64,000 bases of DNA from an uncultured Verrucomicrobiae bacterium. GTDB lineage: Bacteria > Verrucomicrobiota > Verrucomicrobiia > Chthoniobacterales > UBA10450. Below the pieces are notes generated by a model. It was not told where the DNA came from. It made no database searches and saw nothing but the letters and a program-made list of their open reading frames with translations. Location: positions 1,671,602-1,735,601 of the forward strand of contig CAWFGO010000001.1 in assembly GCA_963815455.1 (NCBI GenBank). Direction: 5' to 3'. The translations under genes and the position numbers were made by a program. This document shows, piece after piece, positions 1-64,000 of the stretch (within the stretch, counting starts at the first letter, position 1; every line of letters starts with the position of its first letter).

Positions 1-2
1 AT

Positions 3-497
3 CGGGCGTATAGCCCAACGCTCGGGAGATGGATCAGCCGGGATCCAATGGGAGAAAGCGAGGGACCGAATCTCTATTCTTACGTTGCAAATGATCCGAT
101 CAACATGATTGATCCACTGGGCCTCTTTAATTGGAGAAGATGGGTTCCGCGAGGCCCTTGGTTTTTCGGTACATGTTGCAATAGGTCCGGCGGGATAGAA
201 TGGGCTTCTGTCGCGGGCAGGGGCTGGGTGATGCTTGCGCCTGGCGAGTGTGTTGGCCTTTCAAATATGCAGGATTGCGAGGGGATGACATGCGGCGGCG
301 GATTTTATTATGTAAGCGGGCTTTCGGTCGGCTCGTGCAGCACACCAGGTTGCGACCGGTGGCCCGGAACGAAACGCAGGTGGACTCCTGATCCTACCAC
401 AAGAGATCCCGGCGGCATGTCACCGACTAACGTAGGAATGGGCTTTGGAGATGTCCCGCCAGGCTACCAGTATGGCCCGCGCCGTCCGCGACCTTGA
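3..497 (+). CDS. RHS repeat-associated core protein, 3' end (5'-partial), with Cys-rich C-terminal toxin tip
   Basis: Frame open from the window start: RAYSPTLGRWISRDP...NLYSYVANDPINMIDPLGL is the canonical RHS core end with the PxxxxDPxGL cleavage motif, followed by a ~123-aa variable tip. Confidence 0.9.
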   Translation, partial: RAYSPTLGRWISRDPMGESEGPNLYSYVANDPINMIDPLGLFNWRRWVPRGPWFFGTCCNRSGGIEWASVAGRGWVMLAPGECVGLSNMQDCEGMTCGGGFYYVSGLSVGSCSTPGCDRWPGTKRRWTPDPTTRDPGGMSPTNVGMGFGDVPPGYQYGPRRPRP

Positions 498-516
498 TCT
501 GCCATTACCTGTCCAC

Positions 517-984
517 ATGAGAAATTCTTTATCCATGATTCTGATTAAAGGTGGCGTAGCATCCTTGGCTGCACTTTTGGTTGCGATGCTGGTGTTGAAG
601 GCTTGGCCGAGCCTCTTCGGAAGAGATTGGAACAAGACGTTCGCCAGTTTAACGGATGGAGGGTGCGTCCGTGCGCTGGTCCATGGGTATACGGATAGCC
701 CTTTAGCCGCATGGTACACGAGCTTGCTTTGGAAAAAAGAAGAGGACAAGTGGTTCGTGTACCATTTGAATCATGACGCTTACTTCCAAGACTATAAGCT
801 GTCTCAGCGCGGCTTATATATTGACGTTTTCTGCAACGGCCGGCTGTTAGCAACGTTGAACACGTCTAATAATGAGCTTTTCCACGCCGGCCAAAACATT
901 CTCTACAAGAAGCCTATTGATATTATTCATGACGCGAATCTCGATGATCGCGAAAGATGGACGTATTGGATCAATCGCGAATGA
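517..984 (+). CDS. Putative immunity protein for the upstream RHS tip (N-terminal hydrophobic helix)
   Basis: ATG 19 bp after the RHS stop, visibly AT-richer than the flanking housekeeping genes, no recognisable family; function inferred from position. Confidence 0.5.
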   Translation: MRNSLSMILIKGGVASLAALLVAMLVLKAWPSLFGRDWNKTFASLTDGGCVRALVHGYTDSPLAAWYTSLLWKKEEDKWFVYHLNHDAYFQDYKLSQRGLYIDVFCNGRLLATLNTSNNELFHAGQNILYKKPIDIIHDANLDDRERWTYWINRE

Positions 985-1246
985 AAAACTTGCTTTTTAA
1001 CTTCTATCTCAAGCAGAGGCACCCCCTTTCCAGGCGGCCCAATACGGTGGCAATAACAGCGCCCAGCAACAGCGGGCGGGGAGCAAAACGGGTCGTGTCT
1101 GTATTCTTGTCATAAAAGGACCGAATGGTCGTGGGGTCCACTTCGTTTGCGACGTTAAGCGAGTTTCCTCCGTTCGATTCCGCGGCTAACAGATGTCGAA
1201 AGAGATGGACCGGTCGAGAATCTCAGCGTTTTGTACTGACGTTGCA

Positions 1247-2080
1247 TTAACGCGATTTTTTTTCCAGAATCCGCTCGCGCGCTTTTGATAACCTTCGTCG
1301 TTCGGATTTAGAGAGGCCCTGGAAACCGCGCTGCGAAATCTTTTCCAGTAGCGGATCGATCTCTTCCGTCATCAACTGGTGGGGACTCATGCGAGCGTAG
1401 CGCTCCGCCTCCGCTCGGCGACGATTGAGGAAGCGCTGGAGGAACGACGGGCCGCCGAAACCCAGCAGATGCGCATACAGCCAACCCGCTGCGCAGCCGC
1501 CGAGCAGAGCGCTGTGTCCGACTATTCCGGTACGGCTTGTGCAAATCAGGACGAGCGCAACCCCGACCGTTGCATAAGCGAGGTGTTTTATTTTGATGCG
1601 GACCGGCAAGACGAAGATCAGCGCGTTGAGTTCGAGCTCGGGTAGAATGGTTGCATAGGCGACAACCACAGCCGCAACGCCCCCGGTCGCGGCCAAAAGA
1701 ATAGTGTCGGTCGGCATCAAAAAAAGATGCCCCAGCTCGCCGCCGATTGCTCCCGACAGATAGAGGTAAAGAAAATGGCGCTGGCCGAGAATGGATTCGA
1801 CGTCGCGTCCGAGCAGGTAAAGCATGAACATGTTGCCGGCAAAAATCCACGGGCCGCTGTGGAGAAAAATGGCGGTGGCAAACTGCCAGGCGTAGGCGTC
1901 GTGCACGCCGCGATCGCTGATGCCAAGATACTCTCGGACAAAGCCGGGTTGCCAGGCTTCGAGGACGAGCTGTGCGATAAAAACGGCGACGTTGGTGCCG
2001 ATCAGGCAGAACAGGACGACGCGATGATGGTGCGTCCAATGCCGTGTGTAAAACGGTGCCTTGCGGCCAGAGAGACGCAT
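1247..2080 (-). CDS. Rhomboid-family intramembrane protein with C-terminal DUF6576-like helix; catalytic residues appear lost
   Basis: WQFATAIFLH, GNM and LGRDVE..LG rhomboid motifs, multiple TM helices, C-terminal EEIDPLLEKISQRGFQGLS; AATG replaces GASG and ALLGG replaces AHLGG. Confidence 0.8.
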   Translation of the reverse strand: MRLSGRKAPFYTRHWTHHHRVVLFCLIGTNVAVFIAQLVLEAWQPGFVREYLGISDRGVHDAYAWQFATAIFLHSGPWIFAGNMFMLYLLGRDVESILGQRHFLYLYLSGAIGGELGHLFLMPTDTILLAATGGVAAVVVAYATILPELELNALIFVLPVRIKIKHLAYATVGVALVLICTSRTGIVGHSALLGGCAAGWLYAHLLGFGGPSFLQRFLNRRRAEAERYARMSPHQLMTEEIDPLLEKISQRGFQGLSKSERRRLSKARERILEKKSR

Positions 2081-2166
2081 TGCACGAGAATATCGCAGAC
2101 GACTTTAAATGTCATCAGAATCCGGCTTTCAAGCGCAAAAAGTTACGGGTTGGCCACTTTAAACCT

Positions 2167-2247
2167 GTCATTCCGAGCGAAGTCGAGGAATCCCGTGGCA
2201 ATACCTCCAGCGGCGCGACGGGAGCCTTCGGCTTCGCTCAGGATGAC
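2167..2247. repeat. REP-like palindromic element (GTCATyCyGAG...CTCaGGATGAC family)
   Basis: GTCATTCCGAGCGAAGTCGAGG ... CCTTCGGCTTCGCTCAGGATGAC imperfect inverted repeat; related copies at 32597-32735 and 61417-61553. Confidence 0.75.
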
Positions 2248-3117
2248 CGAGCGCGGGCCGGCGCCAGGACCCGCAGGGCTTTTTCCTGCATCCCGAATTC
2301 GACCGGGCATTTCCCGACCAGTTCGCCGTCGAGCTCGACCGGGACATCCTGGTCGCTGGTGACGCGCAGACGCCGGGTTTGGAAATATTCGATCTCGGGA
2401 ACGCGAATGTCGGAACTAAACACGACGTCCTGGAGATACTTGATAATTTCGAGGTAGCCGAGCCGTTTGAAAACGACGACATCGAACAATCCATCATCAA
2501 TAACGGCGTGTTTGAAAAAAGGAAATGGCCCGCCGTAAAGACGCCCATTGCCGATCAACACGAACGAGCCTTCATCGATCGTTGCATTTTCCGATTCGAT
2601 GAATAGTCGCGGTGGCTTTCGGGCCGCGATCTGCGCCGCCGAGATCAAGTAGCTGAGGGGGCCGAAACTGCGCTTTAAACGCGAGGCTGGTTTCTTTGAC
2701 CACCTGTGCATCGAGACCCACGCCACCGAGCTGAACAAAATACTTTCCATTCGCGTTTGGAAGATCGACAAGTCGCGTGTGCCCGCGCTGGATGATATCC
2801 CAGCAACGCTGGAGATCGTTCGCGGGCAGGCCGAGTTCCATGGCGAAGACGTTTACCGTGCCCATTGGCAAAAGACCCAGGGCCGCGTTGCTTCCGGCGA
2901 GCCCGTTCACGACCTCGTTAATAGTTCCATCGCCTCCGGCGGCGACGATCTTTTCGAAGCCTTCCCGAACCGCATGGCGGGCGAGGCTCTCCGCTTCACC
3001 CGAGCGTGACGTCGCGCGCAGGAGAGATCCGCCGGCGATCGATTCGATTTGCGCGCGCCATCGATTCGCCCGTACGCCGCGTGCCGCCGGATTGAGAATG
3101 ACCACCGTGTCACTCAT
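2238..3117 (-). CDS. Diacylglycerol/sphingosine kinase-family (YegS/BmrU-like) lipid kinase, frameshift near 2675
   Basis: ILNPAA, AAGGDGTINEVVNG, LPMGTVNVFA, GNGRLYGG, DDGLFDV and ELDGE motifs spread over two frames. Confidence 0.88.
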
Positions 3118-3180
3118 CCGGGATGATCTGGAACCGGGCTTTGATCTTTTCTTCAAACTGAGGCTGGGTAACGTCTCCGG

Positions 3181-4725
3181 GTGGGAAAGTTACGCCGAAT
3201 AATTCTGATTGCCGTGGGAGTGGTGGTCGCGCTGGCCGCGATTGTCCTGATGGGCGTGAACTTGTATGTGCAATCGCAGGCGACACAAGCGAAGATTCAG
3301 CAGGAACTCAGCCATCATCTCGGTACGCAGATTAGCATTCGTCAGATCAGCGTGACTCCGTGGGGCGGACTCAAATTGAGCGGCATCGCCATTCCTCAAG
3401 CGTCCACCGTGAGTTCGAGCGACTTTCTCACAGCCAAAACCTTCCAGCTTCGAATCCGTTTTTTTTCCCTCTTTGCCCGGCGTCTGGTGATTAAGGAGGT
3501 ATCACTGGTCAATCCCGATGTTGTTTGGCCGCAAAACTCCGAGGGAAAATGGAGATTGCCGGGCCCGGCTGAAGAAAAAGTCGCGGCCTCGGAGACGGAA
3601 ACCGATGCTGCACCGTCGAGATCGGCGACGCCGGCCGCGGCGGAAACGGCCGGCACGCCGATTGAACCGTCAAGAAACGTGGCGAGTGCGAAAGTGGCGA
3701 AGGACGACGCCGGCATCTCGGTCTCAACCCAAGTTCAGCGGATCAACGTGCGGCACGGTAACTTCAGTTTCCTCGACCGTTTTGGCGCAATCGTTGGGAA
3801 TTTCCAAGATGTCGATTTTCGGTCTAACGTGCGCGGCCCGGCTTCCATTCGCGGCAACGCCAAGGTTGCGAAAATCTCGCTGCGCGATCGCTTCTTCCTT
3901 GATCGCCTGCAGTCGCCGTTCAGTTACGAACCGGATGTCCTGGAACTTTCCAAAATATCCGCGCATGCGGGCGGCGGTGAAATCCACGGCCATTTTGCCA
4001 TGCAACCCGAGTCCGAGGATTCGCCGTTTACAGCCAGCGTGACATTTAAAGATGTCCAGGCCGATCAAATTATTACTGATGCCGGCGGTCCCAAGGGGAT
4101 GGTGCAGGGTAAACTGGAGGGAAACTTCGAAGCCTCCGGCAAAACGGCCGATCCCGACGCGCTAACCGGCGCCGGCGAGATTTTCCTGCGGGATGGCCAG
4201 GTGCGTCAATATAGCCTGCTGGTTGCGCTGGGGCAGCTTCTGCAAATCGAAGAGCTCACCCAGCTTCAGCTCGAGCAGGCGCAGTCGAAATATCACGTCA
4301 CTCCCGGGTTGGTCACCATTGATCAGCTCGTGTTGCGCTCACCGAATATTCGGCTTTCGGCAACCGGCACGGTCACGTTCAACGGCAAGCTGAAGCTCGA
4401 ATCTCAGTTGGCCATCAACGAAAAAATTCGCGGCCAACTTTTCAAAATGATCCGCGATAATTTTCAGCCAATCGATGAACCCGGATATTATGCGCTCGAT
4501 TTCCATGTCGGCGGGACGGTGGAACGCCCGAAGACAAATCTGATGGATCGAGTGGTCGGTCGCGGTCTTAAGGATTTGGTGGACGGCTTCTTTGGCAGCG
4601 GAAAACCAAAGAAGAAAAAGCGCGAAGCGGAAACGAGTGAAGAAGCCACGTCGTCGCCAACACCAGCGGCAGATGAGAGCCCGGCCGCGGACGAATCCCC
4701 GGCGGAAACAGCATCACCGCCATGA
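3181..4725 (+). CDS. AsmA-like family protein
   Basis: N-terminal membrane anchor followed by a long beta-rich body (RRLVIKEVSLVNP, LSATGTVTF, VGGTVERPK). Confidence 0.65.
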   Translation: MGKLRRIILIAVGVVVALAAIVLMGVNLYVQSQATQAKIQQELSHHLGTQISIRQISVTPWGGLKLSGIAIPQASTVSSSDFLTAKTFQLRIRFFSLFARRLVIKEVSLVNPDVVWPQNSEGKWRLPGPAEEKVAASETETDAAPSRSATPAAAETAGTPIEPSRNVASAKVAKDDAGISVSTQVQRINVRHGNFSFLDRFGAIVGNFQDVDFRSNVRGPASIRGNAKVAKISLRDRFFLDRLQSPFSYEPDVLELSKISAHAGGGEIHGHFAMQPESEDSPFTASVTFKDVQADQIITDAGGPKGMVQGKLEGNFEASGKTADPDALTGAGEIFLRDGQVRQYSLLVALGQLLQIEELTQLQLEQAQSKYHVTPGLVTIDQLVLRSPNIRLSATGTVTFNGKLKLESQLAINEKIRGQLFKMIRDNFQPIDEPGYYALDFHVGGTVERPKTNLMDRVVGRGLKDLVDGFFGSGKPKKKKREAETSEEATSSPTPAADESPAADESPAETASPP

Positions 4726-5321
4726 GAGTCATCGCCGGCAGCGCCGGCGGCGTCCCCCTCGCTGTCCCGAAAAAGGGCGTCCGTCCCACCATGGACCGCG
4801 TCAAAGCCGCGATTTTTTCCAGTCTGGGCGAAGCGGTCATCGGAGCGAAGATTCTCGATCTTTTCGCCGGGACCGGCGCCCTCGGAATCGAAGCGCTCAG
4901 CCGTGGCGCAGCCTCCGCCATTTTTGTTGAGGAAGATCGACAGTCGGTTGCGGCAATCGAAAAAAATCTGGCGAAAACGAAACTGAAAGGTGGCGTACGG
5001 CAGGAAAACGTTTTTGATTTTGTGCAGCGCGCTGCCGGGAAGGAAAAATTCGACATTGTTTTTGCCGATCCGCCCTACGAAAAGACGAAGTCAGGCGAGC
5101 GTTTTACGGAGAAACTACTGGCAAACGATGTCTTGCCTCGTTTGCTCGAGCCCGATGGCATCTTTGTTCTCGAGAAACGTCCGGGCGAAACTCTTCCAGA
5201 AATGAAACAGTGGAACCTGATTCGCCAAAAAACCTACGGCGCGACCGAGGTTCTGTTTTTGCAATTCGAAAGCGATGCGGGGACGCACCGCACTCCAAAG
5301 CACTGCGTGCGAAATCAGTGA
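4722..5321 (+). CDS. rsmD: 16S rRNA (guanine966-N2)-methyltransferase
   Basis: MRVIAG, RPTMDRVKAAIF, LDLFAGTGALGIEALSRGA, FADPPY, YG. Confidence 0.95.
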   Translation: MRVIAGSAGGVPLAVPKKGVRPTMDRVKAAIFSSLGEAVIGAKILDLFAGTGALGIEALSRGAASAIFVEEDRQSVAAIEKNLAKTKLKGGVRQENVFDFVQRAAGKEKFDIVFADPPYEKTKSGERFTEKLLANDVLPRLLEPDGIFVLEKRPGETLPEMKQWNLIRQKTYGATEVLFLQFESDAGTHRTPKHCVRNQ

Positions 5322-5378
5322 GGGCATGTTCTGTTTTCGCGAAGCTTTCGGAGTGCGACGCCGTCCTCGCGTCGCTTT
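5269..5378. repeat. REP-like inverted repeat pair (GCACTCCAAAGC / GCTTTcGGAGTGCG family)
   Basis: AAAGCGA..CGCACTCCAAAGC ... GCTTTCGGAGTGCG..TCGCTTT; a half copy lies at ~32749-32780. Confidence 0.65.
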
Positions 5379-5405
5379 TTAAGACATGATTCAATTTCGA
5401 AACAA

Positions 5406-6725
5406 ATGATTCGCTTCATTTACAATCTGCTGTGGCCGCTCGGGCTGCTGTTTTTTTTGCCGGGTTATTTGGTAAAAATGTTTCGGCGCGGCGGTTATCG
5501 GGAGAAATTCGGACAACGCTTCGGAATGTACGATGTCGATCTTTGCCGGCGCCTGTCGCAGCGAAGATCGACATGGTTGCACGCGGTGAGCGTGGGCGAG
5601 GTTGCCATTGCGTTAAAACTGGCCAACGCGTTGCGCATTGTTCAGCCGGATTTGCCTTGTGTCCTCACAACGACCACCACCACCGGATTCGCTTTTGCCC
5701 GGAAGAACGCCCCGCCCTGGATGGAAGTGATGTATACCCCGCTCGATTTCTGGCCCGTCATGCGGCGCGCATTCGATGTTGTTCAACCGGCACGAATTCT
5801 TTTGGTCGAGGCCGAAGTCTGGCCAAACCTGGCCGCGTTCGCGCACGCCCGTAAAATTCCAATCGCGTTGGTCAACGCCCGCCTCTCGCCGCGATCCGAA
5901 CAAAGAATGCGCCGCTTTCGCTCTTTTGTTGGGCCAACTTTTCGGCTGCTCGATCTGGTTTGCGTGCAAACTGCCGAAGACATCGATCGGTGGACGGCGC
6001 TCGGGGTGGATCGGGCCCGAATCAAAAATGTCGGCAGTATTAAGTACGATTCGGAAAACACCGTTGTCGATGCAAACACGCCTCGAAAAGTTCTGACCGA
6101 CTTTGGCCTCGATAATCGGGTGGTCATATTTGGCGGCAGCACCCATGCCGGCGAAGAGAAGATTCTGGCCGAGGTTTTTCGGGCGTTGCGCCGGGACTTT
6201 GTCGATCTTCTCCTGGTGCTCGCGCCGCGACACACCGAGCGAACCCCCGAAGTTCAACGGGTGCTCGAGGAAGGCCGCTTCAGTGTAGCTTTGCGAACTC
6301 AACCGCCGATTCTCGATCGACCGATCGACTGCTTGATTCTCGATTCAACCGGGGAATTACGGGATTGGTACGGAATTGCCACCCTCGCGTTCATCGGAAA
6401 AAGTCTGATCGGCCGGGGTGGACAGAATCCGGCCGAAGCCATTCTGGCCGGCAAGCCGGTTTTGTTCGGGCCTCACATGGAAAACTTCGCCGCGCTGGCT
6501 GAGTCGCTCCTGGCGCAAGGTGGCGCGGTCCAGGTCAGTTCCGCGACCGAACTACGGCGGGCGATGGCCAGCCTTTTGCCCGATCCGGAACGGCGGGCAA
6601 AGATGGTACAAAACGCTCGCAAAGTCCTGGAGATGCATCGGGGCGCAACCGCGCGGACCGCGGAATTGATTGTCGATCTTCGATCAGGAGCACCCGCCTT
6701 CGCTGCGCTCTGGCGTGGCGAGTGA
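5406..6725 (+). CDS. waaA: 3-deoxy-D-manno-octulosonic acid (Kdo) transferase
   Basis: WLHAVSVGE, EAEVWPN, NARLS, GSIKYD, GSTHAGEE, APRH, GGQNPAE, GPHMENF. Confidence 0.95.
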   Translation: MIRFIYNLLWPLGLLFFLPGYLVKMFRRGGYREKFGQRFGMYDVDLCRRLSQRRSTWLHAVSVGEVAIALKLANALRIVQPDLPCVLTTTTTTGFAFARKNAPPWMEVMYTPLDFWPVMRRAFDVVQPARILLVEAEVWPNLAAFAHARKIPIALVNARLSPRSEQRMRRFRSFVGPTFRLLDLVCVQTAEDIDRWTALGVDRARIKNVGSIKYDSENTVVDANTPRKVLTDFGLDNRVVIFGGSTHAGEEKILAEVFRALRRDFVDLLLVLAPRHTERTPEVQRVLEEGRFSVALRTQPPILDRPIDCLILDSTGELRDWYGIATLAFIGKSLIGRGGQNPAEAILAGKPVLFGPHMENFAALAESLLAQGGAVQVSSATELRRAMASLLPDPERRAKMVQNARKVLEMHRGATARTAELIVDLRSGAPAFAALWRGE

Positions 6726-6796
6726 GCAAGAGCAGGGACGAGTCGATGTCCATTTGCCTTGGCCGCAACGAATGGAATATTGCCCGGCTCTTTATC

Positions 6797-6872
6797 GACC
6801 CTATCGTCTAGAGGCCTAGGACACCGCCCTTTCACGGCGGTAACACGGGTTCGAATCCCGTTAGGGTCGCCA
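6797..6872 (+). tRNA. tRNA-Glu (TTC)
   Basis: GACCCTA/TAGGGTC acceptor stem, CCGCC-CTTTCAC-GGCGG anticodon arm, GGTTCGAATCC T-arm, encoded CCA. Confidence 0.97.
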
Positions 6873-6958
6873 TTTATCTTCATAGGTAAATCAGGCGATT
6901 CGTGTCCAATTTCAGATTCGGCGTGACAAAAACGTGACAGATCTTCAGGATCGGACGC

Positions 6959-8175
6959 GTGAAAGCGAAACGCGTCGAGGTGAAAGAGGGGAAGCGTCTC
7001 TGTTCCCATTTACAGATTTTCTGATGGAAGATTTTGCGTCGACACGCTGGTTGGAAAAAGGCGGAAGCGAATCACCCGCGCCTCACTCGACGCAGCGAAA
7101 ATCGAAGCTCGGAAACTCATCGCGCAGATTGCTTCGGGCCGCGCGCACGAGGAGCGAATGACGCTCGCAGAAGTCGAGGATTACCGGCTCGCGAAGAACA
7201 AGGTGGCTCCATTCGGAATGTCACTGCTCAGCGCTGTGGAGGAATGGATCGCGGGACGGGGCAAGACGCACCGCATCATTTCCAAGACGGCGGCCGAAGT
7301 TGTCGAGGAGTTCCTCACATCGAAGCGCGTCGAAGGCGTGAGTTTCTTCCACTTGGAAGATCGGAAATACCGGATGAAAAAATTTGCCGCTGCATTCCCA
7401 GGCCGCATCGATCAAATCAGCACGCACGAAATTGAGGTTTGGTTGAATGGCCTCGGAATCAGCGGGCGCACGCGCAACAACTACCGCAACGCGGTCCTTC
7501 AACTTTTCCGCTACGCGCGCGGCAAGCGTTATCTGCCGCGGAATGAGCCGACCGTGGTCGAGGACGTGGCGTCGGCGAATCCGGCTGAGGGCGCAATTCA
7601 AATCTACACGCCGCAAGAGCTGCGCCTGCTTCTCTCACACGCTCCCGCGAAACTGCTGCCCTTTTTTGCGATCGGCGCATTCGCCGGTCTGCGGAGCCAG
7701 GAAATCATGCGGCTCGATTGGAGCGAAATCCGGTTCGAGCAAGACTTCATCGAAGTCGCTGCGGCGAAGGCGAAGACAGCCTCCCGGCGCCTCGCACCAC
7801 TCCTGCCCTGCGCTCGCCGCGTGGCTGTTGCCGCTGCGCCAGAAATTAGGTCACGTTGTCGGCTACACGCGCAACGACATGCTCTGCGAAGCGCGGCAGC
7901 GGTTCTGCAAGAGCGGTATCAAAGTGGGAGACGAGGTTTTTGAATTCAGGTGGAAGCCAAATGCGCTGCGGCACAGCTACGCAAGCTATCGACTGGCCGA
8001 TATCAAGGACGCCGCGCGGGTCGCGCTGGAGATGGGCAACTCGCCGGCAATGCTCTTTCGCAATTACCGCGAGCTTGTGACCGAGAAACAAGCGGCAGAA
8101 TGGTTCGCTGTACTTCCCGAAACCAAAAGATCCGCAAAACCAACCCCGAAAGAAATCGCGCGACAAGCCGCTTAA
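6959..8175 (+). CDS. Tyrosine recombinase/phage-type integrase (frameshifts near 6990 and 7815)
   Basis: FAGLRSQEI (Arg), AKT (Lys), NALRHSYASY, EMGNS, FRNYRE (Tyr); the N-terminal arm continues upstream of 7158 to GTG 6959. Confidence 0.9.
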
Positions 8176-9540
8176 CTGCGCGATTTGATCAAGAACTCCT
8201 CCATAAATACGACGAGTTCTTGAAGGCGATAGCGCACTAAATGTGAACTGACTTTGCGCGGATGAATGAATCCGAGACGGACCCACTCCTTGAACTGTGA
8301 TTCGCCGACGGAGAGAAATTTGCATGCGCCTTTGAGATCGAGATAGCCGCTGAAATCATTGATATCGCGAAAGCTGTTTTTCGACGGCTTCGCTGACGGC
8401 GCGAATCAACAATTCATCTAGGAACTTCAACGCGCAACATGCTTAAGACAGTAACCTGCTCGTGATGTTTCCTTGCGCTAATTTCGGCGCAGGTTTCCTT
8501 CCCTCGGGGAATGGAGTGCAGATGCTCAGGACGCATCGTTTACTCAATAGGGGCGATAACAACAGTGCGCGGCTCGAATGGCGTATTGTGTTTCATCCCA
8601 AAACCTCGAACGCGCCGGAACGCCAAGACGAGTTATCCGCCAAGTCGGGGTCGTAATCGGCGACCCAAACTGTTTTGTCCACGGAAGATTCCGTGAGCTT
8701 TGTTACGAGGGACGCCCTACCCCTTAGCAGTTACTAAGGAATTTCTGACTTGCCGCTAACCCGCTCGCGATCTGACGACCGCAACGCGCCGACATCGCAG
8801 CGCACACGCAATCCTTCAATAACGTTTGCCCGTGCATTCATGCCGCTGTCACCGACGAGTCATGCCAAGTTGCGTGTCGCCGAAGGATGGCATCGTAAGA
8901 CTGTGGCAAAGGGGTGCTTCACTCCGGCTCGTCCGGAGTTGCTCGCAACTGCCGACGTGGTAGCGGGAAGCGATTCGATCGCGCGATTGCTCACGGAGGT
9001 GAATCTCGACGACGCGCCGCAACGAGCACCGAGACGATCCAGCCATCGGCATGCGGCTGTTCGCACACCGACTGCTGCGCGAACGGCGGCCGTCCCAGCG
9101 ATCATCGAGGCATTGCGACGCACACAATCCCCTGTTCCGCCAGTCGCATACCGAAGTGCCGTCGAGCGATTCGCCAATCGGTTGTGCGCAACAACGGCAT
9201 GTTGAGTTTGACCAAGTAATAGTGCCCTGCGGCCTAACAACGATAGCGCCATTTCGGAGCCTACGCGGTCCGGTTCCTTTATGTCATTTGCGGCTTTTCC
9301 ATAGCCGAAACGATGCGATTTCCTTGGCGCGCCGTAGCCTTGTGCGAAGGCGGCTCCTGGGACGGACCCCTGAAGCAGGCCATTTTCCAGTCGGAATGCG
9401 GATCATTGCAGTGCGATTGCGACGATGACCTCAACTGTTGGCGGATTCCAGACAAAGGTGATCGAGAAGCCGGCGAAAATCGCCAACAGAGCGCCTATTG
9501 AGATTTGGCAAATAGCCGCCAGTGCCGGCACCCATTGCAT

Positions 9541-10260
9541 CTAGACCGGGCGGAGATCGTAGATGTCCGCCTCGCTTTGGTCGGGCTGCCGTGGATCGTA
9601 AAAAACCCGGACCTTATCGCCGTGATTCCAGCGCCCCATCATTCTAGATGGGAGATCGGGGCTTCGGCCGGAATGTTTCTTGCCGTCTACAATGTAGCGG
9701 TAGCGGAAAAAGGGCGGATGCTTTCCATTGATGGTAATGCTCTGGTCGAATTCGAAGCTTGTGATGTCGGCATCTACTCCCGAGCCTATCCGTAAGAGCG
9801 CGAGGCGTCTCATGATTTTCCGGCTGGCCACCACGACAAACGTCCAGCCAAGGCCGCCGAAAATGACGCCGAGAAGACCAAACACTGACGGCAGGACCCA
9901 CCATGCGTCATCAATCTCCCCGGCCAGTCGATTGCGGTCTGGATATTCCGGGAGATAGCGAATCGGGAGGCTATCGCCGTCTGTGAAGCGGCGCCACTTC
10001 TCCCACTTCACGTGTGCCTGCCGAATGTGCTCTCGGCCAAGCTGATCGTTGAAAACATATTTCAACCAGTAGGTGCTACTCGAATTGCGGCTGGAGCTGT
10101 GGCCTTTCTCCACCAGGGTGGCGGTGGCAACAACTCCATCCCTAAGAATCTCGCGCTCCACCCCGAGCTGATAAAGAGCAACCACCAGAAACGGTGTACC
10201 CACGACGGCGAAGAGCAGTCCGAACCAAAAGAAAAAGGATCCGCGGATATAATTAAACAT
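9541..10260 (-). CDS. Membrane protein with two DUF3592-like domains
   Basis: TM-[GVVATAT..YVF..GD.LPIRYLPEYP]-TM-[G..ADI..YRYIVDGK..GDKVRVFYDPRQP] repeat. Confidence 0.75.
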   Translation of the reverse strand: MFNYIRGSFFFWFGLLFAVVGTPFLVVALYQLGVEREILRDGVVATATLVEKGHSSSRNSSSTYWLKYVFNDQLGREHIRQAHVKWEKWRRFTDGDSLPIRYLPEYPDRNRLAGEIDDAWWVLPSVFGLLGVIFGGLGWTFVVVASRKIMRRLALLRIGSGVDADITSFEFDQSITINGKHPPFFRYRYIVDGKKHSGRSPDLPSRMMGRWNHGDKVRVFYDPRQPDQSEADIYDLRPV

Positions 10261-10575
10261 AAGGCGGCCGGTGCCGGTACCTCGCCACCAGCGTGCACGG
10301 GGGAACGCAAAGAAAGTCTGGGACCGCAAAAACTCTGGCAACGGATTCGACAGGCCAGTTCAAGATTCTCATCCTTTTCTGGCCCGTGTCCGCCGAGACA
10401 TTCGCAACCGCTTTGAGCTTTCGCCTGTGGAAAGCGAATCGCTTCACGGGCTTGAGGCTGACAAATGGGCATTTCGGCGTCAAGACCGGGGTTGCTGAAC
10501 CTGGCCCGGGCGCGGGGATTAGCGTTGACCTCTGCCACCGCCCTGTGTCACAAAGGACTCGTTAGCGGATTCACG

Positions 10576-11464
10576 ATGTCCAGAACGATGAACTCAGGCA
10601 AAGGAGTGCCTCTCGGAAAGCCGTGCCATCGCGCGCTGTGTGCGCTGGCTGCGGGCGTTCTTTTGGGTGTCGTATCCTGTGGCCGCCCGCACAGCGCCGA
10701 GATTCCGAAATCGAGCGACGGTGTCGACCACTACAACCGCGCCATGGAGGCCATCGGCGCGGAACAATGGGAGGATGCCGTGCAGGAATTGCGGCAGGCA
10801 GTCCGTCTCGATCCGAAAGATGCCGCCGCCCATTTCCAACTCGGCTATGCCTACCGGGAATTGAAGCGCTACCCGGAAGCAGCGGAGGAATTTCAGCAGG
10901 CCATTCGCCTTGAGCCGGGTGACGGGCAGGCTTCTTTCCAACTCGGCCTTGTAAAATTGAACAGGGCGATCTCGCGCAGGCCAAAGCTGCGTTAAAGCAG
11001 GCCACCAGCCTGTTGCCGTATGATGCCGAGATCCAGGCTGCACTGGGCTATGCTGCGCTTAACCTGAAGCAGTACGACGAGGCCATTTCTGCCTACAAGG
11101 CGGTTGTGAAACTTCAGCCCATTAGTGCGCAGGCGCATTTTCTCCTCGGCTGGGCCGACAACGTCGCCGGCAAGTTTTCAGATGCTGTTGAGCCGCTCAA
11201 GCAAGCCATTCGCTTCCAACCGGATAATGCCCCCGCGCATAGCGAACTCGGATATGCCTATCGCAACATGAAGAAGTATGCCGAGGCCCTCACCGCTTAT
11301 CAGGAGGCGATTCGTATCGATCGAAATACGCGCCAGCTCACCACGGCGTCGGCGCAACCCAGCTTGCCCTCGGCAACAAGCCGGCGGCGCAGGAGGAGCT
11401 TAAACTCCTAACAACGCTGGATGCGGATTGGGCAAAGAAGCTGGCCGACGCCATCGCCCGATGA
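10576..11464 (+). CDS. Tetratricopeptide-repeat protein, possible lipoprotein (frameshifts near 10965 and 11330)
   Basis: Successive TPRs (AHFQLGYAY, AHFLLGWAD, AHSELGYAY); VVSC lipobox-like motif; LDADWAKKL tail. Confidence 0.85.
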
Positions 11465-11523
11465 ACGCAATAACGGGCCGTGGACTGTTGTCGTGCCTGT
11501 TGAAGGAAACTCTCATTAGCTTT

Positions 11524-12469
11524 CTAGCCATTGGCGCCGGTGCCCATTGCTCCAGTAGCGTGGGCGTTATTCTGTATGTCTTTGAGGTAGAGCCTCTTTG
11601 GCGGTAGTGGCGCAGGCCGGTCGCACGAAACCTGGCTGGACGGAACCCAACCGGGGCTTCCACCTGGCGGACGAAAGTAATACCAACGCATACCGTTCTT
11701 CTCCTGCGTATTCGTGAAAACAACCCTGTCACCAGGGCACCCCGCCTACCTGGTGAATTCGTCGAAGGATCCGTATGAAGGGTGGCGGCATTAGCGCTCA
11801 CATAAATGAAACCCCGATCGCCGTCGCGCACGTTTTTGCAGCAGTCGCGACACCACACATGCAGTTGCCAATCGACGTTGAATCCTCCAGGAATCGTTTC
11901 GTGTCCCGAGTTTGAAAACCCTCCAGGGATCGTTTCGTGTCCCGAATTTGCAGCGAGTTCCCGGTAGGGAACATGAAACTGGGTGCCCAGGGCCATGGCA
12001 AGTCCGGCGAACGGGTTCATGCCCGGGGTCGACGACGACCGGACACCTTGCATTCGGCAGCCGGGCCCCCGATGCGGCTGAACTGAATCGTGGCTGTGGT
12101 TAGCGGGCGGATCATGAGCCAAATCTGATCTTTTTCCCGTCGGCCATCCACGGCAATATCGAAGGTGTCCGGGGTCACCGTGTGCATGAAGATGCAGCCG
12201 TCACTTTCAACAAAGGCACGGGGACGGCTAGTGATTTGGGCATTGCCCTTGCCGCTGATCTGTCCGGCATCGTTTATCGTGAACTCCAGTTCACAGTCCG
12301 CGAAATCCTTGTAAACATTGCCTTCGCCGAAAAGGTGCAGCGTTCCCGACCAATGGGTATCGGCCAACGCCGGCGAACGCCCGAACGCAAAGATCGCAAG
12401 CGCGAACGCGATCAGGCTTCGATTGAAGGCGCTCGATGCGTAGCGGGTGAAGAAGCTGGCGGACGCCAT
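11524..12469 (-). CDS. Secreted Cys-containing protein with C-terminal SH3b-like domain, paralog 1 (frameshifted)
   Basis: Signal peptide ending PALA; C-terminal ATLHTDPSTNSP...RVVFTNT..NGMRWYY..PGWVPSSQV resembles a bacterial SH3 domain; near-identical to 12540-13463. Confidence 0.6.
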
Positions 12470-12539
12470 GGGTAAATCACTGCAGCCTATCGGCCTGTTG
12501 AACTTTTATCTCGCCTGCTGAAAAGATTTGCGTTACCTA

Positions 12540-13463
12540 TTAGCCGTTGGCCGCGGAAGTCATTGTCGTGGTGAGCTCTACCGCAGCCTTTAATATCTGG
12601 AAGATGTAGGGTTTTCCCAGCCGGTTTTGGAGGGGGCTGGTGGCAAGAGACTTGATCGGAGGGAACCCAACCAGGGGTTCCACCCGGCGCAATAACGTAA
12701 TGCCCAACGCGTACCGTTCTTCTGCAGCGTATTCGTGAAAACAACCCTGGCGCCCCGCGGCTCGCCACCAAGACTCGGCGAATCCGCGGACGGGTCCTGG
12801 TGACGTCTCGCGCCGTCAGCGCTCACCCACATGCTCCCCCGATCGCCGTCGCGCACGCTCACGCTTTTGCAGCAGTCGAGGCAATACACAACCAGGTTCC
12901 AAACCACGATAAACCCTCCAGTGAGCGTTTCGTGCCCCGAATTTAAACAACCTTCTACGCCTGTGTAGCTAACGTTCCGCGGCAACGAGCCGGTAGGGAG
13001 CATGAAACTTGGTGCCCAGGGCCATGGCAAGTCCGGCGAACGGGTTCATGCCCGGGGTCGACGACTGACCGGACACCTTGCATTCGGCAGCCGGGCCCCC
13101 GATGCGGCTGAACTGAATCGTGGCCGTGGCCCGCGTGCTGATTTTTATCCAAATCTCGCCTTTCTCTCGCCGGCCCTCGACTGCAATATCGAAGGTGTCC
13201 GGGGTCACCGTGTGCATAAAGATGCAGCCGTCGCTTTCAACAAAGGCACGGGAACGCGGTGAGATATATGCTTTGCCCGTGCCCCTGATCCGTCCCGCAT
13301 CGTCAATCGTGAACCACAGGGCGCTGTCCGAAAAGTCCGCGTAAACGTTTCCTTCGCCGAAAAGCTGTAGGCTTCCCGACCAATGGGTATCGGCCAACGC
13401 CGGCGAACATCCGAGCCTACAGGCAATGGCTACCCAACAGATGAAAGCGAGATGGCGTTTCAT
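12540..13463 (-). CDS. Secreted Cys-containing protein with C-terminal SH3b-like domain, paralog 2 (frameshifted)
   Basis: Shares SPALADTHWSG, AFVESDGCIFMHTVTPDTFDIAV, FSRIGGPAAECKVSG, GMNPFAGLAMALGT, DCCK and PGWVPS with paralog 1. Confidence 0.6.
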
Positions 13464-13577
13464 TATTCCGGGCATGTGTGCCCCCTCCTGCGGATTGAGA
13501 CGCTCACGGACCACATGCAGTTCCAATCCCTAAAATCCACACTGGCCTTAATAACCGGCGCGTGTCTCATGATCATG

Positions 13578-15497
13578 TCAGTTCGGCGGGGGCGTGCCTT
13601 CCGCGCCGTCTGCTTTCTTTTCAACCGGAGCGTCCTTCGCTCCTGCTGACTCGTTCTTCGCCGCAGCAACGTCGCCCGCTGTCACCTGCACAGATAATCG
13701 CCCGGTGCCCGGCTTGAATACTTTGTCGTGAACTTCGCCGCCGGAATTTACCACGCCGACGCTCACGTAAGCGTTTCCGCTCAGCGTCGCCGGCCAGCTC
13801 ACCGCGAGAATTTGCGCGTCGGGCGGATTGTTTTTGATGACGAGCTTCTTCTGCGCGACCTGCACCTGGTCGTCGTCATACAGCGTCAGGGTGAACGTCG
13901 CCTTGATTCCACCGTTGTTGATGGTCGCGTCGTAAAACGGCTTCTGCAACGCGGCCGCGACCTCCACCGGATCACTTTTTTTGACCGCGAACTTGTAGAA
14001 CGCCACCTCGTCGAGTTTCAAATCGCTTGTCGCCAAAGCCGGTGCTTTCAGCTCGGTCGCGCTATTGAAACCGGCACCGCCGGCAGTTTCCGTGCGCGCC
14101 ATTGAAGAGCCCTGCGCTCCCGCGCCCGCCGCCTCGCCCTCGATCTTGATCTTCAGCGTATAAGGCGAGGGCGCCGGATTCTTCGGTTTGTAAACTTCAT
14201 TGGGCCGTCCGTCCTTGTTCTGATTGTAGGACGCGGCGATGGAAAGGTAGGCCAGTCCGTCGGACTCCGCAGTCCATGTGGCCCTCAGGGTCACCGGGTC
14301 GGTTGGATTGCCTTCAGCAATGGAAGTCTCCCGCGCCACCTGCGAGAGGTCCTTGTTGTAAATCGTGACCACGAAGGCCTCGTTGACGACTTTGTTGTCA
14401 CCTTCGTATGGCGTTTTCTGAATGATCCCGATGGCGCGCAATTCCTGGCCTTTGTGCAACATGACCTGGTAATACTTCGCTTCCTTCATCGCCAGCTCGC
14501 CCTTGTAATCACCGGGCGGCGTGAGCGGCGCGTCGCCGAAAAACACTCCCGGCTTCACCGCTGCGCCGCCCGCTTCATATTCCCTGGTCTCGCGCGGTGT
14601 CGGGGTTGGCGTGGGGGTTGGGGTCGGGGTAGCGGTTGGAGTTGGCGTCGGTGTGGCAGCGACTTTTTCGGCGACCACTTTGTTCAGCGCGGTCGCCAGC
14701 TCATCAGCGTTCTCGACAGTCAGGAGTTTGCCGTGCCCTTTGGAGGCGATGTCTGCCAGTTCCGCCTTTTCCTTCGGCTCAATCCCGAAGCCGATGACAT
14801 TAATCCCGAACTTTACGCCAAACTCCGCCGCCAGTTTCGCCGCCACGCCCGCCGGATCGCCGTGGCAACTCTCCGCCCCATCGGTCACGAGCACGATGGC
14901 GCTGCCGCCTTTCGCTTTTTTCAGTTCTTCGCCCGCCTTGATCAAAGACGAGGCAATCGGCGTCATGCCGCTGGCGTTGAAGCCAATAATCCTGGTTCTT
15001 AACGCCGCTTTGTTGATCGGCCCGAGTGGTTGGACGATGTCGATGTCTTCGCATCCGCGTTTCTTGGATGTGCCGTAAACCACCAGCGCGACGTTTAGGT
15101 CGTTCGGCAATTTATCGATCAAATCGCTGACGCATTTCTTGGCTGACGCCACCTTGGTCGCCCCGTCTTTCATTTTCGCGTTCATGCTTCCGGAGTAATC
15201 GACAATCAGTGCGAGATCGCTGATTTCCGAGCTCTCCGATCCCGTCGCGGCGGCAGCCGAACCGGACGATTGCATAGCCGCAATCAGCGCATCCGACGCC
15301 CCGGCTTTCTTTAGCCGCGCGATATCTTCGGTGCCCAGGACAAACGCAGTGCCAGAGCTTCTGACTTTCTCGACGATGGTTTGCTCGGGAATCTTCAGTT
15401 CGAGCAATTTGACGACATCTTGCTGGGTCAAGACCTGCGCGACGGCACTCGTTAGGGCAAGACAACAAACCAGGAGCGGGAGGAGGTAATGTTTCAT
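13578..15497 (-). CDS. Secreted von Willebrand factor A domain protein with Pro/Thr linker and two repeated C-terminal beta domains
   Basis: Signal peptide, MIDAS DYSGSM, GMTPI, LVTDGAESC, (TP)n linker, internal repeat QKTPY..TIYNKD..W..GLAYLSI / QKPFY..TLYDDD..W..GNAYVSV. Confidence 0.85.
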   Translation of the reverse strand: MKHYLLPLLVCCLALTSAVAQVLTQQDVVKLLELKIPEQTIVEKVRSSGTAFVLGTEDIARLKKAGASDALIAAMQSSGSAAAATGSESSEISDLALIVDYSGSMNAKMKDGATKVASAKKCVSDLIDKLPNDLNVALVVYGTSKKRGCEDIDIVQPLGPINKAALRTRIIGFNASGMTPIASSLIKAGEELKKAKGGSAIVLVTDGAESCHGDPAGVAAKLAAEFGVKFGINVIGFGIEPKEKAELADIASKGHGKLLTVENADELATALNKVVAEKVAATPTPTPTATPTPTPTPTPTPRETREYEAGGAAVKPGVFFGDAPLTPPGDYKGELAMKEAKYYQVMLHKGQELRAIGIIQKTPYEGDNKVVNEAFVVTIYNKDLSQVARETSIAEGNPTDPVTLRATWTAESDGLAYLSIAASYNQNKDGRPNEVYKPKNPAPSPYTLKIKIEGEAAGAGAQGSSMARTETAGGAGFNSATELKAPALATSDLKLDEVAFYKFAVKKSDPVEVAAALQKPFYDATINNGGIKATFTLTLYDDDQVQVAQKKLVIKNNPPDAQILAVSWPATLSGNAYVSVGVVNSGGEVHDKVFKPGTGRLSVQVTAGDVAAAKNESAGAKDAPVEKKADGAEGTPPPN

Positions 15498-15742
15498 AAG
15501 TGGAGAAGTTGCGCGCCGGAAAAGGCGCGAAGCATGAACAGAAGAGCGTGATTGCCGCGGCCGTGCGGCTCTCTCATTAAGAGCGATCTTAGAGATTACG
15601 GTTCGCCGGCGTCAAGCCCACATTTGGAAGCCTAACGCGAGCAAGGTTGGACTGGGGGAACCAAGTCTATTTTCACGATCTTCAGCTTCCTCATTGCTGT
15701 TGTTGAGCCGGAATTGCGAGACGAATTCGCGCTATGCAAACC

Positions 15743-15766
15743 GCGGAGCCTACGGGGCTCGAACCC
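15743..15766 (-). other. tRNA 3'-end fragment (T-arm plus acceptor strand), possible relic att site of a different tRNA (Asp-like)
   Basis: Minus strand reads GGGTTCGAGCCCCGTAGGCTCCGC; no 5' half present. Confidence 0.5.
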
Positions 15767-16449
15767 AGTGTCGATCACGGTGAGGTTGAGAAGTGAGGCT
15801 ACCTACCCCTCCATCCACGATTACCGTAGGAAGGCAGATTTTCATCGGACGAACCGGCCCTTCGAATTTATCGCTCGCTGCCCGCCGTAAAGGTATTGCT
15901 CGCTGCGCTGCGCTCCACCTTGACTGTGCTCGCTCCGCGGATGGGAGGTCGTTATCGGTTTGCGTTGGAGATCATTTTGCTAATCTTCAGCGCTGGCAAT
16001 TCCAGTGGATGCTCGTGAAAATTCCCGTGACAAAACGTGACAAACTTCGTCCGATTTTGTGCCTGTTAGTGGCTGAATCAGTTTTCATGGGCGAGCGGTT
16101 GCGTTTGCGTAAACACCTGATGGCGCAGGTGATAAACTGATATAAGCGGTCACAGAACTTGTGAGTTCGACGGGTTCGAATCCCGTTAGGGTCGCCATTT
16201 ACCTTCATAGGTAAATCAGGCGATTCGCGGCCGATTTCAGATTTGGCGTGACAAACGTGACAGATCTTCAGGATAGGACGCGTGAAAGCGAAAGCTGTTT
16301 TTCGACGGCCTGGCTGACGGCGCGAATGAGCAATTCGTCTTGAATTTCAACGCACAACATCGTGCTAGTCGTTCGGCGTGATTTCCATTTTCAAACCGAG
16401 CTAAGGGCTCGCAATCGACGGTCTATTTTGCTAGATTACGTCTGTAAAA

Positions 16450-16761
16450 GTGGATTCCAGAAGTGTGCAAACGGAAGAAATCAGTTCCCCGCGTTTGGCT
16501 GCCATAGCGCGCCGCGTTTGCTGGTGGGAACCGGCTGCCACGACCCTTGAAAACACGCCGTTGTTTCTCTGCCGGATCATGGCGCTGGGAACGTGGGAGG
16601 ACATCTGCATTGCTCTGGACCACTATGGCATGGATGCTTTTCGCAAAGCATTGCAAAATGCGCCTCCCGGCCTGTTCGACCCCCGTTCGTGGTATTACTG
16701 GCACCACCGCTTGAAGCTTCTGCCTGTTCCATCCTTACAGCACCGCGTCATCCCCGCATGA
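16450..16761 (+). CDS. Small putative antitoxin partner of the AbiEii-like nucleotidyltransferase
   Basis: ARRVCWWE..RIMALGTWED..APPGLFDPRSWYYWH; ATGA overlap with the downstream toxin gene. Confidence 0.7.
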   Translation: MDSRSVQTEEISSPRLAAIARRVCWWEPAATTLENTPLFLCRIMALGTWEDICIALDHYGMDAFRKALQNAPPGLFDPRSWYYWHHRLKLLPVPSLQHRVIPA

Positions 16762-17408
16762 AGCCACGGCTGGATGTTTTGCTTCCCCAGGGGAGGCATC
16801 TGTGGTCTGAGCTTTCCGAATTACCTGAGCATTTCGTTTTGTATGGTGGAACGGCGATTGCCTTGCGCCTTGGTGGAAGACAATCCGTCGATTTCGATTT
16901 TTTCACGAACCAACCCATTTCGGCAGACCTTCTAAGCCGGAGTCTGCCATTTCTCCGCGGAGCCGAACTGATTCAGTCCGAATCGAACACGTCAACGTTC
17001 ACCATCCGGCGTGATGGAGAAATCAAAGTTTCATTTTTCGGCGGACTCACCATCGGCCGTGTTGCCGATCCCGACCGTTGCGAAGATAACGGAGTCTTCA
17101 TCGCGTCGCTTCCCGATCTCGCAGCGCAAAAGGTAAAAGTGGTTCTGGCACGCGCGGAGGCGAAGGATTACGTCGACATTTATGCGTTGTTGAAAGCCGG
17201 CATCACTTTGCCCACGGCTCTGGGAGCGGCCAAAGCGCTGTATCCCGAATTCAACCCGGTGCTGTCCCTGAAAGCCCTCGCATATTACGGCGAGCCGGGC
17301 CTTGCCGCGATGCCGGTGGAGATTCGCGAATTTCTCACAGCAGCAAGCGCAAAAGTAGAATCGGTCGAGACGATTTCTAAAATCGCACCCGGCATCAGTC
17401 CGTCGTGA
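16758..17408 (+). CDS. Nucleotidyltransferase, AbiEii/AbiGii (type IV TA) toxin family
   Basis: LYGGTAIALRLGGRQSVDFDFF, KVSFF, DLAAQK...RAEAKDYVDI. Confidence 0.88.
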   Translation: MKPRLDVLLPQGRHLWSELSELPEHFVLYGGTAIALRLGGRQSVDFDFFTNQPISADLLSRSLPFLRGAELIQSESNTSTFTIRRDGEIKVSFFGGLTIGRVADPDRCEDNGVFIASLPDLAAQKVKVVLARAEAKDYVDIYALLKAGITLPTALGAAKALYPEFNPVLSLKALAYYGEPGLAAMPVEIREFLTAASAKVESVETISKIAPGISPS

Positions 17409-17663
17409 CAAGACGTGACAAATTTTGCCGAAATTCGTGCCTGTTAGTGACCGAATAAATTCTGCACCTGTGGGACGAGATTTTATATAAGTTAATAATA
17501 ATCAGTGATATGGGTAAACAATGATCGGTCACAAAAATTAGTCAGTCGACGGGTTCGAATCCCGTTAGGGTCGCTGTTTTTCGCGGCAACGGGGCGCTCG
17601 GTCCGTATCGTTGACAACGTTGCCCGCTATCGTGGAGAATCCGCGCTATTGCGGAAACGGCTC

Positions 17664-18398
17664 ATGAAAATTCTTCAGGGAGTGCTTTGGCAGTTGGAAA
17701 AACTGCTTGCCGGCTCTTCTCTCGTGCCCGACCAGCCATTCTTCGATCCGGCTGATTTCGCCTGGACCCGTTTTTTGGAGGAGAATTGGCGGACTATCCG
17801 GACCGAATTGGACGAGGTGATGCGACACCGGAAGGATCTTCCCAATTTTCAGGATATTTCCCCCGACCAGAAGGCCCTTTCTCAGGATGAAGGCTGGAAA
17901 ACGTATTTCTTTTGCGCTTACGGCTTTGAGGCAAAAGGAAACTGCCAGCGATGCCCCGAGACCGCGCGCCTTCTCAAACAGATTCCGGGAATGAAAACGG
18001 CTTTTTTTTCCATACTCGCGCCGGGCAAGCATTTGCCGGAACATCGCGGGCCTTACAAGGGAGTGCTGCGGTATCATCTGGGCCTGATTATTCCGCAGCC
18101 GGAGATCGATTGCGGGATTCGGGTGGCCGATGAGACCCGGCATTGGCAGGAAGGCAAGAGCCTCGTGTTCGACGATACCTACCGGCACGAAGCATGGAAC
18201 AAAACGAGCCGCGACCGCGTGGTATTGTTCATGGATTTTGTGCGACCTTTGCGGTTCCCCGCGTCGTTGTTGAATTGGATTTTGCTTAACGCTATTGCCC
18301 TCTCTCCGCTCGTTCTCGGGGCGAAGGGAAATTATCTGGCTTGGGAAAAGCGATTTGAAAAGGTCGTCAACGCGGAAAAAGAGGCGAAAGCCGCTTAA
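17664..18398 (+). CDS. Aspartyl/asparaginyl beta-hydroxylase family (LpxO-like) Fe/2-oxoglutarate lipid hydroxylase
   Basis: WKTYF, CPETA, AFFSILAPGKHLPEHRGPYKGVLRYHLGL, FDDTYRHEAWN, RVVLFMD. Confidence 0.9.
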   Translation: MKILQGVLWQLEKLLAGSSLVPDQPFFDPADFAWTRFLEENWRTIRTELDEVMRHRKDLPNFQDISPDQKALSQDEGWKTYFFCAYGFEAKGNCQRCPETARLLKQIPGMKTAFFSILAPGKHLPEHRGPYKGVLRYHLGLIIPQPEIDCGIRVADETRHWQEGKSLVFDDTYRHEAWNKTSRDRVVLFMDFVRPLRFPASLLNWILLNAIALSPLVLGAKGNYLAWEKRFEKVVNAEKEAKAA

Positions 18399-18471
18399 AT
18401 CCAATCCGGCCACGGGCAATTGTGCCGTTTTGTTTGTTCCGCGGGCCGGGAAAAAAGTCGCGACTAAAGGC

Positions 18472-18500
18472 TTGTCGAGGCTGCCTGGGGCCGCTAAGCT
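18472..18500 (+). promoter_or_regulatory. Putative sigma70 promoter of the spt operon
   Basis: TTGTCG-N17-TAAGCT about 50 bp upstream of ATG 18549; AAGGA RBS. Confidence 0.45.
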
Positions 18501-18548
18501 AGCTGCCCCGATATGGAAACCGGCGACATCAGCGTCCGGCCATAAGGA

Positions 18549-19799
18549 ATGAACGACGATCCCGCAAAGTTAAGCCTGAGCAATTTCCTCGCTGGAGAAA
18601 CCAGCGATCCCCTCCAGGCTCCCCCCAGTTTCACCAAATGGATGCGCGTCGGCGCGTGGGCGGTGAAGCTTTACGAACCAGAGCTGTTGGCCAGCGCCGA
18701 TGCTCGAACAACGCTGAATTACGATGGCAAGCGGCTTCCGGTCATCAATCTTTGCTCTTATAATTACCTCGGCCTGGCCAATCATCCCGAGGTCATTGCC
18801 GCCGCGCAAGAAGCGCTAAAGACCCACGGCATGGGCGCGTGCGGTTCGCCGATGCTTTCCGGAATGACCGATCTTCATCGGCAACTTGAACAGCGCATGG
18901 CGAAATTTCTGAATCGGGAAGACGCCATGCTTTTCAACAGCGGGTTCGGTGGCGCGCTGGGCACCATTTCCGGTCTGCTCCGCAAGACCGATGTCGCTCT
19001 GCTCGATAATCGATCCCATCTTAGCCTGCGCGATGGCGCCACCCTTTCGCGTTGTCGCATGGAAAAGTTCGAGCATAACGATCCCGAATCGCTCGAAGGA
19101 GCGCTGACGCGTCAAACGGGAAAGAGAAAACTTGTCATCATCGAGGGTATTTACTCGATGGACGGCGATTTCGGTAATCTCAAGCCGTTGATAGACGTGG
19201 CCACTGCTTACGGGGCAAAGGTTTTCATTGACGAAGCGCATTCGATCCTGGGATGCGGCGAGCACGGTCGGGGTGCGGCGGAACACTTCGGAGTGGAGGA
19301 CAGTCTGCCACTTGTTTACGGCACGTTTTCGAAGGCATTCGGCGCGGTTGGCGGATTTGTAGCCGGCTCGAAAGAGACGCTGCAATATCTGCGGTTCTAT
19401 TCTCATCCGTATGTTTATTCCTGCGCCTTGCCGCCGGTGGTCGTGGCGGCGATTTTGAAGGCCCTTGAAATCGCGACGACGCAACCTGAGTTACGCAAGA
19501 AACTGTGGGAGAACGCGGATTATTTTCATGCGCAACTGCGCGGTCTTGGCATCGACACCGGCAACTCGACCACCTACATCATGCCGCTGGTGATCGGCGA
19601 TCGTGAGCGAATGTATCGCCTCGGTCACGAACTTCGCCGGCGCGGGCTATGGGTGGCGCCGGTCGATTATCCGGCGGTGCCAAACGACCGCATTTGCTTC
19701 CGCGCCTGTGTAACCGCGAAACATACCCGCGCCGATATCGATGAGGCGCTCAACATCCTGCAGGACACGCTCGTTCCCGCGGTGTTGCAGAACGCCTGA
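18549..19799 (+). CDS. spt: Alpha-oxoamine synthase family PLP enzyme, probable serine palmitoyltransferase
   Basis: SYNYLGLA, GACGS, EGIYSMDGD, DEAHS, GTFSKAFG (PLP lysine); directly upstream of a CerS-like gene, no bio genes nearby. Confidence 0.7.
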   Translation: MNDDPAKLSLSNFLAGETSDPLQAPPSFTKWMRVGAWAVKLYEPELLASADARTTLNYDGKRLPVINLCSYNYLGLANHPEVIAAAQEALKTHGMGACGSPMLSGMTDLHRQLEQRMAKFLNREDAMLFNSGFGGALGTISGLLRKTDVALLDNRSHLSLRDGATLSRCRMEKFEHNDPESLEGALTRQTGKRKLVIIEGIYSMDGDFGNLKPLIDVATAYGAKVFIDEAHSILGCGEHGRGAAEHFGVEDSLPLVYGTFSKAFGAVGGFVAGSKETLQYLRFYSHPYVYSCALPPVVVAAILKALEIATTQPELRKKLWENADYFHAQLRGLGIDTGNSTTYIMPLVIGDRERMYRLGHELRRRGLWVAPVDYPAVPNDRICFRACVTAKHTRADIDEALNILQDTLVPAVLQNA

Positions 19800-19813
19800 G
19801 CCGCTATCCCGAG

Positions 19814-20950
19814 GTGTCCAGGCTTGAAGTTTCGCGGGTCGATTCCCGCAAAGAACGCGATGTTTTCATCGAGTTCCCATGGCGCGTCTATGCGAACGAT
19901 CCGGCCTGGGTCCCGCCATTAATCATCGAGCGCCGGCAGTTTCTCGATCGCAAGAAACATCCGTTCTACAAACATGGCGACGCTGCCTTGTTTCTGGCGC
20001 GGCGCGATGGAAAAGTCGCCGGCCGGATCATGGCCAGCGACGATCCCAATTACAACGCCTTGCACCAATCGAACACCGGGTGTTTCGGGCTTTTTGAAAG
20101 CATTGACGATGTCGATGTTGCGACGGCGTTATTCGATGCCGCCCAGGACTGGCTCCGGCGCAAAGGTCGGACCGAGGTGATTGGACCGATCGATTACTCG
20201 ACAAACTACGTTTGCGGCTTGTTGATCGAGGGCTTCGAGCATCCGCCCACGCTGTTGACCGCGCACAACCCGCGGTTTTACCCGGCGCTAATCGAGAAGT
20301 GCGGCTTTCGGAAGGAAATCGATTTTTTCGCCTGGTGGTTTAGCGATGCTTCCGCGGCCGCTCGTCGTCTGCGCAGGTTGGCTGTTCGCTTAAAGAGTCG
20401 CGCGGCATTCACGATCCGTCACGGCGACATCAAGAACTTAAAGCGCGAAAGCGCAATCCTTCGGGGTATATATAATGAGGCCTGGCGCGACAACTGGGGT
20501 TTTGTGCCCTTTACCGAGACGGAGTTCGATCATCTCACCGCCGAAATGAAACCGGTGCTTCGCGCCGATTTTACCGCCGTGGCCGAGATGAACGGCGAGG
20601 CCGTGGGGTTCATCATCGGATTGCCCGACATCAATGTGGCTTTGCACAGGATCAACGGACGGCTCACCCGTTTCGGTCTGCCCATTGGCCTGGCGAAATT
20701 GTTGTATCACAAATCGCGGCTGCGAAAGGCGCGGCTCATCGCCATGGGTGTGCGGCCGGAGTTCCGCAAGCTCGGCGTCGCGGAAATGCTGGTGCTGCGC
20801 GTGATGGAGGAAGGAATGCTCAAGGCCGGCTTCGCGGCCGAGCTGAGCATGACCCTGGAAGACAACGCACTGGTAAACCGTTTTATCGAAGCGATCGGCG
20901 CTAAAAAATACAAGACGTATCGGATTTACCGGCGCGAAGTGTCTTCTTAG
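19814..20950 (+). CDS. cerS: Tandem-GNAT acyltransferase, probable bacterial ceramide synthase
   Basis: FPWRVY..DPAWVPPL, HPFY, GRI, FGLFE, GP, GLLIEGF, YNEAW.DNWGFVP, LPDIN, AELS..LEDN, KTYRIY are signatures of the bCerS family. Confidence 0.72.
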   Translation: MSRLEVSRVDSRKERDVFIEFPWRVYANDPAWVPPLIIERRQFLDRKKHPFYKHGDAALFLARRDGKVAGRIMASDDPNYNALHQSNTGCFGLFESIDDVDVATALFDAAQDWLRRKGRTEVIGPIDYSTNYVCGLLIEGFEHPPTLLTAHNPRFYPALIEKCGFRKEIDFFAWWFSDASAAARRLRRLAVRLKSRAAFTIRHGDIKNLKRESAILRGIYNEAWRDNWGFVPFTETEFDHLTAEMKPVLRADFTAVAEMNGEAVGFIIGLPDINVALHRINGRLTRFGLPIGLAKLLYHKSRLRKARLIAMGVRPEFRKLGVAEMLVLRVMEEGMLKAGFAAELSMTLEDNALVNRFIEAIGAKKYKTYRIYRREVSS

Positions 20951-20968
20951 TGATGACCGAACGAATCG

Positions 20969-22111
20969 ATGACTCAGAATAGGTTGCGAGCAATGCCACA
21001 TTTTCTTTTTTTGATGTCAGATACGGGCGGTGGACATCGCGCCGCGTGCTGCGCTATCGAGGCCGCTCTGCAGGATCGCCATCGAGGCGAGTTTACGGTC
21101 GAACTGGTCGATTTGTGGAGGGACTACACTCCTTTCCCCCTTAACATGATGCCGCAGATCTATTCGCGGTGGATCAACATGCATCCATCGAGTTATTCCG
21201 CCCATTTTTGGGTCGGGGATCGGCTGTTTTTGAATCAATCGTGGAGCCAGCTCTATTGTCGACAGATGTACTCGCGTATGAAACGCCTCTACGCCGAGCA
21301 CCCCGCCGATGTTATCGTCTGTGTCCATTCCGTCTTTGTGCGCCCGGCGGTCTACGCACTGCGCAGAGCGCGCATCGACAAGCCGTTTATCACGGTAATC
21401 ACCGATTATGCATTGCCCTCCGTCCTTTGGTACGATGCCAAGGTGGATCATTGCCTGGTACCCACGGAACCCGCCTTCCAGCGCGGCCTGTCGCTTGGGA
21501 TGAAAACGGCACAAATGCTTCTGACTGGGGCACCGGTACACCCCAAATTTGCCAAGCTCAGTATTTCCAAACTCGATGCGCGCGCGCAGTTAGGGTGGAG
21601 GCCTGACAAACGTGTTATCCTGGTCGTCGGCGGCGCCGACGGGATGGGACCACTCATCTCGACGGCGCGCGCGATCGACGGACGGCAGTTGGATTGCCAG
21701 TTGGTCGTCGTTGCTGGACACAACCAGGCGTTGAAAGCCGCCTTGGAAAATGTGTCTTGGAGAGGGCCTGTCCGTATCTACGGTTTTGTAGACAATATGC
21801 ATGTGTTTATGCGCGCGTCCGACCTTCTGATTACCAAAGCTGGCCCGGCGACGATTAGCGAGGCTGCTCTGGTGGGCTTGCCAATGGTGCTGAACAGCGC
21901 AATCAAATTCCAGGAATCGCCAAACGTCGACTATGTAGTGGAACACAGCGCTGGAGTGTACGCTGTCGGGCCGAAGAGAACCGCGGACAGTGTGCAGGGG
22001 TTGCTCGAAAATGGGGCAGTGGCGCTGGAGAAGCTCGCTAGTGGCGCCGCGCGGCTCGCGCAACCGGATGCAATCTGGAAGATTGCCGACGAAATCTGGG
22101 CCCATGCCTGA
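20969..22111 (+). CDS. MGDG-synthase/UgtP-like glycosyltransferase (GT28)
   Basis: SDTGGGHRAA, TVITDY, GAPVHPKF, VGGADG, ITKAGPATISEA, QESPN. Confidence 0.9.
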   Translation: MTQNRLRAMPHFLFLMSDTGGGHRAACCAIEAALQDRHRGEFTVELVDLWRDYTPFPLNMMPQIYSRWINMHPSSYSAHFWVGDRLFLNQSWSQLYCRQMYSRMKRLYAEHPADVIVCVHSVFVRPAVYALRRARIDKPFITVITDYALPSVLWYDAKVDHCLVPTEPAFQRGLSLGMKTAQMLLTGAPVHPKFAKLSISKLDARAQLGWRPDKRVILVVGGADGMGPLISTARAIDGRQLDCQLVVVAGHNQALKAALENVSWRGPVRIYGFVDNMHVFMRASDLLITKAGPATISEAALVGLPMVLNSAIKFQESPNVDYVVEHSAGVYAVGPKRTADSVQGLLENGAVALEKLASGAARLAQPDAIWKIADEIWAHA

Positions 22112-23393
22112 GTGCGCCCCAAGAGTGAACGGCGTTCTGATTCTTGCGGATGAATCCGCTGAATGGAAAGTTGCGGGGCTACGCCAGCTCGATCGTTTGG
22201 CTCTTGCCTTGAATGATTACGTCAGTCGTAGCCAAGGAATTGACGTTCTTCCAGTCTGCGTCTGCTGGATCGGCAACAAATCGGGAGAGTCTTCCCGCCA
22301 GCCGCAAGATCGACGCCTTACGCATCTCATGATGAGTGACAATGTAGACGAATTCTTTATGCGAATGCGAGGGAACGACGCCTCTGCCTTGGTGGTCAGT
22401 ACGCGTCTCGTGCTTGCCCGAGATACCCTCGCGCAGGCTTTCGAAAAATCCCTTGTCGATCGAACAATGCCGATGTTGTTGATGCGCGGAGACGCACTCG
22501 CCGGTGAGGGCAATATTCAAGCCGATTCATCTCTTGTGCGCCGGCTCCGTGCAACGGAACTAATTGCTTCGCAACAGCCAGGAGACAAAACGAATCGAGA
22601 TTGGACTTATCTTCAAAGCCGTGAGGGCATCGCAATTGCGGAGAAACGTTTAATGCAAAATACCGGTAAGTCGCAGGATGGCTTTGCAGCCCGCTTCATA
22701 AATCGTCCGATCTCTCGCAGTGTCAGCAGGTGGCTTGTCCGCTTTCCTCTCTTGCCCAACCAATGGACACTGATGGTGACTGCAATACCGATTGCCGGAT
22801 CGATCCTCTTGATGCGAGGAGACTATCTTGGCTTCGCCTGTGGGGCGGTTCTCTTTCAACTCCACAGCGTGTTAGATGGATGTGATGGTGAAATCGCGCG
22901 CTTGAAATATCTCGAGTCAGAAAAAGGGAGAAGGCTCGATACAATTTGCGATCGGCTCGTCACATTGATTTTCGTTATTAGCATTGGCGTTGGTTTGTCC
23001 CGCCAGCCTGGGATTCCCGACACGCTGCGGTGGCTTTATCTGCTGGAAGCAGCGATCACGGCGCTCTTGATCGGTGTAAGTGAGTTCGTGTTAATGAGAG
23101 CTAAGGCAGATGAAGGCCACGGCCTCGGCGCAATAAAGGATGATCTGTACCCCCATTATGTGAGAGCAATCAGGAATTCCGGCGTGCTCCGTCTTGGTGC
23201 GGGTGTGACTTCGTTCTTTGTTGAAGTGACGAAACGCGACACCTACATCTTTGGTTTTATGGTGCTGGCACTCTGTGGGCGACCAACCTGGATTTTGCAT
23301 ATACTCGCTGTCTGCGCCTGCGCGATGATGCTTTTTACCCGTAGGAATTTGGCGCCTTCGTCTTCCCCTGCAGATCGGGCCCGCGTTCAATGA
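22104..23393 (+). CDS. CDP-alcohol phosphotransferase with degenerate N-terminal nucleotidyltransferase-like domain (copy 1)
   Basis: GKSQDG..NRPIS, PNQWT, LDGCDGEIARLKYLESEKGRRLDTICD. Confidence 0.88.
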   Translation: MPECAPRVNGVLILADESAEWKVAGLRQLDRLALALNDYVSRSQGIDVLPVCVCWIGNKSGESSRQPQDRRLTHLMMSDNVDEFFMRMRGNDASALVVSTRLVLARDTLAQAFEKSLVDRTMPMLLMRGDALAGEGNIQADSSLVRRLRATELIASQQPGDKTNRDWTYLQSREGIAIAEKRLMQNTGKSQDGFAARFINRPISRSVSRWLVRFPLLPNQWTLMVTAIPIAGSILLMRGDYLGFACGAVLFQLHSVLDGCDGEIARLKYLESEKGRRLDTICDRLVTLIFVISIGVGLSRQPGIPDTLRWLYLLEAAITALLIGVSEFVLMRAKADEGHGLGAIKDDLYPHYVRAIRNSGVLRLGAGVTSFFVEVTKRDTYIFGFMVLALCGRPTWILHILAVCACAMMLFTRRNLAPSSSPADRARVQ

Positions 23394-24619
23394 TCGAAGA
23401 AGATCATCGTGTGGATCGTGTTGTGATTCTGGCTGATGAGTCAGCCAATTGGAAGATCGCCGGATTGCGCCAGCTTGATCGGCTTGTGCTGGCGCTCGAT
23501 GAATTCGCCAAAACAATCGGAACGGCAGAAAAGATCGACATCTCCGTTTTTTGGAAGCCGGAGATTCCGCTTTCGGAGCGATGGTTACCGAAGGACCCGC
23601 GAATCGGGCGTGTTCGTTTGATCGAACCTTCCGGGTCGCCAGAACCGGACGCGCGCATTCTTGCTACCCGCTTGTTCGTGGGGCGAAATGCGTTGTCGAT
23701 CTTTCTTTCCACGACGGCCCCAGTGAAAGCCGAACAACCCATTGTTGATCCAACGTTAGGGTGGCGGCAATTTTTCGAGCAGTTCGAGAGAACATGTCGA
23801 AACGCGACCGCAGCGGAGGAAGAGCGTGGTTGGCGGTTTCTCGCGCAGCCGGCCGAGATTGTCGCCAGCGAAATGCTTTTTCTTCGCCACATGGGAAAGT
23901 CCCAGGACGGAATTGTATCCAAGTTTCTTAATCGACCGCTGGTGCGACCGATCACGCGTTGCCTGCTTAGATTTCCCATCAAACCCACGACCTGGACATT
24001 GTCGATGTTTGCGTTGCCACTCATTGCGTTCGCCTTTCTGCTGCGCGGAGATTACGCGGGCATTCTGGTTGGAGCAGCCATTTATCAACTCTTCAGCATG
24101 CTCGACAGCTGCGATGGAGAAATTGCGCGGGCAAAATATTTGGAATCAAAGCGGGGCGGACGAGTGGACGACTTCTGTGATATGATCGGCGGCTTTGTGT
24201 TCTTAACCGGTCTCGGATTTGGTCTCTCTCACTGGCATGGTTCAGCGTTTTATGCTGCCGAAGGGATTTTCTGCGTCGCGATAATTGCGGCCAATGAATT
24301 CCTATTAAGAATTTCGAAACCCGAAACCAACCTCGACCCAAGTCCGTTGGGACGGGCCTTGTATCCGCGCTATCGCCAGGTGATCCAGCAATCTGGTGTC
24401 TTGTTCCTGGGAGAAAATTTTGTCTGGTGTCTGCTGCAACTAACAAAGCGCGATGTCATGATTCTGTTTTTCCTCATTCTCGCGCTGGCCGGTCTCGCGC
24501 CGTGGATCCTTCACCTGTCGCTCGCCTTTGCCGCTGTGGGTCTACTTCTGGCCGGGATCACCCGGCTGAAAAGGCGCACCCACGTTCGCGGCATCGTTTC
24601 TTCGAGCTTGGAGCTGTAA
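23390..24619 (+). CDS. CDP-alcohol phosphotransferase (copy 2)
   Basis: LDSCDGEIARAKYLESKRGGRVDDFCD; shares ILADESA.WK.AGLRQLDRL.LAL and TKRD with copy 1; ATGA overlap. Confidence 0.88.
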   Translation: MIEEDHRVDRVVILADESANWKIAGLRQLDRLVLALDEFAKTIGTAEKIDISVFWKPEIPLSERWLPKDPRIGRVRLIEPSGSPEPDARILATRLFVGRNALSIFLSTTAPVKAEQPIVDPTLGWRQFFEQFERTCRNATAAEEERGWRFLAQPAEIVASEMLFLRHMGKSQDGIVSKFLNRPLVRPITRCLLRFPIKPTTWTLSMFALPLIAFAFLLRGDYAGILVGAAIYQLFSMLDSCDGEIARAKYLESKRGGRVDDFCDMIGGFVFLTGLGFGLSHWHGSAFYAAEGIFCVAIIAANEFLLRISKPETNLDPSPLGRALYPRYRQVIQQSGVLFLGENFVWCLLQLTKRDVMILFFLILALAGLAPWILHLSLAFAAVGLLLAGITRLKRRTHVRGIVSSSLEL

Positions 24620-25324
24620 GCATCTTTCAGCGTTGGCCAGCATCCCAAGTGTGTCGATATCCTGCCACCACGCGCCTCCAATATCAATTCCGCGGACCCG
24701 ATCGTCTGCCGCCATCAGCCGCACGCCGTCGGCCAGGCTGCAATCGCCATCCCGTTTCGCCCGCTCGAGGTAATCGAAAATGTCCACCGGGCAGACAAAA
24801 AGACCCGTGTCGATCGCGTCATAGGTCGCCAGGTTTTTCCCAATCGCGACGATGCGGTCGCCGCGCGTCTGTACTTTCATCGCGTCGTCGAGATCGAAAA
24901 TCGAATCGAGTTTCTTGTCGATCGCCAGATTAATCTGATTGAAATCTGAGGTCTCGATCAGAAGATCGACAATCGTCTGGTCGAAAAGATGATCGCTCAT
25001 CGAGAGCAGAAATGGCGCGGTGACATGGCGCGCCGCTGCGAGAAGGGAAATGCCGTTTTGTTTCTTCCAGTCGGGATTCTCGATCACGCGAAGCTGCATT
25101 TGCGGTGGAATCAATGGTCGCAGCCCCGCGATGAGCGATTCGCTCTCGAATCCAACAACCGCGTTCAAAACGGCAATTCCGCTCTTGGCCAGCGCCTCAA
25201 TCGTGTAAGAAATCAGTGGCCGGTCGAGAATGGGGGTGAGCGGTTTTGGAAGACTGCTCCTGGAACCACGCAGCCGCGAACCGGAGCCGGCCATTAGAAC
25301 TACCGCTTCGGACACCGTGTTCAT
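24542..25324 (-). CDS. Cytidylyltransferase of the IPCT/LicC (inositol-1-phosphate / phosphocholine) family
   Basis: LMAGSGSRL, PKPL, QNGISLL, MSDHLF, DLDDAMKV, IGKNL, DTGLF, WQDIDT. Confidence 0.85.
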   Translation of the reverse strand: MNTVSEAVVLMAGSGSRLRGSRSSLPKPLTPILDRPLISYTIEALAKSGIAVLNAVVGFESESLIAGLRPLIPPQMQLRVIENPDWKKQNGISLLAAARHVTAPFLLSMSDHLFDQTIVDLLIETSDFNQINLAIDKKLDSIFDLDDAMKVQTRGDRIVAIGKNLATYDAIDTGLFVCPVDIFDYLERAKRDGDCSLADGVRLMAADDRVRGIDIGGAWWQDIDTLGMLANAERCLQLQARRNDAANVGAPFQPGDPGQK

Positions 25325-26124
25325 ATCCCGTAGTATTTTTTGAGTCCCCAGATGCGAACGCGTTGGGGGAGGAATCGAAAAATCAGGGGCGCAATTCTGG
25401 ATTGAAACGCGTCGCCAACGGTGATGCGCGGCGGAGGATCGATCGGCCTCGATTATTTCCAGAACGCGTTGCGCGACCAGGTCGGCCTTGGGCGCGGCCT
25501 TCATATTGCGTTCGACGGCGTTCCAGACCTTTTGGACTTTCGCGTCGAGGCGCGCGTCCTGGGCGGCGGTCCTGGTTACGGCATCATTGAAGTCTGTGGA
25601 AATATCCGCGGGTTGAAGATCGACAATGCGCACCGCGTCTCCCAGTTCGAGCTGGGTCGTCATGGTGTAGGCGGCCATGGCCGCTTTGCCCGCGTTGTAA
25701 GCCGCCATGAACGGCACCGGAAGACGCGACGCGAGCGAAGTCACGTTGATGATCAACCCGCTGCCGCGCTCGTGCATCGCGCGCAACGCGAGCTGCATCA
25801 AATGCACATGACCAACGCACAAAATCTGAAATTGCTCCGTGATTTCCGGGACGGAAAGAGATTCGGCCGGTCCAAAATGTCCGGAGCCGGCATTGTTGAT
25901 CACGACGTCAAAGTGGCCCGCCTGGGCGAGCGCGGTGCCAAACGCTTCGTCAATTGAGTGCGGATGAGCCAAGTCGAGTTGGACTGGATGCATGCGCGTG
26001 CATGTTGGGAAAACTTTTTTGGGTCGCGCGAAGTGCCCCATACTTCATGACCGCGAGCAAGCAGCGCGTGCGCAGTGGCAAGGCCGATTCCGGAACTCGC
26101 GCCCGTTAGAAACACACGCTTCAT
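25321..26124 (-). CDS. SDR-family NAD(P)-dependent oxidoreductase (frameshifts near 26015 and 25435)
   Basis: TGASSGIG, INNAG, NVTS, YNAGK. Confidence 0.88.
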
Positions 26125-26128
26125 CAGA

Positions 26129-27644
26129 TCAGGTCCTGGAATACCAACGGTGATAGCTCCATCCAATGCCAAACGTCACCAGGAATGCCGCCGCGGCTGT
26201 AATTTGCCCGACGATTCCGTCCAGCAGTGCGCGACAGACAAGCCCTGGGACAATTGCAATTAGTGCGGTAATGATTGGCGGCGCGATGTCACGCCATGGG
26301 TTTGGCCATTGAAACACCAGGCGCAAGGCAGCGTATCGCAAAATGCCCTGCACGACATAGGGGATCAGAATGCCGAACGCTGCGCCGATCATGCCGAAGC
26401 GAGGAATGAGCCACAAATTCGCACCGATGGCGATCACGCATGTGATCGAGGAATGCAGAAGATTTATTAGCGGACGCTGCACCAGGATTACTGTTTCGCC
26501 TAAACCGATGAACGCGTTAATCGCGCAGGCCACGGCCACGATGGAGAGCCAGGGAGCGCCCTGGCGAAATGCAGGGCCGTAGATCAGGAGAATCGTTCCT
26601 CCGGCAAAGACCAGCACGGCCACAATGGGCAGCAAGATCCAAAGCATCCATTGCGCGAGGCGGCCGTAGGTTGCGGCAGCGCGTTGGTGGTCGCCAAGGG
26701 CCGTGATTCCGGCAACCACAGGCGTAAAAATTGGATAAAAAGCCTGATTCACCCTTCGAGAGCCGCTGGCGATGTCAATAACCGCGCTGTAAATACCGAC
26801 CGTGGTTAGAGTGACGCCGGGCGCGCGCCCAATAAACCACGCCAGCATGATAAGATCCAAACGAAGAATGAACGCATTTAGAAATTGGTAGGCGCCGATA
26901 GGGGCCGCGTAACCAAGCAGGCGCCGCGCTTCGCGGCGGAGGGAGAAGCCATCACGATGCTTGGGAACTTGTCGAAACAAGCTCGAAGCCAACGCCAGGG
27001 CCACGATCCCAGACGCGACCATCCCAATGATTGCGGCAAGCTGCGGCGCGGAGTTCTTCAAGCCGACGGCGAGCGCAATCAGAAAGGCAAGCGTGGTTGC
27101 AACAGAGTCCGCCATGCCGCGCGAGAAAATGTCATGTTGCATCACCTTCATCCCTCGCGAAACCGAAGTGCTGATGCGATACAATGCAATTGCCGGAATC
27201 GCACAGAGAAGCGCCGAGAGCGCCGAAACCATTTGCGGCTCCAGATGTAAATGCCCGCGCAGCAGACGGAGTCCGACGATCAAAACCAAGGCAATGAACA
27301 GTGGAAAAAGCGACGGCAAGTCCGATAGCGAGCCGGAACAAAGCTCGGGCCCGCGCTTGATCGCCAACTGCATTCGCGCGGGCGATGAATGTGGTAATTG
27401 CGTCATCCAGACCAAAGATGCCGACCTTGGATAGAAGATCGGTAGTCGCCCACGCAACCGAGAAGATCCCGAGAGCGCTCGGCCCGAGCAGACGCGCCAC
27501 CAGGAATGTGAAGATGCCGCGCAAGTTCGACGTCAGCAGCGCGACCGTGTTCAAAAGCGCGCCGCGCTTCAGCTCGGCCCCGGCCTCGTCGACGTGCCGG
27601 GCAAGATCGACAGATTCGGACGCGGTGGAAACAACGGTCTCCAT
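26129..27644 (-). CDS. MOP/Wzx-type oligosaccharide flippase (frameshift near 27310)
   Basis: ARLLGPSALGIF, RLDLIML, VGIYSA, NLWLIPRFGMIGAA; many TM helices. Confidence 0.85.
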
Positions 27645-27650
27645 TGCGAC

Positions 27651-29162
27651 TTAACGATCGTCCCGATCGATCAGGTAGAGTGTCACGGAATTCTGTTCCC
27701 GGTATATGATTATGGAGCGCTTGAACACAGCCACCGGAATACGATGCCATCCCGGCGGCAGCGGCGCCTTTTCGTTATCAGCGTAAACGGCAACGGCGCC
27801 GGCTACAACCCCTGGCAGCTCGGATGCGGGCGGGATTTTGCTAAAGGTGACGAATCCGGGCGCGTACCACTCGACGTGACGTTGGACATTGTTGAAGAGC
27901 AAGACAACATCCTTGCGCCGATCAGCCGAGTACAACTCGGCCAGGTGGCGGACCAAACGCAATGACGGCGACTCGCGGCGGTGATTGTCGATGGCAAGAG
28001 GAATAACGACGCAGAGAATAAGCGCCGGCAACGCGACCGCGGACCAATTCCAAGGCCAGCGCATTTGCAAGAATCCCCGCAAAAGGGCGACCCAGAGCAG
28101 CGGAAAGATGATGAGGTAATATCGTTGCTCGGGAGAAAGGGAAATAAAGATGATGGCGACGTGCACGAGGGCCCACGGCGCATGAGCCCGCCAAAATTCA
28201 CCGTCGCCCAAACTTTGAACGCGGGAGAAATACGATGCCAAACCGGTGATCACGATCACGCTTCCGATTCCCAGCACCCAGGGAGATTCGAGAAAACCAA
28301 AACCGAGTCCGAACCATCCAAGAAGGTGGACAGCCAGGCGCGCGCCGAGGTATCGCAGGCTCCAATCTCCCGCCCCGATGTAAGTTCCCGGCTTGTCTAA
28401 ACGCCACTGCCATTGCTGATAGGCGAGATGCGGATACACGCTCCAAAGCGACATTTTCGGGTCCAATCGCCACTGCATGTAAGACATCGGCAATAGCCAG
28501 ACCAGACAGCCCGCAATCAGCAGGGCCATCGTCAAGATCGACATCTTCATCGTGGCGCGCCCGCGCCACAGCGCGGCAATCAGAATCACCAGAACAACAA
28601 GGATCAACTGCGGCCGCGCTCCCGCTGCCGTCGCGCCTAACAAGGCCGCGGCCGGTAAAGCAGCGCGACGTTGGCGTTTGAGAAAATAGAGCGTGGCCAG
28701 AATTTCTGCGCTGACCAAACCGGCCGCGAGACTATCGGTCAAAACTTTTGTCGCTGTCATCCACACCGCCGGCGTAATTGCGAGGCAGCCCGCGACCCAC
28801 CAAGCGAAGCGTTCGTTGAACTGCAGCCGGATAATGAGGAACCACACCGCGATGAAGAGGGCGCCGCCGATGGCAGAAACAAAATGTAGCGAAAGATCCG
28901 GGCCGGCCCCGAAAACCGTGTCCCCGATCCATCCCAAAAAAATGAACAGGGGATAACCGGGTGGATGGGGCTGATGCTTCCACAGATTGAAATCGTGGAT
29001 GCCCATGGCGAATTGCACGGAGTCGTGCACGTCGAGTTCCGGCGACCGCGTCAGGAAGTAGAGCGCGAAAGTGGAGAGAAAAACCAACGTCGTTTTAATG
29101 ACCGTGCTCGAACCGGGCGCGTCCGTGTCGGATGTAATGTTGTTCACGTTGAGCCGGACCAT
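27651..29162 (-). CDS. GT-C-like multipass membrane protein (DUF2723/PMT-like)
   Basis: DSVQFA, HQPHPPGYPLF, GARPQ, EQRYYL; multipass; start codon uncertain. Confidence 0.65.
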   Translation of the reverse strand: MVRLNVNNITSDTDAPGSSTVIKTTLVFLSTFALYFLTRSPELDVHDSVQFAMGIHDFNLWKHQPHPPGYPLFIFLGWIGDTVFGAGPDLSLHFVSAIGGALFIAVWFLIIRLQFNERFAWWVAGCLAITPAVWMTATKVLTDSLAAGLVSAEILATLYFLKRQRRAALPAAALLGATAAGARPQLILVVLVILIAALWRGRATMKMSILTMALLIAGCLVWLLPMSYMQWRLDPKMSLWSVYPHLAYQQWQWRLDKPGTYIGAGDWSLRYLGARLAVHLLGWFGLGFGFLESPWVLGIGSVIVITGLASYFSRVQSLGDGEFWRAHAPWALVHVAIIFISLSPEQRYYLIIFPLLWVALLRGFLQMRWPWNWSAVALPALILCVVIPLAIDNHRRESPSLRLVRHLAELYSADRRKDVVLLFNNVQRHVEWYAPGFVTFSKIPPASELPGVVAGAVAVYADNEKAPLPPGWHRIPVAVFKRSIIIYREQNSVTLYLIDRDDR

Positions 29163-29179
29163 GTGGTACTTTTGCCGGG

Positions 29180-30070
29180 ATGATGTCGATCTTGAAGATA
29201 TCGATTTTGGCGGTTTTGCTGATGCTGCTCGTGTTCGTGCTGTGGTCTCAGCGCCGCCGCCGTCAAATCCGCTTTATTCGCGAGACATTGGCAAGGGACC
29301 CGGTGCCGGTGAGTGGGCTTCGGGTGATCGTTTCGCTCTCGAGCTTGCCCGATCGCATCGTGAATCTTAAACCAACGCTCGATTGTTTGGTCAACCAAAC
29401 GCGAGCGCCGGACGAAATTGTGCTCGCTCTCCCGGAGTTTTCGATCCGCCAGCAGAAGCGTTATGTTATTCCGGATAATCTCGCGTCCTATTCACGGCTT
29501 CGGATCTTGCGATCCGATAAGGATTGGGGACCGGCAACGAAATTTATTCCCGTAGTGCAGGAGGAGCTCGCTGCGGGACGGCGCGATACCCTGATCATGG
29601 TCGTGGACGATGATCGGGTTTATCCCCGGGACGCCCTCGAAACCTATCTTCATTACCATCGACAACTGCCGGACGCGGCGCTTTGCTTTCGCGGCGCACC
29701 AATGCCGCGCAGCTTGAAGTGGACGAAACCGAAACTTTGTCTGGCCGACCGGATCCGGGAGCCCAGGAAGATGGCGGTGATCATGGGTTGCGGTAGTTAC
29801 TTGATCCAGCCCCGCTTCTTCGACGCTCAACTTTGGGATTATTCTACTGCGCCTCGGGCCGCGTTTTACATGGACGACATCTGGATAAGCGGATGCCTGG
29901 ATCGTCGCGGTGTCGAAAAATACGTCGTGCCGGCATCGGCCATGATGAGCACGGTTCGGCTGCAATCGGGCACCATGACTTTGGATGATGTTCCCAATGG
30001 CCGCCGTCAGAATAATAATGAGGTGGTGGCGTTTTTTCGCGATACCTGGAACGTTTTTTTGCCCTGCTAG
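29180..30070 (+). CDS. GT-A fold glycosyltransferase, membrane anchored
   Basis: IVSLSSLPDRI, NQTRAPDEI, DWGPATKFIP, VDDDRVY, DDIWISG. Confidence 0.8.
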   Translation: MMSILKISILAVLLMLLVFVLWSQRRRRQIRFIRETLARDPVPVSGLRVIVSLSSLPDRIVNLKPTLDCLVNQTRAPDEIVLALPEFSIRQQKRYVIPDNLASYSRLRILRSDKDWGPATKFIPVVQEELAAGRRDTLIMVVDDDRVYPRDALETYLHYHRQLPDAALCFRGAPMPRSLKWTKPKLCLADRIREPRKMAVIMGCGSYLIQPRFFDAQLWDYSTAPRAAFYMDDIWISGCLDRRGVEKYVVPASAMMSTVRLQSGTMTLDDVPNGRRQNNNEVVAFFRDTWNVFLPC

Positions 30071-30318
30071 GAAGCGAGTCGGGAGCCAGCAAACGGCAGG
30101 CGATCAGCGGCCGGGGAGGGAGCGGAAAACGGGCAGTTTTCCCCTAAGCTCAACCTGTCGAGGCAATTAAGTGCCTCAATGCCTCGACAGACATAAGTGT
30201 CTATAAACAAGTCACTTGCAACGTAATTCCAAATAATTAGCAGCTTCTCTTGTCAGCCTGTCTGGGTATTACTAAAATAGTCTTGGGTTGCATTGGGATT
30301 GAGATGTGAGGAACTAAA

Positions 30319-30773
30319 ATGGCCAAGAAGACCAAACGAAAAATCGCGTATTCGAAGCTGCCGATGCAACGGCAGTTGAATCTGCAACATGAGGGCAGGC
30401 ACTTCGATCTTCGGCGAATTTTTGACGACCTGAATGAGCGCTATTTTCGCGGACGGCTGCGCAATTACAAAGTGATGTGGGGACGCCGGCGAAAACATCG
30501 GCCGCGCGAATATTTTGTTTTCGGCACGATCCAGGAAGAGGACCGCGTGATTCGAATCAATCCGATGCTCGATCAACCGTTCGTGCCGGCTTTGGTTTCT
30601 GCGCTACGTGCTTTATCACGAGATGCTGCATTCTGTCGTCCCGGATGAGCCCCTGGCTGGCGGCCGCCGCCGAGTTCACACGGAAGAGTTCAATCGCCGA
30701 GAGCGGAAGTTCCGTGGTTACTCAGCGCGCCCGGCGCTGGGAAGAAGAGAACCTCGCGCGCTTCCTGCGCTGA
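30319..30773 (+). CDS. SprT-like zinc metalloprotease domain protein (frameshifted)
   Basis: FDDLNERYF, IRINP.LD, LYHEMLH (HExxH), RRVHTEEF. Confidence 0.75.
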
Positions 30774-30931
30774 GTCCGCTCAGGGCCTTTCGGTCGCAGC
30801 TCGGACGCGTACCCCATCTCAGACGGCGAGAGGGTCGTCGCTACGTTCTTTTTGATCAGGTACCAGAGCGTTGTCGCGAGAAGCAGGGAGATCAACTTCG
30901 CGCGCCAATTGTTCAGGATCAGTTTCTTCAT
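30722..30931 (-). CDS. Short CdaR/YbbR-like membrane peptide (N-terminal TM only)
   Basis: MKKLILNNWRAKLISLLLATTLWYLI matches the typical CdaR N-terminus; overlaps the dacA 3' end. Confidence 0.55.
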   Translation of the reverse strand: MKKLILNNWRAKLISLLLATTLWYLIKKNVATTLSPSEMGYASELRPKGPERTQRRKRARFSSSQRRAR

Positions 30932-31700
30932 AGTCGCGGTGCAATAAAACTTCGGCGATGCGTTGACGAAATGTTTCCGGCGTAAAATCGCGCTCGATCC
31001 GCCGGCGGTGGCAAAGGGTAATCGCCCCGGTCTCTTCGGAGACAATGATGGCCACGGCGTCCGATTCCTCCGTGATCCCGAGCCCGGCCCGATGGCGCAG
31101 GCCCAGGCTTCGGTCCAGCGTTTCGCGCTGGCTGACCGGGAAAATGCACGCCGCCGCCGCGATGCGGCCATTGCGCACAATGACTCCGCCATCGTGCAGG
31201 GCCGCTTTGGGATGAAAGATCGACAGCATGAGCTCAACCGAAAGTTCGCCATCGATCGTCACACCGCTCTCTTCATAAACACGAATCGAAGTGTCGCGCT
31301 CGATTGCGATCAGGGCGCCGAATTGCTTGTTGGCCAGCTGGGTCACCGCTTCGGCCAGATCGTGGACAGTCTCGCGTTTCTCGCTGGTGAGGGAAAAGAT
31401 CGGATGGCCGCCCAGCTCGGCCAAGGCGCGCCGCAGTTCCGGTTGAAAAATGACCACCAGCGCGATGGCGAGGAAGACGGAAAAGCTTCGCAAAATCCAT
31501 CCGATCACGACGAGATTCAGCAAGGTCGAGATCAACGTGAGCGTCAGAAAAACGATGGCCATGCCGGTTAACACTTTTGCGCCACGGGTGCCGCGAAAAT
31601 AGAGGTAGCCGTAGTAGATCACCACGGTAAGCAGGATGATCTCGATGATGCTGCGCCAGCTGGTGAACCAAAGATCGATGAATTCCTGGATCATTTTCAT
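30819..31700 (-). CDS. dacA: Diadenylate cyclase CdaA/DacA
   Basis: Three TMs, VIFQPELRRAL, GALIAIER, LHDGG, GLRHRAGLG, VSEETG. Confidence 0.93.
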   Translation of the reverse strand: MKMIQEFIDLWFTSWRSIIEIILLTVVIYYGYLYFRGTRGAKVLTGMAIVFLTLTLISTLLNLVVIGWILRSFSVFLAIALVVIFQPELRRALAELGGHPIFSLTSEKRETVHDLAEAVTQLANKQFGALIAIERDTSIRVYEESGVTIDGELSVELMLSIFHPKAALHDGGVIVRNGRIAAAACIFPVSQRETLDRSLGLRHRAGLGITEESDAVAIIVSEETGAITLCHRRRIERDFTPETFRQRIAEVLLHRDYEETDPEQLAREVDLPASRDNALVPDQKERSDDPLAV

Positions 31701-32544
31701 TTCGCCAGAATTGCTTCCGCTACCCGTAAAGCCCGGACATTTTCTTTCACGTCGTGAACCCGAAAAACATTCGCGCCCCGCGCGACCGCAGAAGCGAAGT
31801 CAACGCAACCGTTGGCGCGAGCCGGTCGCTCATTTCGGCCGATCCGGCCAGCTTGCTAAGGAATGATTTTCGAGAAACACCCACCACCAACGGGCGCTCG
31901 GGCACGCGGAGGCGTTCGAGATTCCCGAGCAGCTCAAGATTGTGCGCGAGCGTTTTCCCGAAACCGATTCCCGGATCAAACGCGATGGCCATTGGATCAA
32001 TACCGCACTCTAGGGCGCGCTCATATTGTTGTCGAAAAAAATCGGCCACTTCCGAAACCACATCGATATATCGCGGCTCGATCTGCATCGTTCGCGGATC
32101 TCCCTGCATATGCATGACGATGAACGCCGCTTTGGTTTCGGCAACGAGCGGCATCATTCGTTTGTCGCCGCGTCCGCCGGTTACGTCGTTGACAATCGAG
32201 GCGCCCGCTTCAATCGCCGCCCGCGCCACTTCCGCTTTCGAAGTGTCGATCGAGATCGGGTTGTCGATCATGCCCCGCAATCTTTCAATCACCGGCACCA
32301 CCCGGCGAAGTTCCGTATCATTTTCCACCGGCTCGGCTCCGGGCCGGGTCGATTCGCCGCCGGTGTCGATGATGTCCGCGCCCTCCGCAGCCATCATCAC
32401 GCCGCGCTCAACCGCTTTCTCCGGAGAAAAATGTTGGCCTCCATCGAAGAAGGAATCGGGGGTTACATTCAGGACTCCCATGATTAATCCGTGACGCGAA
32501 ACATCGACAACGCGTCCCGCGATTTTCCAAAACGTCCCACCCAT
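31697..32544 (-). CDS. folP: Dihydropteroate synthase (frameshift near 31775)
   Basis: MGVLNVTPDSF, GGESTRPG, SIDT, MHMQG, DPGIGFGK, GVSRKS. Confidence 0.95.
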
Positions 32545-32596
32545 TACGAAATGAGACTAACACACCTAACGCTTTATTCGAAATCGGAACGATTCC

Positions 32597-32735
32597 TGTC
32601 ATCCCGAGTCGCGGAGACGACGAGGGACCCCACGGTCGAGCGCAACGTGCCGAGTCATACTGCCGACACGACCGCATCGTTACTTGGGAACCGTGCTCCG
32701 CATCGCGAGGTCCTTCGCTTCGCTCGAGGATGACA
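32597..32735. repeat. REP-like palindromic element, same family as 2167-2247
   Basis: TGTCATCCCGAG...GAGGGACC ... GGTCCTTCG..CTCGAGGATGACA. Confidence 0.7.
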
Positions 32736-32802
32736 AATTGACCAAACAGCTTTGGAATGCCGGCGTTCTCGCACCGCTTTCCGATTCACGCGGGAAGAGT
32801 GC

Positions 32803-33339
32803 CTACTTGTGCGAGTAGCGTCCCATCAATTGTCCCTGGGCGATGACGTGGCCGCTCATCGCCTGGTCGAGATCCTTGCGTTTCGCGCCGGATGGGAGAT
32901 CGATCGTCTTGTCGAGCGCGAAAATTTTGAAGTAGTATCGGTGCGTGCCCGACGGCGGCTGCGGCCCGTCATAGCCCAGACCAGGATAATCGTTCGTGCC
33001 CTGGAGCGCGCTTTTGGGCACATCGTTTTCGGCGATTTCAGTTGTTTTCGGATCGATGTTCCAAACCAGCCAATGCGTAAATAGACCGACCGGCGCATCG
33101 GGATCATCCACGATCAGCGCCAGACTTTTCGCGTTTTGCGGCGCTCCTTCTATCCGCAGTTGCGGGCTGACGTTCTGGCCATTCTTGCTGAATTTTTCAG
33201 GAATGATTCCACCTTCCTGAAATGCTGAGCTCGTGATTTTCATCTTTGCACCTCCTGCGAGAACCGGGTCGTTGCCAGCGGCGAGCACCGCAATCGCAAA
33301 TGCGCCGGCAACGATCATGTTCTTGACTGCTGATTTCAT
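32803..33339 (-). CDS. YbhB/YbcL (PEBP/Raf kinase inhibitor-like) protein, exported
   Basis: ALIVDDPDAP, FTHWLVWNI, GYDGPQPPSGTHRYYFKIFALD. Confidence 0.93.
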   Translation of the reverse strand: MKSAVKNMIVAGAFAIAVLAAGNDPVLAGGAKMKITSSAFQEGGIIPEKFSKNGQNVSPQLRIEGAPQNAKSLALIVDDPDAPVGLFTHWLVWNIDPKTTEIAENDVPKSALQGTNDYPGLGYDGPQPPSGTHRYYFKIFALDKTIDLPSGAKRKDLDQAMSGHVIAQGQLMGRYSHK

Positions 33340-33393
33340 GTCGAAATCTCGTTACATCGAGAGTAAAGAGAACACATTATCCTTTCGCCACAA

Positions 33394-35604
33394 ATGACTC
33401 AAGACGGACGTAAACTTCGGGAACAAATTCTGGCCCTGCTGGCGCGCAAGGATTACCGGCCGCTCGACAAGGACGAGCTGGCCAGGGAACTGGGACGCAA
33501 GAGTGGCGTGCGCATGGGACTCAACCAGGTGCTGCGCGACCTCGAACGCGACGGCGAAGTCGTGCGCATCCGCAAGAACCGCTACGTTCTTCCGGCCGAG
33601 GCGGATCTGGTTGCCGGCAAGTTGTCGATCCACCAGGCCGGTTACGGTTTCCTGGTCACGGATAAACCGGCGGAGCAGGATGTTTTTGTTCCGGCCGAGA
33701 ATACCGGGACGGCAATGCATGGCGATCGCGTTGTGGTGCGGATCAGCCACGATGAACCGTCTGCGCGCCGAAAGGCCAAAGGTGGACCGGCAGATCGGAA
33801 TCGGCGGCCCGAAGGCCGGGTGATTCGAATTCTGGAGCGGGCGCACAACACGATCGTGGGCACCCTTCAGCATTCGAGGAATTTTTATTACGTCGTGCCG
33901 GACGATCCGCGGCTGGTGCACGATGTCTACGTTAAGCCCCCGAAAGATCGACGCGGGAACGAGGCCGCCGCGGCAGTGGGCGATAAAGTGGTGGTTCGTT
34001 TCGAGGCGTGGGAATCGCGCCACGTCAACCCGGAAGGCGAGATCGTGGAGGTCCTCGGGCCGGCCTCGGCCCCGGGGATCGACATGTTGTCGATCATCCG
34101 GAAGTATCACTTGCCGACGGAATTTCCCTTGAGCGTTCTGGAAGAAGCAGACGGGATTCCGGAAAAGGTGGATGCGCGGATGTTCGATGGCCGCGAAGAT
34201 TTGCGGGAGAAATTCATTGTCACGATCGACCCGGACGACGCGAAGGATTTTGACGATGCCATCCAGGTCGAGAAAATCGACAACGGCGGCTGGCTGCTCG
34301 GCGTGCACATTGCCGACGTTGCCGCCTACGTGACTCCCGGCAGCGCGCTCGACCGTGAAGCGCGCATGCGCGGGAACAGCGTTTATCTGCCCGATCGGGT
34401 GATTCCGATGTTGCCGGAGCGTTTGAGCAACGGCGTCTGCAGTCTCAAACCGAATGTCGATCGGTTGACCCATTCGGTTTTTATCCAGTTCGACCGGCGC
34501 GGGGTCGCCAAGAACGGGCGGTTTACCCGCAGCGTGATTCGCAGCGCGCAGCGGCTCACCTACAAGGAGGCGTTTGCGCTGCTAAAATCGCCGCCGCACG
34601 ATCGGCTGGTGGAACAGTTGCATCGTGCCTGGGAACTGGCGGCGCTGCTCCGGCGCAAACGTTTCGAGCACGGCTCGCTTGATCTCGATTTTCCCGAAGT
34701 AAAAGTGCGGGTCGATAAGGACGGCAAGCCGGTAAAACTGGAGAGGATCGAGAACGACGAATCGCACCAGCTCATCGAAGAGTTCATGCTGGCCGCGAAT
34801 GAAGCGGTCGCGCGGGAATTGAAAACGCGCGGGATTCCCACCATTTATCGCGTTCATGAAGATCCCGATCCGGACAAGCTGGCGGAATATCGCGAGTTCG
34901 TCCTCAGCTTCAATTACAACATCGGCGATCTAACGAAGCGGCCCGAATTGCAACGTCTGCTGGCGTCGTTTCGCGGGAAACCGGAGGAGCAGGCGTTAAA
35001 AGTCGGATTGCTCAAGAGTTTGAAGCGGGCGCGCTATTTGCCGCAGCCGCTCGGACATTACGGCCTGGCTAAGACCAATTATCTCCACTTCACCAGCCCG
35101 ATCCGGCGTTATGCCGATCTGGTGGTGCATCGGGCGCTGGCGGAAGCCGAGTCGAAGCAGCGATCGAGGATCGACATCGGCCAGCTTGGCTCGCTCGCCG
35201 AACACATTTCGACGACCGAACGAAATGCGGCCGAGGCGGAGATGGACGCCGTGCGGATGAAGACGCTGGAGTTTTTCCAACGGCAATTGGACGCGCGCGA
35301 TCCGCAGATTTTTCCGGCCGCGGTTGTCGATGTTCGCAATTACGGACTAATGGTCGAATTGCCGGACGCCATGATCACCGGCCTGATCCATGTGTCGTCG
35401 CTCACCGGCGATTTTTATTCGTTTGATCCCGTGCAACGCCGGTTAATTGGCCGGCGCACACGCAAACGGTTCAGCGTAGGCGACCAGGTCCGGGTCTTCG
35501 TCGCTCGCGTGGACACGTTCAAACGCCAGATCGATTTCGCGCTGGTCGATGATGGGAAACGCCGGGCCAATCAACCGCAGAGAACGCAGAGGAGGCGGAG
35601 ATAA
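33394..35604 (+). CDS. rnr: Ribonuclease R
   Basis: HTH, cold-shock domains, TIDPDDAKDFDDAI, LIEEFMLAAN, HFTSPIRRYADL, S1 domain. Confidence 0.96.
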   Translation: MTQDGRKLREQILALLARKDYRPLDKDELARELGRKSGVRMGLNQVLRDLERDGEVVRIRKNRYVLPAEADLVAGKLSIHQAGYGFLVTDKPAEQDVFVPAENTGTAMHGDRVVVRISHDEPSARRKAKGGPADRNRRPEGRVIRILERAHNTIVGTLQHSRNFYYVVPDDPRLVHDVYVKPPKDRRGNEAAAAVGDKVVVRFEAWESRHVNPEGEIVEVLGPASAPGIDMLSIIRKYHLPTEFPLSVLEEADGIPEKVDARMFDGREDLREKFIVTIDPDDAKDFDDAIQVEKIDNGGWLLGVHIADVAAYVTPGSALDREARMRGNSVYLPDRVIPMLPERLSNGVCSLKPNVDRLTHSVFIQFDRRGVAKNGRFTRSVIRSAQRLTYKEAFALLKSPPHDRLVEQLHRAWELAALLRRKRFEHGSLDLDFPEVKVRVDKDGKPVKLERIENDESHQLIEEFMLAANEAVARELKTRGIPTIYRVHEDPDPDKLAEYREFVLSFNYNIGDLTKRPELQRLLASFRGKPEEQALKVGLLKSLKRARYLPQPLGHYGLAKTNYLHFTSPIRRYADLVVHRALAEAESKQRSRIDIGQLGSLAEHISTTERNAAEAEMDAVRMKTLEFFQRQLDARDPQIFPAAVVDVRNYGLMVELPDAMITGLIHVSSLTGDFYSFDPVQRRLIGRRTRKRFSVGDQVRVFVARVDTFKRQIDFALVDDGKRRANQPQRTQRRRR

Positions 35605-35826
35605 CTTCAGTCTCGTCGCCGCCGGAATCGCCGTGTTCCGAGGAATCTGGAGTGATCCGAATTATCAGCGCAATCCGCGGTTAAAACCTCGGCTGGCGGC
35701 GGCTCGACTTTTAACGCCCATTGCAGGAGAAGAGGGGCCTTCGACCAATAATATGTGAATAACTTGACTCAAGAATTTTCTTCCATTTCGCCGATCCGTC
35801 CAGTTAAACTCCGCCCTTTGTCAGCA

Positions 35827-36036
35827 ATGGATAACATCATTGAAGCGAAAGAGCTGCAGATAGAGCGCAAGCACTTCTACGTCGAGTTCCGCGAGAACGA
35901 TCGGGGGAAATTCTTGCGCATTACCGAAGAAGCGCATGGCCGCCGTAACACCATCATCGTGCCGAGCACGGGCGTGGATGAATTTACTACGGCCATCGAC
36001 GAAGTGCTCGAGAGCGTCGAGATCGCTCCGGCCTGA
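35827..36036 (+). CDS. Single-repeat PUR-family ssDNA/RNA-binding protein
   Basis: KELQIERKHFYVEFRENDRGKFLRITE..GRRNTIIVP is a PUR repeat. Confidence 0.8.
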   Translation: MDNIIEAKELQIERKHFYVEFRENDRGKFLRITEEAHGRRNTIIVPSTGVDEFTTAIDEVLESVEIAPA

Positions 36037-36172
36037 TCCGAACTCTTTTCGGGTCCCCGGCAACGATCACCGCGATGATTTGGCGAAGCCGGCGGCCCTT
36101 TCCGAACTTCGGATGCTTGCACCTGACAGAATTCCGCGCCTTTTCTTAAGTCAACCGGCCGTTGCTTGGCGG

Positions 36173-36568
36173 TCAGCGACTGTTCTTCGCGACCCGGAGC
36201 TTTACCAGTTTCCGCACCAGAGCGGCCGGCAGAGGTTTGTCCGCCGGAAAACGGATGGTGCCTTTGGTGGTGTCGTAGTCCTGGAGCTCGTCCTTAAGGA
36301 TCTCCAATACAGAACCCGGGTAGAAAGCGCAGTGGTTCGCGGCGGCGCCGTAGGCCACAAGCAGTTTCCCATTTAGACGAAACGCGGGAAGGTCGTAGCT
36401 GATGCATTCCTCCGCTCCCGGCGCCGCGGCCCTGATCGCCTTCCGAAGCGCCTCGAGCGCAGCTCGTTTGTCAGGGCTAACCGTTGCGAGGTAAGCGGCG
36501 GGTGTCTTGGGCTTGCCTGTCCGGGCCGCTTTCCGAGTCCGCCGATGGCTGGTTTTCTGCAATTTCAT
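36173..36568 (-). CDS. DUF1801 (YdhG-like) protein
   Basis: AAPGAEECISYDLPAF, HCAFYP, KGTIRFP.DKPLP. Confidence 0.88.
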   Translation of the reverse strand: MKLQKTSHRRTRKAARTGKPKTPAAYLATVSPDKRAALEALRKAIRAAAPGAEECISYDLPAFRLNGKLLVAYGAAANHCAFYPGSVLEILKDELQDYDTTKGTIRFPADKPLPAALVRKLVKLRVAKNSR

Positions 36569-36619
36569 CTCATTGACCTACACGATCCGCTGACCAAACA
36601 ACCTTTGACCCAACCGGAC

Positions 36620-36682
36620 CTAATCAAGATCGACATCGACGCGCAACGCCAAAGAGCGGTTGACTGGAGCGTTTTGTTAGAC
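36620..36682 (-). repeat. Truncated terminal attC (gene-proximal half only)
   Basis: Nearly identical to 44793-44854; the distal arm is missing. Confidence 0.8.
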
Positions 36683-36685
36683 CCA

Positions 36686-37186
36686 TTACTTTTTATCCGG
36701 CAATGACATAGTAACGAAAGGCTCGTCCGGGCCTTTAACCTTCCGTGGGCCGTTAACGACTCGAACCTGGACTGGAAAAAGCGCCGAAGGCGGTTTGGGT
36801 ACAATCTTCGGAAGATGGAGATGTTCTCTGATACACTCCGCGTAGGGATTTTTGGGCTCGTGAAATAGCGAGTCGACGTGCCCCTCAATCGAGACAAGAA
36901 AAATCATGACCTCGGACGCATCCGGCTTAAATGCGGGCGTGTCACACGCTCGCATCGCTTCGACAATGCTTTTGCTGATGCTCTGCAGGAACTTCAGCAC
37001 ATACGCGTGCCCGGCGCTCGTGCTGAACTTCTGCTGAGCTTTCTCTCCCAGAACTTCGTGGGTGGCCTTCACGGTGGCGTCGCGAACAATCGCCTCCAAC
37101 TCTGGCGAAATCGTAGCGCTCTTGTCCTGAGCCGCGCCCGTGAGAGCGGTCGCAGCCGATATGAGGAGGATCAGCGTAGTGCGCAT
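36686..37186 (-). CDS. Cassette 11: exported hypothetical protein
   Basis: Signal peptide MRTTLILLISAATALTGAAQ; lies between attC sites. Confidence 0.75.
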   Translation of the reverse strand: MRTTLILLISAATALTGAAQDKSATISPELEAIVRDATVKATHEVLGEKAQQKFSTSAGHAYVLKFLQSISKSIVEAMRACDTPAFKPDASEVMIFLVSIEGHVDSLFHEPKNPYAECIREHLHLPKIVPKPPSALFPVQVRVVNGPRKVKGPDEPFVTMSLPDKK

Positions 37187-37315
37187 AGGTCTAACGAGAA
37201 CAAGATGAGCGACGGCGGACGGGGGCGCGCGTTGCTCGGAGTGGAAGGGTGAAAATCATCTCAAATGTGGAGCGCACGGCGGTCCGCCGTTCGCTGCATC
37301 GCCTTATAGGTTAAC

Positions 37316-37617
37316 CAGAGTTGTTCATGATCTGCGAAGGGGAGCGCGACAAAAGCGGCTCCCTCATCACCATCGACAGATTGTGAACAACTCTGCGGCC
37401 TCCAAAATGTTGAGCGTTGATAAGTCACCCGTTTTAATTCTTTTTCCACTTTGGGAGAACACGCACCGGCCCGTTACGAATATCCATTGCATGCGGTTCC
37501 AAGACCACTGTAACCAGACTTTCGGACGGGCTCGGTGCGCTCTCGTTCGACAAACGAATTCTCATTTGCCGACGCGTGTTCAACGCCTCGACTATAAGGC
37601 CTTCGCAGAACGGGAGC
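37316..37617 (+). ncRNA. Predicted bridge RNA of element A
   Basis: 5' hairpin (12-bp perfect IR 37316-37327/37384-37395); stem-loop 37463-37538 containing TAACCAG (rc of target CTGGTTA); stem-loop 37539-37617 containing CTATAAG (rc of donor CTTATAG). Confidence 0.75.
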
Positions 37618-37683
37618 AATTGCGTGTTTGCCCAAAAAGGCAAGATTAAAACCTCAATCCAACCAGAAAGGAACCAAACTCCC

Positions 37684-38952
37684 ATGAATCAAACCAACCA
37701 ATCCTTGGCCGCTTACATTGGCCTGGATCGATCGGATAAAAAAATCAACGTGAGCCTGCAGCGAGCCGGTGTTGCCAAAATTGAACGCAGCACCATCAAA
37801 GGCAGTGCCGAATCGCTTCATACCTGGGTGGCCGCGCTCTGCGCTCGGTTCCCGCATCAACGCGTGGCCATCTCTCTGGAGCAGCCGGCGGCCGGGCTCA
37901 TCCACGCGCTGATGGGTTACGAGTTCATCGTTCTGTTTCCCATTAATCCGGTAACCCTGGCCCGGTATCGCGAGGCCTTTACTCCGAGCCGGGCCAAGGA
38001 CGATCCCACGGATGGCGATTTTCTATGTGAACTGGTGGCGTTGCATGGCGAGCAACTCAAAGCCTGGCAACCCGATGATGTCGCTACCCGCAAGCTGCGT
38101 CACTTAGTCCAGGCCCGGCGCCGCAGTGTGAACCTGCGCACCCGGCTCTCCAATCAGCTCAAAGCGCTGTTGAAAAGTTATTTTCCCCAGGCCCTCGAGC
38201 TCTGCGGTGAGGACCTGACTACGCCGATGGCTTGCGCTTTTTTACAAAAATGGCCTTCTCTCCAGCAGCTCAACAAAGCGCGCCAAGAAACGATCCGCCG
38301 CTTTTATTATGCTCACAATGCCCGGCGCGGCGGTGTGATTGAAAAACGGCTTGCTCTGATCGCCCAAGCCGTCCCTCTGACTAACGATGCCGCTCTGATC
38401 GAAAGCTCGATCGTTACCGTTCAAGCGCTGGTTTTGGCCTTGCGCGCCGTTCACACTGCCATTGCCCGATACGATCGCGAGATCGGCCGCACCTTCGCTC
38501 AGCATCCCGACGCTTCACTCTTTGCCGCTCTGCCTGGCAGCGGCACTGTTTATAGCCCCCGGCTCCTGGCCGCCTTCGGCTCGCGGCGTGAGATCTTTGA
38601 AAACGCCGAATCCATGCTCAACTTCAGCGGCATCGCTCCGGTGCTCAAACGCAGTGGCGCCTCCACCACCATTGTTCGGCGTTACGCCCGGCCCCTTTTC
38701 GTTCACCAGAGCTTCATCGAATACGCTAACGAATTGATCCGGCATAGCCTCTGGGCCCGCGCCTTCTACCAGATGCACAAGGAAGCCCAGAAAAGTCACT
38801 GGGTCATCATCCGCGCCCTGGCTTACAAATGGATCCGGATCCTCTTCCGCTGCTGGCAGGAGCGCACCCCCTACGACGAATTGCGCTACCTCAAATCCCT
38901 CCAAAAAAGCCGCTCACCCTTGCTCCAATATCTCGCCCAACCAACCACTTAA
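37684..38952 (+). CDS. IS110-family DEDD recombinase/transposase A
   Basis: YIGLD, SLEQ, AKDDPTDG, LPGSG, GIAPVLKRSG (catalytic Ser), RALAYKWIRI. Confidence 0.95.
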   Translation: MNQTNQSLAAYIGLDRSDKKINVSLQRAGVAKIERSTIKGSAESLHTWVAALCARFPHQRVAISLEQPAAGLIHALMGYEFIVLFPINPVTLARYREAFTPSRAKDDPTDGDFLCELVALHGEQLKAWQPDDVATRKLRHLVQARRRSVNLRTRLSNQLKALLKSYFPQALELCGEDLTTPMACAFLQKWPSLQQLNKARQETIRRFYYAHNARRGGVIEKRLALIAQAVPLTNDAALIESSIVTVQALVLALRAVHTAIARYDREIGRTFAQHPDASLFAALPGSGTVYSPRLLAAFGSRREIFENAESMLNFSGIAPVLKRSGASTTIVRRYARPLFVHQSFIEYANELIRHSLWARAFYQMHKEAQKSHWVIIRALAYKWIRILFRCWQERTPYDELRYLKSLQKSRSPLLQYLAQPTT

Positions 38953-39024
38953 CCCGCCTCAATAACCTCACTCAAAACTATTGACGGACTACCTCAGATG
39001 TCTGGTTAGATGGTGGACGTGGCT

Positions 39025-39270
39025 TCATCTCGGATGGTGAAAGAGACTCTTCATAAAATGGTAACCATGATATCCGACGATTACCACGAGCGACCAAAAT
39101 CCCGTGCAAACGATTACAGCGAGAGCCTTCGCGAGTAATAGTTGCGGCCATGTGCAATCACATGCAGGGGCTGCGAGCAAACCCGACATCACTCCAAGAA
39201 AGAAAACGGCGTATAGAAAGAAGCGATGAGGTCTCTGATCGAGTGTTGGCTCTTCAATGGGCTTCATCAT
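39025..39270 (-). CDS. Cassette 10: small two-TM protein (MKPI family)
   Basis: MMKPI...GYHGYHFMKSLF; similar to 44162-44404. Confidence 0.7.
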   Translation of the reverse strand: MMKPIEEPTLDQRPHRFFLYAVFFLGVMSGLLAAPACDCTWPQLLLAKALAVIVCTGFWSLVVIVGYHGYHFMKSLFHHPR

Positions 39271-39421
39271 CTAACGAGACGGAAGTGAGCTACCGCCACC
39301 GAGAGCGAGCGGGGCTCGAAGTAAAGAGGTTCTAGTCATCTGAAAATGTGAGCGTACAACGGTCCGCCGTTAGATGCCATGAAGGGTTGAAAAGCGTGGG
39401 CAAAACGGGCACACGCGTTGT

Positions 39422-40542
39422 ATGAAAAACAAAACAACAACAACCCTTCATGGCGGAGAGAAGTTTAACAATTCAAGCGCCCCTGGCAATGGGGCAGTGA
39501 GGCGGGTGTGGAAGCTTGGGCTGGACGTGGACCTGCGTTTTATGGTGGTGGCGATCCAGTGTGGGCGGGGAACGATTGGGCCGGCGCGGAAGTATACTCG
39601 CGAGCAGTTGCTCGAGTGGGTGAAGCAAAAAGTGGGTGTAGGCGATGTGGTCTACGCGGTGTGGGAATGCTGCGGATTTGGGTACACGTTCACGAGCAAT
39701 TAACTCAAGCGGGAGCAAAGAGCGTCGGGACGACCCCGATGCGATTAAATTTGGAGCGGCGGCGGAAGAACGACCGGATGGATGCGCGCGAGTTGTGTGT
39801 GCGATTGAGCCGTTACCTGGATGGGCAGAGAGAGGAATTAAGACCAATCCGAATCCCGAGCCGGGCGGAGCAACAACGGCGGGAGCTGGGGCGGCAGCGG
39901 GAGTTTTGGAAACGCCAAGTGCGGCGGCTGGAGAATCACGGGCGAGCGCTGCGGATCGAGCACGAGCATGAGACGCTGGAGGCTGGGTGGGGCGGACCGC
40001 GGAAGTGGAAACGAATCGGGCCGCAGTGCAGCGAGTTTGTGCGCGGGCAGCTTGAACCGGTCATGGAACAGATCCGAGCGGCCAAAGCGCAATTGGATCG
40101 GTTGACCCAGGAGATTGAAGCGCTGGTGAGGGAAGAAAAAATCCCGACGGGATTGGGTGCGCTAACGGTATCGCTGATCGACGGGGAGGTGTGCGATTGG
40201 CAACGCTTCAAGCATCGCAAAGCCGTGGGCAGTTACACTGGGTGTTGTCCTAGCGAATACAGTTCGGCCGGGATCCAGCGTTTTGGAAGCATCGACCGGC
40301 ACGGCAACAAACATTTGCGCACGCTCCTGGTCGAGGCGGTCTGGCGACTTCTTCGCTGGCAGCCTAACTGGCATGCTCGTCAGAAATATCTGGAGAAATT
40401 AAGGCACGGCGCCTCGCTGAAAAAGAAAATCGCAGTGGCCCTGGCCCGGCAACTGGCCATAGACATCTGGCGTTGGCGAACCGGCCGGGCCAGTGCCGCC
40501 GAACTGGGCTGGAGCCTGTCTACATCCCAGGTGAAACCCTAA
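39422..40542 (+). CDS. IS110-family recombinase B (frameshift near 39690)
   Basis: LGLDVD, WECCGFGY, RKNDRMDA, GCCPSEYSSAG, GNKHLRTLLVEAVW, VALARQLA. Confidence 0.9.
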
Positions 40543-40590
40543 CAAACAGATTTAACCCTCAGCTTTTACGAAACGGAACTTCCAAGCAAA

Positions 40591-40811
40591 GTTTGATTTG
40601 GCCGCAGGGTGGAACGCTGCTCGGCGCTGGAGCTGGTCCTTTGAAACGAAGGGATCATCGCTTAGATGGGGCGCGTTCCGCCCAAAGCGGCTTCCCAAAG
40701 TCAGGCACGACATCATGGGCTCGCACAACAAAAGCGATGCTCGAATAGGAGCTGGTGACTCGCCCCGGCGAGACAACACGACAGAGGGAAGCTGCACCCT
40801 GCGGATCAAAC
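40591..40811 (+). ncRNA. Predicted seek/bridge RNA of element B
   Basis: Stem 40607-40617/40673-40683 encloses CGCTGGAGCT (rc of target AGCTCCAGCG), an inner hairpin and TTAG; second stem 40687-40696/40786-40795 encloses ATAGGAG. Confidence 0.75.
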
Positions 40812-40909
40812 CACTAAAGATTGGAAAAACCGGGAAAGGAAAAAACTAAAGAAAAACAAACAATACCCGTTCCACGGTTGACAACCCTCATAGGGGCTCC
40901 AGCGATTGG

Positions 40910-41308
40910 TTAGACCGCATTGGCAACTCCATGGCGCAATCGCCAACATACTGCCGCCCATACGAAAGGTAATACAACAAGAAGGGCTATGTCACATGTC
41001 CAGAACGCCACCGTCCAAGACAAGCTAACTAAAGTCCAGAAGCCATATCCCCGAATCTGTTGGTAAGCTATAGGCCCGAGAAAACAGGCGGGCGCAAACG
41101 AAGCGACGAGTAGTATCCAAGCGATAATTCGACGGGGGCGTACTGCGAACCAAATCGAAAGGCCAACCACGCAGCAAACCAGTACAATGACGGGCGTGAC
41201 TGTGGCGACGTCGCTAGCCCGGACGCCTTCGCCCCAGAGGGCCATTGCACAACCAGCCAACAACGGTATCCAGGCAATTGCTGTTAGCACCGAAATCACT
41301 CGGATCAT
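40910..41308 (-). CDS. Cassette 9: four-TM hypothetical membrane protein
   Basis: Hydrophobic ORF whose stop codon lies in the attC inverse core. Confidence 0.7.
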   Translation of the reverse strand: MIRVISVLTAIAWIPLLAGCAMALWGEGVRASDVATVTPVIVLVCCVVGLSIWFAVRPRRIIAWILLVASFAPACFLGPIAYQQIRGYGFWTLVSLSWTVAFWTCDIALLVVLPFVWAAVCWRLRHGVANAV

Positions 41309-41322
41309 GGCATTTCTTTGAG

Positions 41323-41445
41323 GTCTAACGAGAACAAGCTCAGCCACCGCTGACGAGAGCGAGCTGTGCTGCGGATTTCAATGTTGAAGTTGTCATATGT
41401 AAATTCTCTCGTCGGTCAGCGGTTGGCTGGAGCGATTGGTTAGAC
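41323..41445 (-). repeat. attC 8
   Basis: GTCTAACGAGAACAAGCTCAGCCACCGCTGAC...GTCAGCGGTTGGCTGGAGCGATTGGTTAGAC. Confidence 0.92.
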
Positions 41446-41457
41446 GAATCGGCATGC

Positions 41458-41889
41458 TCATGGTTTTGTCAGAACTGGCGTAACCACCGATCCATCCAAC
41501 AGCACAACGACGCGTGGGTCCTGATCCGCTTCATCTGTCGGGGTTCGATCGGCGAAGCCAATCCAATAGAACCATAGGCTGATCGGTATGTCCTGCTTCA
41601 CCGGCCGATGAAGCGCGACATAGGTGACAGGAAGTTCTCCAGTGCGGCCTTGAGACCGAAGATAGCTGCGTGCAATCTCGATGGCGCGCGAGGGAGAAAG
41701 TTCGGGGTCGCGCCGCGTGTTCCACGCGCCAGTGTCCTGTAACCTCGCCTCGGGGACGCTCCACGTCAGCTTCCAGTGGAAGCCAGTAACAGATATCAGC
41801 TCACGCGTGCCTTGCGCGGTGGATTCACCAAGCATCGCGAGCGCGAACAGCGGCAGCGAAGTAAGCAGCAGAAGCGTTGCGCGTCTCAT
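41458..41889 (-). CDS. Cassette 8: exported hypothetical protein
   Basis: Signal peptide; PELSPSRAIEIARSYL...VVVLLDGSVV. Confidence 0.72.
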   Translation of the reverse strand: MRRATLLLLTSLPLFALAMLGESTAQGTRELISVTGFHWKLTWSVPEARLQDTGAWNTRRDPELSPSRAIEIARSYLRSQGRTGELPVTYVALHRPVKQDIPISLWFYWIGFADRTPTDEADQDPRVVVLLDGSVVTPVLTKP

Positions 41890-42044
41890 TCGTCTAACGA
41901 GACCGAGCTCAGCCACCGCTGGCGGGAGCGAGCGTGGTTTGCAATGAACGTGTTTTCATAAAGGAAAGCGAGGCCGTACGCCGGCCAGCGGTTGGAGTCA
42001 TGTAGGCTTCCAGGACAGCGCCCGGAGGCACTATCCTGGAAGTT

Positions 42045-43175
42045 ATGATTACCTACAAAGTAGAAGATAACGTTGTGACCCAGTTTTCTGCAATCTTTAA
42101 AGGGCTTGGGTCGAAACCGAGTGTGATTCACATGGCGCTGGATGTCGAACTCCACGGCGGAGTGATGGCGGTGCGAGTGGCGGGCGGGCGACCAATGGAT
42201 TGCGGCCAGTGTAGCCGGAGCACGATTGCGAAGTTGGCCTGGGAACTGATTGACCGCGGGCACCGGGTGGTACTGGTGGAGGAGGCGTGCGGGTTTGGCT
42301 ACGCGTTTCATCGGCAACTGCGTGGAATGGGAGTGGAGGCGTATGTGGTGGCGACCGAGATGCTCAACCGCAAACGCAAGACCAATCGGCGGGATGCGGC
42401 CAAGCTGCTCGATCAGCTTTACGATTACGATGTTAACGGGCACAAAAAAGCGCTGCGCATAATCCGGGTCCCAACCCTCGATGAGCAGAAGAGCCGGCGG
42501 CTTTGCCGGATGCGCTCGCAGTTGGTCAAGGTGCGTAACATCATGGAAGGACAAGGCCGCGGGCTCCTGTTCGATTTCGATTACCATGAAGTGCCGCCAG
42601 GCTGGTGGGGACCGCGCAAATGGCCCAGGCTGCGGGCAAAACTTCTCCAGCACGATGCCTGGCTGATCGAGATGCTCGAGCATCACCAGCGTTTGCTCAT
42701 TGCTCAGCAGAGAAGAATTGCCGAGCTGGAGCGCGAGATCGCCCGGGAAAGTCATTACGATGGGCGCAAAGTAGCCAAGGGCCTGGGCCAAATCACCTTC
42801 GATTCTCTGCAACGCGAAGCGCTGGATTGGAAACGCTTCGCCAATCGCAGAGCGATCGGCTCTTACATTGGCTGTTGTCCGGCGGAATTTAGTACCGGCT
42901 CCAGACAAAAGCTTGGGAGTATCGATCGACTGGGTAATCGCCGCATGCGCACGCTGTTAGTCGAAGCGGTCTGGCGACTGAAAAAATGGAATCCGGGCTG
43001 GCGGGGATTTGGGAAATTTCCCCACGTCTTTGGTCACGGAGCCAGCGCCCGCGGAGCCACGCGCAAAAAAGCGGTGGTAGCCTGTGCCCGACTGCTGGCG
43101 ATCGATCTGTGGCGACTCCAAACCGGGCGGGCCACGCTCAAAGATCTCGGACTCAAACCAGCCCAGGCCCGATGA
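42045..43175 (+). CDS. IS110-family recombinase C
   Basis: MALDVE, EEACGFGY, RKTNRRDA, GCCPAEFSTG, GNRRMRTLLVEAVW; homologous to B. Confidence 0.92.
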   Translation: MITYKVEDNVVTQFSAIFKGLGSKPSVIHMALDVELHGGVMAVRVAGGRPMDCGQCSRSTIAKLAWELIDRGHRVVLVEEACGFGYAFHRQLRGMGVEAYVVATEMLNRKRKTNRRDAAKLLDQLYDYDVNGHKKALRIIRVPTLDEQKSRRLCRMRSQLVKVRNIMEGQGRGLLFDFDYHEVPPGWWGPRKWPRLRAKLLQHDAWLIEMLEHHQRLLIAQQRRIAELEREIARESHYDGRKVAKGLGQITFDSLQREALDWKRFANRRAIGSYIGCCPAEFSTGSRQKLGSIDRLGNRRMRTLLVEAVWRLKKWNPGWRGFGKFPHVFGHGASARGATRKKAVVACARLLAIDLWRLQTGRATLKDLGLKPAQAR

Positions 43176-43296
43176 ACACAGAAAAACTGTCATACGATAC
43201 CCGCATGGCTTGCTCCATCAAAGCCCCCAAAGGTTTGGTAGGGGGACTTTGATTCCGCAATCCATGCTTTAGCGAACCTCACTAAATGAATACTTT

Positions 43297-43503
43297 GGAC
43301 AGTTGGGCGACAGATCGAAGCTCTGCAGCTGGCCGGCCGCACTGGCCTGGCCGCCGTGTTAGAATGGTCGGCGCCCCTCTGTCCTCCCTCTTGATACGCG
43401 TCGAATTAGACACATTGCACTGCTCCAAGAATAAGCATGTGCGGATAGGAGTTTGTCTCGCATCCCTTCAAAAAGGAATAAGCCGAACCAAAATAGAGGG
43501 AGG
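43297..43503 (+). ncRNA. Predicted seek/bridge RNA of element C
   Basis: GGACAG..GGGCG / CGCCC..CTGTCC stem encloses CTGCAGCT, an inner hairpin and GTTAG; second stem 43383-43391/43495-43503 encloses ATAGGAG. Confidence 0.72.
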
Positions 43504-43589
43504 AGCTGTTCCGAAGCCTAACCAACTAAATCGAATGAACTAAAACCTTTTTACCTCCAAACGCTGATCCTGTTCACCACGCTTGACCC

Positions 43590-44015
43590 TCATAGGGGCT
43601 GCAGCGATTGGTTAGGCGTTTGGCGATACTCGCGTGTGACGTCCTCAATCCCCTTCGCAAGGACAACGCCCTCAAATCCCACGGCCGAAGAAATCTCCCA
43701 CGCGTGCAAAGACTCTGACTCAAGCGCTGCCTTATATCGCGTGCGATCGCTGTCCCACCGCGAGACACCATGCTGGCGATTCCACTCCGCCAAGCGGTCG
43801 GCGAACCGATCTACAAACTCGGTCAATGGAATCTGTGCGATGTCCAGGATGATCGCGCCGCCGGTATGGACGAAATGGTAAAACTCAACATCGCGGAAGC
43901 GAATGTGCGATTCCTCTGGGGGTTGTGGCGGATAGTCGTAGACAAGGTGCAGTACGATTTCGCCGCCGAACCTGCGAACTTCGTAGCCGCTGAGGTGGAA
44001 ATCGTGGAAGCGCAT
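43590..44015 (-). CDS. Cassette 7: hypothetical cytoplasmic protein (reads into the attC)
   Basis: MRFHDFHLSGYEV...ISSAVGFEGVVLAK. Confidence 0.75.
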   Translation of the reverse strand: MRFHDFHLSGYEVRRFGGEIVLHLVYDYPPQPPEESHIRFRDVEFYHFVHTGGAIILDIAQIPLTEFVDRFADRLAEWNRQHGVSRWDSDRTRYKAALESESLHAWEISSAVGFEGVVLAKGIEDVTREYRQTPNQSLQPL

Positions 44016-44021
44016 CTTTAC

Positions 44022-44145
44022 GCCTAACGAGAACAAGCTCAGCCACCGCTGGCGGGAGCGAGCTTTGCTTCAGAGTTGAATGTTGAAGTCATGTGAAAAC
44101 TAAACGTCGGAACGGCCAGCGGTTGGCTGGAGCGATTGGTTAGAT
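44022..44145 (-). repeat. attC 6
   Basis: GCCTAAC...GTTAGAT with consensus arms. Confidence 0.92.
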
Positions 44146-44161
44146 CGTTGGCGTGCCATGC

Positions 44162-44404
44162 TCATGTGCGGAGAAATAGGCTGCGGAAGAATCGGTAGCC
44201 GTGGTATCCGGCCATAATGAAGGGCCATGAGAAAAGAAAACCGCCAAACGCACAACCAATCTGAGAAAGAACGAGTTGGTATCCGCTGATATCGCACATC
44301 GGTCTGACTGCGATGCCCGCAGAGATGCCAAACGCAGCGGGGAGATACAGGGTGACAATCCGAGGAGGCTTTTTCTCCGGCAGTGATGTGTCGATCGGTT
44401 TCAC
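44162..44404 (-). CDS. Cassette 6: small two-TM protein (MKPI family)
   Basis: [16 protein letters not shown]...GYHGYRFFRSLF. Confidence 0.7.
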   Translation of the reverse strand: MKPIDTSLPEKKPPRIVTLYLPAAFGISAGIAVRPMCDISGYQLVLSQIGCAFGGFLFSWPFIMAGYHGYRFFRSLFLRT

Positions 44405-44405
44405 G

Positions 44406-44528
44406 ATCTAACGAGAATGAGCTCAGCCACCGCTGGCGAGGGCGAGCATGGACTGAAATGGATGCGCTTTCATAAATCCTGGCGAGGCACCGCGACGGCC
44501 AGCGGTTGGCTGGAGCGATTGGTTAGAT
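44406..44528 (-). repeat. attC 5
   Basis: ATCTAAC...GTTAGAT with consensus arms. Confidence 0.92.
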
Positions 44529-44731
44529 GGTGGACGTGACTTCACGAGAAACGTGGTAGGAAAAGTCTGTGGGAGAGAAGGGGGCTTTCGCCTCATGGGA
44601 AATAATGAATCAGAATCGGGAGAAAAGCGCTACTTCAAAATGAGCGGTGTAATCAGACGATTCCATTGAGCGCGTCGAATCTGCTTCGAGGACTTGGCCA
44701 TCAGTCCTTCTGTGGAAGCGCGCAGAACCAT
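44529..44731 (-). other. Cassette 5: ~200-bp cassette with only a ~33-codon ORF
   Basis: Between attC 5 and attC 4; the ATG in the core site gives MVLRASTEGLMAKSSKQIRRAQWNRLITPLILK*. Confidence 0.7.
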
Positions 44732-44855
44732 CTAACGAGACGGAGCTCAGCCACCGCTCCGGCAGCGCGGCTCCGCAACGGTTGAGAATACACTAATCAA
44801 GATCGACATCGACGCGCAACGCCAAAGAGCGGTTGGCTGGAGCGATTTGTTAGAT
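44730..44855 (-). repeat. attC 4
   Basis: ATCTAACGAGACGGAGCTCAGCCACCGCTC...GAGCGGTTGGCTGGAGCGATTTGTTAGAT. Confidence 0.92.
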
Positions 44856-44879
44856 GATTTCGGTGAAGGGCTCAACATA

Positions 44880-45203
44880 TTAGCCCGCCATCAGGTAAGC
44901 GTTGACAATCTGGATTACGAACGCGACCCCAAGCAGCGTCCAGCCGCGCTCTGCTCGGAGAAAGAAAACAAAAACAGCGACTAATGCAACATAGAACAAC
45001 GCCCCCCAGCCGGAGATAAGACTTACCATGAGCGTCCAGGGAACGATGCCGCTGCCGAATGGATTTATCCAGCCCACGCGAATCCACCAGCCAAACGTGA
45101 TCGCGATCATGCATGTAACGACAAACAGGAACGCCCGTCCAGCTACCGAGCGAAACGCCGCGGTGAATATGGATAGCGGATAGTCAGCGGCCGGTTCGCG
45201 CAT
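44880..45203 (-). CDS. Cassette 4: small membrane protein
   Basis: Three hydrophobic segments; lies between attC sites. Confidence 0.68.
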   Translation of the reverse strand: MREPAADYPLSIFTAAFRSVAGRAFLFVVTCMIAITFGWWIRVGWINPFGSGIVPWTLMVSLISGWGALFYVALVAVFVFFLRAERGWTLLGVAFVIQIVNAYLMAG

Positions 45204-45206
45204 ATC

Positions 45207-45330
45207 ATCTAACGAGAACAAGCTGAGCCACCGCTGGCGGGAGCGAGCGTGGCAAACAAGGGGAACTGTTTCATAAAATCAAACGTGGACTTCACAGCGG
45301 CCAGCGGTTGGCTCGAGCGATTGGTTAGAT
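45207..45330 (-). repeat. attC 3
   Basis: ATCTAAC...GTTAGAT; close copy of attC 1. Confidence 0.92.
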
Positions 45331-45351
45331 GTGTTAACGCTCATGCGCAGC

Positions 45352-45669
45352 CTAACGGCTCTGTCCATTTGTTCTTGCTCGTCGCCGAAGAAAAACATCG
45401 AAAAGAGCGCCCCAAACAATCCACTGAAGTCCGCCGATCACCAAAACCGCGACGGCAAATTGCCACTCTGGCCACAAAGTCGCTCTTAACATTGTAATGA
45501 TGAGACTCAAAGGAAGATCTAGCTGGATTGGGTAGAGCCAGAACATCGGACTGTTTGGGTCCGTGCTCACCACGGTAATCCGCCAGATCCACGCGACGAA
45601 AAGTGTGTGCAAACACAAACAAATCAAAGCAGACGGCCACCGCCTCATGATAGCAACGACGCTCAACAT
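45352..45669 (-). CDS. Cassette 3: small membrane protein
   Basis: PMFWLYPIQLDLPLS...IGGLQW; hydrophobic. Confidence 0.68.
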   Translation of the reverse strand: MLSVVAIMRRWPSALICLCLHTLFVAWIWRITVVSTDPNSPMFWLYPIQLDLPLSLIITMLRATLWPEWQFAVAVLVIGGLQWIVWGALFDVFLRRRARTNGQSR

Positions 45670-45790
45670 CTAACGAGAACGAGCTCAGCCACCGCTGGCG
45701 GGAACGAGCTTTCGTAACATCGACAACTGTTTCATAAGGAAAAGCGAGATACCGCGACGGCCAGCGGTTGGCTGGAGCGATTGGTTAGAT
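45668..45790 (-). repeat. attC 2
   Basis: ATCTAAC...GTTAGAT with consensus arms. Confidence 0.92.
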
Positions 45791-46089
45791 GACTTCGGTG
45801 TGCCACGAAAATGGCGCCTAACTAAAGCGATGACACTGGCCAACCACGCAATGAACACCACGGCTATTCGCGTGTATAACTCCGCGCGATACCACTCGAC
45901 CCAGCCCCGAAACCACTCGGGTGGGAGAAAACGAAAGTGCCAAATCTGGCGAATCATATCGGCGTCTGTCTCTCCTGGCCGCGACATCCAAACGATTGCG
46001 ACGAGCATGGCGCTCACTAACCACAACGCTAGCGCCGCGGCAAGCAACGTGACAACCAACAGCTGAATAACTAGTGCGCGCTTAGTCAT
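45685..46089 (-). CDS. Cassette 2: two-TM protein whose ORF runs through most of attC 2
   Basis: ATG overlaps the GTTAGATG core; tail SNQSLQPTAGR is attC-encoded. Confidence 0.65.
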   Translation of the reverse strand: MTKRALVIQLLVVTLLAAALALWLVSAMLVAIVWMSRPGETDADMIRQIWHFRFLPPEWFRGWVEWYRAELYTRIAVVFIAWLASVIALVRRHFRGTPKSSNQSLQPTAGRRGISLFLMKQLSMLRKLVPASGG

Positions 46090-46211
46090 CTAACGAGAAA
46101 AAGCTGAGCCACCGCTGGCGGCGGCGGGCGCGGCAAGCATCACGAACTGTTTCATAAAATCAAATCTGGACTTCACAACGGCCAGCGGTTGGCTCGAGCG
46201 ATTGGTTAGGT
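46088..46211 (-). repeat. attC 1
   Basis: ATCTAAC...GTTAGGT with consensus arms. Confidence 0.92.
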
Positions 46212-46663
46212 CGCCTGTCTACATCTGGTGCTCGTATCAATGACTTCGCCATTGCTCGCGCGAATTACGGTGACGGCGACGCCGCCCATCATGTTGGGTG
46301 GCAGATAACCTCCAAACGATCCAAAAGTCGCCGGACCGGACGGCATAAAAGCTGTTCTGCTGCGATCTCGCATTTGCCGTAAATGGCGCCACAAACCGCG
46401 CTGTGAATGGCCGCTGCTACCTCCGCCGTTGGGACGACAGGCGATGCATTGCTCATCGGTGACTCGCTGCGATACCTGCCCGGCGTGCTGGGTAGAGAAG
46501 ATCGTCGGCGGTTGGTGGCGCGAGCCGCAGCGAGCAATCCCAGCCCGATGCCCAACGATGTAACCGGCTGCGCCCAGATGCCAATCGCAACGCAGAACAA
46601 ACGGGTGACAACAATGATCCGAGGAGGCTTTTTCTCCGGCAGTGATGTGTCGATCGGTTTCAC
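46206..46663 (-). CDS. Cassette 1: MKPI-family N-terminus fused to a YbbC/YhhH-like (NTF2-fold immunity) domain, frameshifted
   Basis: [11 protein letters not shown]....AIYG...EQ, then in another frame [24 protein letters not shown], matching the family pattern VPD.ETA.....IYG...G.LP....GGV....I....G.I. Confidence 0.55.
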
Positions 46664-46664
46664 G

Positions 46665-46690
46665 ATCTAACGAGAAGTGGACGGAGAAAC
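46665..46690 (-). other. Putative attI site (core GTTAGAT at 46671-46665)
   Basis: Last core site before intI, with no palindromic arm beyond it. Confidence 0.7.
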
Positions 46691-46764
46691 CATGTAATTA
46701 CTTTGCGGAGTTTGTCTGTCTAATTGGCTTGCCTGCCCGGGAGCAGCCGAATAAAACTGTGGTC

Positions 46765-47820
46765 ATGTCCTCTGATTTAACTCTGGAAGAATCAGCTGCC
46801 AAGTACAAAATGCCTGCGGCTCAGGAGGCCCAGCCCAGGTTGCTCGATCGGGTCCGCGATGTCATGCGGCTGAAGCATTATTCTTTGCGAACAGAGAGAA
46901 CCTATTGGGAATGGATCGAAAGATTCATTCGTTATAACGGCACAGGGCTGCCTCCAGCGGCCTGGCCGCATCCCTCTAAGCTGGGTCCGGACGAAGTGAC
47001 GGCCTTTCTGACTCATCTGGCCCGGGACCTGAACGTTGCCGCTGCAACCCAGAATCAGGCCTTGAGCGCGTTGTTGTTTCTTTACAAGGAAGTGCTCAAG
47101 AAAGACATCGGCTGGCTCGATGGAGTAGAGCGAGCAAAGAAACCGTCGCGCCTTCCGGTGGTGCTGACGCGCAGCGAAGTAAAACGCATTTTCGAGCATC
47201 TCCGGGGCACGCCTCGATTGATGGCAGGCCTGCTTTACGGTAGCGGGCTGCGCTTGATGGAGTGCGTCCGGTTACGCGTGAAGGACGTAGATTTCGGCTA
47301 CACGCAAATCGTGGTGCGTAACGGCAAGGGTGGAAAGGATCGAGTGACGATGTTGCCGGTCAATCTAGCCGTGTCGTTACAACTCCACCTCGATAAGGTG
47401 CGGGCGCAACATGCAGAGGATCTGGCCAACGGGTTCGGTGCGGTTTATCTGCCCGACGCGTTAGAGCGAAAATATCCCAACGCGGCGCGGGAGTTCGCCT
47501 GGCAGTATGTGTTTCCCTCGCGCAAGCTCTCGATCGATCCGCGTTCGGGCTCGGGAGGAGAACCGCCATTTCGGGGGCGACACCACGCCAACGAGACCTG
47601 GTTACAACAGGAGGTGAAGCGAGCCGTACGCGAATCGGGCATCGATAAAGCAGCCAGTTGTCATACGTTGCGACACTCATTTGCCACACACTTGCTGGAA
47701 AATGGCTCCGATATCCGGACTGTTCAGGCCTTGCTCGGGCACAAAGATGTAAGCACGACCATGATTTATACGCACGTTTTGAACCGGCCGGGGATTGGAG
47801 TGCGAAGTCCGCTGGACTAA
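46765..47820 (+). CDS. intI: Integron integrase
   Basis: [31 protein letters not shown], IntI-specific insertion [12 protein letters not shown]...[38 protein letters not shown]. Confidence 0.98.
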
Positions 47821-48109
47821 GAACGCGGAGCGTTCCGGTTGATCGGTTATTTGTTAAGGGTTATTCGGGGGGGGTGTAGAATCGGTAGTCGTTTGCCTTC
47901 CCGAACGCTTCAGCCGATGCACAAGGCTACGGCTCGACAAGACGGCGTGACAGACAGGCTGTGGCTATAGGAGAGAAAGGCAATTGCGGCCGACACTCCG
48001 AAATTCTTCGCCCGCCGCGGCGGGCAGGCTGAGCAGGCGGCCGCCCCTACACCAAAAGGGACGGCTCGCAGAGCCCCGCACACGGCGGGCAGGCTGTGGC
48101 TACCGGAGA

Positions 48110-50581
48110 TTATTCGGCGCGCAGCGCGACGACCGGGTCTACCCGGGCGGCGCGGCGGGCCGGTAACCACGCGGCCAAAAACGCGACGACTGAAATGATC
48201 AGGATAATCGAAACGAACGTGATCGGGTCCCATGCGCCGACTCCGAAAAGGAGGCTGTTCAGCAACCGTGTCGCGGCAAAGGCTCCGACGAGACCGAAGG
48301 CGATGCTGATCCCGACGAGGATCATGGCCTGACCCACGACCAGGCGAAAGATGTTCGATTGCCTGGCGCCCAGTGCGATCCGGATGCCGATTTCGTTGGT
48401 GCGTTGGGAAACGGAATAGGCCAGCACTCCGTAAATGCCGATGGCGGTAAGGATCAGCGCCGTGCCGGCGAAGATCGACAAGAGCAGGGCGTTGAAGCGC
48501 GGACGGGCGAGCGAGCGGGAAATATATTCGTCGAAGACTCGAATGCTGGTGAGCGGGATCGAGTTGTCCATCGTGGCCAGCTCATTCCGAACGGCGGAGG
48601 TGAGGGCGGCTGGATCTGAAACACGAGTCCGGACCACCAGCGAAACGATGTCGAAGGGGATTTGGGTCCGAGGCAAATACATCTCGGGTGAATCATCGTT
48701 CTTGAGCGACAGATGTTTCACATTGCCGACCACGCCGACGATCTCGCGCATTTTCGGCTTCGAGTTCGGGTCGGGATCGGCGCTAAAACCGGGCGCGATT
48801 CGTTTTCCAAGCACGTTTTGGCCCGGGTAAAACTTGTTGGCGAACCGCTCGTTTACAATCACGACCGGCGGCGAATCGAATCGATCGTTCTCATTGAAAA
48901 CGCGGCCCTGCCGCTCCGCGATGCCCATGGTCTTGAAATAATCGGTGGCGATGATCCTTACCGGGGCGCCGGCCCGTTGCCCTTCAGGCAAGGGATGATC
49001 CGCCATGTCAAAATCAGTCACCATGTTGCTGCCGCTCAGGGGCAGCGGAACGATGGTGCTGGCCGACACAACCCCAGGCAACGACCGAACCCGAGGAAGA
49101 AACTGGTCGAAGAACGCGATGATGTTTTCGTTTTTCGGGTAAGCGGCGGCGGGCAATTGAATACGCGCGGTGAGTAAACGTTCGGTTTGGAGACCGGGCG
49201 ATACCCGGCCGAGGCGGGCGAAGCTTTGGATCAATAATCCGGCGCAGACGAGCAAGACCAGCGCAAGCGCAACCTCGGACATGACCAGAGCGTTACGCAA
49301 ACGATGTTTGTGTTCGCCACCCGTGCCGGTGCGCGCCCCTGTTTTCAATGCGCTGTTAAGATCGACATGCGATGCCTGCCAGGCGGGCACGAGCCCAAAG
49401 ATGATCCCGGTCGCGAGCGAGATGACCAGGGTGAAGGCAAGCACCGCACTATCGAGTTGAATATTGCTGATACGCGGAATGTTTTGCGGAACGGTCCGGA
49501 TCAGCGCATCGGTTCCCCATTGGGCAATGAGCAGCCCAAGCAAGCCGCCCAGTCCTGCGAGCAGCAAACTTTCGGTTAGCAATTGGCGAATAATTCGCGC
49601 TCGGCTGGCGCCCAGGGCTGCGCGCAAGGCCATTTCTTTTCCGCGAACGGAAGCGCGGGCCAGAAGCAGGTTGGCGACATTGGCGTTTGCGATCAGCAAC
49701 ACACAAAGGACCGCCCCGAACAAAACGTAAAGGCCAGTGCGCACGTCGCCGATGAGGTCCTCTCGGAGCGGCTTGAACGCGACTCCGAAATATGAATTCG
49801 TATCAGGATATTGTTTTTCCAGATTTGCCGCGATAGTTCCAAGATCGGCCTGGGCTTGCTCAATCGTCACGCCGGGCTTGAGCCGGGCGATCGCTTCCAG
49901 GCTATGGCTGCCGCGCGATTCCGTGACCGGTTGGCCTCCGTCGGTGCTCGTGGCGTCTTCGGCAATGGTGACGTAATATTCAATCGGGTCGGCTTGGATT
50001 GGGAACTGAAACCCGGCCGGCATCACACCGATCACGGTGAATTGCCGGCGATCGAGCTCGATGGTGCGTCCCAGTACATTTGTTTCGCCGCCGAACTGCT
50101 TCTTCCAAAAATCGTTACTGATAATGATCTTGAATCCCCCGGAACCGCCGCTGCTCTTTTCATCGTCTTGCGTGAATGTGCGACCCATCACCGGCTTAAC
50201 CCCGACGACATCGAAGAACTCCGCGCTCGACTTAACTCCGAGCACGCTGGTGGCGCCTTCGCTGCTCGTTAGCGCCGAAGGCCGGGTACGAAAGACCGCC
50301 ATGCTCGAAAGAGTGCGGTTCTGGGCGCGAAAATCGAAGAAATCGAGATAAGAAAGGGAACCGAGATTTTCCTGGGTCGCCTTTTCGCGCGTATTGGTCA
50401 TGCCGAACGCGACGAGCTGCTGCGGCTCGGGAAACGGCAGCGGCTTCAACAGAAGGGCGTTGACCACGCTAAAGATGGCGGTGTTGGCACCGATTCCGAG
50501 GGCTAGCGTGATTGCGGCGACCAGAGTAAACCCGGGATTTTTTACCAGTTGTCGCAGGCCGTATTGGATGTCGTTTAACAT
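48110..50581 (-). CDS. ADOP/MacB-type ABC permease 4
   Basis: [48 protein letters not shown]. Confidence 0.93.
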
Positions 50582-50594
50582 AGTGATGGTGGAG

Positions 50595-53006
50595 TTATTC
50601 CGTTCGCAAAGCCTCGATAGGATCGACAAGTGTGGCCCGGCGGGCGGGCAGGAAAGCGGCAAGAAGCGCGATGAGAATTACGATAAAGATGACTGTGCCG
50701 AATACGATTGGATCGTATGCGGTGGTGCGGAATAGAAGCGTTTCCATGAGGCGCGCTACGCCGGTCGCAGCGAGAAGTCCAAAGGCAAGACCGAAAGCGG
50801 TAAGTTTGGCGCCGTGACCGAGGACGAGACGACGAATGTCGTGGACCTGTGCACCGAGAGCGAAGCGGATGCCGAATTCACGCGTGCGCTGCGCGACACT
50901 GTAGGCAATCAGCCCGTAAAGACCAATGCCGGCGAGCAAGAGTGCGAGCAATGCGAAGAGGCTGAACAGCGTCAGATAGAGTTGCGGCTGCGTGAGACTC
51001 TGTTTTACCAATGTCCGCACCGGCGAGACATTTGAAATTGTCTGCTCAGGATTGAATTGCCAGATCGCACGTTGCACGGTTTGCGCGATCGCTTCGGCCG
51101 GCAGCGGCGAGCGCACCAGGAGGGTCGAGAAAGGTGTGCCCCGTTGATTTAGTGAAGAATAAACCTGGTACGGCGTTTCGGTGTTAAGACCACTGCGCGG
51201 AACGTCGCCGACTACGCCGATTACTTCGAGCGGTCCAGATTCCGGTTGCTGCCGGCTTGGCGGAAGAATAAGACGCTTGCCGATCGGATCCTCGGTCGGA
51301 AAGAATTTCTTTGCGGCCGATTCGCTCAGCACAATCACCTCCGGCGCCTTGCTGTCATCGGTGTCGGAAAATGTTCGACCTTTCAAGAGTGGAATGTGCA
51401 ACGTTCCAAAAAATGAGGGACTGACCGAATCGTAGAAGGCGGGCGGCAATTTTGTCGCGTCGTCTGATGACCCGTAAATGTAGAACGTAGCAGGAATGCC
51501 CCAGGTGAATGGCATTGTCTGGGTAAAGCCAACGGAGTCCACGCCGGGTAGTGCGCTCGTGTGTTCAAGAATCTGGCGATAATAGTCGGTTCGCTTTTGT
51601 CCGGTGTCGTAACGGGTGGGCGCGAGCGTTAGCACCATCCTAAGCGTGTTCTCGATTTGAATCCCGGGGTTGACGCGCACGATGGCGGCGAAACTTTTCC
51701 AAACGAGGCCGGCGCAAACGAGCAGGACGAGCGTGAGGGCGATCTGCGCCACGACAAGTGCGCCGCGGAACCGGACCGATTGGACACCGGAGGAACCTTT
51801 GCTTCCATCGCGCAACGAATCGATCGCGCCGACCCTGGTCGCGTGCCATGCCGGATAGAGGCCGAATGTGAGTCCGGTCAGCAATGCGATCACGCCGGTG
51901 GTAAGAAGCACAGGCAGATTGAGCGCGATTTCGTCACCGCGCGGAATCCAATCGCGCGCCAGACTCGCCAAGAGCAGGTCCAATCCCCAACTGGCGATCA
52001 ACACTCCGCCAATGCCGCCAAGAACGACGAGCAACAGGGATTCGATCAAATGGCCTCGCGCAATCGCTGCGCGGCTCGCTCCGAGCGCAAGGCGAATCGC
52101 GACCTCGCGTTGCCGGGTCGAAGCTCGCACGAACTGCAGGCCCGCGACATTTGCGCACGTGATCAAGAGCACGAGGAGCGACGCGCCCACGACAAGAAGA
52201 AGACCTGGCGCAAAATTCTTTACCACCTGCTGGAGCAGCGGAGTGGCGAGAAAATTCCAGCCCTTGTAAAACTTCGGATCGTTCTGCGCGAAGCGGGCCG
52301 CGATGGTGGATAATTCCGCTTTCACAGTCGCGGCGGGCACGTTTGGTTTTGCTCTCCCGATCACGCCCCAATACCGCGAATTGGCGACCACGTTTTCACC
52401 CCCCTCGTTCGGGAACGGCCGCCATAATTCCGCATTATTCCATGGTTCCTTAAAGCGGCGCGGCATCACGCCGATGACCTCATGCGGCACATCGTTGAGC
52501 TCTATCGTCTTACCCACGATCTCGCGCCGGCCACCGAAATATTTTTGCCAAAGCGGGTAACCGAGAATCACGGTGGGTCGCGCGTTCGCCGCCGCGTCCT
52601 CTCGCGCAAACGTGCGGCCGATCAGAGCCGGCTCTCCGAGGACGCGAAAATAATCCTGCGTCACCAGGCTGCCTGTGACCGAAGTTGGTTTTTCGACGCC
52701 GGTGAGGTTGTCGTAATTGTAGCGGCTGGCGGCGAGCCATTCGAAGGAGGTCGCCTCCTTCTCCAGCTCGCGAAAACCGGCCGGCGCAAAGCCCTGGTTG
52801 ATCAAATTCTCGGACAAGCAGTCCGATTGCAGCGACATGATACGGTCGGCTTCCGGATAGGGAAGCGGCGCGATCAAGACTGCATGGACGACGGTGAAGA
52901 TGGCTGTGTTCGCGCCAATTCCGAGGGCAAGCGAAATCACGGCAACAAATGTAAATCCGGGATTCCGGGTCAGTTGCCGCAGTCCGTACCGAATGTCGTT
53001 CAACAT
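50595..53006 (-). CDS. ADOP/MacB-type ABC permease 3
   Basis: Same duplicated FtsX/MacB_PCD signature. Confidence 0.93.
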
Positions 53007-53046
53007 AAAAGGCAATGATAAGTTTCGAATGTCGAATGGATCTTCG

Positions 53047-53718
53047 TCATTTTCCCTGCACCGCCCAACCGTCGCGCAGTTGGATGATGCGGTTTCCGTA
53101 GGCGGCGTTCTTTTCCGAGTGCGTTACTTGGATGATGGTCGTGCCCTCGGCGTTTAATTTCTTAAACAAGTTCATGATCTCTTCGCCTTGGCTGGAGTGC
53201 AGATTGCCAGTCGGCTCGTCCGCCAGCAGGAGCTTCGGATTTGAAATGATCGCCCGGGCGACTCCGACGAGCTGCTGTTGCCCGCCCGAGAGCTGGCGCG
53301 GATACAAATCTTTCTTGCCGACGATCTGAAAACGATCGAGAGCTTCGGCCACCATCCCTGCTCGCTCGCTTTTGCCGACCTTGCGATAGGAGAGCGGGAT
53401 TTCGAGATTTTCGTACACGGTCAGGTCGTCGAGCAGATGATATTGTTGAAAAACGAACCCGATTTGTTCGTTGCGAAGCGTGGCGCGTTCTTTTGCTTTC
53501 AAGTTGTGGACCGCGACATCATTCAGGAAATATTCGCCATTCCAACCGTGGTCGTGCATGCCGAGCACATGCAACAGTGTCGATTTGCCGGCGCCCGAAG
53601 GGCCCATGACCGAAACGAATTCTCCCTCGGCAACATCGAGATTAATGTCGCGCAGCACGTAAAAGAACTGCGCTTTAGCCAGCGGATAAACGCGTTCGAG
53701 ATTTCGAAGTTTAATCAT
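53047..53718 (-). CDS. ABC transporter ATP-binding protein (LolD/MacB type)
   Basis: [28 protein letters not shown]. Confidence 0.95.
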   Translation of the reverse strand: MIKLRNLERVYPLAKAQFFYVLRDINLDVAEGEFVSVMGPSGAGKSTLLHVLGMHDHGWNGEYFLNDVAVHNLKAKERATLRNEQIGFVFQQYHLLDDLTVYENLEIPLSYRKVGKSERAGMVAEALDRFQIVGKKDLYPRQLSGGQQQLVGVARAIISNPKLLLADEPTGNLHSSQGEEIMNLFKKLNAEGTTIIQVTHSEKNAAYGNRIIQLRDGWAVQGK

Positions 53719-53723
53719 TGGAG

Positions 53724-56180
53724 TTAGGGGTTGTGTCCGAGAGCGATCATCGGGTCGGCTCGCGTGGCGCGAATCGCGGGCACAAAGCTGGCGGCCAGCG
53801 CCACCAACCCGAGCAACACGGTGACCAGGGCAAATGTCGGCCCATCGAATGCGCTGACCCGATAAAGCAACGTTGCCAGCGCGCGTGTGCTCAGGAACGC
53901 GAGAAATAAGCCGATGGAGGTCCCCGCGCCGATCAACATCAGCGCGCGGACCATGACGAGATTTAAGACATCGCGACGTTGCGCGCCTAACGCCATGCGC
54001 ACTCCGATTTCGTGCGTGCGTTGCAGAACTAGGTAGGAAATAACTCCATAAATTCCTACTGACGCGAGGAGCAACGCGATTCCGGCGAAAGCGCCAAGGA
54101 GCACGACCGACAATCTCCGGGCGGCTATTGAATCGCCCATGATTTGCTCCATCGGCCGCACGTAAGCGATGGCGACACCGGAATCGATCGCCTGGACTTC
54201 GCGTCGAATGTTACCGATGAGCGGGCGCGGATCCATTGTGCTCCGGACGACGAGGATCATTGTTTGCGGCGGTGAGTGCCAGAGCGGCAGATACATTTCC
54301 GGGTTCGGATCGATATCGAGGCCGAGATGATGCATATTTGTCACGATCCCGACAATCGGGATCCAGTGCGGATTCCTCGCCGGATTATCAAACGTGATGC
54401 GTTTGTCGAGCGCATCGCCGTTTGGCCAAAACTTGCTGGCGAAAGCCTGATTGACCAAAACACCGCGGGCATCTTTTTGGTTGTCGTCGGCGACCAGGGG
54501 CCGGCCGGAAAGCACCGGCGTTTGCAGAGCGCGAAAGTAATCCGGACTGACATGCCGAATCTCTTCATCCGGTCCCGGCTCTCTCGGCGCAATCGGACGA
54601 CCTTCGATTGCAAACGACCAGTCGGAATTATTTCCGGAGAGCGGCAAAATATCTGTGATTGCGGCGGCAGTCACGCCCGGAACGCTTGCGGCTCTGCGCA
54701 CGAGCTCATCGGAAAAATGTATAATGTTCTCCGGTTTGGGATAGCTCAGCGACGGAAGAGTGAGTTCCATCGTCAACACGTTTTGCGGGTTGAATCCGGG
54801 ATCGACCTGCTGTAGGCGCGCGAAACTTTTGATGAGCAAACTCGCGCTGGTAAGGAGGACCAGAGCGAGCGCTACTTCGGCGATCACGAGAACCGTGCGC
54901 GCGAGATTGTGCCGGCGGCCTTCGCTTGTCCCACGACCGCCCTCTTTCAATGCTCCACTCAATTCCGGTCGAGCGGTCGTGAGCGCAGGGATAAGGCCAA
55001 AGAGTAAACCAGCGCCGATCGCCACCACCAAAGTAACGAGCAACACCGTGAGATCGAGATTAACGTCGCCCAGTCGCGGCACCGTTTGAGCGCCAATACG
55101 TTTCAGGACGTTCACGCTCCAGCCTGCAGTCAGAACACCGAGGCTACCTCCGGCGAGCGCGAGCATGACGCTCTCCACCAGCATCTGACGCACAATAGCC
55201 CATCGGTTGGCCCCAAGCGCGACGCGAATTGCAAACTCTCGTTCGCGGGCGGTGGCACGCGCGAGCAGCATCGTCCCGACGTTTGCACAACCGATGACCA
55301 AAACCAGGCCGACGGCGGCGACCAGGATGAGCGACATGGAACGAACCGGCGCGGTCGTGAGTTCCTGCAATTGCAAAACGTCCGCTCCGAAGCTTGTCCC
55401 CGAGGGATATCGGTTCGGATTTTCCCGTCTCATTTGGGCGTTAACCGTTTCCATTTCCGCCTCAGCCGAGTGGAAAGTCGCGCTGTCCCGCAGGCGAGCG
55501 ATCGCGACAAGGTTACGCGAATAACGAGCCTGCATTTGTTCTTCCGTGAAAGCGAGCGGACACCAGAGATCGGCTCGCTCGGAAAATGAGGCAACTGCCA
55601 CGTTGTAGAGTCGTATTGGGAAATCAAAACTTTCCGGCATTACTCCGACCACCGTGTAGTTGCGTCCATCCAGCGCGATCTGGTTGCCGACGATGTTTGA
55701 GTCGGAATTAAACCGCCGTTTCCACAATCGCGCGCTGATGACGACGACGTTGTCGCGGCCAACCTGGCATTCTTCCCCAGTAAAGGTCCGTCCCCGCACT
55801 GGTTTGATGCCGAGTGGATCGAACACGCCGTCAGTGACCAGCGCGGCAGGAACACGTTCGGGCTGATCGCCGCTGGCCAGATTGTAATTGGCGGTGGTGA
55901 AAGCGCCGATTCTTTCGAAGCTGCCAACGCGCTGCTCGTAATCGCGAAACTCCGGCGCAGACATCGGTATTTTCTCGAGCCCCATCGAATGAAAATGCTG
56001 CACGATGAGTGCAAGACGCGACGGCTCGTGAAACGGCAGGGGACGGAACAAAAGGGCGTCGACCAGACTAAACACGGCGGTATTGGCGCCGATGGCGAGC
56101 GCCAGAGTGACAATCGCGATTAGAGTGAACCCTGGTGTTTTTGTCAGGCTCCGGAACGCGAAACGGATTTCTTGGAGCAT
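53724..56180 (-). CDS. ADOP/MacB-type ABC permease 2
   Basis: [30 protein letters not shown]. Confidence 0.93.
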
Positions 56181-56192
56181 GACACGCGTCCG

Positions 56193-58774
56193 TTACTCGT
56201 AGCGCAGAGCTTCGACCGGGTTTAGTGCAGCGGCCCGGCGCGCGGGCAACCAGGTTGCGACGAGTGCGGCAGCGGCCAGCAGCAGCGGAGCGGCCGTAAA
56301 CGCAATGGGATCGAAGGCGCCGACTTCGTACAAAACTCCACTGAGTATCTTTCCGGTCGCTGCCGCGAGGAGCAGACCGAGCGCGATGCCGCTGAAAAGC
56401 ATGATCGACCCTTCGCGCATAATTAGTCGCAGAACCGCTCCGGGCTGTGCGCCCAGAGCCATGCGAATCCCGATCTCGCGTGTTCGCCGCGCGACGGAAT
56501 ACGCCTTTACTCCGTAAAGACCGACTACAGCGAGACCGAGCGCGAGTCCGCCGAAGATGGAGAACAACGCCGCTCCGGCCCGGACAATCCAGAGTTGCAA
56601 GTTGGAATCGAGATGCTGCGAAAATGTTTTCAGCGATAGGATTGGGATCGAAGGATCGACATCGCGCACCGTTCGTCGCAATAGATCGGCGGCGCTGGCT
56701 TCGTTACCGGGAGGGAGCGAACGAAATCGAACAAAAAAATTCACGTCGCTTTGGAATCCACGCGCGAATGGCAAATAGATGGCGCATCCGGGCTCTTTTT
56801 CGAAAAGCGCGCGTCGCGTCGCCGGCACGATACCAACTATTTCAATCGTCTCTTCCGCTTTCTGTTCTTCACTCAAGTCGGCGGTCATTCCCATCTTCTT
56901 GTCTCCCCCGCCTTGTTTGGCTGCGTTCTCGCTGGCGTATTGAATCCGCTGGCCGAGCGCGTTCCCTTCGGGCCAAAGTTTTTTCGCCAACACCTCGTCG
57001 ATGATCGCGACTTTCGGGCCAGGCTGCGTGGCTTCCGCTTCGGTGAACGCGCGGCCGCGAATCACAGGCAGCCCAACCGTGGGAAAGTAATCTGCGCCCA
57101 CACTGTTCCATGCCGCATCAAAAGCGAGACCCTCGGCGGCCGTAGCTGGTTTGTCGTCCGGCCCGGGGTGAACGCCTGCTCGCTGAATGTTTCGGCCCAA
57201 CGAAATCATCCCAAACGGCACCGTTGCGGAAACGCTCGCGTGTTCAACCCCCGGAAGCGCAGCAAGCCGCTCGCTCAGGTTTTGATAGAGTTGCTCCGCG
57301 CGTTTCGATTCGTAACCAGCCAGGCTGGCATCGACTTCGAGAAGAAAACTTGCCCCCGGCTTAAGACCGGTATCAACGGACGCGGCTTTGGCCGCGCCAC
57401 GAATGAACAAGGCTGCGGCAGTAAGCAGCGCGAGCGAGAACGCAATTTGTATAACCACCAGCGGATTGCGCGGCAGAAATTTCCATCGACGGCGCACAAC
57501 GTCTTCGCCGGCATGCTCCTTTAGATCGGTTATCACCGCGCTGCGCGAAATTTTCAAGGCCGGTCCCAGCGCAAACAAAAGCGTGCCGAGCAGGCAAAAT
57601 CCGAATGTCGCACCCAGAACCGCGGGACTCGGTCCACTCGCCCAGACGATGTCGAGCGGTATCATTTTGCGAAGTGAGCCGACCAGGAGATCGGACGACC
57701 AGAGCCCGAGAATCAGTCCGCCCAACCCGCCAAGCAACGCCAGCACGAACCCCTCGACCAGGAGCTGTCGCACAACGAGTGCACGACTGCCGCCAAGGGC
57801 GAGTCGGATCGCGATTTCTTTTCGGCGCGCCGTCCGCGCGCAAGGAGCATGTTGGCGAGATTCAGGCAGGCCACCAGCAACACCACCGTCGCCATGCCGA
57901 GTAGCAACGGCCCGATTGCCACCATGCCGCCATCGCCTGACGGGCTCGTGCTCACCGAATTGCGCGACACCGGTTCGGTTATGAACGTTTGATTCTTTTG
58001 TTCGACCGGAAACGCTTTTTCCAAATTCGCCGCTAAACCTTCCAGTGCGGGTTCGGCCGCAGCCGCGGTCATTCCGGATTTGAGTCGGCCGAGAATGAGC
58101 AATTGATTGCCTTTGCGATCGGCAATTGTCGTCTTGTTCTCCGAGGCAAAATCGTTTGCCACTCGATCGTAAACGCTCATCGGCAGCCAGGCATCCGCTG
58201 AGAAAACCTGCATCGTGCCGGTGAAACCCTTTGGCGTGATCCCGACGATGGTGAATGCGCGGCCGTTGATGAGAAGCTGCGACCCGAGCACGCCGGGATC
58301 GAGACATGTTTTGCCAGTAACTATAGCTGACGATCGCGACCGGTGTGTCACGCCCGAGCGTTTCTTCCTCGGGCAAGAACACACGACCTCGCGCCAGGGG
58401 AACTCCGAGCACTGAGAAATAGTTTGAGCTGACGATGGCTGCGAACCGCGCCGCGTGTCGCCTTTCTGGCCGAGACCGACCAGGGCGAGATTGAAGCACG
58501 TCACGTCAGTAAAGACTGTGTTTTGCGCGCGAATATCGAGATAAGTCGGATAAGAAAATCCGCGAAAGGTTTTCGGGTTCTTTTTGTCCTGGGAAAAGAG
58601 CTGCACCACTTCGTGTGGCCTCGCGTAAGCCAGGGTGGAGCGATGATAGCGTGCTCACCAGGCTAAATACCGCCGTTTCGCGCCAATGCCCAGCGCGAGG
58701 ACAGTCGCCGCGGCAATTGTGAATCCCGGCGCCTTTAACAGCTGCCGGAAGGCGAACTTAAAATCCTGAATCAT
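56193..58774 (-). CDS. ADOP/MacB-type ABC permease 1 (several frameshifts)
   Basis: MIQDFKFAFRQL start, LLVACLNLANMLLARG, RTREIGIRMALGA, NPVEALRYE. Confidence 0.88.
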
Positions 58775-58796
58775 GTGCGGCAGGGACCGCTCTTGT

Positions 58797-59498
58797 TTAG
58801 GCGGCGACCCGGTTGTCTTCCACCACCCGGCCGTCGAACAGATGACGGTCCGATCGGCGTGCTCAGCGAAGCGCTCGATCGTGCGTGACCATGCAGATGG
58901 TCGCGCCGCCGGCGTGCAATTCCTTCAGCAAATCCATGACCGCTTCGCCATTGCGCGAATCGAGATTGCCCGTCGGTTCGTCGGCCAGCAGGATCGCCGG
59001 TTTGCCGGCCAGCGCGCGCGCCACGGCCACGCGTTGCTGCTGGCCGCCGGAAAGCTGGCTCGGAAAATGCTTCACCCGATGCGCCATGCCCACGCGTTCC
59101 AGCGCTTCGCGTCACGGCGCCTGTTCGTTCGCCCGCCGCCATTCCGCGATAGGTCAGCGGAAGCTCGACATTTTCGAAGACAGTCAGATCGCCGATCAAA
59201 TTGAAGCTTTGAAAAATAAACCCGATTTCGCGATTGCGAATGCGCGCGCGCTCGGGAAACGAGAGATTCGCCACTTCGCTGCCTTCAAGGAATAGCTTCC
59301 GTCCGACGGCGAGTCGACAGGCCGAGGATCGAGAATAGCGTCGATTTGCCGCAGCCGGACGGGCCGGCGATGGAAAGATATTCGCCGGGGCGAATATCCA
59401 GATGAATGCCGGAGAGCGCATGGGTTTCCACCTCATCGGTGAGGAAACACTTTGGTAACGTCTTGAAGGTGAATAAGAGGAGTGGATCCGTTTTTCAT
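58797..59498 (-). CDS. ABC transporter ATP-binding protein (frameshifted)
   Basis: [43 protein letters not shown]. Confidence 0.9.
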
Positions 59499-59542
59499 AG
59501 GTTGAGTTGTTGGCTTGTTTTGGGTTTGGTTTTGGATGTGTG

Positions 59543-60802
59543 TTAGTTCAGTCGAATGCGATCGTGGGCATCCCAGGCGCTGGTATCGGAAAGATGACCT
59601 GGTCGCCCGGCTGGAGACCGCTCGGGATTTCAATGGTGTTGACGGAGCTCTTGCCCGAGTTTCACCGGCGTGCGGACCGCTTCGGAGCTGCCGGAACAAG
59701 TTTGAAAATTCCGACGGTGTTGTTTTCCTGGCCAAAAGCCGGCCGGCCGACATAAACGACATCGTTCAATCGTTCGAGCTCGATGGTTCCATCGACGCTC
59801 AAATCCGGGCGCGCGCCTTTGGGCAAATCGCCGTCGAGCGCCACGTCGACCGTGACGGTTCCCTGCTCGACCGCGGGATCGACGCGGATGACGTGGCCGT
59901 TCACCATGCCGTTTCGCGTGTCGATCGACGGCCTCCTGGTTGATCTGAATATCTTTCGCCTGAGTCTCCGCGATTTTGATCTGGGCCTTGAGCTTGGTTG
60001 GGTCGGCCACGCGAGCCAGATTATCGCCGAATTTTCACCCGCTGACCGACTCGACCGGCAACTGCTGCAGCACGCCGGACATGCCGGCTCGCACATGCAA
60101 CGCCTCGACCTGGTCCGGCTTTAATTTCGCGAGTTGCTTGGCCTGATCGACCGCGGCTTGTTTCGAAGCGAGCTGCGGCTCGATCGAGTCCTCGCGGAAA
60201 ACTCAAGGCGCTTTTGCTCGATCTCGTCGCGATTCGCCAGCTCCGCTTCCTTCACCTTCGAGGTCTTGTAGACCAACTCGGCAACGAGGCCATTCTTCGC
60301 CAGCTGATCGTTGGTCTGCCGCTCCATTTTCGCCTGTTCGATACTCGGAATGAACACGCGCGGTCGTTGATTCCTGGTCGAGAAGCTCGCGTTGCAGAGT
60401 TGCGCGCAGGGTCGTCAGCTCGGCTTCCGCCGCCTGTCGACTGTAGACTCGGCGTCGTGAGCCGCTCTGTTCGAGCTCGGGACTGCTCATTTCAAGAATC
60501 ACCGTGTCGGGCTCCACATGTGTGCCCGGCCGAACGATAATCTTTTCCACGCGGCCTTCCGTGCTCGCCGCGATCCAGCGAATATCTTCCGGAACCAGTG
60601 TTCCGAGCCCGCGCACCTGGCGCACCATCGGACCGCGTTTGACCGTGTCGATCCAAACCGTCGAGCGATCGACGCTCGGCACGGCCGGCTTCAACCGCGA
60701 GAAACCAATGGTCACCAGGATCACTCCCAGCGCCATCGCCGAAATCGTGATGATCCGCTTTTTCCGTTTTTTGGCCGCAACATCGGGCCGGGGAATATCC
60801 AT
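59543..60802 (-). CDS. Efflux periplasmic adaptor (HlyD/MacA-type), frameshifted
   Basis: MDIPRP, TVKRGPMVRQVRGLGTLVP, IDTRNG, GARPDLSVDGTIELERL. Confidence 0.88.
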
Positions 60803-60911
60803 CGAGGAAAGGCTGAGCGTAAAGCCGCTCGGGCCGCACAATGGTAGTTTCGGCTTTTGCTTCGCTTTTCGTCATCGGGGTTGATCGGCTTCCAAGTCAG
60901 AGTCCGCCGGT

Positions 60912-61196
60912 TCAGCGAATGAGACCGAGAACGGCGTGCGCTGCCTGGAACAACGGCAAACAGACGGTAAGCATCACTGTGCTGAAGACGGCCGCTTCCG
61001 CCAGGAAATCGCGATTTGCTTCGCCTTCGAAATACGCGCGGGTGACCTGGAAAGAATTGCTTACGTCCAGGCTCGAGCAACGCGCGGTGTAACCGCCGAT
61101 CCCGACCGCCTGGTAATTGGAGTCCGTGACTGGAAGCCGGCGATGAGTTGCATTCGCTCGCTCGGTTTCGTCGATTATTTGAACTGTGGGTTTCAT
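60912..61196 (-). CDS. Small hypothetical protein with C-terminal TM, first gene of the operon
   Basis: Clean 94-aa ORF directly downstream of the sigma54 promoter. Confidence 0.55.
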   Translation of the reverse strand: MKPTVQIIDETERANATHRRLPVTDSNYQAVGIGGYTARCSSLDVSNSFQVTRAYFEGEANRDFLAEAAVFSTVMLTVCLPLFQAAHAVLGLIR

Positions 61197-61267
61197 ATTT
61201 TCTTCTTAGGTGGGATGCGTTTGCGAGCGCATTTCGATTAGAATTTTTTAAAGGCGTTACCTCCTAT

Positions 61268-61283
61268 TGCAAAGCCCGTGCCA
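61268..61283 (-). promoter_or_regulatory. Sigma54 (-24/-12) promoter
   Basis: Minus strand TGGCAC-GGGCT-TTGCA is a perfect consensus, with a sigma54 activator encoded upstream. Confidence 0.88.
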
Positions 61284-61356
61284 TCGGTGAATGGAAAGTC
61301 ATAAGTGACTAGTGATGAGGACTTGTTGATTACAACATTTTCGGCGTGCCACGAAC

Positions 61357-61396
61357 CGCCCCGCTTATGGGACACCGTTGTCCCGAATACGGGAGC
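61357..61396. promoter_or_regulatory. Candidate enhancer (UAS) for the NtrC-family regulator
   Basis: Tandem palindromic sites CCCGCTTATGGGACA and TGTCCCGAATACGGGA about 80-110 bp upstream of the -24 box. Confidence 0.55.
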
Positions 61397-61416
61397 GAAA
61401 ACCGATGTATCGTGCT

Positions 61417-61553
61417 TGTCATCCTTCTGCCCCCTGAGCGGAGCGAACGATCTCGCGAGTATGGACAACGTTTGCGAATGGCGAAGCGATCATGCTTCAG
61501 TGTTGTTCGATCCTTTTCAGTACGATGTGTGTTCCCTCGCTTTGCTCAGGATG
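61417..61553. repeat. Degenerate REP-like element, family of 2167-2247
   Basis: TGTCATCCT..CCTGAGCGGAGCGA ... TCGCTTTGCTCAGGATG. Confidence 0.55.
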
Positions 61554-62883
61554 CGCATGCCTAACGCGGAATCGAAGAAACGCTTCCGCGCCAGTGCCGC
61601 CGCGTCGATTTGCCAGGGCGAGCCAACCGCCGTGGGCTTCCGCGATTTGGCGGCTGAGTGCCAAACCGATTCCGGAGCCTTCCGGTTTCGTCGTGAAAAA
61701 TGGCACGAAAAGATTGGCCGGGTTCATGATGCCGTGGCCTTCATCAATGATGAAGACTTCGACGCAGTCCCTGGTCTCGTGGCAGCCCACGGTGACTCCG
61801 CCGCCGGTTTCGAGCGCAGCGTCGACCGCGTTATGCAGAAGATTGATCAACACTTGCTCGATCTGCGCCGCATCGGCCCTGAATTTTCTTTTTCGGTCCG
61901 GGCAGAAGTCTAAACAGCAGTCGCGGCTCCAGATGATGACGCGCCGGACAAGGACATCGAGGTCAAGCTCTTCTTTCTGCGGCGGGGGCAGCGGGCCAGC
62001 TTCGTATACGCTTGCATGAAACGGCTCAACGCGTCCGCTCTCGCGTCGATTGATTTGAGCCCGCTCTGCGCGTCTTCCCTCCAATCGGATGGCGGAGGAT
62101 CGCGAGTCAAGAGGGCTTCCAAACTGCCCGCGATCGATTTGATCGGCGCAAACGAATTGTTCATTCGTGTCCGAGCACGCGAACGATGCTTTGCCATGCG
62201 CTGCGTTCCTCTTCCCGCAAAGTGCGACTCAGATCGGTCAGCACAAGCAGTTCGTGCGGCAAGCCGTATTCGCGAAAGGCGCTGCTGACCCCCCACCGGC
62301 CGGACCGCCGGGAAAATCAGCGTGAGCGGCGCGTCCTCGTCCGAATCCAGACAGGCCGCAAGTCCCAGTCGTCGGCAGTGCGACCGAGCAATTTATCGAT
62401 TGGCTCCCAAGCAAATGTTCGCCCGCCCGGTTCACCAGGCGCAAACACCGGTCCGGGTCGAACGTAAAAACAGCGACCTCGATCTCCGCCATGATGGTGC
62501 GAACAGCGCGGTCGCCTCGAACGCCCCAACCGTTGCACCCGGAGCGTTTCGCCTAGCAAATTGACTCCAGGAACGCCTCTCCAAGCGCATCGTCTTCCCG
62601 GGCGCCACGCGCGCGGATCGAATAATCCCTTCGCGCAATGCCGCCAGAAGATTCGTCATTGTTTGCAGCGGACGGATGAGATGCTCGCGTGCGCTGGAGA
62701 TAAATCCGGCAAGGCAGCCGACAATGACGAGGGTCAGCGTCCATTGCACCTTGGCGCTGTAATCCCCGGACCAAAGAATGATCAAGGCACGATCACAATG
62801 GCCGGCGCGGCGGCGGCAAGCACCAGCAGGGTCAAACGATTCTCGTGCGACAAGCGATGTTGGTGTTTCGACGAACGGTTCAT
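61497..62883 (-). CDS. PAS/HAMP sensor histidine kinase (many frameshifts)
   Basis: NNSFAPIKSIAGSL, QVLINLLHNA, DEGHG, FVPFFTTK, GSGIGLALSRQI. Confidence 0.88.
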
Positions 62884-62894
62884 CGAAACGGGGG

Positions 62895-62929
62895 GCAATT
62901 CGCAATCCGCAATCCGCAATCCAAAATTC
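62895..62929. repeat. Heptamer tandem repeat (GCAATCC)n
   Basis: GCAATTC GCAATCC GCAATCC GCAATCC AAAATTC in the regulator-kinase spacer. Confidence 0.8.
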
Positions 62930-64000
62930 TTACAATCCATAATGCTGAAGTCGCCGATAAAACGCGCTCCTGCTCAAGCCCAGCGCTTCCGCTGCTTTGC
63001 GGGCGTTCCCATCATTTCTCGCCAGCGCTTTCTTGATGAGAAAAGCTTCCACATCTTCCAGGCTCATGTCCTCTAGGCTTCGCGTATCGCCCCGGCCGGC
63101 CGTCAGACCCAGATCGGCCGCCTTGATCTGCGGACCGCGCGTCATCAGGACCGCGCGTTCGATCACGTGATCCAGTTCCCGAACATTGCCGGGGAACAAA
63201 TAAAATTAAGCCGTTCGCGGGCGGTTTCGTCGAACCCGGTAATCTGCTTGCGATACCGTTGAATGTGCTGGCGCAAAAAATGATTCGCCAGCAGCATGAT
63301 GTCTTCCCGCCGGTCGCGCAGCGGAGGCAACGGGACTTCGATCGTGTTCAGCCGGAAAAGCAAATCCTGACGAAAACGACCGGCCGCAACTTCCTCCTTC
63401 AGGCTCGAATTCATAGCGGAAATGATCCGGACGTTTGCCTGCAAGGTTTTTGAAGAGCCCACCCGCTCGAATTCGCCGGTCTCGATCACGCGCAACAGTT
63501 TTGCCTGCTGACTGAGCGGAATATTTGCGATTTCGTCCATGAACAGCGTGCTTTCGTCCGCGAGTTCGAACCGGCCGGCGCGGTCGCTTTTGGCATCCGT
63601 GAATGCTCCTTTCACGTGCCCAAACAGTTCGCTCTCGAAAAGCGTCTGGGAAAGGCCAGACCATGTTTACGGTGATCATCGATTTGGCGGCGCGGGGCGA
63701 AAGCGAATGCAGCGCCTGGGCTACCAGCCCTTTTCCGGTCCCGTTCTCGCCGGTGATCAGCACGTTCGCGTCGGATGGCGCAACTTGTGAGATCATTCCG
63801 ATCACCGGCCGCATGGCCGGCGATTCGGCAATTAGATTTGGCGCGCTCCCGCGAAGAAGTTCGTTCTCGGCTTCCAGTTTGCGGCCGCGGCGGAGCGCCC
63901 CCGCCAGTTCGACTTGCGTCCGCACAATCGCGAGCAACCTCTCGTTGTCCCACGGCTTCGGCACGAAGTCGCGGGCGCCCCGCTTCATCGCTTCCACCGC
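62930..64000 (-). CDS. Sigma54-dependent NtrC-family response regulator (5'-partial, frameshifted)
   Basis: Receiver end [36 protein letters not shown], Fis-type HTH. Confidence 0.93.

Follow-up and report, generated by a model that had tools for sequence, protein, structure and literature searches.

A putative sphingolipid locus of the Udaeobacter family in which a glycosyltransferase and a dedicated CDP-alcohol transferase replace the usual short transferase

Which lipid is built by a bacterial locus that packs a serine palmitoyltransferase (Spt)-like enzyme together with glycosyltransferases and CDP-alcohol phosphotransferases? We addressed this question on a 64,000-nucleotide stretch of an uncultured bacterial genome (hereafter the window), in which a first-pass annotation had recognised a probable sphingolipid synthesis and head-group cluster of Verrucomicrobiota-like origin. 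This origin was borne out, the genome being assigned to the Udaeobacter family (Chthoniobacterales), whose members are uncultured and among the most abundant bacteria in soil. The window carries one of three interchangeable versions of a locus found throughout this family, and our reading of the whole, held with barely more than even confidence, is that this glycosyltransferase version would yield a glycosyl-ceramide capped with inositol-phosphate.

ORF and profile checks recovered all 11 genes listed by the first-pass annotation, each at its given place between positions 17664 and 30070 (Table 1). Within each block, intergenic distances run from slight overlaps to 18 bp, and the hydroxylase and Spt-like genes lie 150 bp apart. 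Absent from that annotation was the fact that the reading frame of the short-chain dehydrogenase (SDR) is broken into three frames and that of the flippase into two. A single soil study provided contigs of close relatives that are 85-99% alike to the window but not from its strain. They are without one base at positions 25443, 25996, 26004 and 27296, and further conserved genes of the same assembly (YegS/DAGK and an LptF/G gene) are also broken, so that both sets of frameshifts are probably assembly errors. The relatives' contigs also differ by one base at 20158, where the frame of the N-acyltransferase (bCerS) is unaffected. A frameshift screen over 34 genes flagged 2 and overlooked known cases, and is hence unsuitable as a genome-wide rate.

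Table 1. Genes of the locus, with positions in the window and the evidence for each assignment
Feature	Position	Strand	Evidence or state
Fe/2-oxoglutarate lipid 2-hydroxylase, AspH/OlsC/LpxO family; putative acyl-chain hydroxylase	17664..18398	+	PF05118, 196 bits
Alpha-oxoamine synthase (AOS; PLP enzyme) of a family-specific clade; putative serine palmitoyltransferase	18549..19799	+	Fold and sequence match, motifs, tree
bCerS/YghO-family GNAT N-acyltransferase	19814..20950	+	Full-length homology, linkage to spt-like gene
MGD1-like GT28 lipid glycosyltransferase; putative ceramide C1-OH glycosyltransferase	20969..22111	+	E 2.9e-65 to plant MGD1, PDB 4WYI
CAPT1, CDP-alcohol phosphotransferase of AF2299/DIPPS type, confined to the glycosyltransferase version	22104..23393	+	Four-Asp motif intact
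CAPT2, family-wide long CDP-alcohol phosphotransferase	23390..24619	+	PF01066, motif intact
IPCT-like (COG1213) cytidylyltransferase; putative CDP-inositol synthase	24542..25324	-	PDB matches, motifs
Classical SDR, KdsR-like; putative 3-keto reductase	25321..26124	-	Two frameshifts in this assembly
Wzx/MOP-type flippase	26129..27644	-	PF01943 on both pieces; one frameshift, extra base 27296
GT-C fold membrane glycosyltransferase (PMT_2)	27651..29162	-	PF13231, 40 bits
Membrane-anchored GT-A, KfiA/heparosan-synthase GlcNAc-transferase-like	29180..30070	+	Profile and fold matches to PmHS2, KfiA

The cluster is near-core in the Udaeobacter family, bCerS occurring in 137 of 151 genomes. Among 99 family loci, each taken around bCerS, the PLP enzyme lies within 6.7 kb of bCerS in 94 and the SDR is present in 95, indicating that the arrangement is not due to chance; two of the five other loci stop at a contig edge and three are without spt in the 5-6.5 kb examined. 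Throughout these 99 loci, head-group genes lie intermingled with those for the PLP enzyme and bCerS, and inositol-phosphate synthase (MIPS) and a TolC-type exporter block are part of the locus in most relatives. In relatives, the block that holds the PLP enzyme and bCerS also contains a Lipid_DES desaturase (PF08557, 69/151 genomes) and an FA2H-like hydroxylase.

By sequence and by fold, the best PDB match of the PLP enzyme was the SPT of S. multivorum; the ranking by fold carries little weight, since Kbl, ThAOS and HemA followed within a few orders of E-value. The catalytic set of AOS enzymes (PLP His, Asp/His, Lys and carboxylate Arg) is invariant at H157, D228, H231, K262 and R385. The protein falls below every NCBIfam cut-off, including those of three Spt models (324.8 for 640, 320.9 for 500 and 263.8 for 670), and its top raw score, 347, came from the BioF model, on which true Spts themselves score 321-334. 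It departs from Spt-conserved residues at two sites (GSP for GSR, GGALG for xNLG), and a handful of residues does not reveal which substrate an AOS enzyme chooses (PMC13692747). In a 31-row tree, the PLP enzymes of the family formed their own clade (100/100), separate from the known Spt clade (100/99), BioF and Kbl; the best tree weakly united this clade with Kbl (74/67), and topology tests rejected neither its union with Spt (p 0.37) nor with BioF (p 0.058). In addition, the genome encodes its own Kbl elsewhere, with typical motifs and inside the Kbl clade, and a search of this 90% complete genome found no BioB. The first-pass annotation had staked its Spt-like assignment on the enzyme not grouping with BioF or Kbl; this part stood, and the enzyme is nonetheless not nested among known Spts. 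Because its clade lies outside them, we infer Spt activity and serine specificity from gene context rather than phylogeny, the enzyme being a putative serine palmitoyltransferase. The context of the sister clade outside the family mostly failed as further support for a ceramide role: a bCerS-like gene was nearby in 2 of 29 loci, many of them on short contigs, and an acyl-AMP ligase adjoined the PLP enzyme in 7 of 29.

The CerS-like GNAT of the first-pass annotation proved to be a full-length bCerS/YghO homologue, sharing 33% identity with the N-acetyltransferase of a Sphingomonas spt locus, 36% with E. coli YghO over its full length, and 33-40% over about 375 aa with four reference proteins from spt loci (the Caulobacter protein not among them). 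The gene yghO has been named alongside CC_1154 as the acyltransferase (PMC9386255); a PDB search for a bCerS structure returned none. The clustering of an Spt-like gene with a bCerS/YghO homologue, near a flippase and head-group genes, recalls the Spt-bCerS-CerR pathway of Caulobacter and Rhodobacteria with its AcpR/AasR (PMC11087976, PMC9386255). By contrast with that pathway, the PLP enzyme of the window stands outside the known Spt clade, the locus has a classical SDR in place of CerR and is devoid of ACP and acyl-ACP synthetase, and the genome contains only one LptF/LptG pair. There is no space beside the spt-like gene for a dedicated AcpR or AasR; genome-wide, AcpR had no match and AasR just one distant ligase match (25%).

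In an intact orthologue, the SDR displays the motifs TGASSGIG, NNAG and YxxxK, the same stretches being visible in the frames of the window, and matches the KdsR model NF049977 over its full length with 159.7 bits for a cut-off of 400, this model ranking third. It occurs in 128 of the 151 family genomes, i.e. in 128 of 137 bCerS-positive and 0 of 14 bCerS-negative ones, and a CerR-like match was found in 2 of 151 (one query, E<=1e-15, 31-32% identity). The CerR-like gene of the genome studied here, at 26.3-27.2 kb of contig C1, lies in an unrelated sugar-modification context and was rejected as the reductase. Since the SDR tracks bCerS while CerR is absent, the distribution supports the proposal of the first-pass annotation, and the SDR probably acts as the 3-keto reductase. 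An SDR-type KDSR has been demonstrated in Bacteroides (BT_0972, PMC9278070; NF049977), and the window protein resembles it in being a classical SDR, about 266 aa long, that carries TGxxxGxG and YxxxK motifs and matches the model over its full length; however, this putative reductase scores far under the KdsR cut-off, and it is clustered with the spt-like gene whereas BT_0972 is not clustered with spt.

The hydroxylase scored 291.6 on the OlsC model (cut-off 450) and 153.2 on the LpxO model (cut-off 500). It is present in 8 of 94 family loci and FA2H in 52 of 94, without co-occurrence (0/8), an exclusion that loses significance over independent pairs (p about 0.5) and so lends no statistical support to a replacement of FA2H. 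No OlsB-type acyltransferase was found in the genome, and the lipid A pathway is present (LpxC), making lipid A an alternative substrate. Hydroxylation of ceramide, as first suggested, is plausible, its statistical support disappearing once kinship is allowed for.

The new feature of this locus is that the short transferase, typical of the usual version, gives way to a glycosyltransferase and a dedicated CDP-alcohol transferase. In 10 of 94 loci, a glycosyltransferase after bCerS is accompanied by CAPT1 and the short transferase is missing; the other 84 have the short transferase, usually located, where present, between the PLP enzyme and bCerS. This swap holds in 6 of 6 independent pairs (p 0.03), and genome-wide queries with the first of its types (the second being CAPT270) did not find the short transferase in those 10, a weak match at G019:C5:2178 aside. 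The slot is occupied by GT28 here and by GT2 or GT4 in relatives, GT28 being restricted to 2 of 151 genomes, both times immediately after bCerS, and all 10 CAPT1 copies form a single clade (support 96). CAPT1 matches AF2299 with E 4.8e-24, the alignment extending into the N-terminal soluble domain, and is a paralogue of CAPT2 (35% identity). The slot GT28 and GT4 are closest to diacylglycerol glycosyltransferases. MGD1 acts on diacylglycerol, and we know of no GT28 that glycosylates ceramide. Among BgsB-type GT4s, a homologue, AgcT, does use ceramide (bioRxiv 10.1101/2023.05.23.541633); plant MGD1 (GT28) and bacterial AgcT/BgsB (GT4) thus represent the lipid-hydroxyl glycosyltransferase families that fill the slot after bCerS. 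From the swap and these affiliations, a sugar-first order, in which glycosylation would precede transfer of inositol-phosphate, is somewhat favoured.

Both kinds of head-group enzymes foreseen by the first-pass annotation, glyco- and phospho-, are encoded. The cytidylyltransferase has DH, GK, DTG and WxDxD motifs, and its best PDB matches are the IPCTs of A. fulgidus and T. maritima (E 4e-19 to 4e-17), followed by LicC at 4.8e-6. MIPS was detected in 139 of 151 family genomes with PF01658 (PF07994, with 0/151 genomes and a control that missed Corynebacterium, gave a false negative and was unsuitable). By hand tally, 32 of 46 genomes with few contigs have MIPS no more than 31 kb away from the SDR. 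Here, it sits on another contig (C2), and the CDP-inositol gene set of MIPS, IPCT-like NTP transferase and CDP-alcohol transferase is complete in the genome. The genome holds no match to Roseomonas CpgC/CpgD-like proteins (assigned from gene context) and no TagD-type enzyme reaching cut-off, and reaches 22.7 for a cut-off of 350 on the BT_1523-type PIP synthase model (NF052561), which stands for the B. thetaiotaomicron inositol pathway BT_1522-1526. Of the two analogies drawn in the first-pass annotation, inositol thus fits better than Caulobacter phosphoglycerate, given the IPCT matches, the family-wide MIPS and the lack of CpgC/CpgD-like matches, and inositol is quite probably the CDP-activated donor unit.

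CDP-inositol as a lipid head-group donor has precedent in the IPCT/BEPIS of Rhodothermus (PMC4587543) and the putative "alternative" inositol-lipid cluster of Phocaeicola vulgatus and Prevotella, a route that is unconfirmed even in Bacteroidota (PMC9246714). These share MIPS, NTP transferase, CDP-alcohol transferase and the proposed CDP-inositol donor with the family locus, which differs by its direct linkage to spt and bcerS and its two or three transferases, and the window version further by lacking HAD and by having the glycosyltransferase-CAPT1 pair where the short transferase would stand. Caulobacter CpgABCD (PMC9393093, PMC12275187, PMC11324152) also associates a COG1213 cytidylyltransferase and a CDP-alcohol transferase with ceramide genes; in contrast, the window locus is without ceramide kinase or CpgC (there is a YegS/DAGK gene at a distance of 14.5 kb upstream), its transferases are AF2299/DIPPS-like, and MIPS is linked in the family. 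Archaeoglobus AF2299 and IPCT/DIPPS (PDB 4O6M, 4MND), the best structural-database matches of the transferases and cytidylyltransferase, join soluble substrates, whereas the window homologues sit in a lipid cluster.

Beyond the head group, the flippase is present in 58 of 99 family loci and the GT-A, with a single N-terminal hydrophobic helix, in 30 of 99. The GT-C occurs in 8 of 9 GT2/GT28-slot loci versus 16 of 85 others (median p 0.06 over independent pairs). A GT64/GINT1-like identity of the GT-A was rejected, EXTL2 ranking 49th and KfiA and PmHS2 on top, and a protein atlas look-up returned generic GT2 clusters and nothing more specific.

The route that we propose is built on protein families, motifs and gene distributions, from which every enzyme activity is deduced. 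The PLP enzyme would condense serine with a long acyl thioester into a 3-keto long-chain base, the cytoplasmic SDR would reduce the ketone in CerR's stead and bCerS would attach the N-acyl chain, in either order, while the AspH-family enzyme may 2-hydroxylate an acyl chain, as FA2H presumably does in most relatives. The GT28 would then add a sugar to the ceramide C1 hydroxyl, MIPS and IPCT would supply CDP-inositol, CAPT1 would transfer inositol-phosphate to the sugar and CAPT2 would append another unit. Where the locus has its usual form, the short transferase would instead attach inositol-phosphate directly to ceramide. Finally, the cytoplasmic GT-A may add an amino sugar, Wzx may flip the lipid and the GT-C may add a sugar outside, the TolC-MFP-ABC block adjoining MIPS being the candidate exporter.

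Several alternatives have to be weighed against this route. The order of the head group could be reversed, with CAPT1 placing inositol-phosphate on ceramide and the glycosyltransferase decorating inositol, the order seen in the GIPC/MIPC of plants and fungi. In the swap, CAPT1 substitutes for the short transferase as cleanly as the glycosyltransferase does, and the gene pattern by itself sets no order. We nevertheless hold this order unlikely, as it leaves the constant CAPT1-glycosyltransferase pairing unexplained, the slot GT28 and GT4 are nearest to enzymes that use a lipid backbone hydroxyl, and CAPT1, as a CAPT2 paralogue, belongs to an AF2299/DIPPS group taking polar acceptors. The CDP-activated unit on a ceramide backbone could also be glycerol-phosphate, phosphoglycerate or phosphocholine, given that AF2299, the best CAPT match, binds CDP-glycerol (PMC4634129), that COG1213 substrates vary, CpgD having IPCT as its top structural match yet using phosphoglycerate (PMC12275187), and that MIPS is unlinked in this genome. 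The near-core presence of MIPS in the family, usually beside the cluster, the lack of CpgC/CpgD-like matches and of a TagD-type enzyme reaching cut-off, and a LicC match much weaker than IPCT make such a unit quite improbable.

As for the backbone, a ceramide type is very likely. A non-serine backbone (1-deoxy or sulfonolipid-like amide lipid), or head-group genes acting on diacylglycerol to give a glycosyl-DAG-anchored inositol-phosphate polymer, would accord with the separate clade and changed active-site residues of the PLP enzyme, with sister enzymes often found in acyl-AMP-ligase/ketosynthase-type loci without bCerS, and with MGD1 and BgsA/Dgs being DAG enzymes. Yet the interleaving of head-group genes with the PLP enzyme and bCerS, the usual position of the short transferase between these two, which suits a free C1 hydroxyl, and the desaturase and FA2H in the block of relatives render it rather unlikely. 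That the PLP enzyme is BioF or Kbl amid an unrelated glycan cluster might be read from its highest raw score, its weak Kbl sister in the best tree and a union with BioF that fell short of formal rejection; with scores under both cut-offs, a separate Kbl, no BioB and a fixed linkage to bCerS, we consider this highly improbable.

The preferred reading of a glycosyl-ceramide with an inositol-phosphate cap, extended to the whole family, is more tentative, with somewhat less than even confidence: the family would make complex inositol-phosphate sphingolipids via a hitherto undescribed clade of Spt enzymes, an SDR encoded in the cluster and replacing CerR, a CDP-inositol route, a TolC-type exporter and swapped head-group cassettes, and the window lipid, an inverted GIPC, would arise through a GT28 ceramide glycosyltransferase. 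Databases label this long-branch Spt-like clade as BioF or Kbl. The locus supplies soluble, expressible candidates for such a clade, for a CerR-replacing reductase and for the proposed CDP-inositol route to inositol sphingolipids, and the clean swap between the short transferase and the glycosyltransferase-transferase pair predicts directly testable acceptor specificities. If true, a near-core sphingolipid pathway in these bacteria would shift the presumed origin of soil ceramides and inositol lipids and could provide a biomarker of the lineage.

All eleven genes on which the first-pass annotation had built a sphingolipid synthesis and head-group cluster were recovered in the window by gene calls and profile searches. 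They form two converging blocks with intergenic gaps of at most 18 bp, except for 150 bp before the PLP enzyme, an alpha-oxoamine synthase (AOS) and putative serine palmitoyltransferase (Spt). The window spans the final 64 kb of contig C1; the genome measures 3.6 Mb and is 90% complete. In this assembly the SDR (putative 3-keto reductase) is broken across three frames and the flippase across two. We read these frameshifts as probable assembly errors, since contigs of close relatives (one soil study) have one base fewer at each of positions 25443, 25996, 26004 and 27296, further conserved genes of the same assembly are also broken by frame, and relatives' SDRs are stop-free almost throughout. 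Among flanking genes, the AbiEii-type toxin directly before the hydroxylase and its small upstream gene are a probable type IV toxin-antitoxin pair, found in none of the relatives' loci inspected. The gene cluster with the YegS/DAGK kinase reappears in 12 of 80 loci from relatives, where it is found upstream of the sphingolipid genes and adjoins a gene that we take to be WaaA-like; the kinase could act on ceramide or sphingoid bases, or be mere flanking context.

Coordinates of genes flanking the cluster and of loci elsewhere in the genome and in relatives
Feature	Location	Strand	Remark
YegS/DAGK-family kinase	window, about 2259-3117	-	frameshifted
VWA-domain protein	within window 12017-15497	-	Pro-Thr repeat
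Two similar small proteins	window 12017-12469, 12969-13526	-	signal-like N-termini; same stretch as VWA protein
AbiEii-type toxin (PF08843)	window 16450-17408	+	small gene upstream
Right border: HExxH protein, CdaA diadenylate cyclase	window 30319-31700		HExxH protein frameshifted, no Pfam match, presumably SprT-like; border identical in same-genus relative
Sugar-modification cluster	G000 (window's genome):C1:26340-29034		separate; contains weak CerR-like extended SDR
TolC-MFP-permease-ATPase block	window genome, C2:622-629 kb		
Inositol-phosphate synthase (MIPS)	window genome, C2:628.4-629.5 kb		
Lipid_DES desaturase and FA2H-like hydroxylase	L075:8115-9146, L064:2-619		adjoining spt; so in most relatives
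Radical SAM genes (examples)	L035:7627-8610, L086:13502-14638		
Bacteroidales plasmid AOS	L166:4848-6083		beside TetR gene; same broad uncharacterised AOS group as PLP enzyme

The main genes are widespread in the family. Matches to bCerS, the N-acyltransferase, were found in 137 of 151 genomes (four of them divergent copies at 27-32% only), the SDR in 128/151 and MIPS in 139/151 with PF01658, an initial negative search for MIPS having been a false negative. Lipid_DES desaturases occur in 69/151, and a CerR-like match and the window's GT28 in 2/151 each; neither a Lipid_DES desaturase nor an FA2H-like hydroxylase was found in the window's genome. These tallies take in the unpublished genomes G002, G014 and G135, on which no other result depends. 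Among named sources, the sequences closest to the PLP enzyme (80-87%) come from Chthoniobacterales, Spartobacteria and Ca. Udaeobacter MAGs, and in a phylum sample of 201 genomes its clade was detected in two, both within the family only, and bCerS-like genes in 15. The same locus, at 83-84% identity, appears in records titled Terriglobales, Limnocylindria and Dormiibacterota (L058, L075, L081), reflecting either mis-binned contigs or transfer.

The PLP enzyme lies within 6.7 kb of bCerS in 94 of 99 loci (one per genome: the window and 98 relatives, chosen among bCerS-match genomes for long contigs). Over its full length, the window's bCerS is 36% identical to E. coli YghO and 33% identical to the acyltransferase encoded in a Sphingomonas spt locus; yghO is listed together with CC_1154 in PMC9386255. 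In L040, L055 and L097, a divergent copy (28%), encoded on the other strand, stands in place of the family bCerS. The SDR is present in 128/137 bCerS-positive and 0/14 bCerS-negative genomes, a co-absence inflated by linkage on missing contigs; an intact orthologue aligns over the whole of the KdsR model but stays below its cut-off, with 160 bits against 400. SDR-type 3-keto reductases have been demonstrated in Bacteroides (PMC9278070) and for ketocapnine (PMC11211663), and the Caulobacter CerR is periplasmic (PMC11087976).

The identity of the PLP enzyme, whose AOS catalytic set is complete, was weighed between Spt, Kbl and BioF. Against the PDB, S. multivorum SPT came first by sequence (270.8 bits; Kbl 252.6; E. 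coli BioF 191.8) and, narrowly, by fold (model pLDDT 95). The enzyme fell below all NCBIfam cut-offs, its top raw score being to the BioF model (347 of 426), on which true Spts score nearby, at 321-334. In a 31-row tree built with labelled references (unlabelled rows were placed in a 72-row quick tree), the family sequences and their nearest relatives from elsewhere formed a 100/100 clade, separate from Kbl (99/97), BioF, HemA and Spt (100/99; only 3 of 9 'Spt' rows above an Spt cut-off). The best tree joined this clade weakly to Kbl (74/67), and topology tests gave AU p values of 0.37 for grouping with Spt and 0.058 with BioF. The earlier proposal of an Spt, to be abandoned had the enzyme proved by grouping and activity to be BioF or Kbl, thus survives as far as the grouping goes, but membership of the Spt clade is not established, the enzyme lying outside it in the 31-row tree. 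The window genome carries a distinct Kbl gene elsewhere, and no BioB was found in it at 90% completeness.

Outside the family, 29 metagenome loci of the sister clade were compared. The PLP enzyme has an acyl-AMP ligase as its neighbour in 7, a bCerS-like gene nearby in 2 and an adjacent desaturase in 1, contexts that fit a long acyl substrate and not a clade-wide ceramide role. In L282, L286, L296 and L304, sister-clade loci in which an acyl-AMP ligase or an acyltransferase accompanies the PLP enzyme, neighbours resemble ketosynthase, HMG-CoA-synthase-like and enoyl-CoA hydratase genes (named by reading alone) and may mark a pathway to branched long-chain bases. A comparable, broader 'Spt-like' clade has been defined by linkage, with 22 marine Verrucomicrobiota MAGs counted in it (PMC11334938).

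Two versions of the locus were distinguished by their head-group genes. A short stand-alone CDP-alcohol transferase, with no glycosyltransferase after bCerS, characterizes 84 of the 94 loci holding the PLP enzyme, whereas the other 10, window included, carry a glycosyltransferase (7 GT2, 2 GT28, 1 GT4) between bCerS and the CDP-alcohol phosphotransferase CAPT1, and no short transferase, for which these 10 genomes gave weak partial matches only (at most 33%). On a FastTree of 83 loci, 6 changes are required to explain the GT2/GT28 state, independent pairs for the swap between versions agreed in direction (6/6, p 0.03), and the 10 CAPT1 copies formed one clade (support 96; the tree covered 80 of 200 extracted transferases). 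GT-C tends to accompany this version (8/9 GT2/GT28-slot loci vs 16/85 others; median p 0.06), and GT-A resembles KfiA/PmHS2 GlcNAc transferases. The hydroxylase (8 loci) never occurs alongside FA2H (52 loci), a pattern not significant once kinship is allowed for. The window's GT28 shows a striking similarity to plant MGD1 (E 2.9e-65), and the slot GT4 is closest to BgsA/Dgs, a group with a ceramide-using homologue, AgcT (bioRxiv 10.1101/2023.05.23.541633). On the simplest reading of these genes, a sugar would be transferred first onto ceramide, and CAPT1 would then add inositol-phosphate to the sugar; the reverse order, inositol-phosphate before sugar, is possible.

A third version (L121, L212, L217 and others), mostly with a distinct short transferase, contains HAD plus NTP transferase, an unannotated protein, a class III aminotransferase (22/99 loci) and a Gfo/Idh/MocA oxidoreductase, suggesting an amino-inositol head group. 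Two radical SAM families without assignment also recur within the loci of relatives (22/99 and 28/99 loci), usually adjoining another long CDP-alcohol transferase.

Concerning the head-group donor, the best PDB matches of the cytidylyltransferase are CDP-inositol-making enzymes (IPCTs). In 32 of 46 genomes (hand tally; genomes with at most 30 contigs), no more than 31 kb separates MIPS from the SDR. In the regions examined around it, MIPS is oriented divergently to a block that comprises two TolC-like genes (one assigned by reading alone, with no model match), an MFP, a LolCE-like permease and an ATPase. A precedent for CDP-inositol donating a lipid head group exists in Rhodothermus (description in PMC4587543), and such a route is proposed, unconfirmed, for Bacteroidota (PMC9246714). 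Counting against an inositol donor, CpgD likewise resembles IPCT (PMC12275187) and AF2299 binds CDP-glycerol (PMC4634129); in its favour, CpgC/CpgD-like references had no match, and TagD none above cut-off, in the window genome.

The locus resembles the Caulobacter ceramide pathway (PMC11324152, PMC9393093) joined to a putative CDP-inositol module, and differs from it and other known systems in falling outside the Spt clade, CerR, AcpR/AasR, Cpg and BT_1523 in membership tests. No literature on sphingolipids in Chthoniobacterales or Udaeobacter was found, subscription journals lying mostly outside the coverage. The cluster is real and conserved, and it probably encodes an inositol-phosphate glycosphingolipid pathway.

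What the first reader, a model, noticed from the sequence alone, without database searches (positions are those of the whole stretch)
37189..43617. Three different IS110-family RNA-guided recombinases each occupy an attC site of one integron
Seen: three attC sites are split by IS110 elements (A 37305-39003, B 39374-40896, C 41996-43598). All are oriented opposite to the cassettes, have no target duplication, and each attC re-forms when the element is removed. A has its long non-coding region on the left and inserts next to the gene-proximal core box. B and C have it on the right and insert at one shared position further inside the arm. Established: IS110/IS1111 elements are guided by bridge/seek RNAs, and an IS1111 subgroup is known to target attC in proteobacterial integrons. 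Inference: two independent lineages have converged on attC in a probable Verrucomicrobiota integron. They would freeze cassettes or hitchhike on them, and they supply new programmable recombinase scaffolds with readable natural targets.
Basis: partly seen in the sequence, partly recalled or inferred. Interest (0 to 1): 0.9.

Follow-up and report, generated by a model that had tools for sequence, protein, structure and literature searches.

The report
Three RNA-guided insertion sequences splitting integron attC sites
Three jumping genes of the RNA-guided IS110 family each sit inside a recombination site of one bacterial integron; one of them belongs to a branch of that family that I could not find reported as aiming at these sites.

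Summary
The window carries a complete chromosomal integron: an integrase over the curated cut-off, 7 intact attC sites, 3 split ones and a terminal remnant. The host is a Verrucomicrobiota genome. Removing the three elements restores attC sites that score like intact ones.

- **Element A** is IS110-type. Its guide (bridge) RNA is encoded upstream, and its target loop matches the attC R'' box and the adjoining arm.
- **Elements B and C** are IS1111-type, with the guide region downstream. Both sit in the same slot, GTT^NGCT.
- **Boundary correction:** C's are ambiguous by 2 nt.
- **State of the copies:** B's window copy is frameshifted, but two intact siblings lie in other arrays of the genome. 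C has N at a DEDD catalytic position. A looks intact but has an imperfect donor guide.

attC targeting by IS1111 elements, and RNA guidance in this family, are already known. What appears undescribed in the papers I could search:

- A's relatives (39-50% identity) sit beside attC R'' boxes in Acidobacteriota, marine Gammaproteobacteria, Verrucomicrobiota and others.
- B and C form a lineage separate from the classical IS1111-attC group.

My verdict is a new variant of a known kind, of moderate interest.

The parts
46642..47820 (+). Integron integrase gene intI. This is the listed ORF; the family match starts at residue 67.
   Evidence: TIGR02249 scores 454.7 bits against a cut-off of 265. PF00589 and PF13495 also match.
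46666..46675 (.). TCTAACGAGA at the integrase-proximal edge of the array. Probably the attI/first-cassette boundary (inferred).
   Evidence: Exact match of the motif that opens every attC on this strand.
44021..46211 (-). Six intact attC sites with their cassettes: 44021-44145, 44405-44528, 44729-44855, 45206-45330, 45667-45790 and 46087-46211.
   Evidence: The + strand carries the unpaired T and G in its 3' half; from recalled attC anatomy, that marks it as the attC bottom strand.
41322..41445 (-). Intact attC lying between the C-split and B-split sites.
37188..37304 (-). attC split by A, large part (R', L', loop, L''). It ends in the core CT.
   Evidence: (HMM positions 2-118).
37305..39003 (+). 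Element A, IS110-type, 1699 bp. CT stands at both junctions.
   Evidence: Relatives share the ends TATAGG... and ...TTGACnGAnnnnCTCAGnnnnCT.
37684..38952 (+). tnpA, 422 aa, with an intact frame.
   Evidence: PF01548 76.8 bits and PF02371 36.1 bits. NF033542 scores 130 bits, below its cut-off of 140. All 82 columns that are invariant in the 7-row family alignment are by definition kept in A.
37459..37627 (+). Bridge RNA core of A: a long-range stem enclosing a target-binding loop and a donor-binding loop.
   Evidence: RNAalifold on 12 relatives predicts 23 pairs, 16 of them with compensatory changes. The alignment is A2.
37485..37492 (+). Left target guide CAUUGCAU, set against the attC arm CATCGC+CT.
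   Evidence: A run of 6 nt including one G-U. There is a mismatch at the first core base. It fits CATCGCAT-type attC sites fully.
37511..37517 (+). Right target guide UAACCAG. It pairs with CTGGTTA, which is the core plus the start of the R'' box.
37561..37568 (+). Left donor guide CUCAUUUG, set against the right end CTCAGATG. It has 2 mismatches.
   Evidence: Read from alignment A2. Relatives match their own right ends better.
37592..37598 (+). Right donor guide CUAUAAG. It pairs with CT+TATAG at the left end.
   Evidence: CTATAA or a close variant stands there in 10 of 13 relatives.
38981..38986 (+). TTGACG in the right end. Once the ends are joined it lies 17 nt before the TATAGG of the left end (37305-37310), which would make a junction promoter. 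This is inferred.
   Evidence: Read. Both hexamers are conserved across the family. Junction promoters are described for this family (PMC11187229, passages seen).
39004..39012 (-). attC split by A, small part: G plus the R'' box GTTAGAT.
39268..39371 (-). attC split by B, large part.
39372..40894 (+). Element B, IS1111-type, 1523 bp, with corrected ends. Subterminal inverted repeat ATGA(A)GGGTTG, with extensions of 7 nt on the left and 3 nt on the right.
   Evidence: Five copies lie in the genome. The 4 with both flanks sit in the same slot. The 7/3 rule is from PMC11187229. The −2/−2 cut scores best.
39422..40542 (+). tnpB, broken here. A 1-base deletion near 39690 splits it into frames 39422-39703 and 39508-40542.
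   Evidence: Alignment column 320. The copies on C3 and C2 keep an open frame of 386 codons. The intact protein is P0001.
40625..40636 (+). B guide CGCUGGAGC(UGG). It pairs with the + strand GCTCCAGCG just right of the insertion point, and with G-U pairs it reaches across that point.
   Evidence: Read. It stands in columns homologous to C's guide. B occupies 3 of the 6 CTCCAGCG sites.
40662..40668 (+). 3' side of the same loop, UUAGAUG. It is identical to the left junction TT|AGATG. This is a weak, inferred second guide.
40745..40751 (+). AUAGGAG, identical to the joined ends ATAGG|AG. Donor-guide-like.
   Evidence: It is homologous to C's AUAGGAGU.
40895..40915 (-). attC split by B, small part: GGCTCCAGCGATTG plus the R'' box GTTAGAC.
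41891..41993 (-). attC split by C, large part. The end is uncertain by 2 nt.
41994..43596 (+). Element C, IS1111-type, 1603 bp. The imperfect subterminal repeat is ATG(T)AGGCT against ATGAGGGT.
   Evidence: Cut shifts of 0, −1 and −2 score the same. The 6/3 extension rule favours 41994-43596. It is a single copy in the genome.
42045..43175 (+). tnpC, 376 aa, with an open frame. Codon 114 (AAT, 42384-42386) gives N where relatives have the third DEDD aspartate.
   Evidence: KTNRRDA in C, against KNDRMDA in B and KTDxxDA in 7 of 7 relatives. PF02371 scores 49.8 bits.
43323..43331 (+). C guide CUGCAGC(UG). It pairs with the + strand GCTGCAG just right of the insertion point.
   Evidence: It differs from B's guide by the G/C that also distinguishes their targets.
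43445..43452 (+). AUAGGAGU, donor-guide-like.
43597..43617 (-). attC split by C, small part: GGCTGCAGCGATTG plus the R'' box GTTAGGC.
36621..36681 (-). Partial terminal attC closing the array.
   Evidence: nhmmer match to model positions 66-124.

Best explanation
The window holds a complete chromosomal integron of a Verrucomicrobiota genome. Three unrelated or distantly related RNA-guided insertion sequences of the IS110 family have each inserted into the R''-L'' arm of an attC site. All three lie antisense to the cassettes.

**Element A** is IS110-type.
- When its ends are joined, a TTGACG-17-TATAGG promoter would form (inferred).
- That promoter would transcribe a bridge RNA from the left end (inferred).
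- One loop of the RNA pairs with the attC arm (CATCGC) and with CT plus the start of the R'' box (CTGGTTA).
- The other loop pairs with the element's own ends.
- The DEDD/serine recombinase then exchanges strands at the CT core (inferred from what is known of the family).

**Elements B and C** are IS1111-type and encode the guide RNA downstream of the gene.
- The 5' side of the target loop pairs with (N)GCTCCAGCG in B and with GCTGCAG in C.
- Both elements therefore land between GTT and NGCT.

**What is shown and what is inferred**
- Shown: positions, ends, restored sites, conserved RNA structure, and guide-target matches that change together with the targets across relatives.
- Inferred: that the RNAs are made and bound by the proteins, and the strand-exchange chemistry.
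- Inferred: that the split attC sites can no longer be recombined by the integrase, because R'' is torn from R'.

**State of the window copies.** Only A looks intact. B is frameshifted but could be moved by two intact siblings elsewhere in the genome. C probably lacks catalytic activity.
For: **The site**
- Integrase and attC array.
- Restored attC sites score 100-105 bits against a median of 95 for 58 intact sites. The top-scoring cuts (the best 8 for A, 6 for B, 5 for C) all shift both sides equally.

**B is site-specific**
- All 4 copies with both flanks sit in one slot, in four arrays.
- Of 49 attC ends, B occupies 3 of the 6 with CTCCAGCG and 1 of the 43 others. A hypergeometric tail worked by hand gives 0.004.

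**A's bridge RNA**
- 12 relatives give 23 predicted pairs, 16 of them with compensatory changes.
- The longest guide-target runs average 6.2 nt (right guide) and 7.1 nt (left guide) for an element's own target. For other elements' targets they average 4.4 and 4.1 nt (n=128).
- 0 of 2000 permutations reach the observed sum.

**A second A-type event.** A 109-bp A-like mini element sits at the same position of another attC remnant, with core AT.

**A's relatives beside attC**
- 16 of 82 loci meet the strict pattern of a GTT box within 2 nt of the right end.
- 8 of the 16 GTT-type loci tested close an AAC...GTT hairpin in the minimum-energy fold.
- attC repeats recur at cassette spacing in the flanks of L070, L071, L094, L095, L103, L044, L045, L046 and L038.

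**B and C**
- Their guides stand in homologous alignment columns and differ by the base that differs in their targets.
- A known IS1111-attC group member in a class 1 integron (L118) has the same orientation, lies in the same arm of attC, and has the same loop layout.
- The mechanism in print comes from PMC11208160 (passages) and PMC11187229 (sections 9, 12 and 13).
Against: - No RNA or read data. No sequencing run was listed, so neither circles nor empty alleles were seen.
- A's left donor guide has 2 mismatches in 8 nt, and its left target guide mismatches the first core base. A is single-copy although many fitting attC sites stand empty. It may be inactive.
- For B and C only the 5' guide is convincing: 9 and 7 nt. 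C's 7 nt alone would be common by chance. The second guide is 4-7 nt and uncertain.
- NF033542 scores 130-140 bits, just under its cut-off of 140, for all three proteins. PF01548 is below its cut-off for B and C.
- 8 of the 16 GTT-type relatives failed the strict hairpin test.
- The loss of attC function is inferred from recalled attC anatomy only.
Confidence: 0.85

Rival explanations
1. The elements find attC through its folded hairpin shape, or with the help of the integron integrase (as captured cassettes), and not through their own guide RNAs.
For: - attC sites are structured, and other mobile elements (group IIC-attC introns) also home to them in the antisense orientation (PMC3001079, passage).
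- attC arms are palindromic, so some guide-like matches could arise by chance. C's 7-nt match is an example.
Against: - The insertions are not at the R' crossover, and the elements carry no attC of their own.
- Guide loops co-vary with targets across relatives, including relatives with non-attC targets.
- B chooses the attC subtype complementary to its guide. It occupies 3 of 6 CTCCAGCG sites and 0 of the 19 empty CTCGAGCG and CTGGAGCG ends.
Confidence: 0.06
2. All three window copies are fossils. The picture records past invasions, and none of the three can move on its own today.
For: - B has a frameshift.
- C has N at the third DEDD position, where 7 of 7 relatives and B have D, and it is single-copy.
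- A is single-copy, has 2 mismatches in its donor guide, and leaves many fitting attC sites empty.
Against: - A's frame and all residues invariant in the family alignment are kept.
- B has copies at 99-100% identity, two of them with intact frames, which points to recent activity.
- This reading concerns activity only. It does not contradict the mechanism.
Confidence: 0.4
3. Insertion sequences simply pile up in cassette arrays because insertions there are harmless. There is no site specificity.
For: All three split sites lie among the four complete attC sites furthest from the integrase, where cassettes are thought to be silent (positions; the silence is recalled knowledge).
Against: - The same nucleotide is used by 4 of 4 B copies, by A and its mini relative, and by relatives in other phyla.
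- The orientation is always the same.
Confidence: 0.02

Closest known systems
IS1111-attC group (ISPa21, ISPst6, ISKpn4, ISPpu24 and others; also ISPa25) and their seekRNAs
   Same: - B and C are IS1111-type: downstream non-coding region, subterminal inverted repeats, short asymmetric extensions.
- They sit near the R'' (5') end of attC, antisense to the cassettes, without duplication.
- The guide loop has the same layout as in the ISPpu24-family element of L118 (PMC3001079 passage; PMC11187229 section 9).
   Different: - Identity to the L118 transposase is only 24-27%. The tree splits them with 100 support, and L118 groups with IS4321-like elements instead.
- The nearest relatives of B and C (33-39% identity) have other targets.
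- The host is Verrucomicrobiota, not Proteobacteria.
- The slot lies 14 nt from the R'' box, against 6 nt in L118.
- Tetu & Holmes 2008 and Post & Hall 2009 were not readable. I know them only through citations.
IS110-group bridge/seek RNA elements (IS621, ISEc21, ISEsa2 family)
   Same: A shares these features with the group:
- the upstream non-coding region;
- a CT core;
- TATAG at the left end, and a right end whose TTGAC would form a junction promoter;
- a two-loop RNA whose left guide copies the top strand and whose right guide complements it (PMC11208160 passage).

TnpA is about 42% identical to ISEsa2-family transposases on plasmids.
   Different: - The target is the integron attC R'' box with its arm. 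The papers I could search report attC targeting only for IS1111-type elements.
- IS621's own sequence was not compared here.
Group IIC-attC introns
   Same: Mobile elements that home to attC, near its 5' end and antisense to the cassettes (PMC3001079, passage).
   Different: Those are retroelements with a ribozyme and a reverse transcriptase. The elements here are DNA elements encoding DEDD/serine recombinases.

Membership tests
Integron | Integron-type tyrosine recombinase IntI | tested here: met
   TIGR02249 scores 454.7 bits against a cut-off of 265.
Integron | Array of attC sites (imperfect palindromes with R'/R'' boxes) at cassette spacing beside intI | tested here: met
   There are 7 intact, 3 split and 1 partial site. 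A's restored site folds with AAC paired to GTT.
Integron | attI site and cassette promoter | not tested
   Only the TCTAAC boundary at 46666 was noted.
IS110 family (DEDD transposases) | C-terminal Transposase_20 domain (PF02371) | tested here: met
   A scores 36.1, B 57.8 and C 49.8 bits, against a cut-off of 21.3.
IS110 family (DEDD transposases) | N-terminal DEDD (RuvC-like) domain PF01548 with its four acidic residues | tested here: inconclusive
   A is over the cut-off at 76.8 bits (cut-off 29). The intact B copy scores 19.4 and C 12.8, both below it. By alignment B keeps D-E-D-D, whereas C has N at the third position.
IS110 family (DEDD transposases) | NCBIfam NF033542 (IS110 family RNA-guided transposase) over its cut-off | tested here: not met
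   Scores are 130.0, 135.3 and 139.7 bits against a cut-off of 140. E-values are 1e-37 to 1e-40. This is a near miss for divergent members.
IS110 family (DEDD transposases) | Site-specific insertion without terminal inverted repeats or net target duplication | tested here: met
IS110 group (bridge RNA in the left end) | Long non-coding region upstream of tnp and a short right end | tested here: met
   In A, 379 nt on the left against 51 nt on the right.
IS110 group (bridge RNA in the left end) | Two-loop RNA whose loops match the target and the donor around a shared core | tested here: met
   The donor loop of A is imperfect. Expression was not tested.
IS1111 group | Long non-coding region downstream of tnp | tested here: met
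   352 nt in B and 421 nt in C.
IS1111 group | Subterminal inverted repeats, with extensions of 7 (or 6) nt on the left and 3 nt on the right | tested here: met
   - B: ATGA(A)GGGTTG, with 7/3 extensions under the corrected ends.
- C: imperfect, about 8 of 9, with 6/3 extensions under ends 41994-43596.

Both were read by eye. The rule is from PMC11187229.
IS1111-attC group (Tetu & Holmes) | Membership of the monophyletic transposase clade of ISPa21/ISPst6 | tested here: not met
   B and C are 24-27% identical to the ISPpu24-family proxy L118, and the tree splits them at 100. Only one proxy was used. ISfinder references could not be entered.
IS1111-attC group (Tetu & Holmes) | Insertion near the 5' (R'') end of attC, antisense to the cassettes | tested here: met
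   compared with L118.

The most novel reading that the evidence does not exclude
A is one member of a large, cross-phylum set of IS110-type elements, with the bridge RNA in the left end, whose target loops read the attC R'' box. Members occur in Verrucomicrobiota, Acidobacteriota, marine Gammaproteobacteria, a cyanobacterium and others.

This would be a second RNA-guided lineage of integron parasites, unrelated to the IS1111-attC elements and so far unreported. In the quick tree the attC-type lineages branch below a large proteobacterial clade with another target. attC homing may therefore be ancestral there, with later retargeting.

Together with B and C, attC targeting would have arisen at least three times in the family. 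That would provide dozens of natural guide-target pairs.
Probability: 0.5. Interest if true: 0.65.

Novelty: new variant of a known kind. Interest (0 to 1): 0.55.

Why it matters
**For integron biology**
- Integron cassette arrays are usually seen as shaped by the integrase alone.
- Elements that split attC sites should lock neighbouring cassettes together and can spread between arrays. B sits in four arrays of this genome.

**For the IS110 family**
- Showing that the IS110-type branch, and not only the IS1111 branch, has repeatedly aimed its guide RNA at attC widens the known natural targets of bridge recombinases.
- It also gives sets of naturally co-varying guide-target pairs.

**For tool development.** The value of this window is limited, because two of the three copies look defective.

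Tried and rejected
- **Alternative boundary for A.** I tried sharing GGTTA between the ends, which gives a 130-nt attC. It does not fit the 124-127 nt family or the closely similar sites, so I rejected it.
- **Reads.** The look-up of sequencing runs listed no run.
- **Rfam.**
  - No family at gathering scores apart from a tRNA elsewhere in the window.
  - With E-values up to 1 there was only a chance snoRNA match.
- **Promoter scan.** It found nothing above the shuffles. The junction promoter exists only once the ends are joined.
- **First guide scan of B and C.** One search missed the main guides because my filter dropped runs with more than one G-U pair. I found them by eye and in alignment A4.
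- **First cognate/non-cognate count.** One search used a wrong index for a short flank and required overlap with the core. One search replaced it.
- **Family tree labels.** In one search my labels did not attach, so the attC-type rows were mapped onto the tree by hand. It is a quick tree, midpoint-rooted, with long branches.
- **Papers.** Tetu & Holmes 2008 is not held. Post & Hall 2009 was not sought.
- **ISfinder sequences.** The ISfinder protein sequences printed in a supplement were not entered into any tool. A tree against ISfinder references is therefore missing.
- **Plasmid hits.** H55 and H72 turned out not to be integron-borne elements.

Full report
**1. What is in the window**

The ORF at 46642-47820 (+) is an integron integrase. 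It scores 454.7 bits on TIGR02249 (cut-off 265) and carries PF00589 and PF13495.

To its left lies a cassette array read on the - strand.
- Seven intact attC sites of 124-127 nt begin at 41322, 44021, 44405, 44729, 45206, 45667 and 46087.
- A partial site at 36621-36681 closes the array.
- Three further sites are split.

On the + strand every site runs from GTCTAAC to GTTAGAY, and the unpaired T and G lie in the 3' half. From recalled attC anatomy, this makes the + strand the attC bottom strand.

None of the five cassette ORFs tested matched a Pfam family.

The host is a member of Verrucomicrobiota. Locus L018 comes from a genome labelled 'same phylum'. It is the same 54,094-base contig as L041, titled 'Verrucomicrobia bacterium'.

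**2. The three elements**

All three genes are on the + strand, opposite to the cassettes.

| Element | Protein | Pfam | Non-coding DNA |
|---|---|---|---|
| A | 422 aa | PF01548 76.8 bits, PF02371 36.1 bits | 379 nt upstream, 51 nt downstream |
| B | 344 aa in the window ORF | PF02371 57.8 bits | about 50 nt upstream, 352 nt downstream |
| C | 376 aa | PF02371 49.8 bits | about 50 nt upstream, 421 nt downstream |

- The N-terminal DEDD domains of B and C are too divergent for the Pfam cut-off of 29 bits. They score 19.4 and 12.8 bits.
- NCBIfam NF033542 scores 130-140 bits for all three proteins, just under its cut-off of 140.

**3. The attC sites re-form**

Joining the flanks gives sites of 126, 125 and 124 nt that align along their whole length with the intact ones.

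An HMM built from 58 intact attC sites of the same genome gives these scores:

| Site | Score (bits) |
|---|---|
| Restored A | 102.4 |
| Restored B | 104.6-105.0 |
| Restored C | 100.3 |
| Intact sites | median 95, range 58-116 |

I tried 81 variants of the two cut positions for each element. The best 8 (A), 6 (B) and 5 (C) all shift both cuts by the same amount. The excised lengths are therefore exact and there is no net duplication.

- **A.** CT stands at both junctions: ...CGCCT|TATAGG...GATGTCT|GGTTAG. This is the shared core of the family.
- **B.** The corrected ends are 39372-40894.
  - They match the dinucleotide found between GTT and CT in 44 empty attC ends: CG 19, GG 17, AG 6.
  - With these ends B obeys the IS1111 rule of a 7-nt left and a 3-nt right extension beyond the subterminal repeats (PMC11187229, passage).
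- **C.** The ends are ambiguous by 2 nt, because GG stands on both sides. The same rule favours 41994-43596.

**4. Site specificity inside this genome**

The genome holds 84 attC-like nhmmer hits in about a dozen arrays. It has two integrase genes over the curated cut-off and several broken ones.

- **B** has five copies at 96-100% identity.
  - All four copies with both flanks lie in attC sites of four different arrays, at the same nucleotide and in the same orientation.
  - Of 49 attC ends matched by one pattern (44 empty, 5 occupied), B occupies 3 of the 6 with CTCCAGCG and 1 of the 12 with CTCCATCG. The 19 ends with CTCGAGCG or CTGGAGCG are all empty.
  - The chance that at least 3 of 4 insertions fall in those 6 sites is 875/211,876 = 0.004. 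I worked this out by hand.
- **A and C** are single copies.
- **A mini relative of A.** A 109-bp A-like element lies at L002:1499-1607. It has 83% identity over A's last 42 bases.
  - It sits at the same position of a terminal attC remnant, GCATCGC-AT|...|GGTTAGATG.
  - Its core is AT.

**5. State of the copies**

- **B.** The window copy lacks one base near 39690 that the other copies have. This splits the gene. The copies on contigs C3 and C2 keep a 386-codon frame (protein P0001).
- **C.** C reads KTNRRDA where B reads KNDRMDA and 7 of 7 relatives read KTDxxDA. The N therefore stands at the third acidic residue of the DEDD motif. That this residue is catalytic is recalled knowledge.
- **A.** A keeps every column that is invariant in a 7-row family alignment.

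**6. A's guide RNA**

Relatives of TnpA at 39-50% identity are widespread.
- 17 of 401 genomes of the phylum hold one, counting the window's own genome.
- In the species-representative collection, 599 of 607 candidate stretches encode a relative. I kept 79 loci.

Their left ends begin TATAG and their right ends carry TTGAC...CTCAG. When the ends are joined, A gives TTGACG, 17 nt, TATAGG. That would be a junction promoter of the kind described for this family (PMC11187229, passages seen).

The upstream regions align (A2). RNAalifold on 12 of them predicts three features:
- a long-range stem;
- a stem closing an internal loop;
- an inner hairpin.

That makes 23 pairs, of which 16 keep pairing through changes on both sides.

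By the published rule, the left guide copies the top strand and the right guide complements it, and both include the core (PMC11208160, passage). A's loops read as follows:
- **Left target guide:** CAUUGCAU against CATCGC-CT. It has one G-U pair and one mismatch at the first core base.
- **Right target guide:** UAACCAG against CT-GGTTA.
- **Right donor guide:** CUAUAAG against CT-TATAG.
- **Left donor guide:** CUCAUUUG against CTCAGATG, with two mismatches.

Across the 12 elements I measured the longest run between a loop and a target:

| Loop | Own target (mean) | Other elements' targets (mean, n=128) |
|---|---|---|
| Right guide | 6.2 nt | 4.4 nt |
| Left guide | 7.1 nt | 4.1 nt |

No permutation out of 2000 reached the observed sum.

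L022 and L024 are close relatives. Both their left guides and their targets differ by the same base (CTGGCG against GTGGCG).

**7. attC targeting in A's relatives**

- **Right flanks.**
  - Of 82 loci with a full-length protein, 16 have a GTT box within 2 nt of the right end by a strict pattern. Another 51 have other flanks, and 15 are too short to tell.
  - By eye, six more belong with the 16: L023, L055, L069, L086, L089 and L096.
- **Hairpin test.**
  - Of 16 GTT-type loci tested, 8 restore a site whose minimum-energy DNA fold pairs AAC with GTT across a long imperfect hairpin. They are A, L038, L045, L046, L052, L062, L070 and L094.
  - The other 8 do not.
  - None of the 15 loci with other flanks has a GTT there.
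- **Repeats in the flanks.** The restored sites recur at cassette spacing.
  - L095 has nine copies and L070 five.
  - L094, L071, L103, L044, L045, L046 and L038 have two or three.
- **Hosts.** These include Pyrinomonadaceae and Blastocatellia (Acidobacteriota), Thalassotalea, Colwellia, Psychromonas and other marine Gammaproteobacteria, an Opitutaceae MAG, a cyanobacterium and a Patescibacteria-labelled MAG.
- **Tree.**
  - In a quick, midpoint-rooted tree the acidobacterial group (7 rows) and the marine group (9 rows) consist only of GTT-type elements.
  - Both branch below a 40-row proteobacterial clade whose targets begin mostly AAGC, AACC or ATGC.
  - I mapped the labels by hand, because mine failed to attach.
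  - A joins Verrucomicrobiota elements on a long branch.
  - Whether attC homing is ancestral or was gained repeatedly remains open.
- **Named relatives.** TnpA is about 42% identical to transposases annotated as the ISEsa2 family on enterobacterial plasmids.

**8. The guides of B and C**

The downstream regions of B and C align (A4).
- In homologous columns B has CGCUGGAGC(UGG). This complements GCTCCAGCG just right of its insertion point.
- C has CUGCAGC(UG) there, which complements GCTGCAG.
- The one base that differs between the two guides is the base that differs between their targets.
- Both stretches lie on the 5' side of a loop closed by a strong stem and holding an inner hairpin.
- The 3' side of the loop reads UUAGAUG in B and GUUAGAA in C. 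It resembles the last target bases plus AG, but this second guide is short and uncertain.
- Further downstream both carry AUAGGAG(U), which equals the joined ends ATAGG|AG.
- B's 9-nt match is unlikely by chance, roughly 0.02 by hand. C's 7-nt match alone is not.

**9. Comparison with what is known**

attC targeting by a subgroup of IS1111 elements is in print, as is their position near the 5' end of attC and their antisense orientation (PMC3001079, passage; PMC11187229, introduction and section 9). RNA guidance of both subfamilies is also in print (PMC11187229; PMC11208160).

As a stand-in for that group I fetched L118. It is an ISPpu24-family element in a class 1 integron of a Pseudomonas aeruginosa plasmid.
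- A supplement table shows ISPpu24 at 79% identity to ISPst6.
- L118 lies in the attC of aac(6')-IIa, antisense to the cassettes and in the R''-side arm, 6 nt from the R'' box.
- Its guide loop has the same layout as those of B and C.

| Comparison | Identity |
|---|---|
| B or C against L118 | 24-27% |
| B against C | 37.5% |
| B or C against Verrucomicrobiota relatives that sit in other targets | 33-39% |
| L118 against an IS4321-like element | 38% |

(Identities.)

- A quick tree splits the two sets with 100 support and needs at least two changes of target.
- B and C work like IS1111-attC elements but are not members of that clade.
- TnpA has no significant BLASTP similarity to TnpC (E 8-9) and TnpB was not among its hits. 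A is therefore a further independent lineage.
- Four full-text searches found no paper that reports an IS110-type (upstream-RNA) element targeting attC: 'IS1111-attC'; IS110+attC+integron; 'bridge RNA'+attC; and IS110 with cassette-array terms.
- One Shewanella study lists IS110-family insertions in integrons but says none interrupts an attC (PMC9229058, passage).
- ISfinder and the two founding papers could not be read. This is the main caveat on novelty.
Several other notes report IS1111-type elements in attC sites.

**10. Consequences (inferred)**

- A tears the R'' box from the rest of its attC. B and C tear away R'' together with part of L''.
- Integrase binding needs R'' paired with R' (recalled knowledge). 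The split sites should therefore be dead.
- The cassettes on either side would then be fused into one unit that carries the element.
- All three split sites lie among the four complete attC sites furthest from the integrase.

**11. Verdict**

It is overstated as a source of working recombinases, because two of the three copies look defective.

The IS1111-type part is a new lineage of a known kind. The IS110-type part appears to be an undescribed target class for that subfamily and is widespread across phyla. I score interest at 0.55.

Noticed in passing
Genome G000: C1:1495265-1496200, C3:784758-785697, C2:707907-708374, C1:691661-691942: The genome holds a second integrase over the TIGR02249 cut-off (454.4 bits), plus split or truncated ones, each beside an attC array. 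The second intact integrase is co-oriented with its 30-site array, unlike the divergent arrangement in the window.
   Followed up: partly
L002:1499-1607 (- strand; G000 C1:1237395-1237503): A 109-bp miniature A-like element keeps both ends but has no gene or guide region. It is inserted at the same position of a terminal attC remnant just after a housekeeping gene, and its core is AT instead of CT.
   Followed up: partly
Junctions of IS B copies: window 39370-39373 and 40893-40896; L004, L005, L006: The dinucleotide at the left junction is always AG, while the one at the right junction is GG, CG, CG or AG, like the empty sites. If AG is the donor's core, the two junctions consistently keep different parents' cores. 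This may say something about where the strands are exchanged.
   Followed up: partly
G000 C1:1479897-1480124: A fragment resembling the C-terminal part of TnpC (47% over residues 297-370) lies about 800 bp outside the first attC of the 30-site array.
   Followed up: no
window 37317-37395: A long hairpin in A's left end lies between the putative junction promoter and the guide loops. L019 and L020 have a hairpin at the same place with different sequence. The acidobacterial relatives lack it.
   Followed up: no
L044 and L046 (one Pyrinomonadaceae contig, overlapping ranges 478124-492418): Two nearly identical copies of an A-family element sit about 7 kb apart in attC-like sites of one array.
   Followed up: partly
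L024 right flank (from 2779): The right flank of this relative begins TATCGG, like the left end of its sister element in L022, instead of a GTT box. It may be a remnant of a second, adjacent element.
   Followed up: no
window 6797-6869: A tRNA gene, the only Rfam match at gathering score in the window.
   Followed up: no

Follow-up and report, generated by a model that had tools for sequence, protein, structure and literature searches.

An IS110-group element beside an integron attC site encodes a putative bridge RNA whose guides covary with target and donor sites among its relatives

The window analysed here, a stretch of 64,000 nucleotides from an uncultured Verrucomicrobiae bacterium, carries an intact IS110-group element, element A, which spans positions 37305-39003, has a two-loop RNA upstream of its recombinase gene, and lies beside the R'' box of the tenth attC site (attC 10) of an integron array (Table 1). 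In our reading, to which we assign a probability of roughly 90%, positions 37305-37683 constitute the left end of the element and encode a bridge RNA that guides recombination of the IS621 kind, joining the circle junction to the R'' end of attC under relaxed core rules. The evidence derives from sequence, fold, covariation and genomic context. It suggests that the lineage has most likely redirected its guides on many occasions in nature and that it is less strict than IS621 about the crossover point.

Table 1. Features of element A and its insertion site (positions count from the first letter of the window)
Feature	Position	Strand	Evidence or remark
attC 10, larger part (R' box, L boxes)	37191..37302	+	92.6 bits, covariance model of 27 genome attC sites
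Left target TGCATCGC	37295..37302	+	sequence
Left core CT, target-derived	37303..37304	+	CT/AT/TT among relatives
Right donor TATAGG, also -10-like hexamer of putative circle-junction promoter	37305..37310	+	promoter function predicted
5' hairpin with 12-bp perfect base stem	37316..37391	+	stem halves 37316-37327 / 37380-37391
Bridge RNA core: enclosing stem, target-binding loop, donor-binding loop	37457..37629	+	covarying fold
Left target guide TCCATTGC, 8 nt	37483..37490	+	relatives mostly TGCATCGC or TCCATCGC
Right target guide, core and handshake TAACC-AG-AC	37511..37519	+	exact reverse complement of right junction 39000-39008
Left donor guide CTCATTTG, 6/8 to donor	37561..37568	+	degenerate across A's clade, exact in most sister clades
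Right donor guide, core and handshake CTATA-AG-GC	37592..37600	+	exact reverse complement of left junction 37301-37309
IS110-family DEDD recombinase, 422 aa, open	37684..38952	+	Pfam PF01548, PF02371 above cut-off
-35-like hexamer TTGACG	38981..38986	+	function predicted
Left donor CTCAGATGT	38993..39001	+	
Right core CT, donor-derived	39002..39003	+	CT in 27/27 close relatives
Right target GGTTAG	39004..39009	+	severed R'' end of attC 10
Integron integrase of array	46642..47820	+	TIGR02249 454.7 bits (cut-off 265)

Element A interrupts attC 10 one base from the R'' box, is bounded by two CT dinucleotides and is oriented opposite to the cassette genes. For attC 10 we use the usual attC terms R', R'', L box and bottom strand; its + strand appears to be the bottom strand, judging by the cassette orientation (open reading frames on the - strand) and by attC anatomy. 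The non-coding ends, 379 nt upstream of the reading frame and 49 nt from the stop codon to the right core, show the arrangement of the IS110 group rather than of IS1111, with the long end upstream and the short end downstream. Once the ends of the element join, TTGACG and TATAGG are spaced by 17 nt, and a promoter scan of the linear element yielded no sites, as expected if the promoter forms at the junction; in relatives the right donor is kept as TATAG or TATTG. The element occurs once in the 3.6-Mb assembly (90% complete). The sequence-only reading regarded attC 10 as the only attC with CT directly before GGTTAG, which holds within the window, but 9 of 62 attC-like matches genome-wide have this CT and those nine lack a copy of element A. 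Twelve empty attC ends match the left target guide better than the occupied site does, and one of them has CT. A GGTTAAC motif in the left end of the element (37305-37315) lies 4 bases outward of the lost GGTTAG, a displacement that probably prevents it from restoring attC 10.

Residues D15, E66, D107, D110 and S324 of the recombinase are invariant in 50 relatives and, by alignment to IS621, are predicted to be catalytic. The protein scores 130 against NCBIfam NF033542, below the cut-off of 140, and the nearest named transposase found is that of ISEsa2 (42% over 98% of the length). In a 26-row tree, A's clade, the other attC clades, ISEsa2 and members outside attC form one radiation (100/100), within which A's clade groups with a clade inserted on the R' side of attC (92/93). 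Independent origins of attC targeting within the lineage were considered and set aside, since the backbone of the tree is unresolved and monophyly of the 14 attC-targeters is not rejected (p-AU 0.128). ISEsa2, which stands for the branch of ISEsa2, ISCfr13, ISCps4 and ISCps5, shares the RNA motifs of this radiation and has a left donor guide that matches its own donor; unlike A, the ISEsa2 copy examined lies outside attC, with no match to the attC model. The literature searched held no description of a bridge RNA for the ISEsa2 branch, and ISEsa2 appeared there in supplementary tables only.

A protein search revealed a tight clade at 78-87% identity to A, separated by a gap from matches at about 50-56%, and the cluster of one close homolog includes proteins named Verrucomicrobiota. 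Loci were collected from a metagenome scan (best 80 of 519) and from searches of 401 and 301 genomes, and a single-protein scan of genome contigs gave one distant locus. From 134 loci, 94 of at least 40% identity had a parsable RNA, 71 of these had both ends, and 60 were unique.

The 379-nt stretch 37305-37683 folds at z = -7.35, a value that none of 100 shuffles equalled, and the 176-nt RNA core at z = -4.78. Every motif and stem named in the sequence-only reading is present where it was placed, including the 12-bp perfect hairpin, and comparable 5' hairpins with paired changes were seen by eye in three clades. That reading lacked a further stem, 37457-37462/37624-37629, which encloses both loops; the halves of the loop-1 stem start at 37463, 37469, 37526 and 37532, and the loop-2 stem pairs 37539-37548 with 37608-37617, including one G-U pair. 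In an alignment of 46 RNA cores, from which the R'-side clade was left out, 20 of 29 pairs show two-sided changes and 95.2% of cells are paired. Slid controls reached 30-46% as against 95%, and none of 500 shuffles gave covariation as high, a test that kinship among the loci inflates. The guide segments are unpaired in the consensus fold, outside the covarying stems, and both loops have a common frame, ACGAAT-left guide-hairpin-right guide-TTCG. Rfam detected a tRNA only over the window and no bridge-RNA family.

The guide segments proposed earlier were recovered at 37485-37490 (CATTGC), 37511-37517 (TAACCAG) and 37592-37598 (CTATAAG), as was CTCATTTGCC at 37561-37570 with its 7/10 match to the donor. 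The right guides extend to 9 nt, with TAACCAGAC the exact reverse complement of the right junction and CTATAAGGC that of the left, and because they match over this length they would include handshake bases of the IS621 type, the extra 2 nt reading the other partner. In 20,000 dinucleotide shuffles the 7-mers occurred at frequencies of 0.0135 (TAACCAG) and 0.0032 (CTATAAG), the 9-mers at 0.0011 and 0.0004, and both 9-mers together never. The 7-mers alone are thus not rare (0.013), and TAACCAG recurs at 37312, outside the loops, which would suit the view that the matches are due to chance or are DNA-level end repeats with no role as RNA; the joint chance, however, is below 1 in 20,000, the covariation extends over 15 guide classes and the stems covary with G-U pairs, so that this view has a negligible probability and, unless the homolog set is artefactual, is refuted by the shuffles and the covariation.

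Covariation of guides with sites was assessed by shuffling the pairing of RNAs to elements, the left target being scored as the best of four registers in both observed and null data. Over the 60 unique loci (p<=0.0023 in each case) the observed and null means were 6.52 and 4.34 of 8 for the left target, 4.65 and 3.26 of 5 for the right target, 1.68 and 0.84 for the core in each right guide and 6.35 and 5.92 of 8 for the left donor; for handshake position 7 they were 0.75 and 0.63, against a null of 0.51 for both. Position 6 showed no covariation in the same test (p 0.15-0.70), and in IS621, as described in PMC11208158, handshake guides likewise covary at position 7 and not at 6. When the loci were collapsed to 15 guide classes, which are not fully independent since three come from A's own clade, the left target, right target, cores, left donor and target-loop handshake kept p<=0.004, although one mis-parsed locus (L102) counts against covariation. 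At this level the donor-loop handshake was not significant (p 0.07), and the right donor gave p 0.065 in a comparison that is partly circular, both sides being located by a TATA-like pattern. With that reservation for the right donor, all four guides covary with their own target and donor. Within A's clade, guide and flank change together, to CAGCGC in L048 and L054 and to CATCGA in L035, and donor changes are followed by the left donor guide in L061, L068, L103 and ISEsa2. A bridge RNA with a target loop, then a donor loop, and with readable guides, as first proposed from the sequence, is borne out by these data: the guides lie outside the covarying stems and track their sites, where guides folded into stems or indifferent to their sites had been named as grounds for rejection.

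The left target guide scores 6.5 of 8 against the site that A occupies, but the genome's commonest, CATCGC-type, attC end fits better, at 7.5 of 8. The guide carries a C-to-U change private to A, with U in no other aligned relative, which may partly close the target loop: in the predicted fold the two target guides of A pair in part with each other, with mean unpaired probabilities of 0.29 (left) and 0.47 (right), compared with 0.52-0.76 and 0.74-0.87 in 12 close relatives. Since the private U pairs with the right guide, and TCCATTGC fits the 12 empty ends better, copy A may be attenuated. A stronger version, that the guides are real but copy A is attenuated or inactive, with the C-to-U change closing the target loop and a weak left donor guide impairing excision, we consider somewhat unlikely. 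The single copy, despite 12 better empty sites, is in its favour together with the low accessibility of the guide, but the reading frame, catalytic residues, promoter halves and both junctions are intact, and bound protein may hold the target loop open. The weakness of the left donor guide, which in A has two pyrimidine mismatches to the donor, is moreover clade-wide (6-7/8 in 18 loci, against 7-8/8 in most sister clades other than the R'-side one), and since the clade occupies at least 24 different left flanks this weakness does not prevent spread.

The degenerate left donor guide could also fit a short seekRNA, in which site selection falls to the target loop alone and the donor loop can be dispensed with; this has been reported for ISEc21, where a 58-nt RNA was enough for transposition (PMC11187229). 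ISEc21 resembles A in its upstream non-coding region, the bottom-strand guide placed first, a junction promoter and natural redirection in a relative, but it lies on a different branch, has a 358-aa transposase, targets IS3 transposase genes and is reported without a duplicated core. For element A this explanation is improbable, given that covariation across clades is seen in the stems and core bases of the donor loop and in its left guide; together with the exact 9-nt right guide, this covariation indicates selection on the donor loop.

In layout, the bridge RNA reading aligns element A with IS621 and ISCro4 (IS622): the RNA is upstream, with a 5' hairpin, target loop and donor loop in that order and each left guide before the right, handshake bases covary at position 7, the core of A is CT, a junction promoter is predicted, and the recombinase combines DEDD and serine residues. 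The designation IS621-type given by the sequence-only reading is therefore apt for the layout but not for the 422-aa recombinase, which is weakly alignable (E 2e-6 for IS621 and 9e-8 for ISCro4), nor for the left guides, which in A's lineage start about 1-2 nt further out and end before the core. The targets differ as well, attC for A's lineage and REP for IS621. All four IS621 guides are reported to include the core, and IS621 strongly favours pairing to both strands of the core and tolerates donor mismatches poorly (PMC11208160); its second core T is almost invariant (PMC11208158).

Among close relatives of A the left junction core is CT in 14, AT in 7 and TT in 3 of 24, and the right core is invariably CT (Fisher p 1.5e-4). 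The need for CT at the target, implied by the sequence-only reading, is contradicted by the ten left junctions with AT or TT, whose first core base is not that of the donor core, although at A's own site the two cores are the same. CT may still be preferred, as 14/24 compared with 9/62 attC-like ends might indicate, but these counts come from different genomes and are only suggestive. Both core bases are covered by the left guide in 1/41 loci for the target and 0/41 for the donor, the R'-side clade not being counted. As judged from these alignments, element A departs from two features of IS621, the core in all four guide pairings and a matched core with T as second base, the latter nevertheless present at A's own site. 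With left guides that end before the core, the first target core base would be free and only the second shared, and a free first base would allow the element to use the variable ends of the large attC family.

The sister clades extend this series. One uses an AT core with CAATA/TATTG, others have GT, TT or CT cores before TGTTA or GTTAG, and a further one is inserted at the opposite (R') attC end, with AA as left core in 17/19 and GA as right core in 19/19, in contrast to IS621; L006 and L108 have non-attC targets that match their guides. In the clade near the R' end (L070, L079, L081, L086 and others) the shared core base is A, not T, and the target-loop guide of L086 and L074 reads the donor's GA. 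In L084 and L110 the left end is far longer, at about 500 nt, and the target, which matches their guides, is not an attC.

A broader reading of the whole, which we advance tentatively and with the odds somewhat against it, is that the ISEsa2 branch constitutes a second, IS1111-independent radiation of attC parasites, with a bridge RNA of relaxed core rules. The left guides would exclude the core, the first core base would act as a third handshake base and the second base could be A, as in the R'-side clade, where the donor-loop guide would read the target core AA and some target-loop guides the donor GA. In its boldest form a single strand would be exchanged and replication would complete the event, which would explain a target core on the left and a donor core on the right. 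One-sided core inheritance was rejected as proof of such an exchange. The IS621 bottom cut is placed between 9* and 10* in PMC11208158 and by our own mapping falls between top positions 5 and 6; such a cut makes positions 6-9 heteroduplex, so that repair towards the top strand explains the one-sided cores too. The pattern fits either process, and sequence cannot separate them. Single-strand excision by IS621 has been reported (bioRxiv 10.64898/2026.08.31.748434). If the relaxed-core reading is true, unmatched or non-T cores could be joined, lifting a main limit on IS621/IS622 editing design, and, should it hold in the laboratory, bridge recombinases would be available that do not need a matched CT core; a published ortholog screen was centred on the IS621-like clade, with designs requiring matching cores (10.1101/2025.05.14.653916).

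The extent of attC targeting was examined with a covariance model built from 27 sites of one genome and run on 84 loci. Its match adjoins the junction in 10 of the 25 close relatives that have a left end (two sharing a left flank and one weak, E 0.22), in 10/11 AT-core relatives and in 11/16 R'-side relatives with a right end. Among the 15 close relatives lacking an abutting full attC, two have flanks that are too short, L040 and L056 lie in already occupied ends, and L047 looks off-target. The model, limited to one genome's sites, found no match at the 14 TGTTA-clade loci searched, whose sites resemble other attC types by eye and pass an arm-alignment test in 6/10, nor at L006, L108, L084, L110, L009, L016, L027, ISEsa2 or the Leptolyngbya copy. 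The arm test passed its control but is weak (2/16, 6/10, 6/14, 3/8 and 0/2 above the 95th control percentile), and two fold-based tests were dropped because they gave no score for A's own site, which served as positive control. Four clades of A's lineage occupy attC sites.

The presence of four clades in attC, and of a right guide that pairs with the presumed recombinogenic strand, might suggest that the element reads attC as a folded single-stranded hairpin or depends on IntI, the RNA matches being secondary. This is very unlikely, as L006 and L108, with the same scaffold, target guide-matched sites without a match to the attC model, and at L040 and L056 the hairpin had already been broken by another element. 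The A-type insertion into these occupied ends argues that a short linear sequence of about 15 nt is read, not the hairpin. In L040 (600-1140) a B-type element lies about 13 nt upstream in one attC end, and in L056 (1-830) another IS110-like element lies about 9 nt upstream, an arrangement common to L051 and L052.

Under the bridge RNA reading, element A would circularise, by analogy to IS621, and the joined ends would create the promoter for transcription of RNA and recombinase. The target loop would then open the attC end, with the left guide on one strand and TAACC on the other, and the donor loop would open the circle junction; top strands would be cut after the core and swapped. By our own count the handshake of element A forms two Watson-Crick pairs before strand exchange and four after it, which would favour insertion, and an asymmetry of this kind is reported to favour insertion by IS621 (PMC13626964). 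Expression, binding, cleavage and the effect on IntI are predictions of this scheme. With the R'' box severed, use of attC 10 by IntI should stop until the element leaves, and IS110 insertions in attC should more generally freeze or fuse cassettes.

The attC-targeting elements described in PMC11187229 are IS1111 members with downstream RNAs, sub-terminal inverted repeats, transposases of 330-350 aa and the top-strand guide first. Element A would share with this IS1111-attC group (ISKpn4, ISPst6, ISPa21, ISPa25) RNA-guided insertion at one attC end and, where fixity alone is compared, its lineage inserts at a fixed attC position. It differs in its upstream RNA, 49-nt right end and opposite guide order, and sub-terminal inverted repeats (7-17 bp in that group) are not evident by eye in its ends. 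The source data of PMC11187229 give 16.3% identity to ISKpn4 and ISPst6, a figure for ISEsa2 rather than A. By these sequence features element A is not an IS1111-attC member. Our literature search found no upstream-RNA IS110 element aimed at attC, but it covered few subscription papers and ISfinder lay outside it, so that absence is unproven. These loci extend the range of readable bridge RNAs with handshake bases to a branch distant from IS621 and provide a natural reprogramming series in which targets, cores and donors all shift with the guides.

The genomes concerned, which are probably verrucomicrobial, have long attC sites in which different IS110-family elements use several fixed positions, sometimes with two elements in one site. 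Element B (39372-40899) has a long downstream non-coding region, inverted repeats close to its ends and, in this copy, a reading frame that is frameshifted close to its 5' end; each of its five genome copies has an attC left flank and is inserted at the L-box side. Element C (41993-43597) is single-copy, has a downstream non-coding region and occupies attC 7 at the same L-box position as B, and its right end resembles that of B. As elements A, B and C are all of the IS110 family, 3 of about 11 attC sites in the array are occupied by this family. Some 60 attC sites, each 118-127 bp long, are arranged in several arrays on contigs C1, C2, C3 and C6 of G000, which also hold four or more integron-integrase loci, some of these split. 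At 56193-64000 several ABC-permease, ATPase and response-regulator reading frames appear frameshifted, which suggests assembly indels there. The attC near 36600-36685 resembles that at 44732, and related short cassette reading frames (MKPI...) occur at 44162-44404, 46289-46663 and 39025-39270, one copy abutting the integrase.

Follow-up and report, generated by a model that had tools for sequence, protein, structure and literature searches.

RNA-guided insertion into integron attC sites is already on record. The downstream seekRNAs of the attC-targeting elements ISKpn4, ISPst6 and ISPa25 and their natural reprogramming have been published (PMC11187229), the IS1111-attC subgroup has been described as monophyletic (PMC3001079), and the record of a further attC element, ISPa21, was traced through PMC7232449. 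Terminal extensions of 7/3 and 6/3 nucleotides are described for IS1111 elements (PMC11187229). In IS621, the top-strand cut lies just 3' of the core (PMC11208160, PMC11208158), and a top-strand insertion model has been put forward (bioRxiv 10.1101/2025.10.25.684509; bioRxiv 10.64898/2026.08.31.748434). ISPpu10, an IS110 element, uses a target that forms a stem-loop, and there a structural requirement was shown (bioRxiv 10.64898/2026.03.19.712850).

The window analyzed here, 64,000 nucleotides from an uncultured Verrucomicrobiae bacterium (GCA_963815455.1, CAWFGO010000001.1:1671602-1735601), contains a Verrucomicrobiota integron whose cassette array lies on the minus strand, left of the integrase (Table 1; positions count from the first letter of the window). 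Three attC sites of the array, and not just the two named in an initial annotation, are interrupted by IS110-family transposases, A, B and C. Element A (transposase 37576-38952) occupies a CTGCAT site at a position that differs from that of B and C, which both lie within attC sites, antisense to the cassettes. B and C are very probably IS110-family, IS1111-type elements whose right ends encode a two-loop bridge/seek RNA that steers insertion into attC. Across the whole genome, B is present five times and C once, and a third relative, D, is represented by a fragment; protein searches place relatives of B in Verrucomicrobiota records. An Rfam scan of positions 36000-48000 returned a single match, at chance level.

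Table 1. Coordinates of the two elements, their predicted RNAs and guides, the interrupted attC sites and the integrase (a slash marks a junction).
Feature	Position	Strand	Remarks
Left part (plus-strand sense) of attC interrupted by B	39271..39371	-	
Element B, 1523 bp, IS110 family, IS1111-type ends	39372..40894	+	five genome copies plus relatives
B left end: 7-nt extension AGATGCC and subterminal inverted repeat	39372..39389	+	
B transposase	39422..40542	+	one-base deletion near 39690 relative to other genome copies
B predicted bridge/seek RNA: target loop, then donor loop, long-range closing stem	40602..40804	+	
B guide 1 CGCTGGAGCT, complementary to right target flank, attC bottom strand	40625..40634	+	
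B guide 2 TTAG, equal to left target TT plus core AG	40662..40665	+	
B candidate left donor guide GACATC, 5/6 complementary to left end	40709..40714	+	by eye
B donor guide ATAGGAG, equal to inferred circle junction ATAGG/AG (7/7)	40745..40751	+	
B right end: TTGACA (-35-like), inverted repeat, 3-nt extension AGG	40878..40894	+	
Remainder of B's attC: GG, L-box hexamer CTCCAG, R box	40895..40913	-	
Left part of attC interrupted by C	41894..41993	-	
Element C, 1603 bp	41994..43596	+	6-nt left extension GGAGTC, 3-nt right extension
C transposase, 376 aa, 39% identical to B	42045..43175	+	D-E-N-D and Ser
C predicted bridge/seek RNA	43297..43512	+	
C guide 1 CTCTGCAGCT, 8/10 Watson-Crick to GGCTGCAGCG	43321..43330	+	
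C guide 2 GTTAG, equal to left target GTT plus core	43358..43362	+	
C donor guide ATAGGAG	43445..43451	+	
Remainder of C's attC: GG, hexamer CTGCAG, R box	43597..43615	-	
Integron integrase of the array	46642..47820	+	TIGR02249 454.7 bits, cut-off 265

The copy of the B transposase gene in the window is frameshifted; an intact genome copy (C2:711388-712506) encodes 373 aa, scores 160.9 bits against the IS110 transposase profile NF033542 (cut-off 140) and carries D35, E82, D118, D121 and S281, i.e., the D-E-D-D plus Ser catalytic set of IS621. C scores 139.7 bits, at the cut-off of 140, and PF02371 is matched in both proteins. The third acidic position of C is Asn (Asn114; D-E-N-D-S), as it is in 115 of the best 120 homologues. 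This Asn and the frameshift of B weigh against the reading favored here. Downstream of the transposase genes lie non-coding stretches of 352 nt in B and 421 nt in C.

The ends of B are set by its copies. AGATGCC starts all five and CATAGG ends them (the contig stops within one copy, C6), and in the four copies with a right junction CATAGG is followed by GG, CG, CG and AG. Since the left end is constant while the right-flank bases vary, the AG that the initial annotation had counted in a 10/10 target match belongs to element B. The target of B in the window is therefore GTT/GGCTCCAGCG (slash, cut), to which guide 1 makes nine Watson-Crick pairs of ten and one G·U. For C, the target is corrected to GTT/GGCTGCAGCG, with the hexamer CTGCAG as annotated. 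The start of C, GGAGTC, is shared by one relative (L129), and AGAGTC is found in three copies in another genome (G1077). A 2-bp duplication had been considered for C; it is unnecessary, three relatives beginning AGAGTC beside CG or AG targets. B has 7/3 extensions and a subterminal inverted repeat of 10 matches with one bulge, C has 6/3 extensions and a short, imperfect repeat, and the common end CATAGGGG, found as quoted earlier, lies at 40889 and 43591.

The right ends of B and C were said to share one layout, an outer stem, guide 1, an inner hairpin, guide 2 and a second stem-loop, and single-sequence and alignment folds agree on it. Folded singly, the right ends give z=-2.99 for B and z=-1.66 for C. 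An alignment fold of 21 B-type RNAs keeps the layout with both-side changes in 12/44 pairs, as does one of 8 C-type RNAs (11/64 pairs); only 11 pairs are predicted from a wider alignment of 50 sequences, of which seven change on both sides, most of them in the stem of the donor loop. The guide strings that the annotation had quoted, for C guide 1 the shorter CTGCAGCT (43323-43330), and both ATAGGAG motifs are present at their places. Comparison of the sequences shows guide 1 (8-10 nt) to be the complement of the attC bottom strand over the L box, the extrahelical base included, and guide 2 (4-5 nt) to agree with the other strand across the cut. On the minus strand, opposite the transposase, the donor core reads CT and is flanked by a long guide and, at its other side, by one of 4 nt. 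The order of a target loop followed by a donor loop, the CT donor core opposite the transposase and the pairing of a long with a 4-nt guide are all as in IS621 (PMC11208160, PMC11208158); unlike in IS621, as described there, the RNA of B and C lies in the right end and the orientation is reversed. In B and C the top-strand match lies 5' of the bottom-strand match, as in the IS1111 seekRNAs (PMC11187229).

The paired strand cannot be read from the palindromic CTGCAG alone, as was pointed out at the outset, and the guides of relatives settle it. Non-palindromic guides go with their complements: CTCCAG targets have CTGGAG guides, CTTCAT targets have ATGAAG, and the CTGGAG target of L120 has CTCCAG. 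Guide 1 therefore pairs with the plus strand, which is the attC bottom strand, given the minus-strand direction of the cassettes. In the attC hairpin, the extrahelical base is hexamer position 4, since its removal restores the match to the left arm, and position 3, at which the targets of B and C differ, is a paired base.

Relatives were collected by protein searches and by a metagenome pattern scan for the right junction (at least 122 loci). Among the matches listed, 197 donor-guide candidates were found; the upstream sequence sufficed for 185 of them, and 182 entered the data set. Many pattern matches came without an RNA, where the contig, flank or element was short. With two false or duplicate rows left out, 180 elements in 149 unique insertions remained. 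Five of these insertions were set aside, two because the target loop was deleted or truncated and three because the right flank was below 10 nt, and the other 144 form 39 RNA clusters at 75% identity. By site, 68 insertions are at the B/C position in the L box, 41 in the attC R box and 35 elsewhere. Among the matches listed, 51 of the 68 L-box insertions come from the pattern scan, whose pattern fixed part of the target; hexamer positions 1, 2 and 5, fixed by the search pattern or by the class rule, are uninformative on covariation. Target loops were placed by a sliding match and a profile anchor. The claims use no sequence from the unpublished genomes G936 and G982.

In this sample, the guide-target covariation proposed from B and C alone holds among homologues. 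Taking one element from each of the 39 clusters, the best 9-nt match of guide 1 to its own right flank averages 7.59/9, against 5.71 when shuffled (0/20000 as high); the excess persists in the 16 non-attC clusters (7.19 against 5.55) and among 13 mutually distinct target representatives (7.23 against 5.47). Hexamer position 3 agrees with the guide in 59/64 unique RNA/target pairs, where shuffles average 26.7 overall and 43.3 within RNA clusters, with 0/20000 as high in each; by lineage, the agreement is 51/54 for B and 8/10 for C (329/20000). At position 6 it is 56/64, against 38.8 when shuffled and 47.8 within clusters (6/20000). Guide 2 matches the left flank at -2 in 28/34 clusters and at -3 in 26/34, where about 13 are expected, and its agreement fades at -4 (16/34). 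Exceptions occur, with mismatches at position 3 in five of the 64 pairs and at position 6 in eight, and 5/144 insertions agree at just 4-5 of the nine guide positions. Because the elements are kin, the shuffles overstate significance. That the matches are chance or inherited look-alikes without a guiding role, a reading to which their shortness (4-10 nt) and the shared descent lend something, is nevertheless hardly credible: guides for CTCCAG, CTGCAG, CTCCAT and CTTCAT are present in both lineages, so that identical guide/target states recur in two lineages that are 39% identical, shuffles within clusters reach 43.3 and not 59, and unrelated target classes each fit their own guide. Two near-identical elements in one genome (L017 and L041) differ in both guides, each fitting its own flanks. 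Covariation of the right-end guides with the attC targets is thus supported by comparison of the sequences.

In one genome (G119), copies 3% apart in the coding region differ at up to 7/10 guide-1 positions, and the guides each fit the L box predicted from one attC left arm, at 7, 8 and 8 of nine positions. Conceivably the clade rewrites guide 1 as a block, possibly templated by attC arms, and faster than point mutation would allow, leaving near-identical copies tuned to different attC classes; this is decidedly improbable, and point changes under strong selection, or collapsed repeats that were wrongly assembled, would be plainer readings.

The donor side co-varies as well. ATAGG had been offered as a candidate donor guide, and the case is stronger than was claimed: the joined ends of B read as ATAGGAG, the motif of the predicted RNA, which would thus span the circle junction, and the last base of the element recurs as base five of the donor guide in 143/144 insertions and 39/39 clusters, across four states. 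Alternatively, the target loop alone could matter, as in a short seekRNA, the protein reading the ends through their inverted repeats and ATAGGAG being kept for another reason. An 82-nt seekRNA sufficed for ISEc11 movement (PMC11187229), and in some lineages, e.g., the attC R-box group, the 5' donor guide is a poor match by eye; such a division of labor is nonetheless unlikely here, given that in each of the 10 clusters (of 39) whose elements end in a base other than G the donor guide has changed along with the end, and that the donor inner stem is rich in compensatory changes.

With target and donor loops both guiding, as we favor, the course of events would follow that of characterized relatives. 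The element would circularize, the circle junction forming a promoter; the transposase would be bound by RNA from the right end, by analogy with IS621 and with ISEc11, ISKpn4 and ISPst6; and strand exchange would insert the element at GTT/NG of attC, without duplication and antisense to the cassettes. A TTG-A/C-C/T hexamer begins 17 nt before the right end in 110/144 insertions, consistent with a promoter formed at the junction; a promoter scan of the linear sequence, to which such a promoter is invisible, gave one site against 1.8 expected. At the left junction, the base is A in 82/88 relatives with both junctions and G in the other six, five of which adjoin a G target. When any first base is allowed, the left base is A in 67/70, including 20/20 cases with C on the right, and the original base predicted by the left attC arm is present at the right junction in 14/17 cases. 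The products thus carry the target core at one side and the donor core at the opposite one, as a cut just 3' of the core would give, and the reciprocal product, with the target C on the left, was found in none of 20 cases. The junction bases (donor A left, target base right) fit top- or single-strand insertion; a repair bias could do likewise. In the targets, the first core base does not vary, and the second can be A, C or G (as read on the plus strand), whereas in the IS621 orthologues reported the second T is almost invariant (PMC11208160, PMC11208158).

Which attC sites are taken is a separate question. All eight uninterrupted right halves found in the window read CTGGAG (six) or CTCGAG (two), as annotated, while the guides call for C at extrahelical position 4 in 63/64 pairs. 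The suggestion that this difference spared the other sites is weakly supported. A genome census leans towards it, with G at position 4 in 0/5 occupied and 33/63 free attCs (p=0.054), whereas among the metagenome matches listed G occurs in 4/103 junctions and 1/17 free neighbors, no difference, so that avoidance of G at this position drew no support from the control; moreover, of the empty attCs in the genome, three match the guide of B perfectly and two carry CTGCAG. A role of the hexamer as a filter on which attCs become occupied is plausible, and the one compensating case, L120, supports it.

Guide pairing might also be necessary yet insufficient, the folded attC hairpin serving as a second recognition layer, as in ISPpu10 (bioRxiv 10.64898/2026.03.19.712850). 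This is possible, if doubtful. Guide-perfect genome sites are occupied in 3/6 attC and 0/8 non-attC cases (p=0.055), the R box lies beyond guide reach and is there in 15/17 protein-selected L-box insertions, and the extrahelical base is within the guide span. However, the eight empty non-attC sites are all inside open frames of 336-741 aa, and because of this hairpin recognition is inseparable from selection: selection against gene disruption explains these sites equally well. The R box is absent in 2/17 insertions, and many family members target non-attC sites. The attC of B itself has a left arm that mismatches the right arm, and when rejoined the site lacks the attC hairpin fold; from the mismatch, it looks chimeric. 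A hairpin requirement in B and C, unlike that of ISPpu10, is confounded by selection and stands as a rival reading to guidance by the RNA loops.

By mechanism, B and C resemble the IS1111-attC group (ISKpn4, ISPst6, ISPa21, ISPa25), which likewise lies in attC antisense to cassettes, with the RNA downstream of the transposase and 7/3 extensions. They differ in host (Verrucomicrobiota), in protein length (373-376 aa against about 347 aa) and in the distance between cut and R box, which is 14 nt in B and C, where the cut falls on the inner border of the L box, and 6 nt in ISPa21, the one reference site. The transposases fall outside the IS4321/IS5708/ISKpn4 branch, a tight IS1111 cluster of 330-350 aa; the nearest named transposases by BLASTP and tree are those of the ISEc45/ISSso6/ISRel9 branch (23-28% identity), and the best 40 plasmid matches to B are 25-29% identical. 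In a tree of 50 proteins, the B/C family forms a branch of its own (33 rows, SH-aLRT 99) that joins the ISEc45/ISSso6/ISRel9 side (SH-aLRT 97), and ISKpn4, ISPa21 and ISPa62 cluster with IS4321 and IS5708 (SH-aLRT 98); this was a quick search with 16 reference proteins, ISPst6 not among them, long branches and no inferred root.

Could B and C be divergent members of the published IS1111-attC lineage, their attC targeting inherited? The antisense orientation, the attC arm, the downstream RNA and the 7/3 extensions are shared. Yet identity to ISKpn4 and ISPa21 is about 26% over the aligned parts, no nearer than to ISEc45; an AU test on a 27-row subset rejects a single clade of the family with ISPa21 and ISKpn4 (p-AU 7e-05 and 5e-09); the members that branch deepest in the B/C family are non-attC ones; and the cut position differs. 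Inheritance is therefore very unlikely. B and C are taken to work like IS1111-attC elements, but the tree, the AU test and the cut position place them outside that subgroup. Most likely, attC targeting arose within the B/C family, as judged from few references and an unrooted tree, and its lineage would have reached attC independently of ISKpn4 and ISPa21, through guide change. No title or abstract found describes the B/C clade; subscription papers lay mostly outside the scope of that search, and the tables of PMC11208160 may include members. The mechanism is known, and what is new is the lineage and the cut position in attC.

As an uncharacterized branch of IS110, the B/C family amounts to a natural experiment on how bridge RNAs are programmed, with many states represented: each of the two loops changes together with its DNA, and identical guide switches are found in two lineages far apart. 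The family also supplies recombinase/RNA pairs that are compact and whose guides can be read. For integrons, the comparison suggests that attC has been colonized more than once by RNA-guided elements, at differing positions of the same arm.

A sister lineage of IS110 elements, represented in the source genome by the fragment D, carries the guide CTAACC, and its members cut at a distance of 1 nt from the R box of attC, which makes this a third position on the same arm. In the genome of one relative (G119), four near-identical elements (L016, L036, L043 and L195) differ in guide 1 as a block, and their guides fit attC left arms; the right flanks of these elements look swapped between contigs, by assembly or recombination. 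A B relative at locus L002 (about 2240 and 3725) lacks the first six bases of the left end and is inserted five bases deeper into its CTGCAG site. Among the matches listed from the pattern scan, L088, L105 and other loci hold short, internally deleted elements in attC that have kept both ends and lost the RNA.

In the C transposase, the third acidic catalytic residue is replaced by Asn, which is also found in 115 of the 120 top homologues; yet the genome of one relative holds three copies at different sites. The B transposase has a one-base deletion near 39690 in the window copy, an altered C-terminus in the copy at 1489 kb of contig C1, and is degraded in the C6 copy; these defects may be assembly errors. 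The attC interrupted by B appears chimeric: there is no match between the left and right arms, and the 22 nt preceding B are identical to those preceding the copy on contig C3.

Features of the window and of the source genome
Feature	Coordinates	Remark
Element A, IS110	window about 37305-39000	third IS110 of the array, inside an attC
Sister-lineage insertions	L014, G000:C1:1479897-1480480	40 more in relatives
C transposase	window 42045-43175	
Left arm of B's attC	window 39271-39371	
60-nt identical stretch	window 44358-44417; 46617-46676	cassette start; attI/integrase end
Apparent island	window 6845-17579	repeats at 6845, 16170, 17521

Elsewhere in the window, the sequence identity of a 60-nt stretch at two places suggests a duplicated cassette 5' end, and tRNA-end-like repeats flank what looks like an integrated island, which contains an AbiEii-like gene and an integrase fragment. 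The source genome is unusually rich in integrons: contigs C1, C2 and C3 carry at least 63 free attC-like sites across several arrays, plus further integrase-like genes.

Element A adjoins the R box of its attC, is 42% identical to ISEsa2 and falls outside the B/C family. Its non-coding end is long and lies upstream; a possible guide for A is TAACCAG, at position 37511, and attC targeting by A is possibly a further independent origin.
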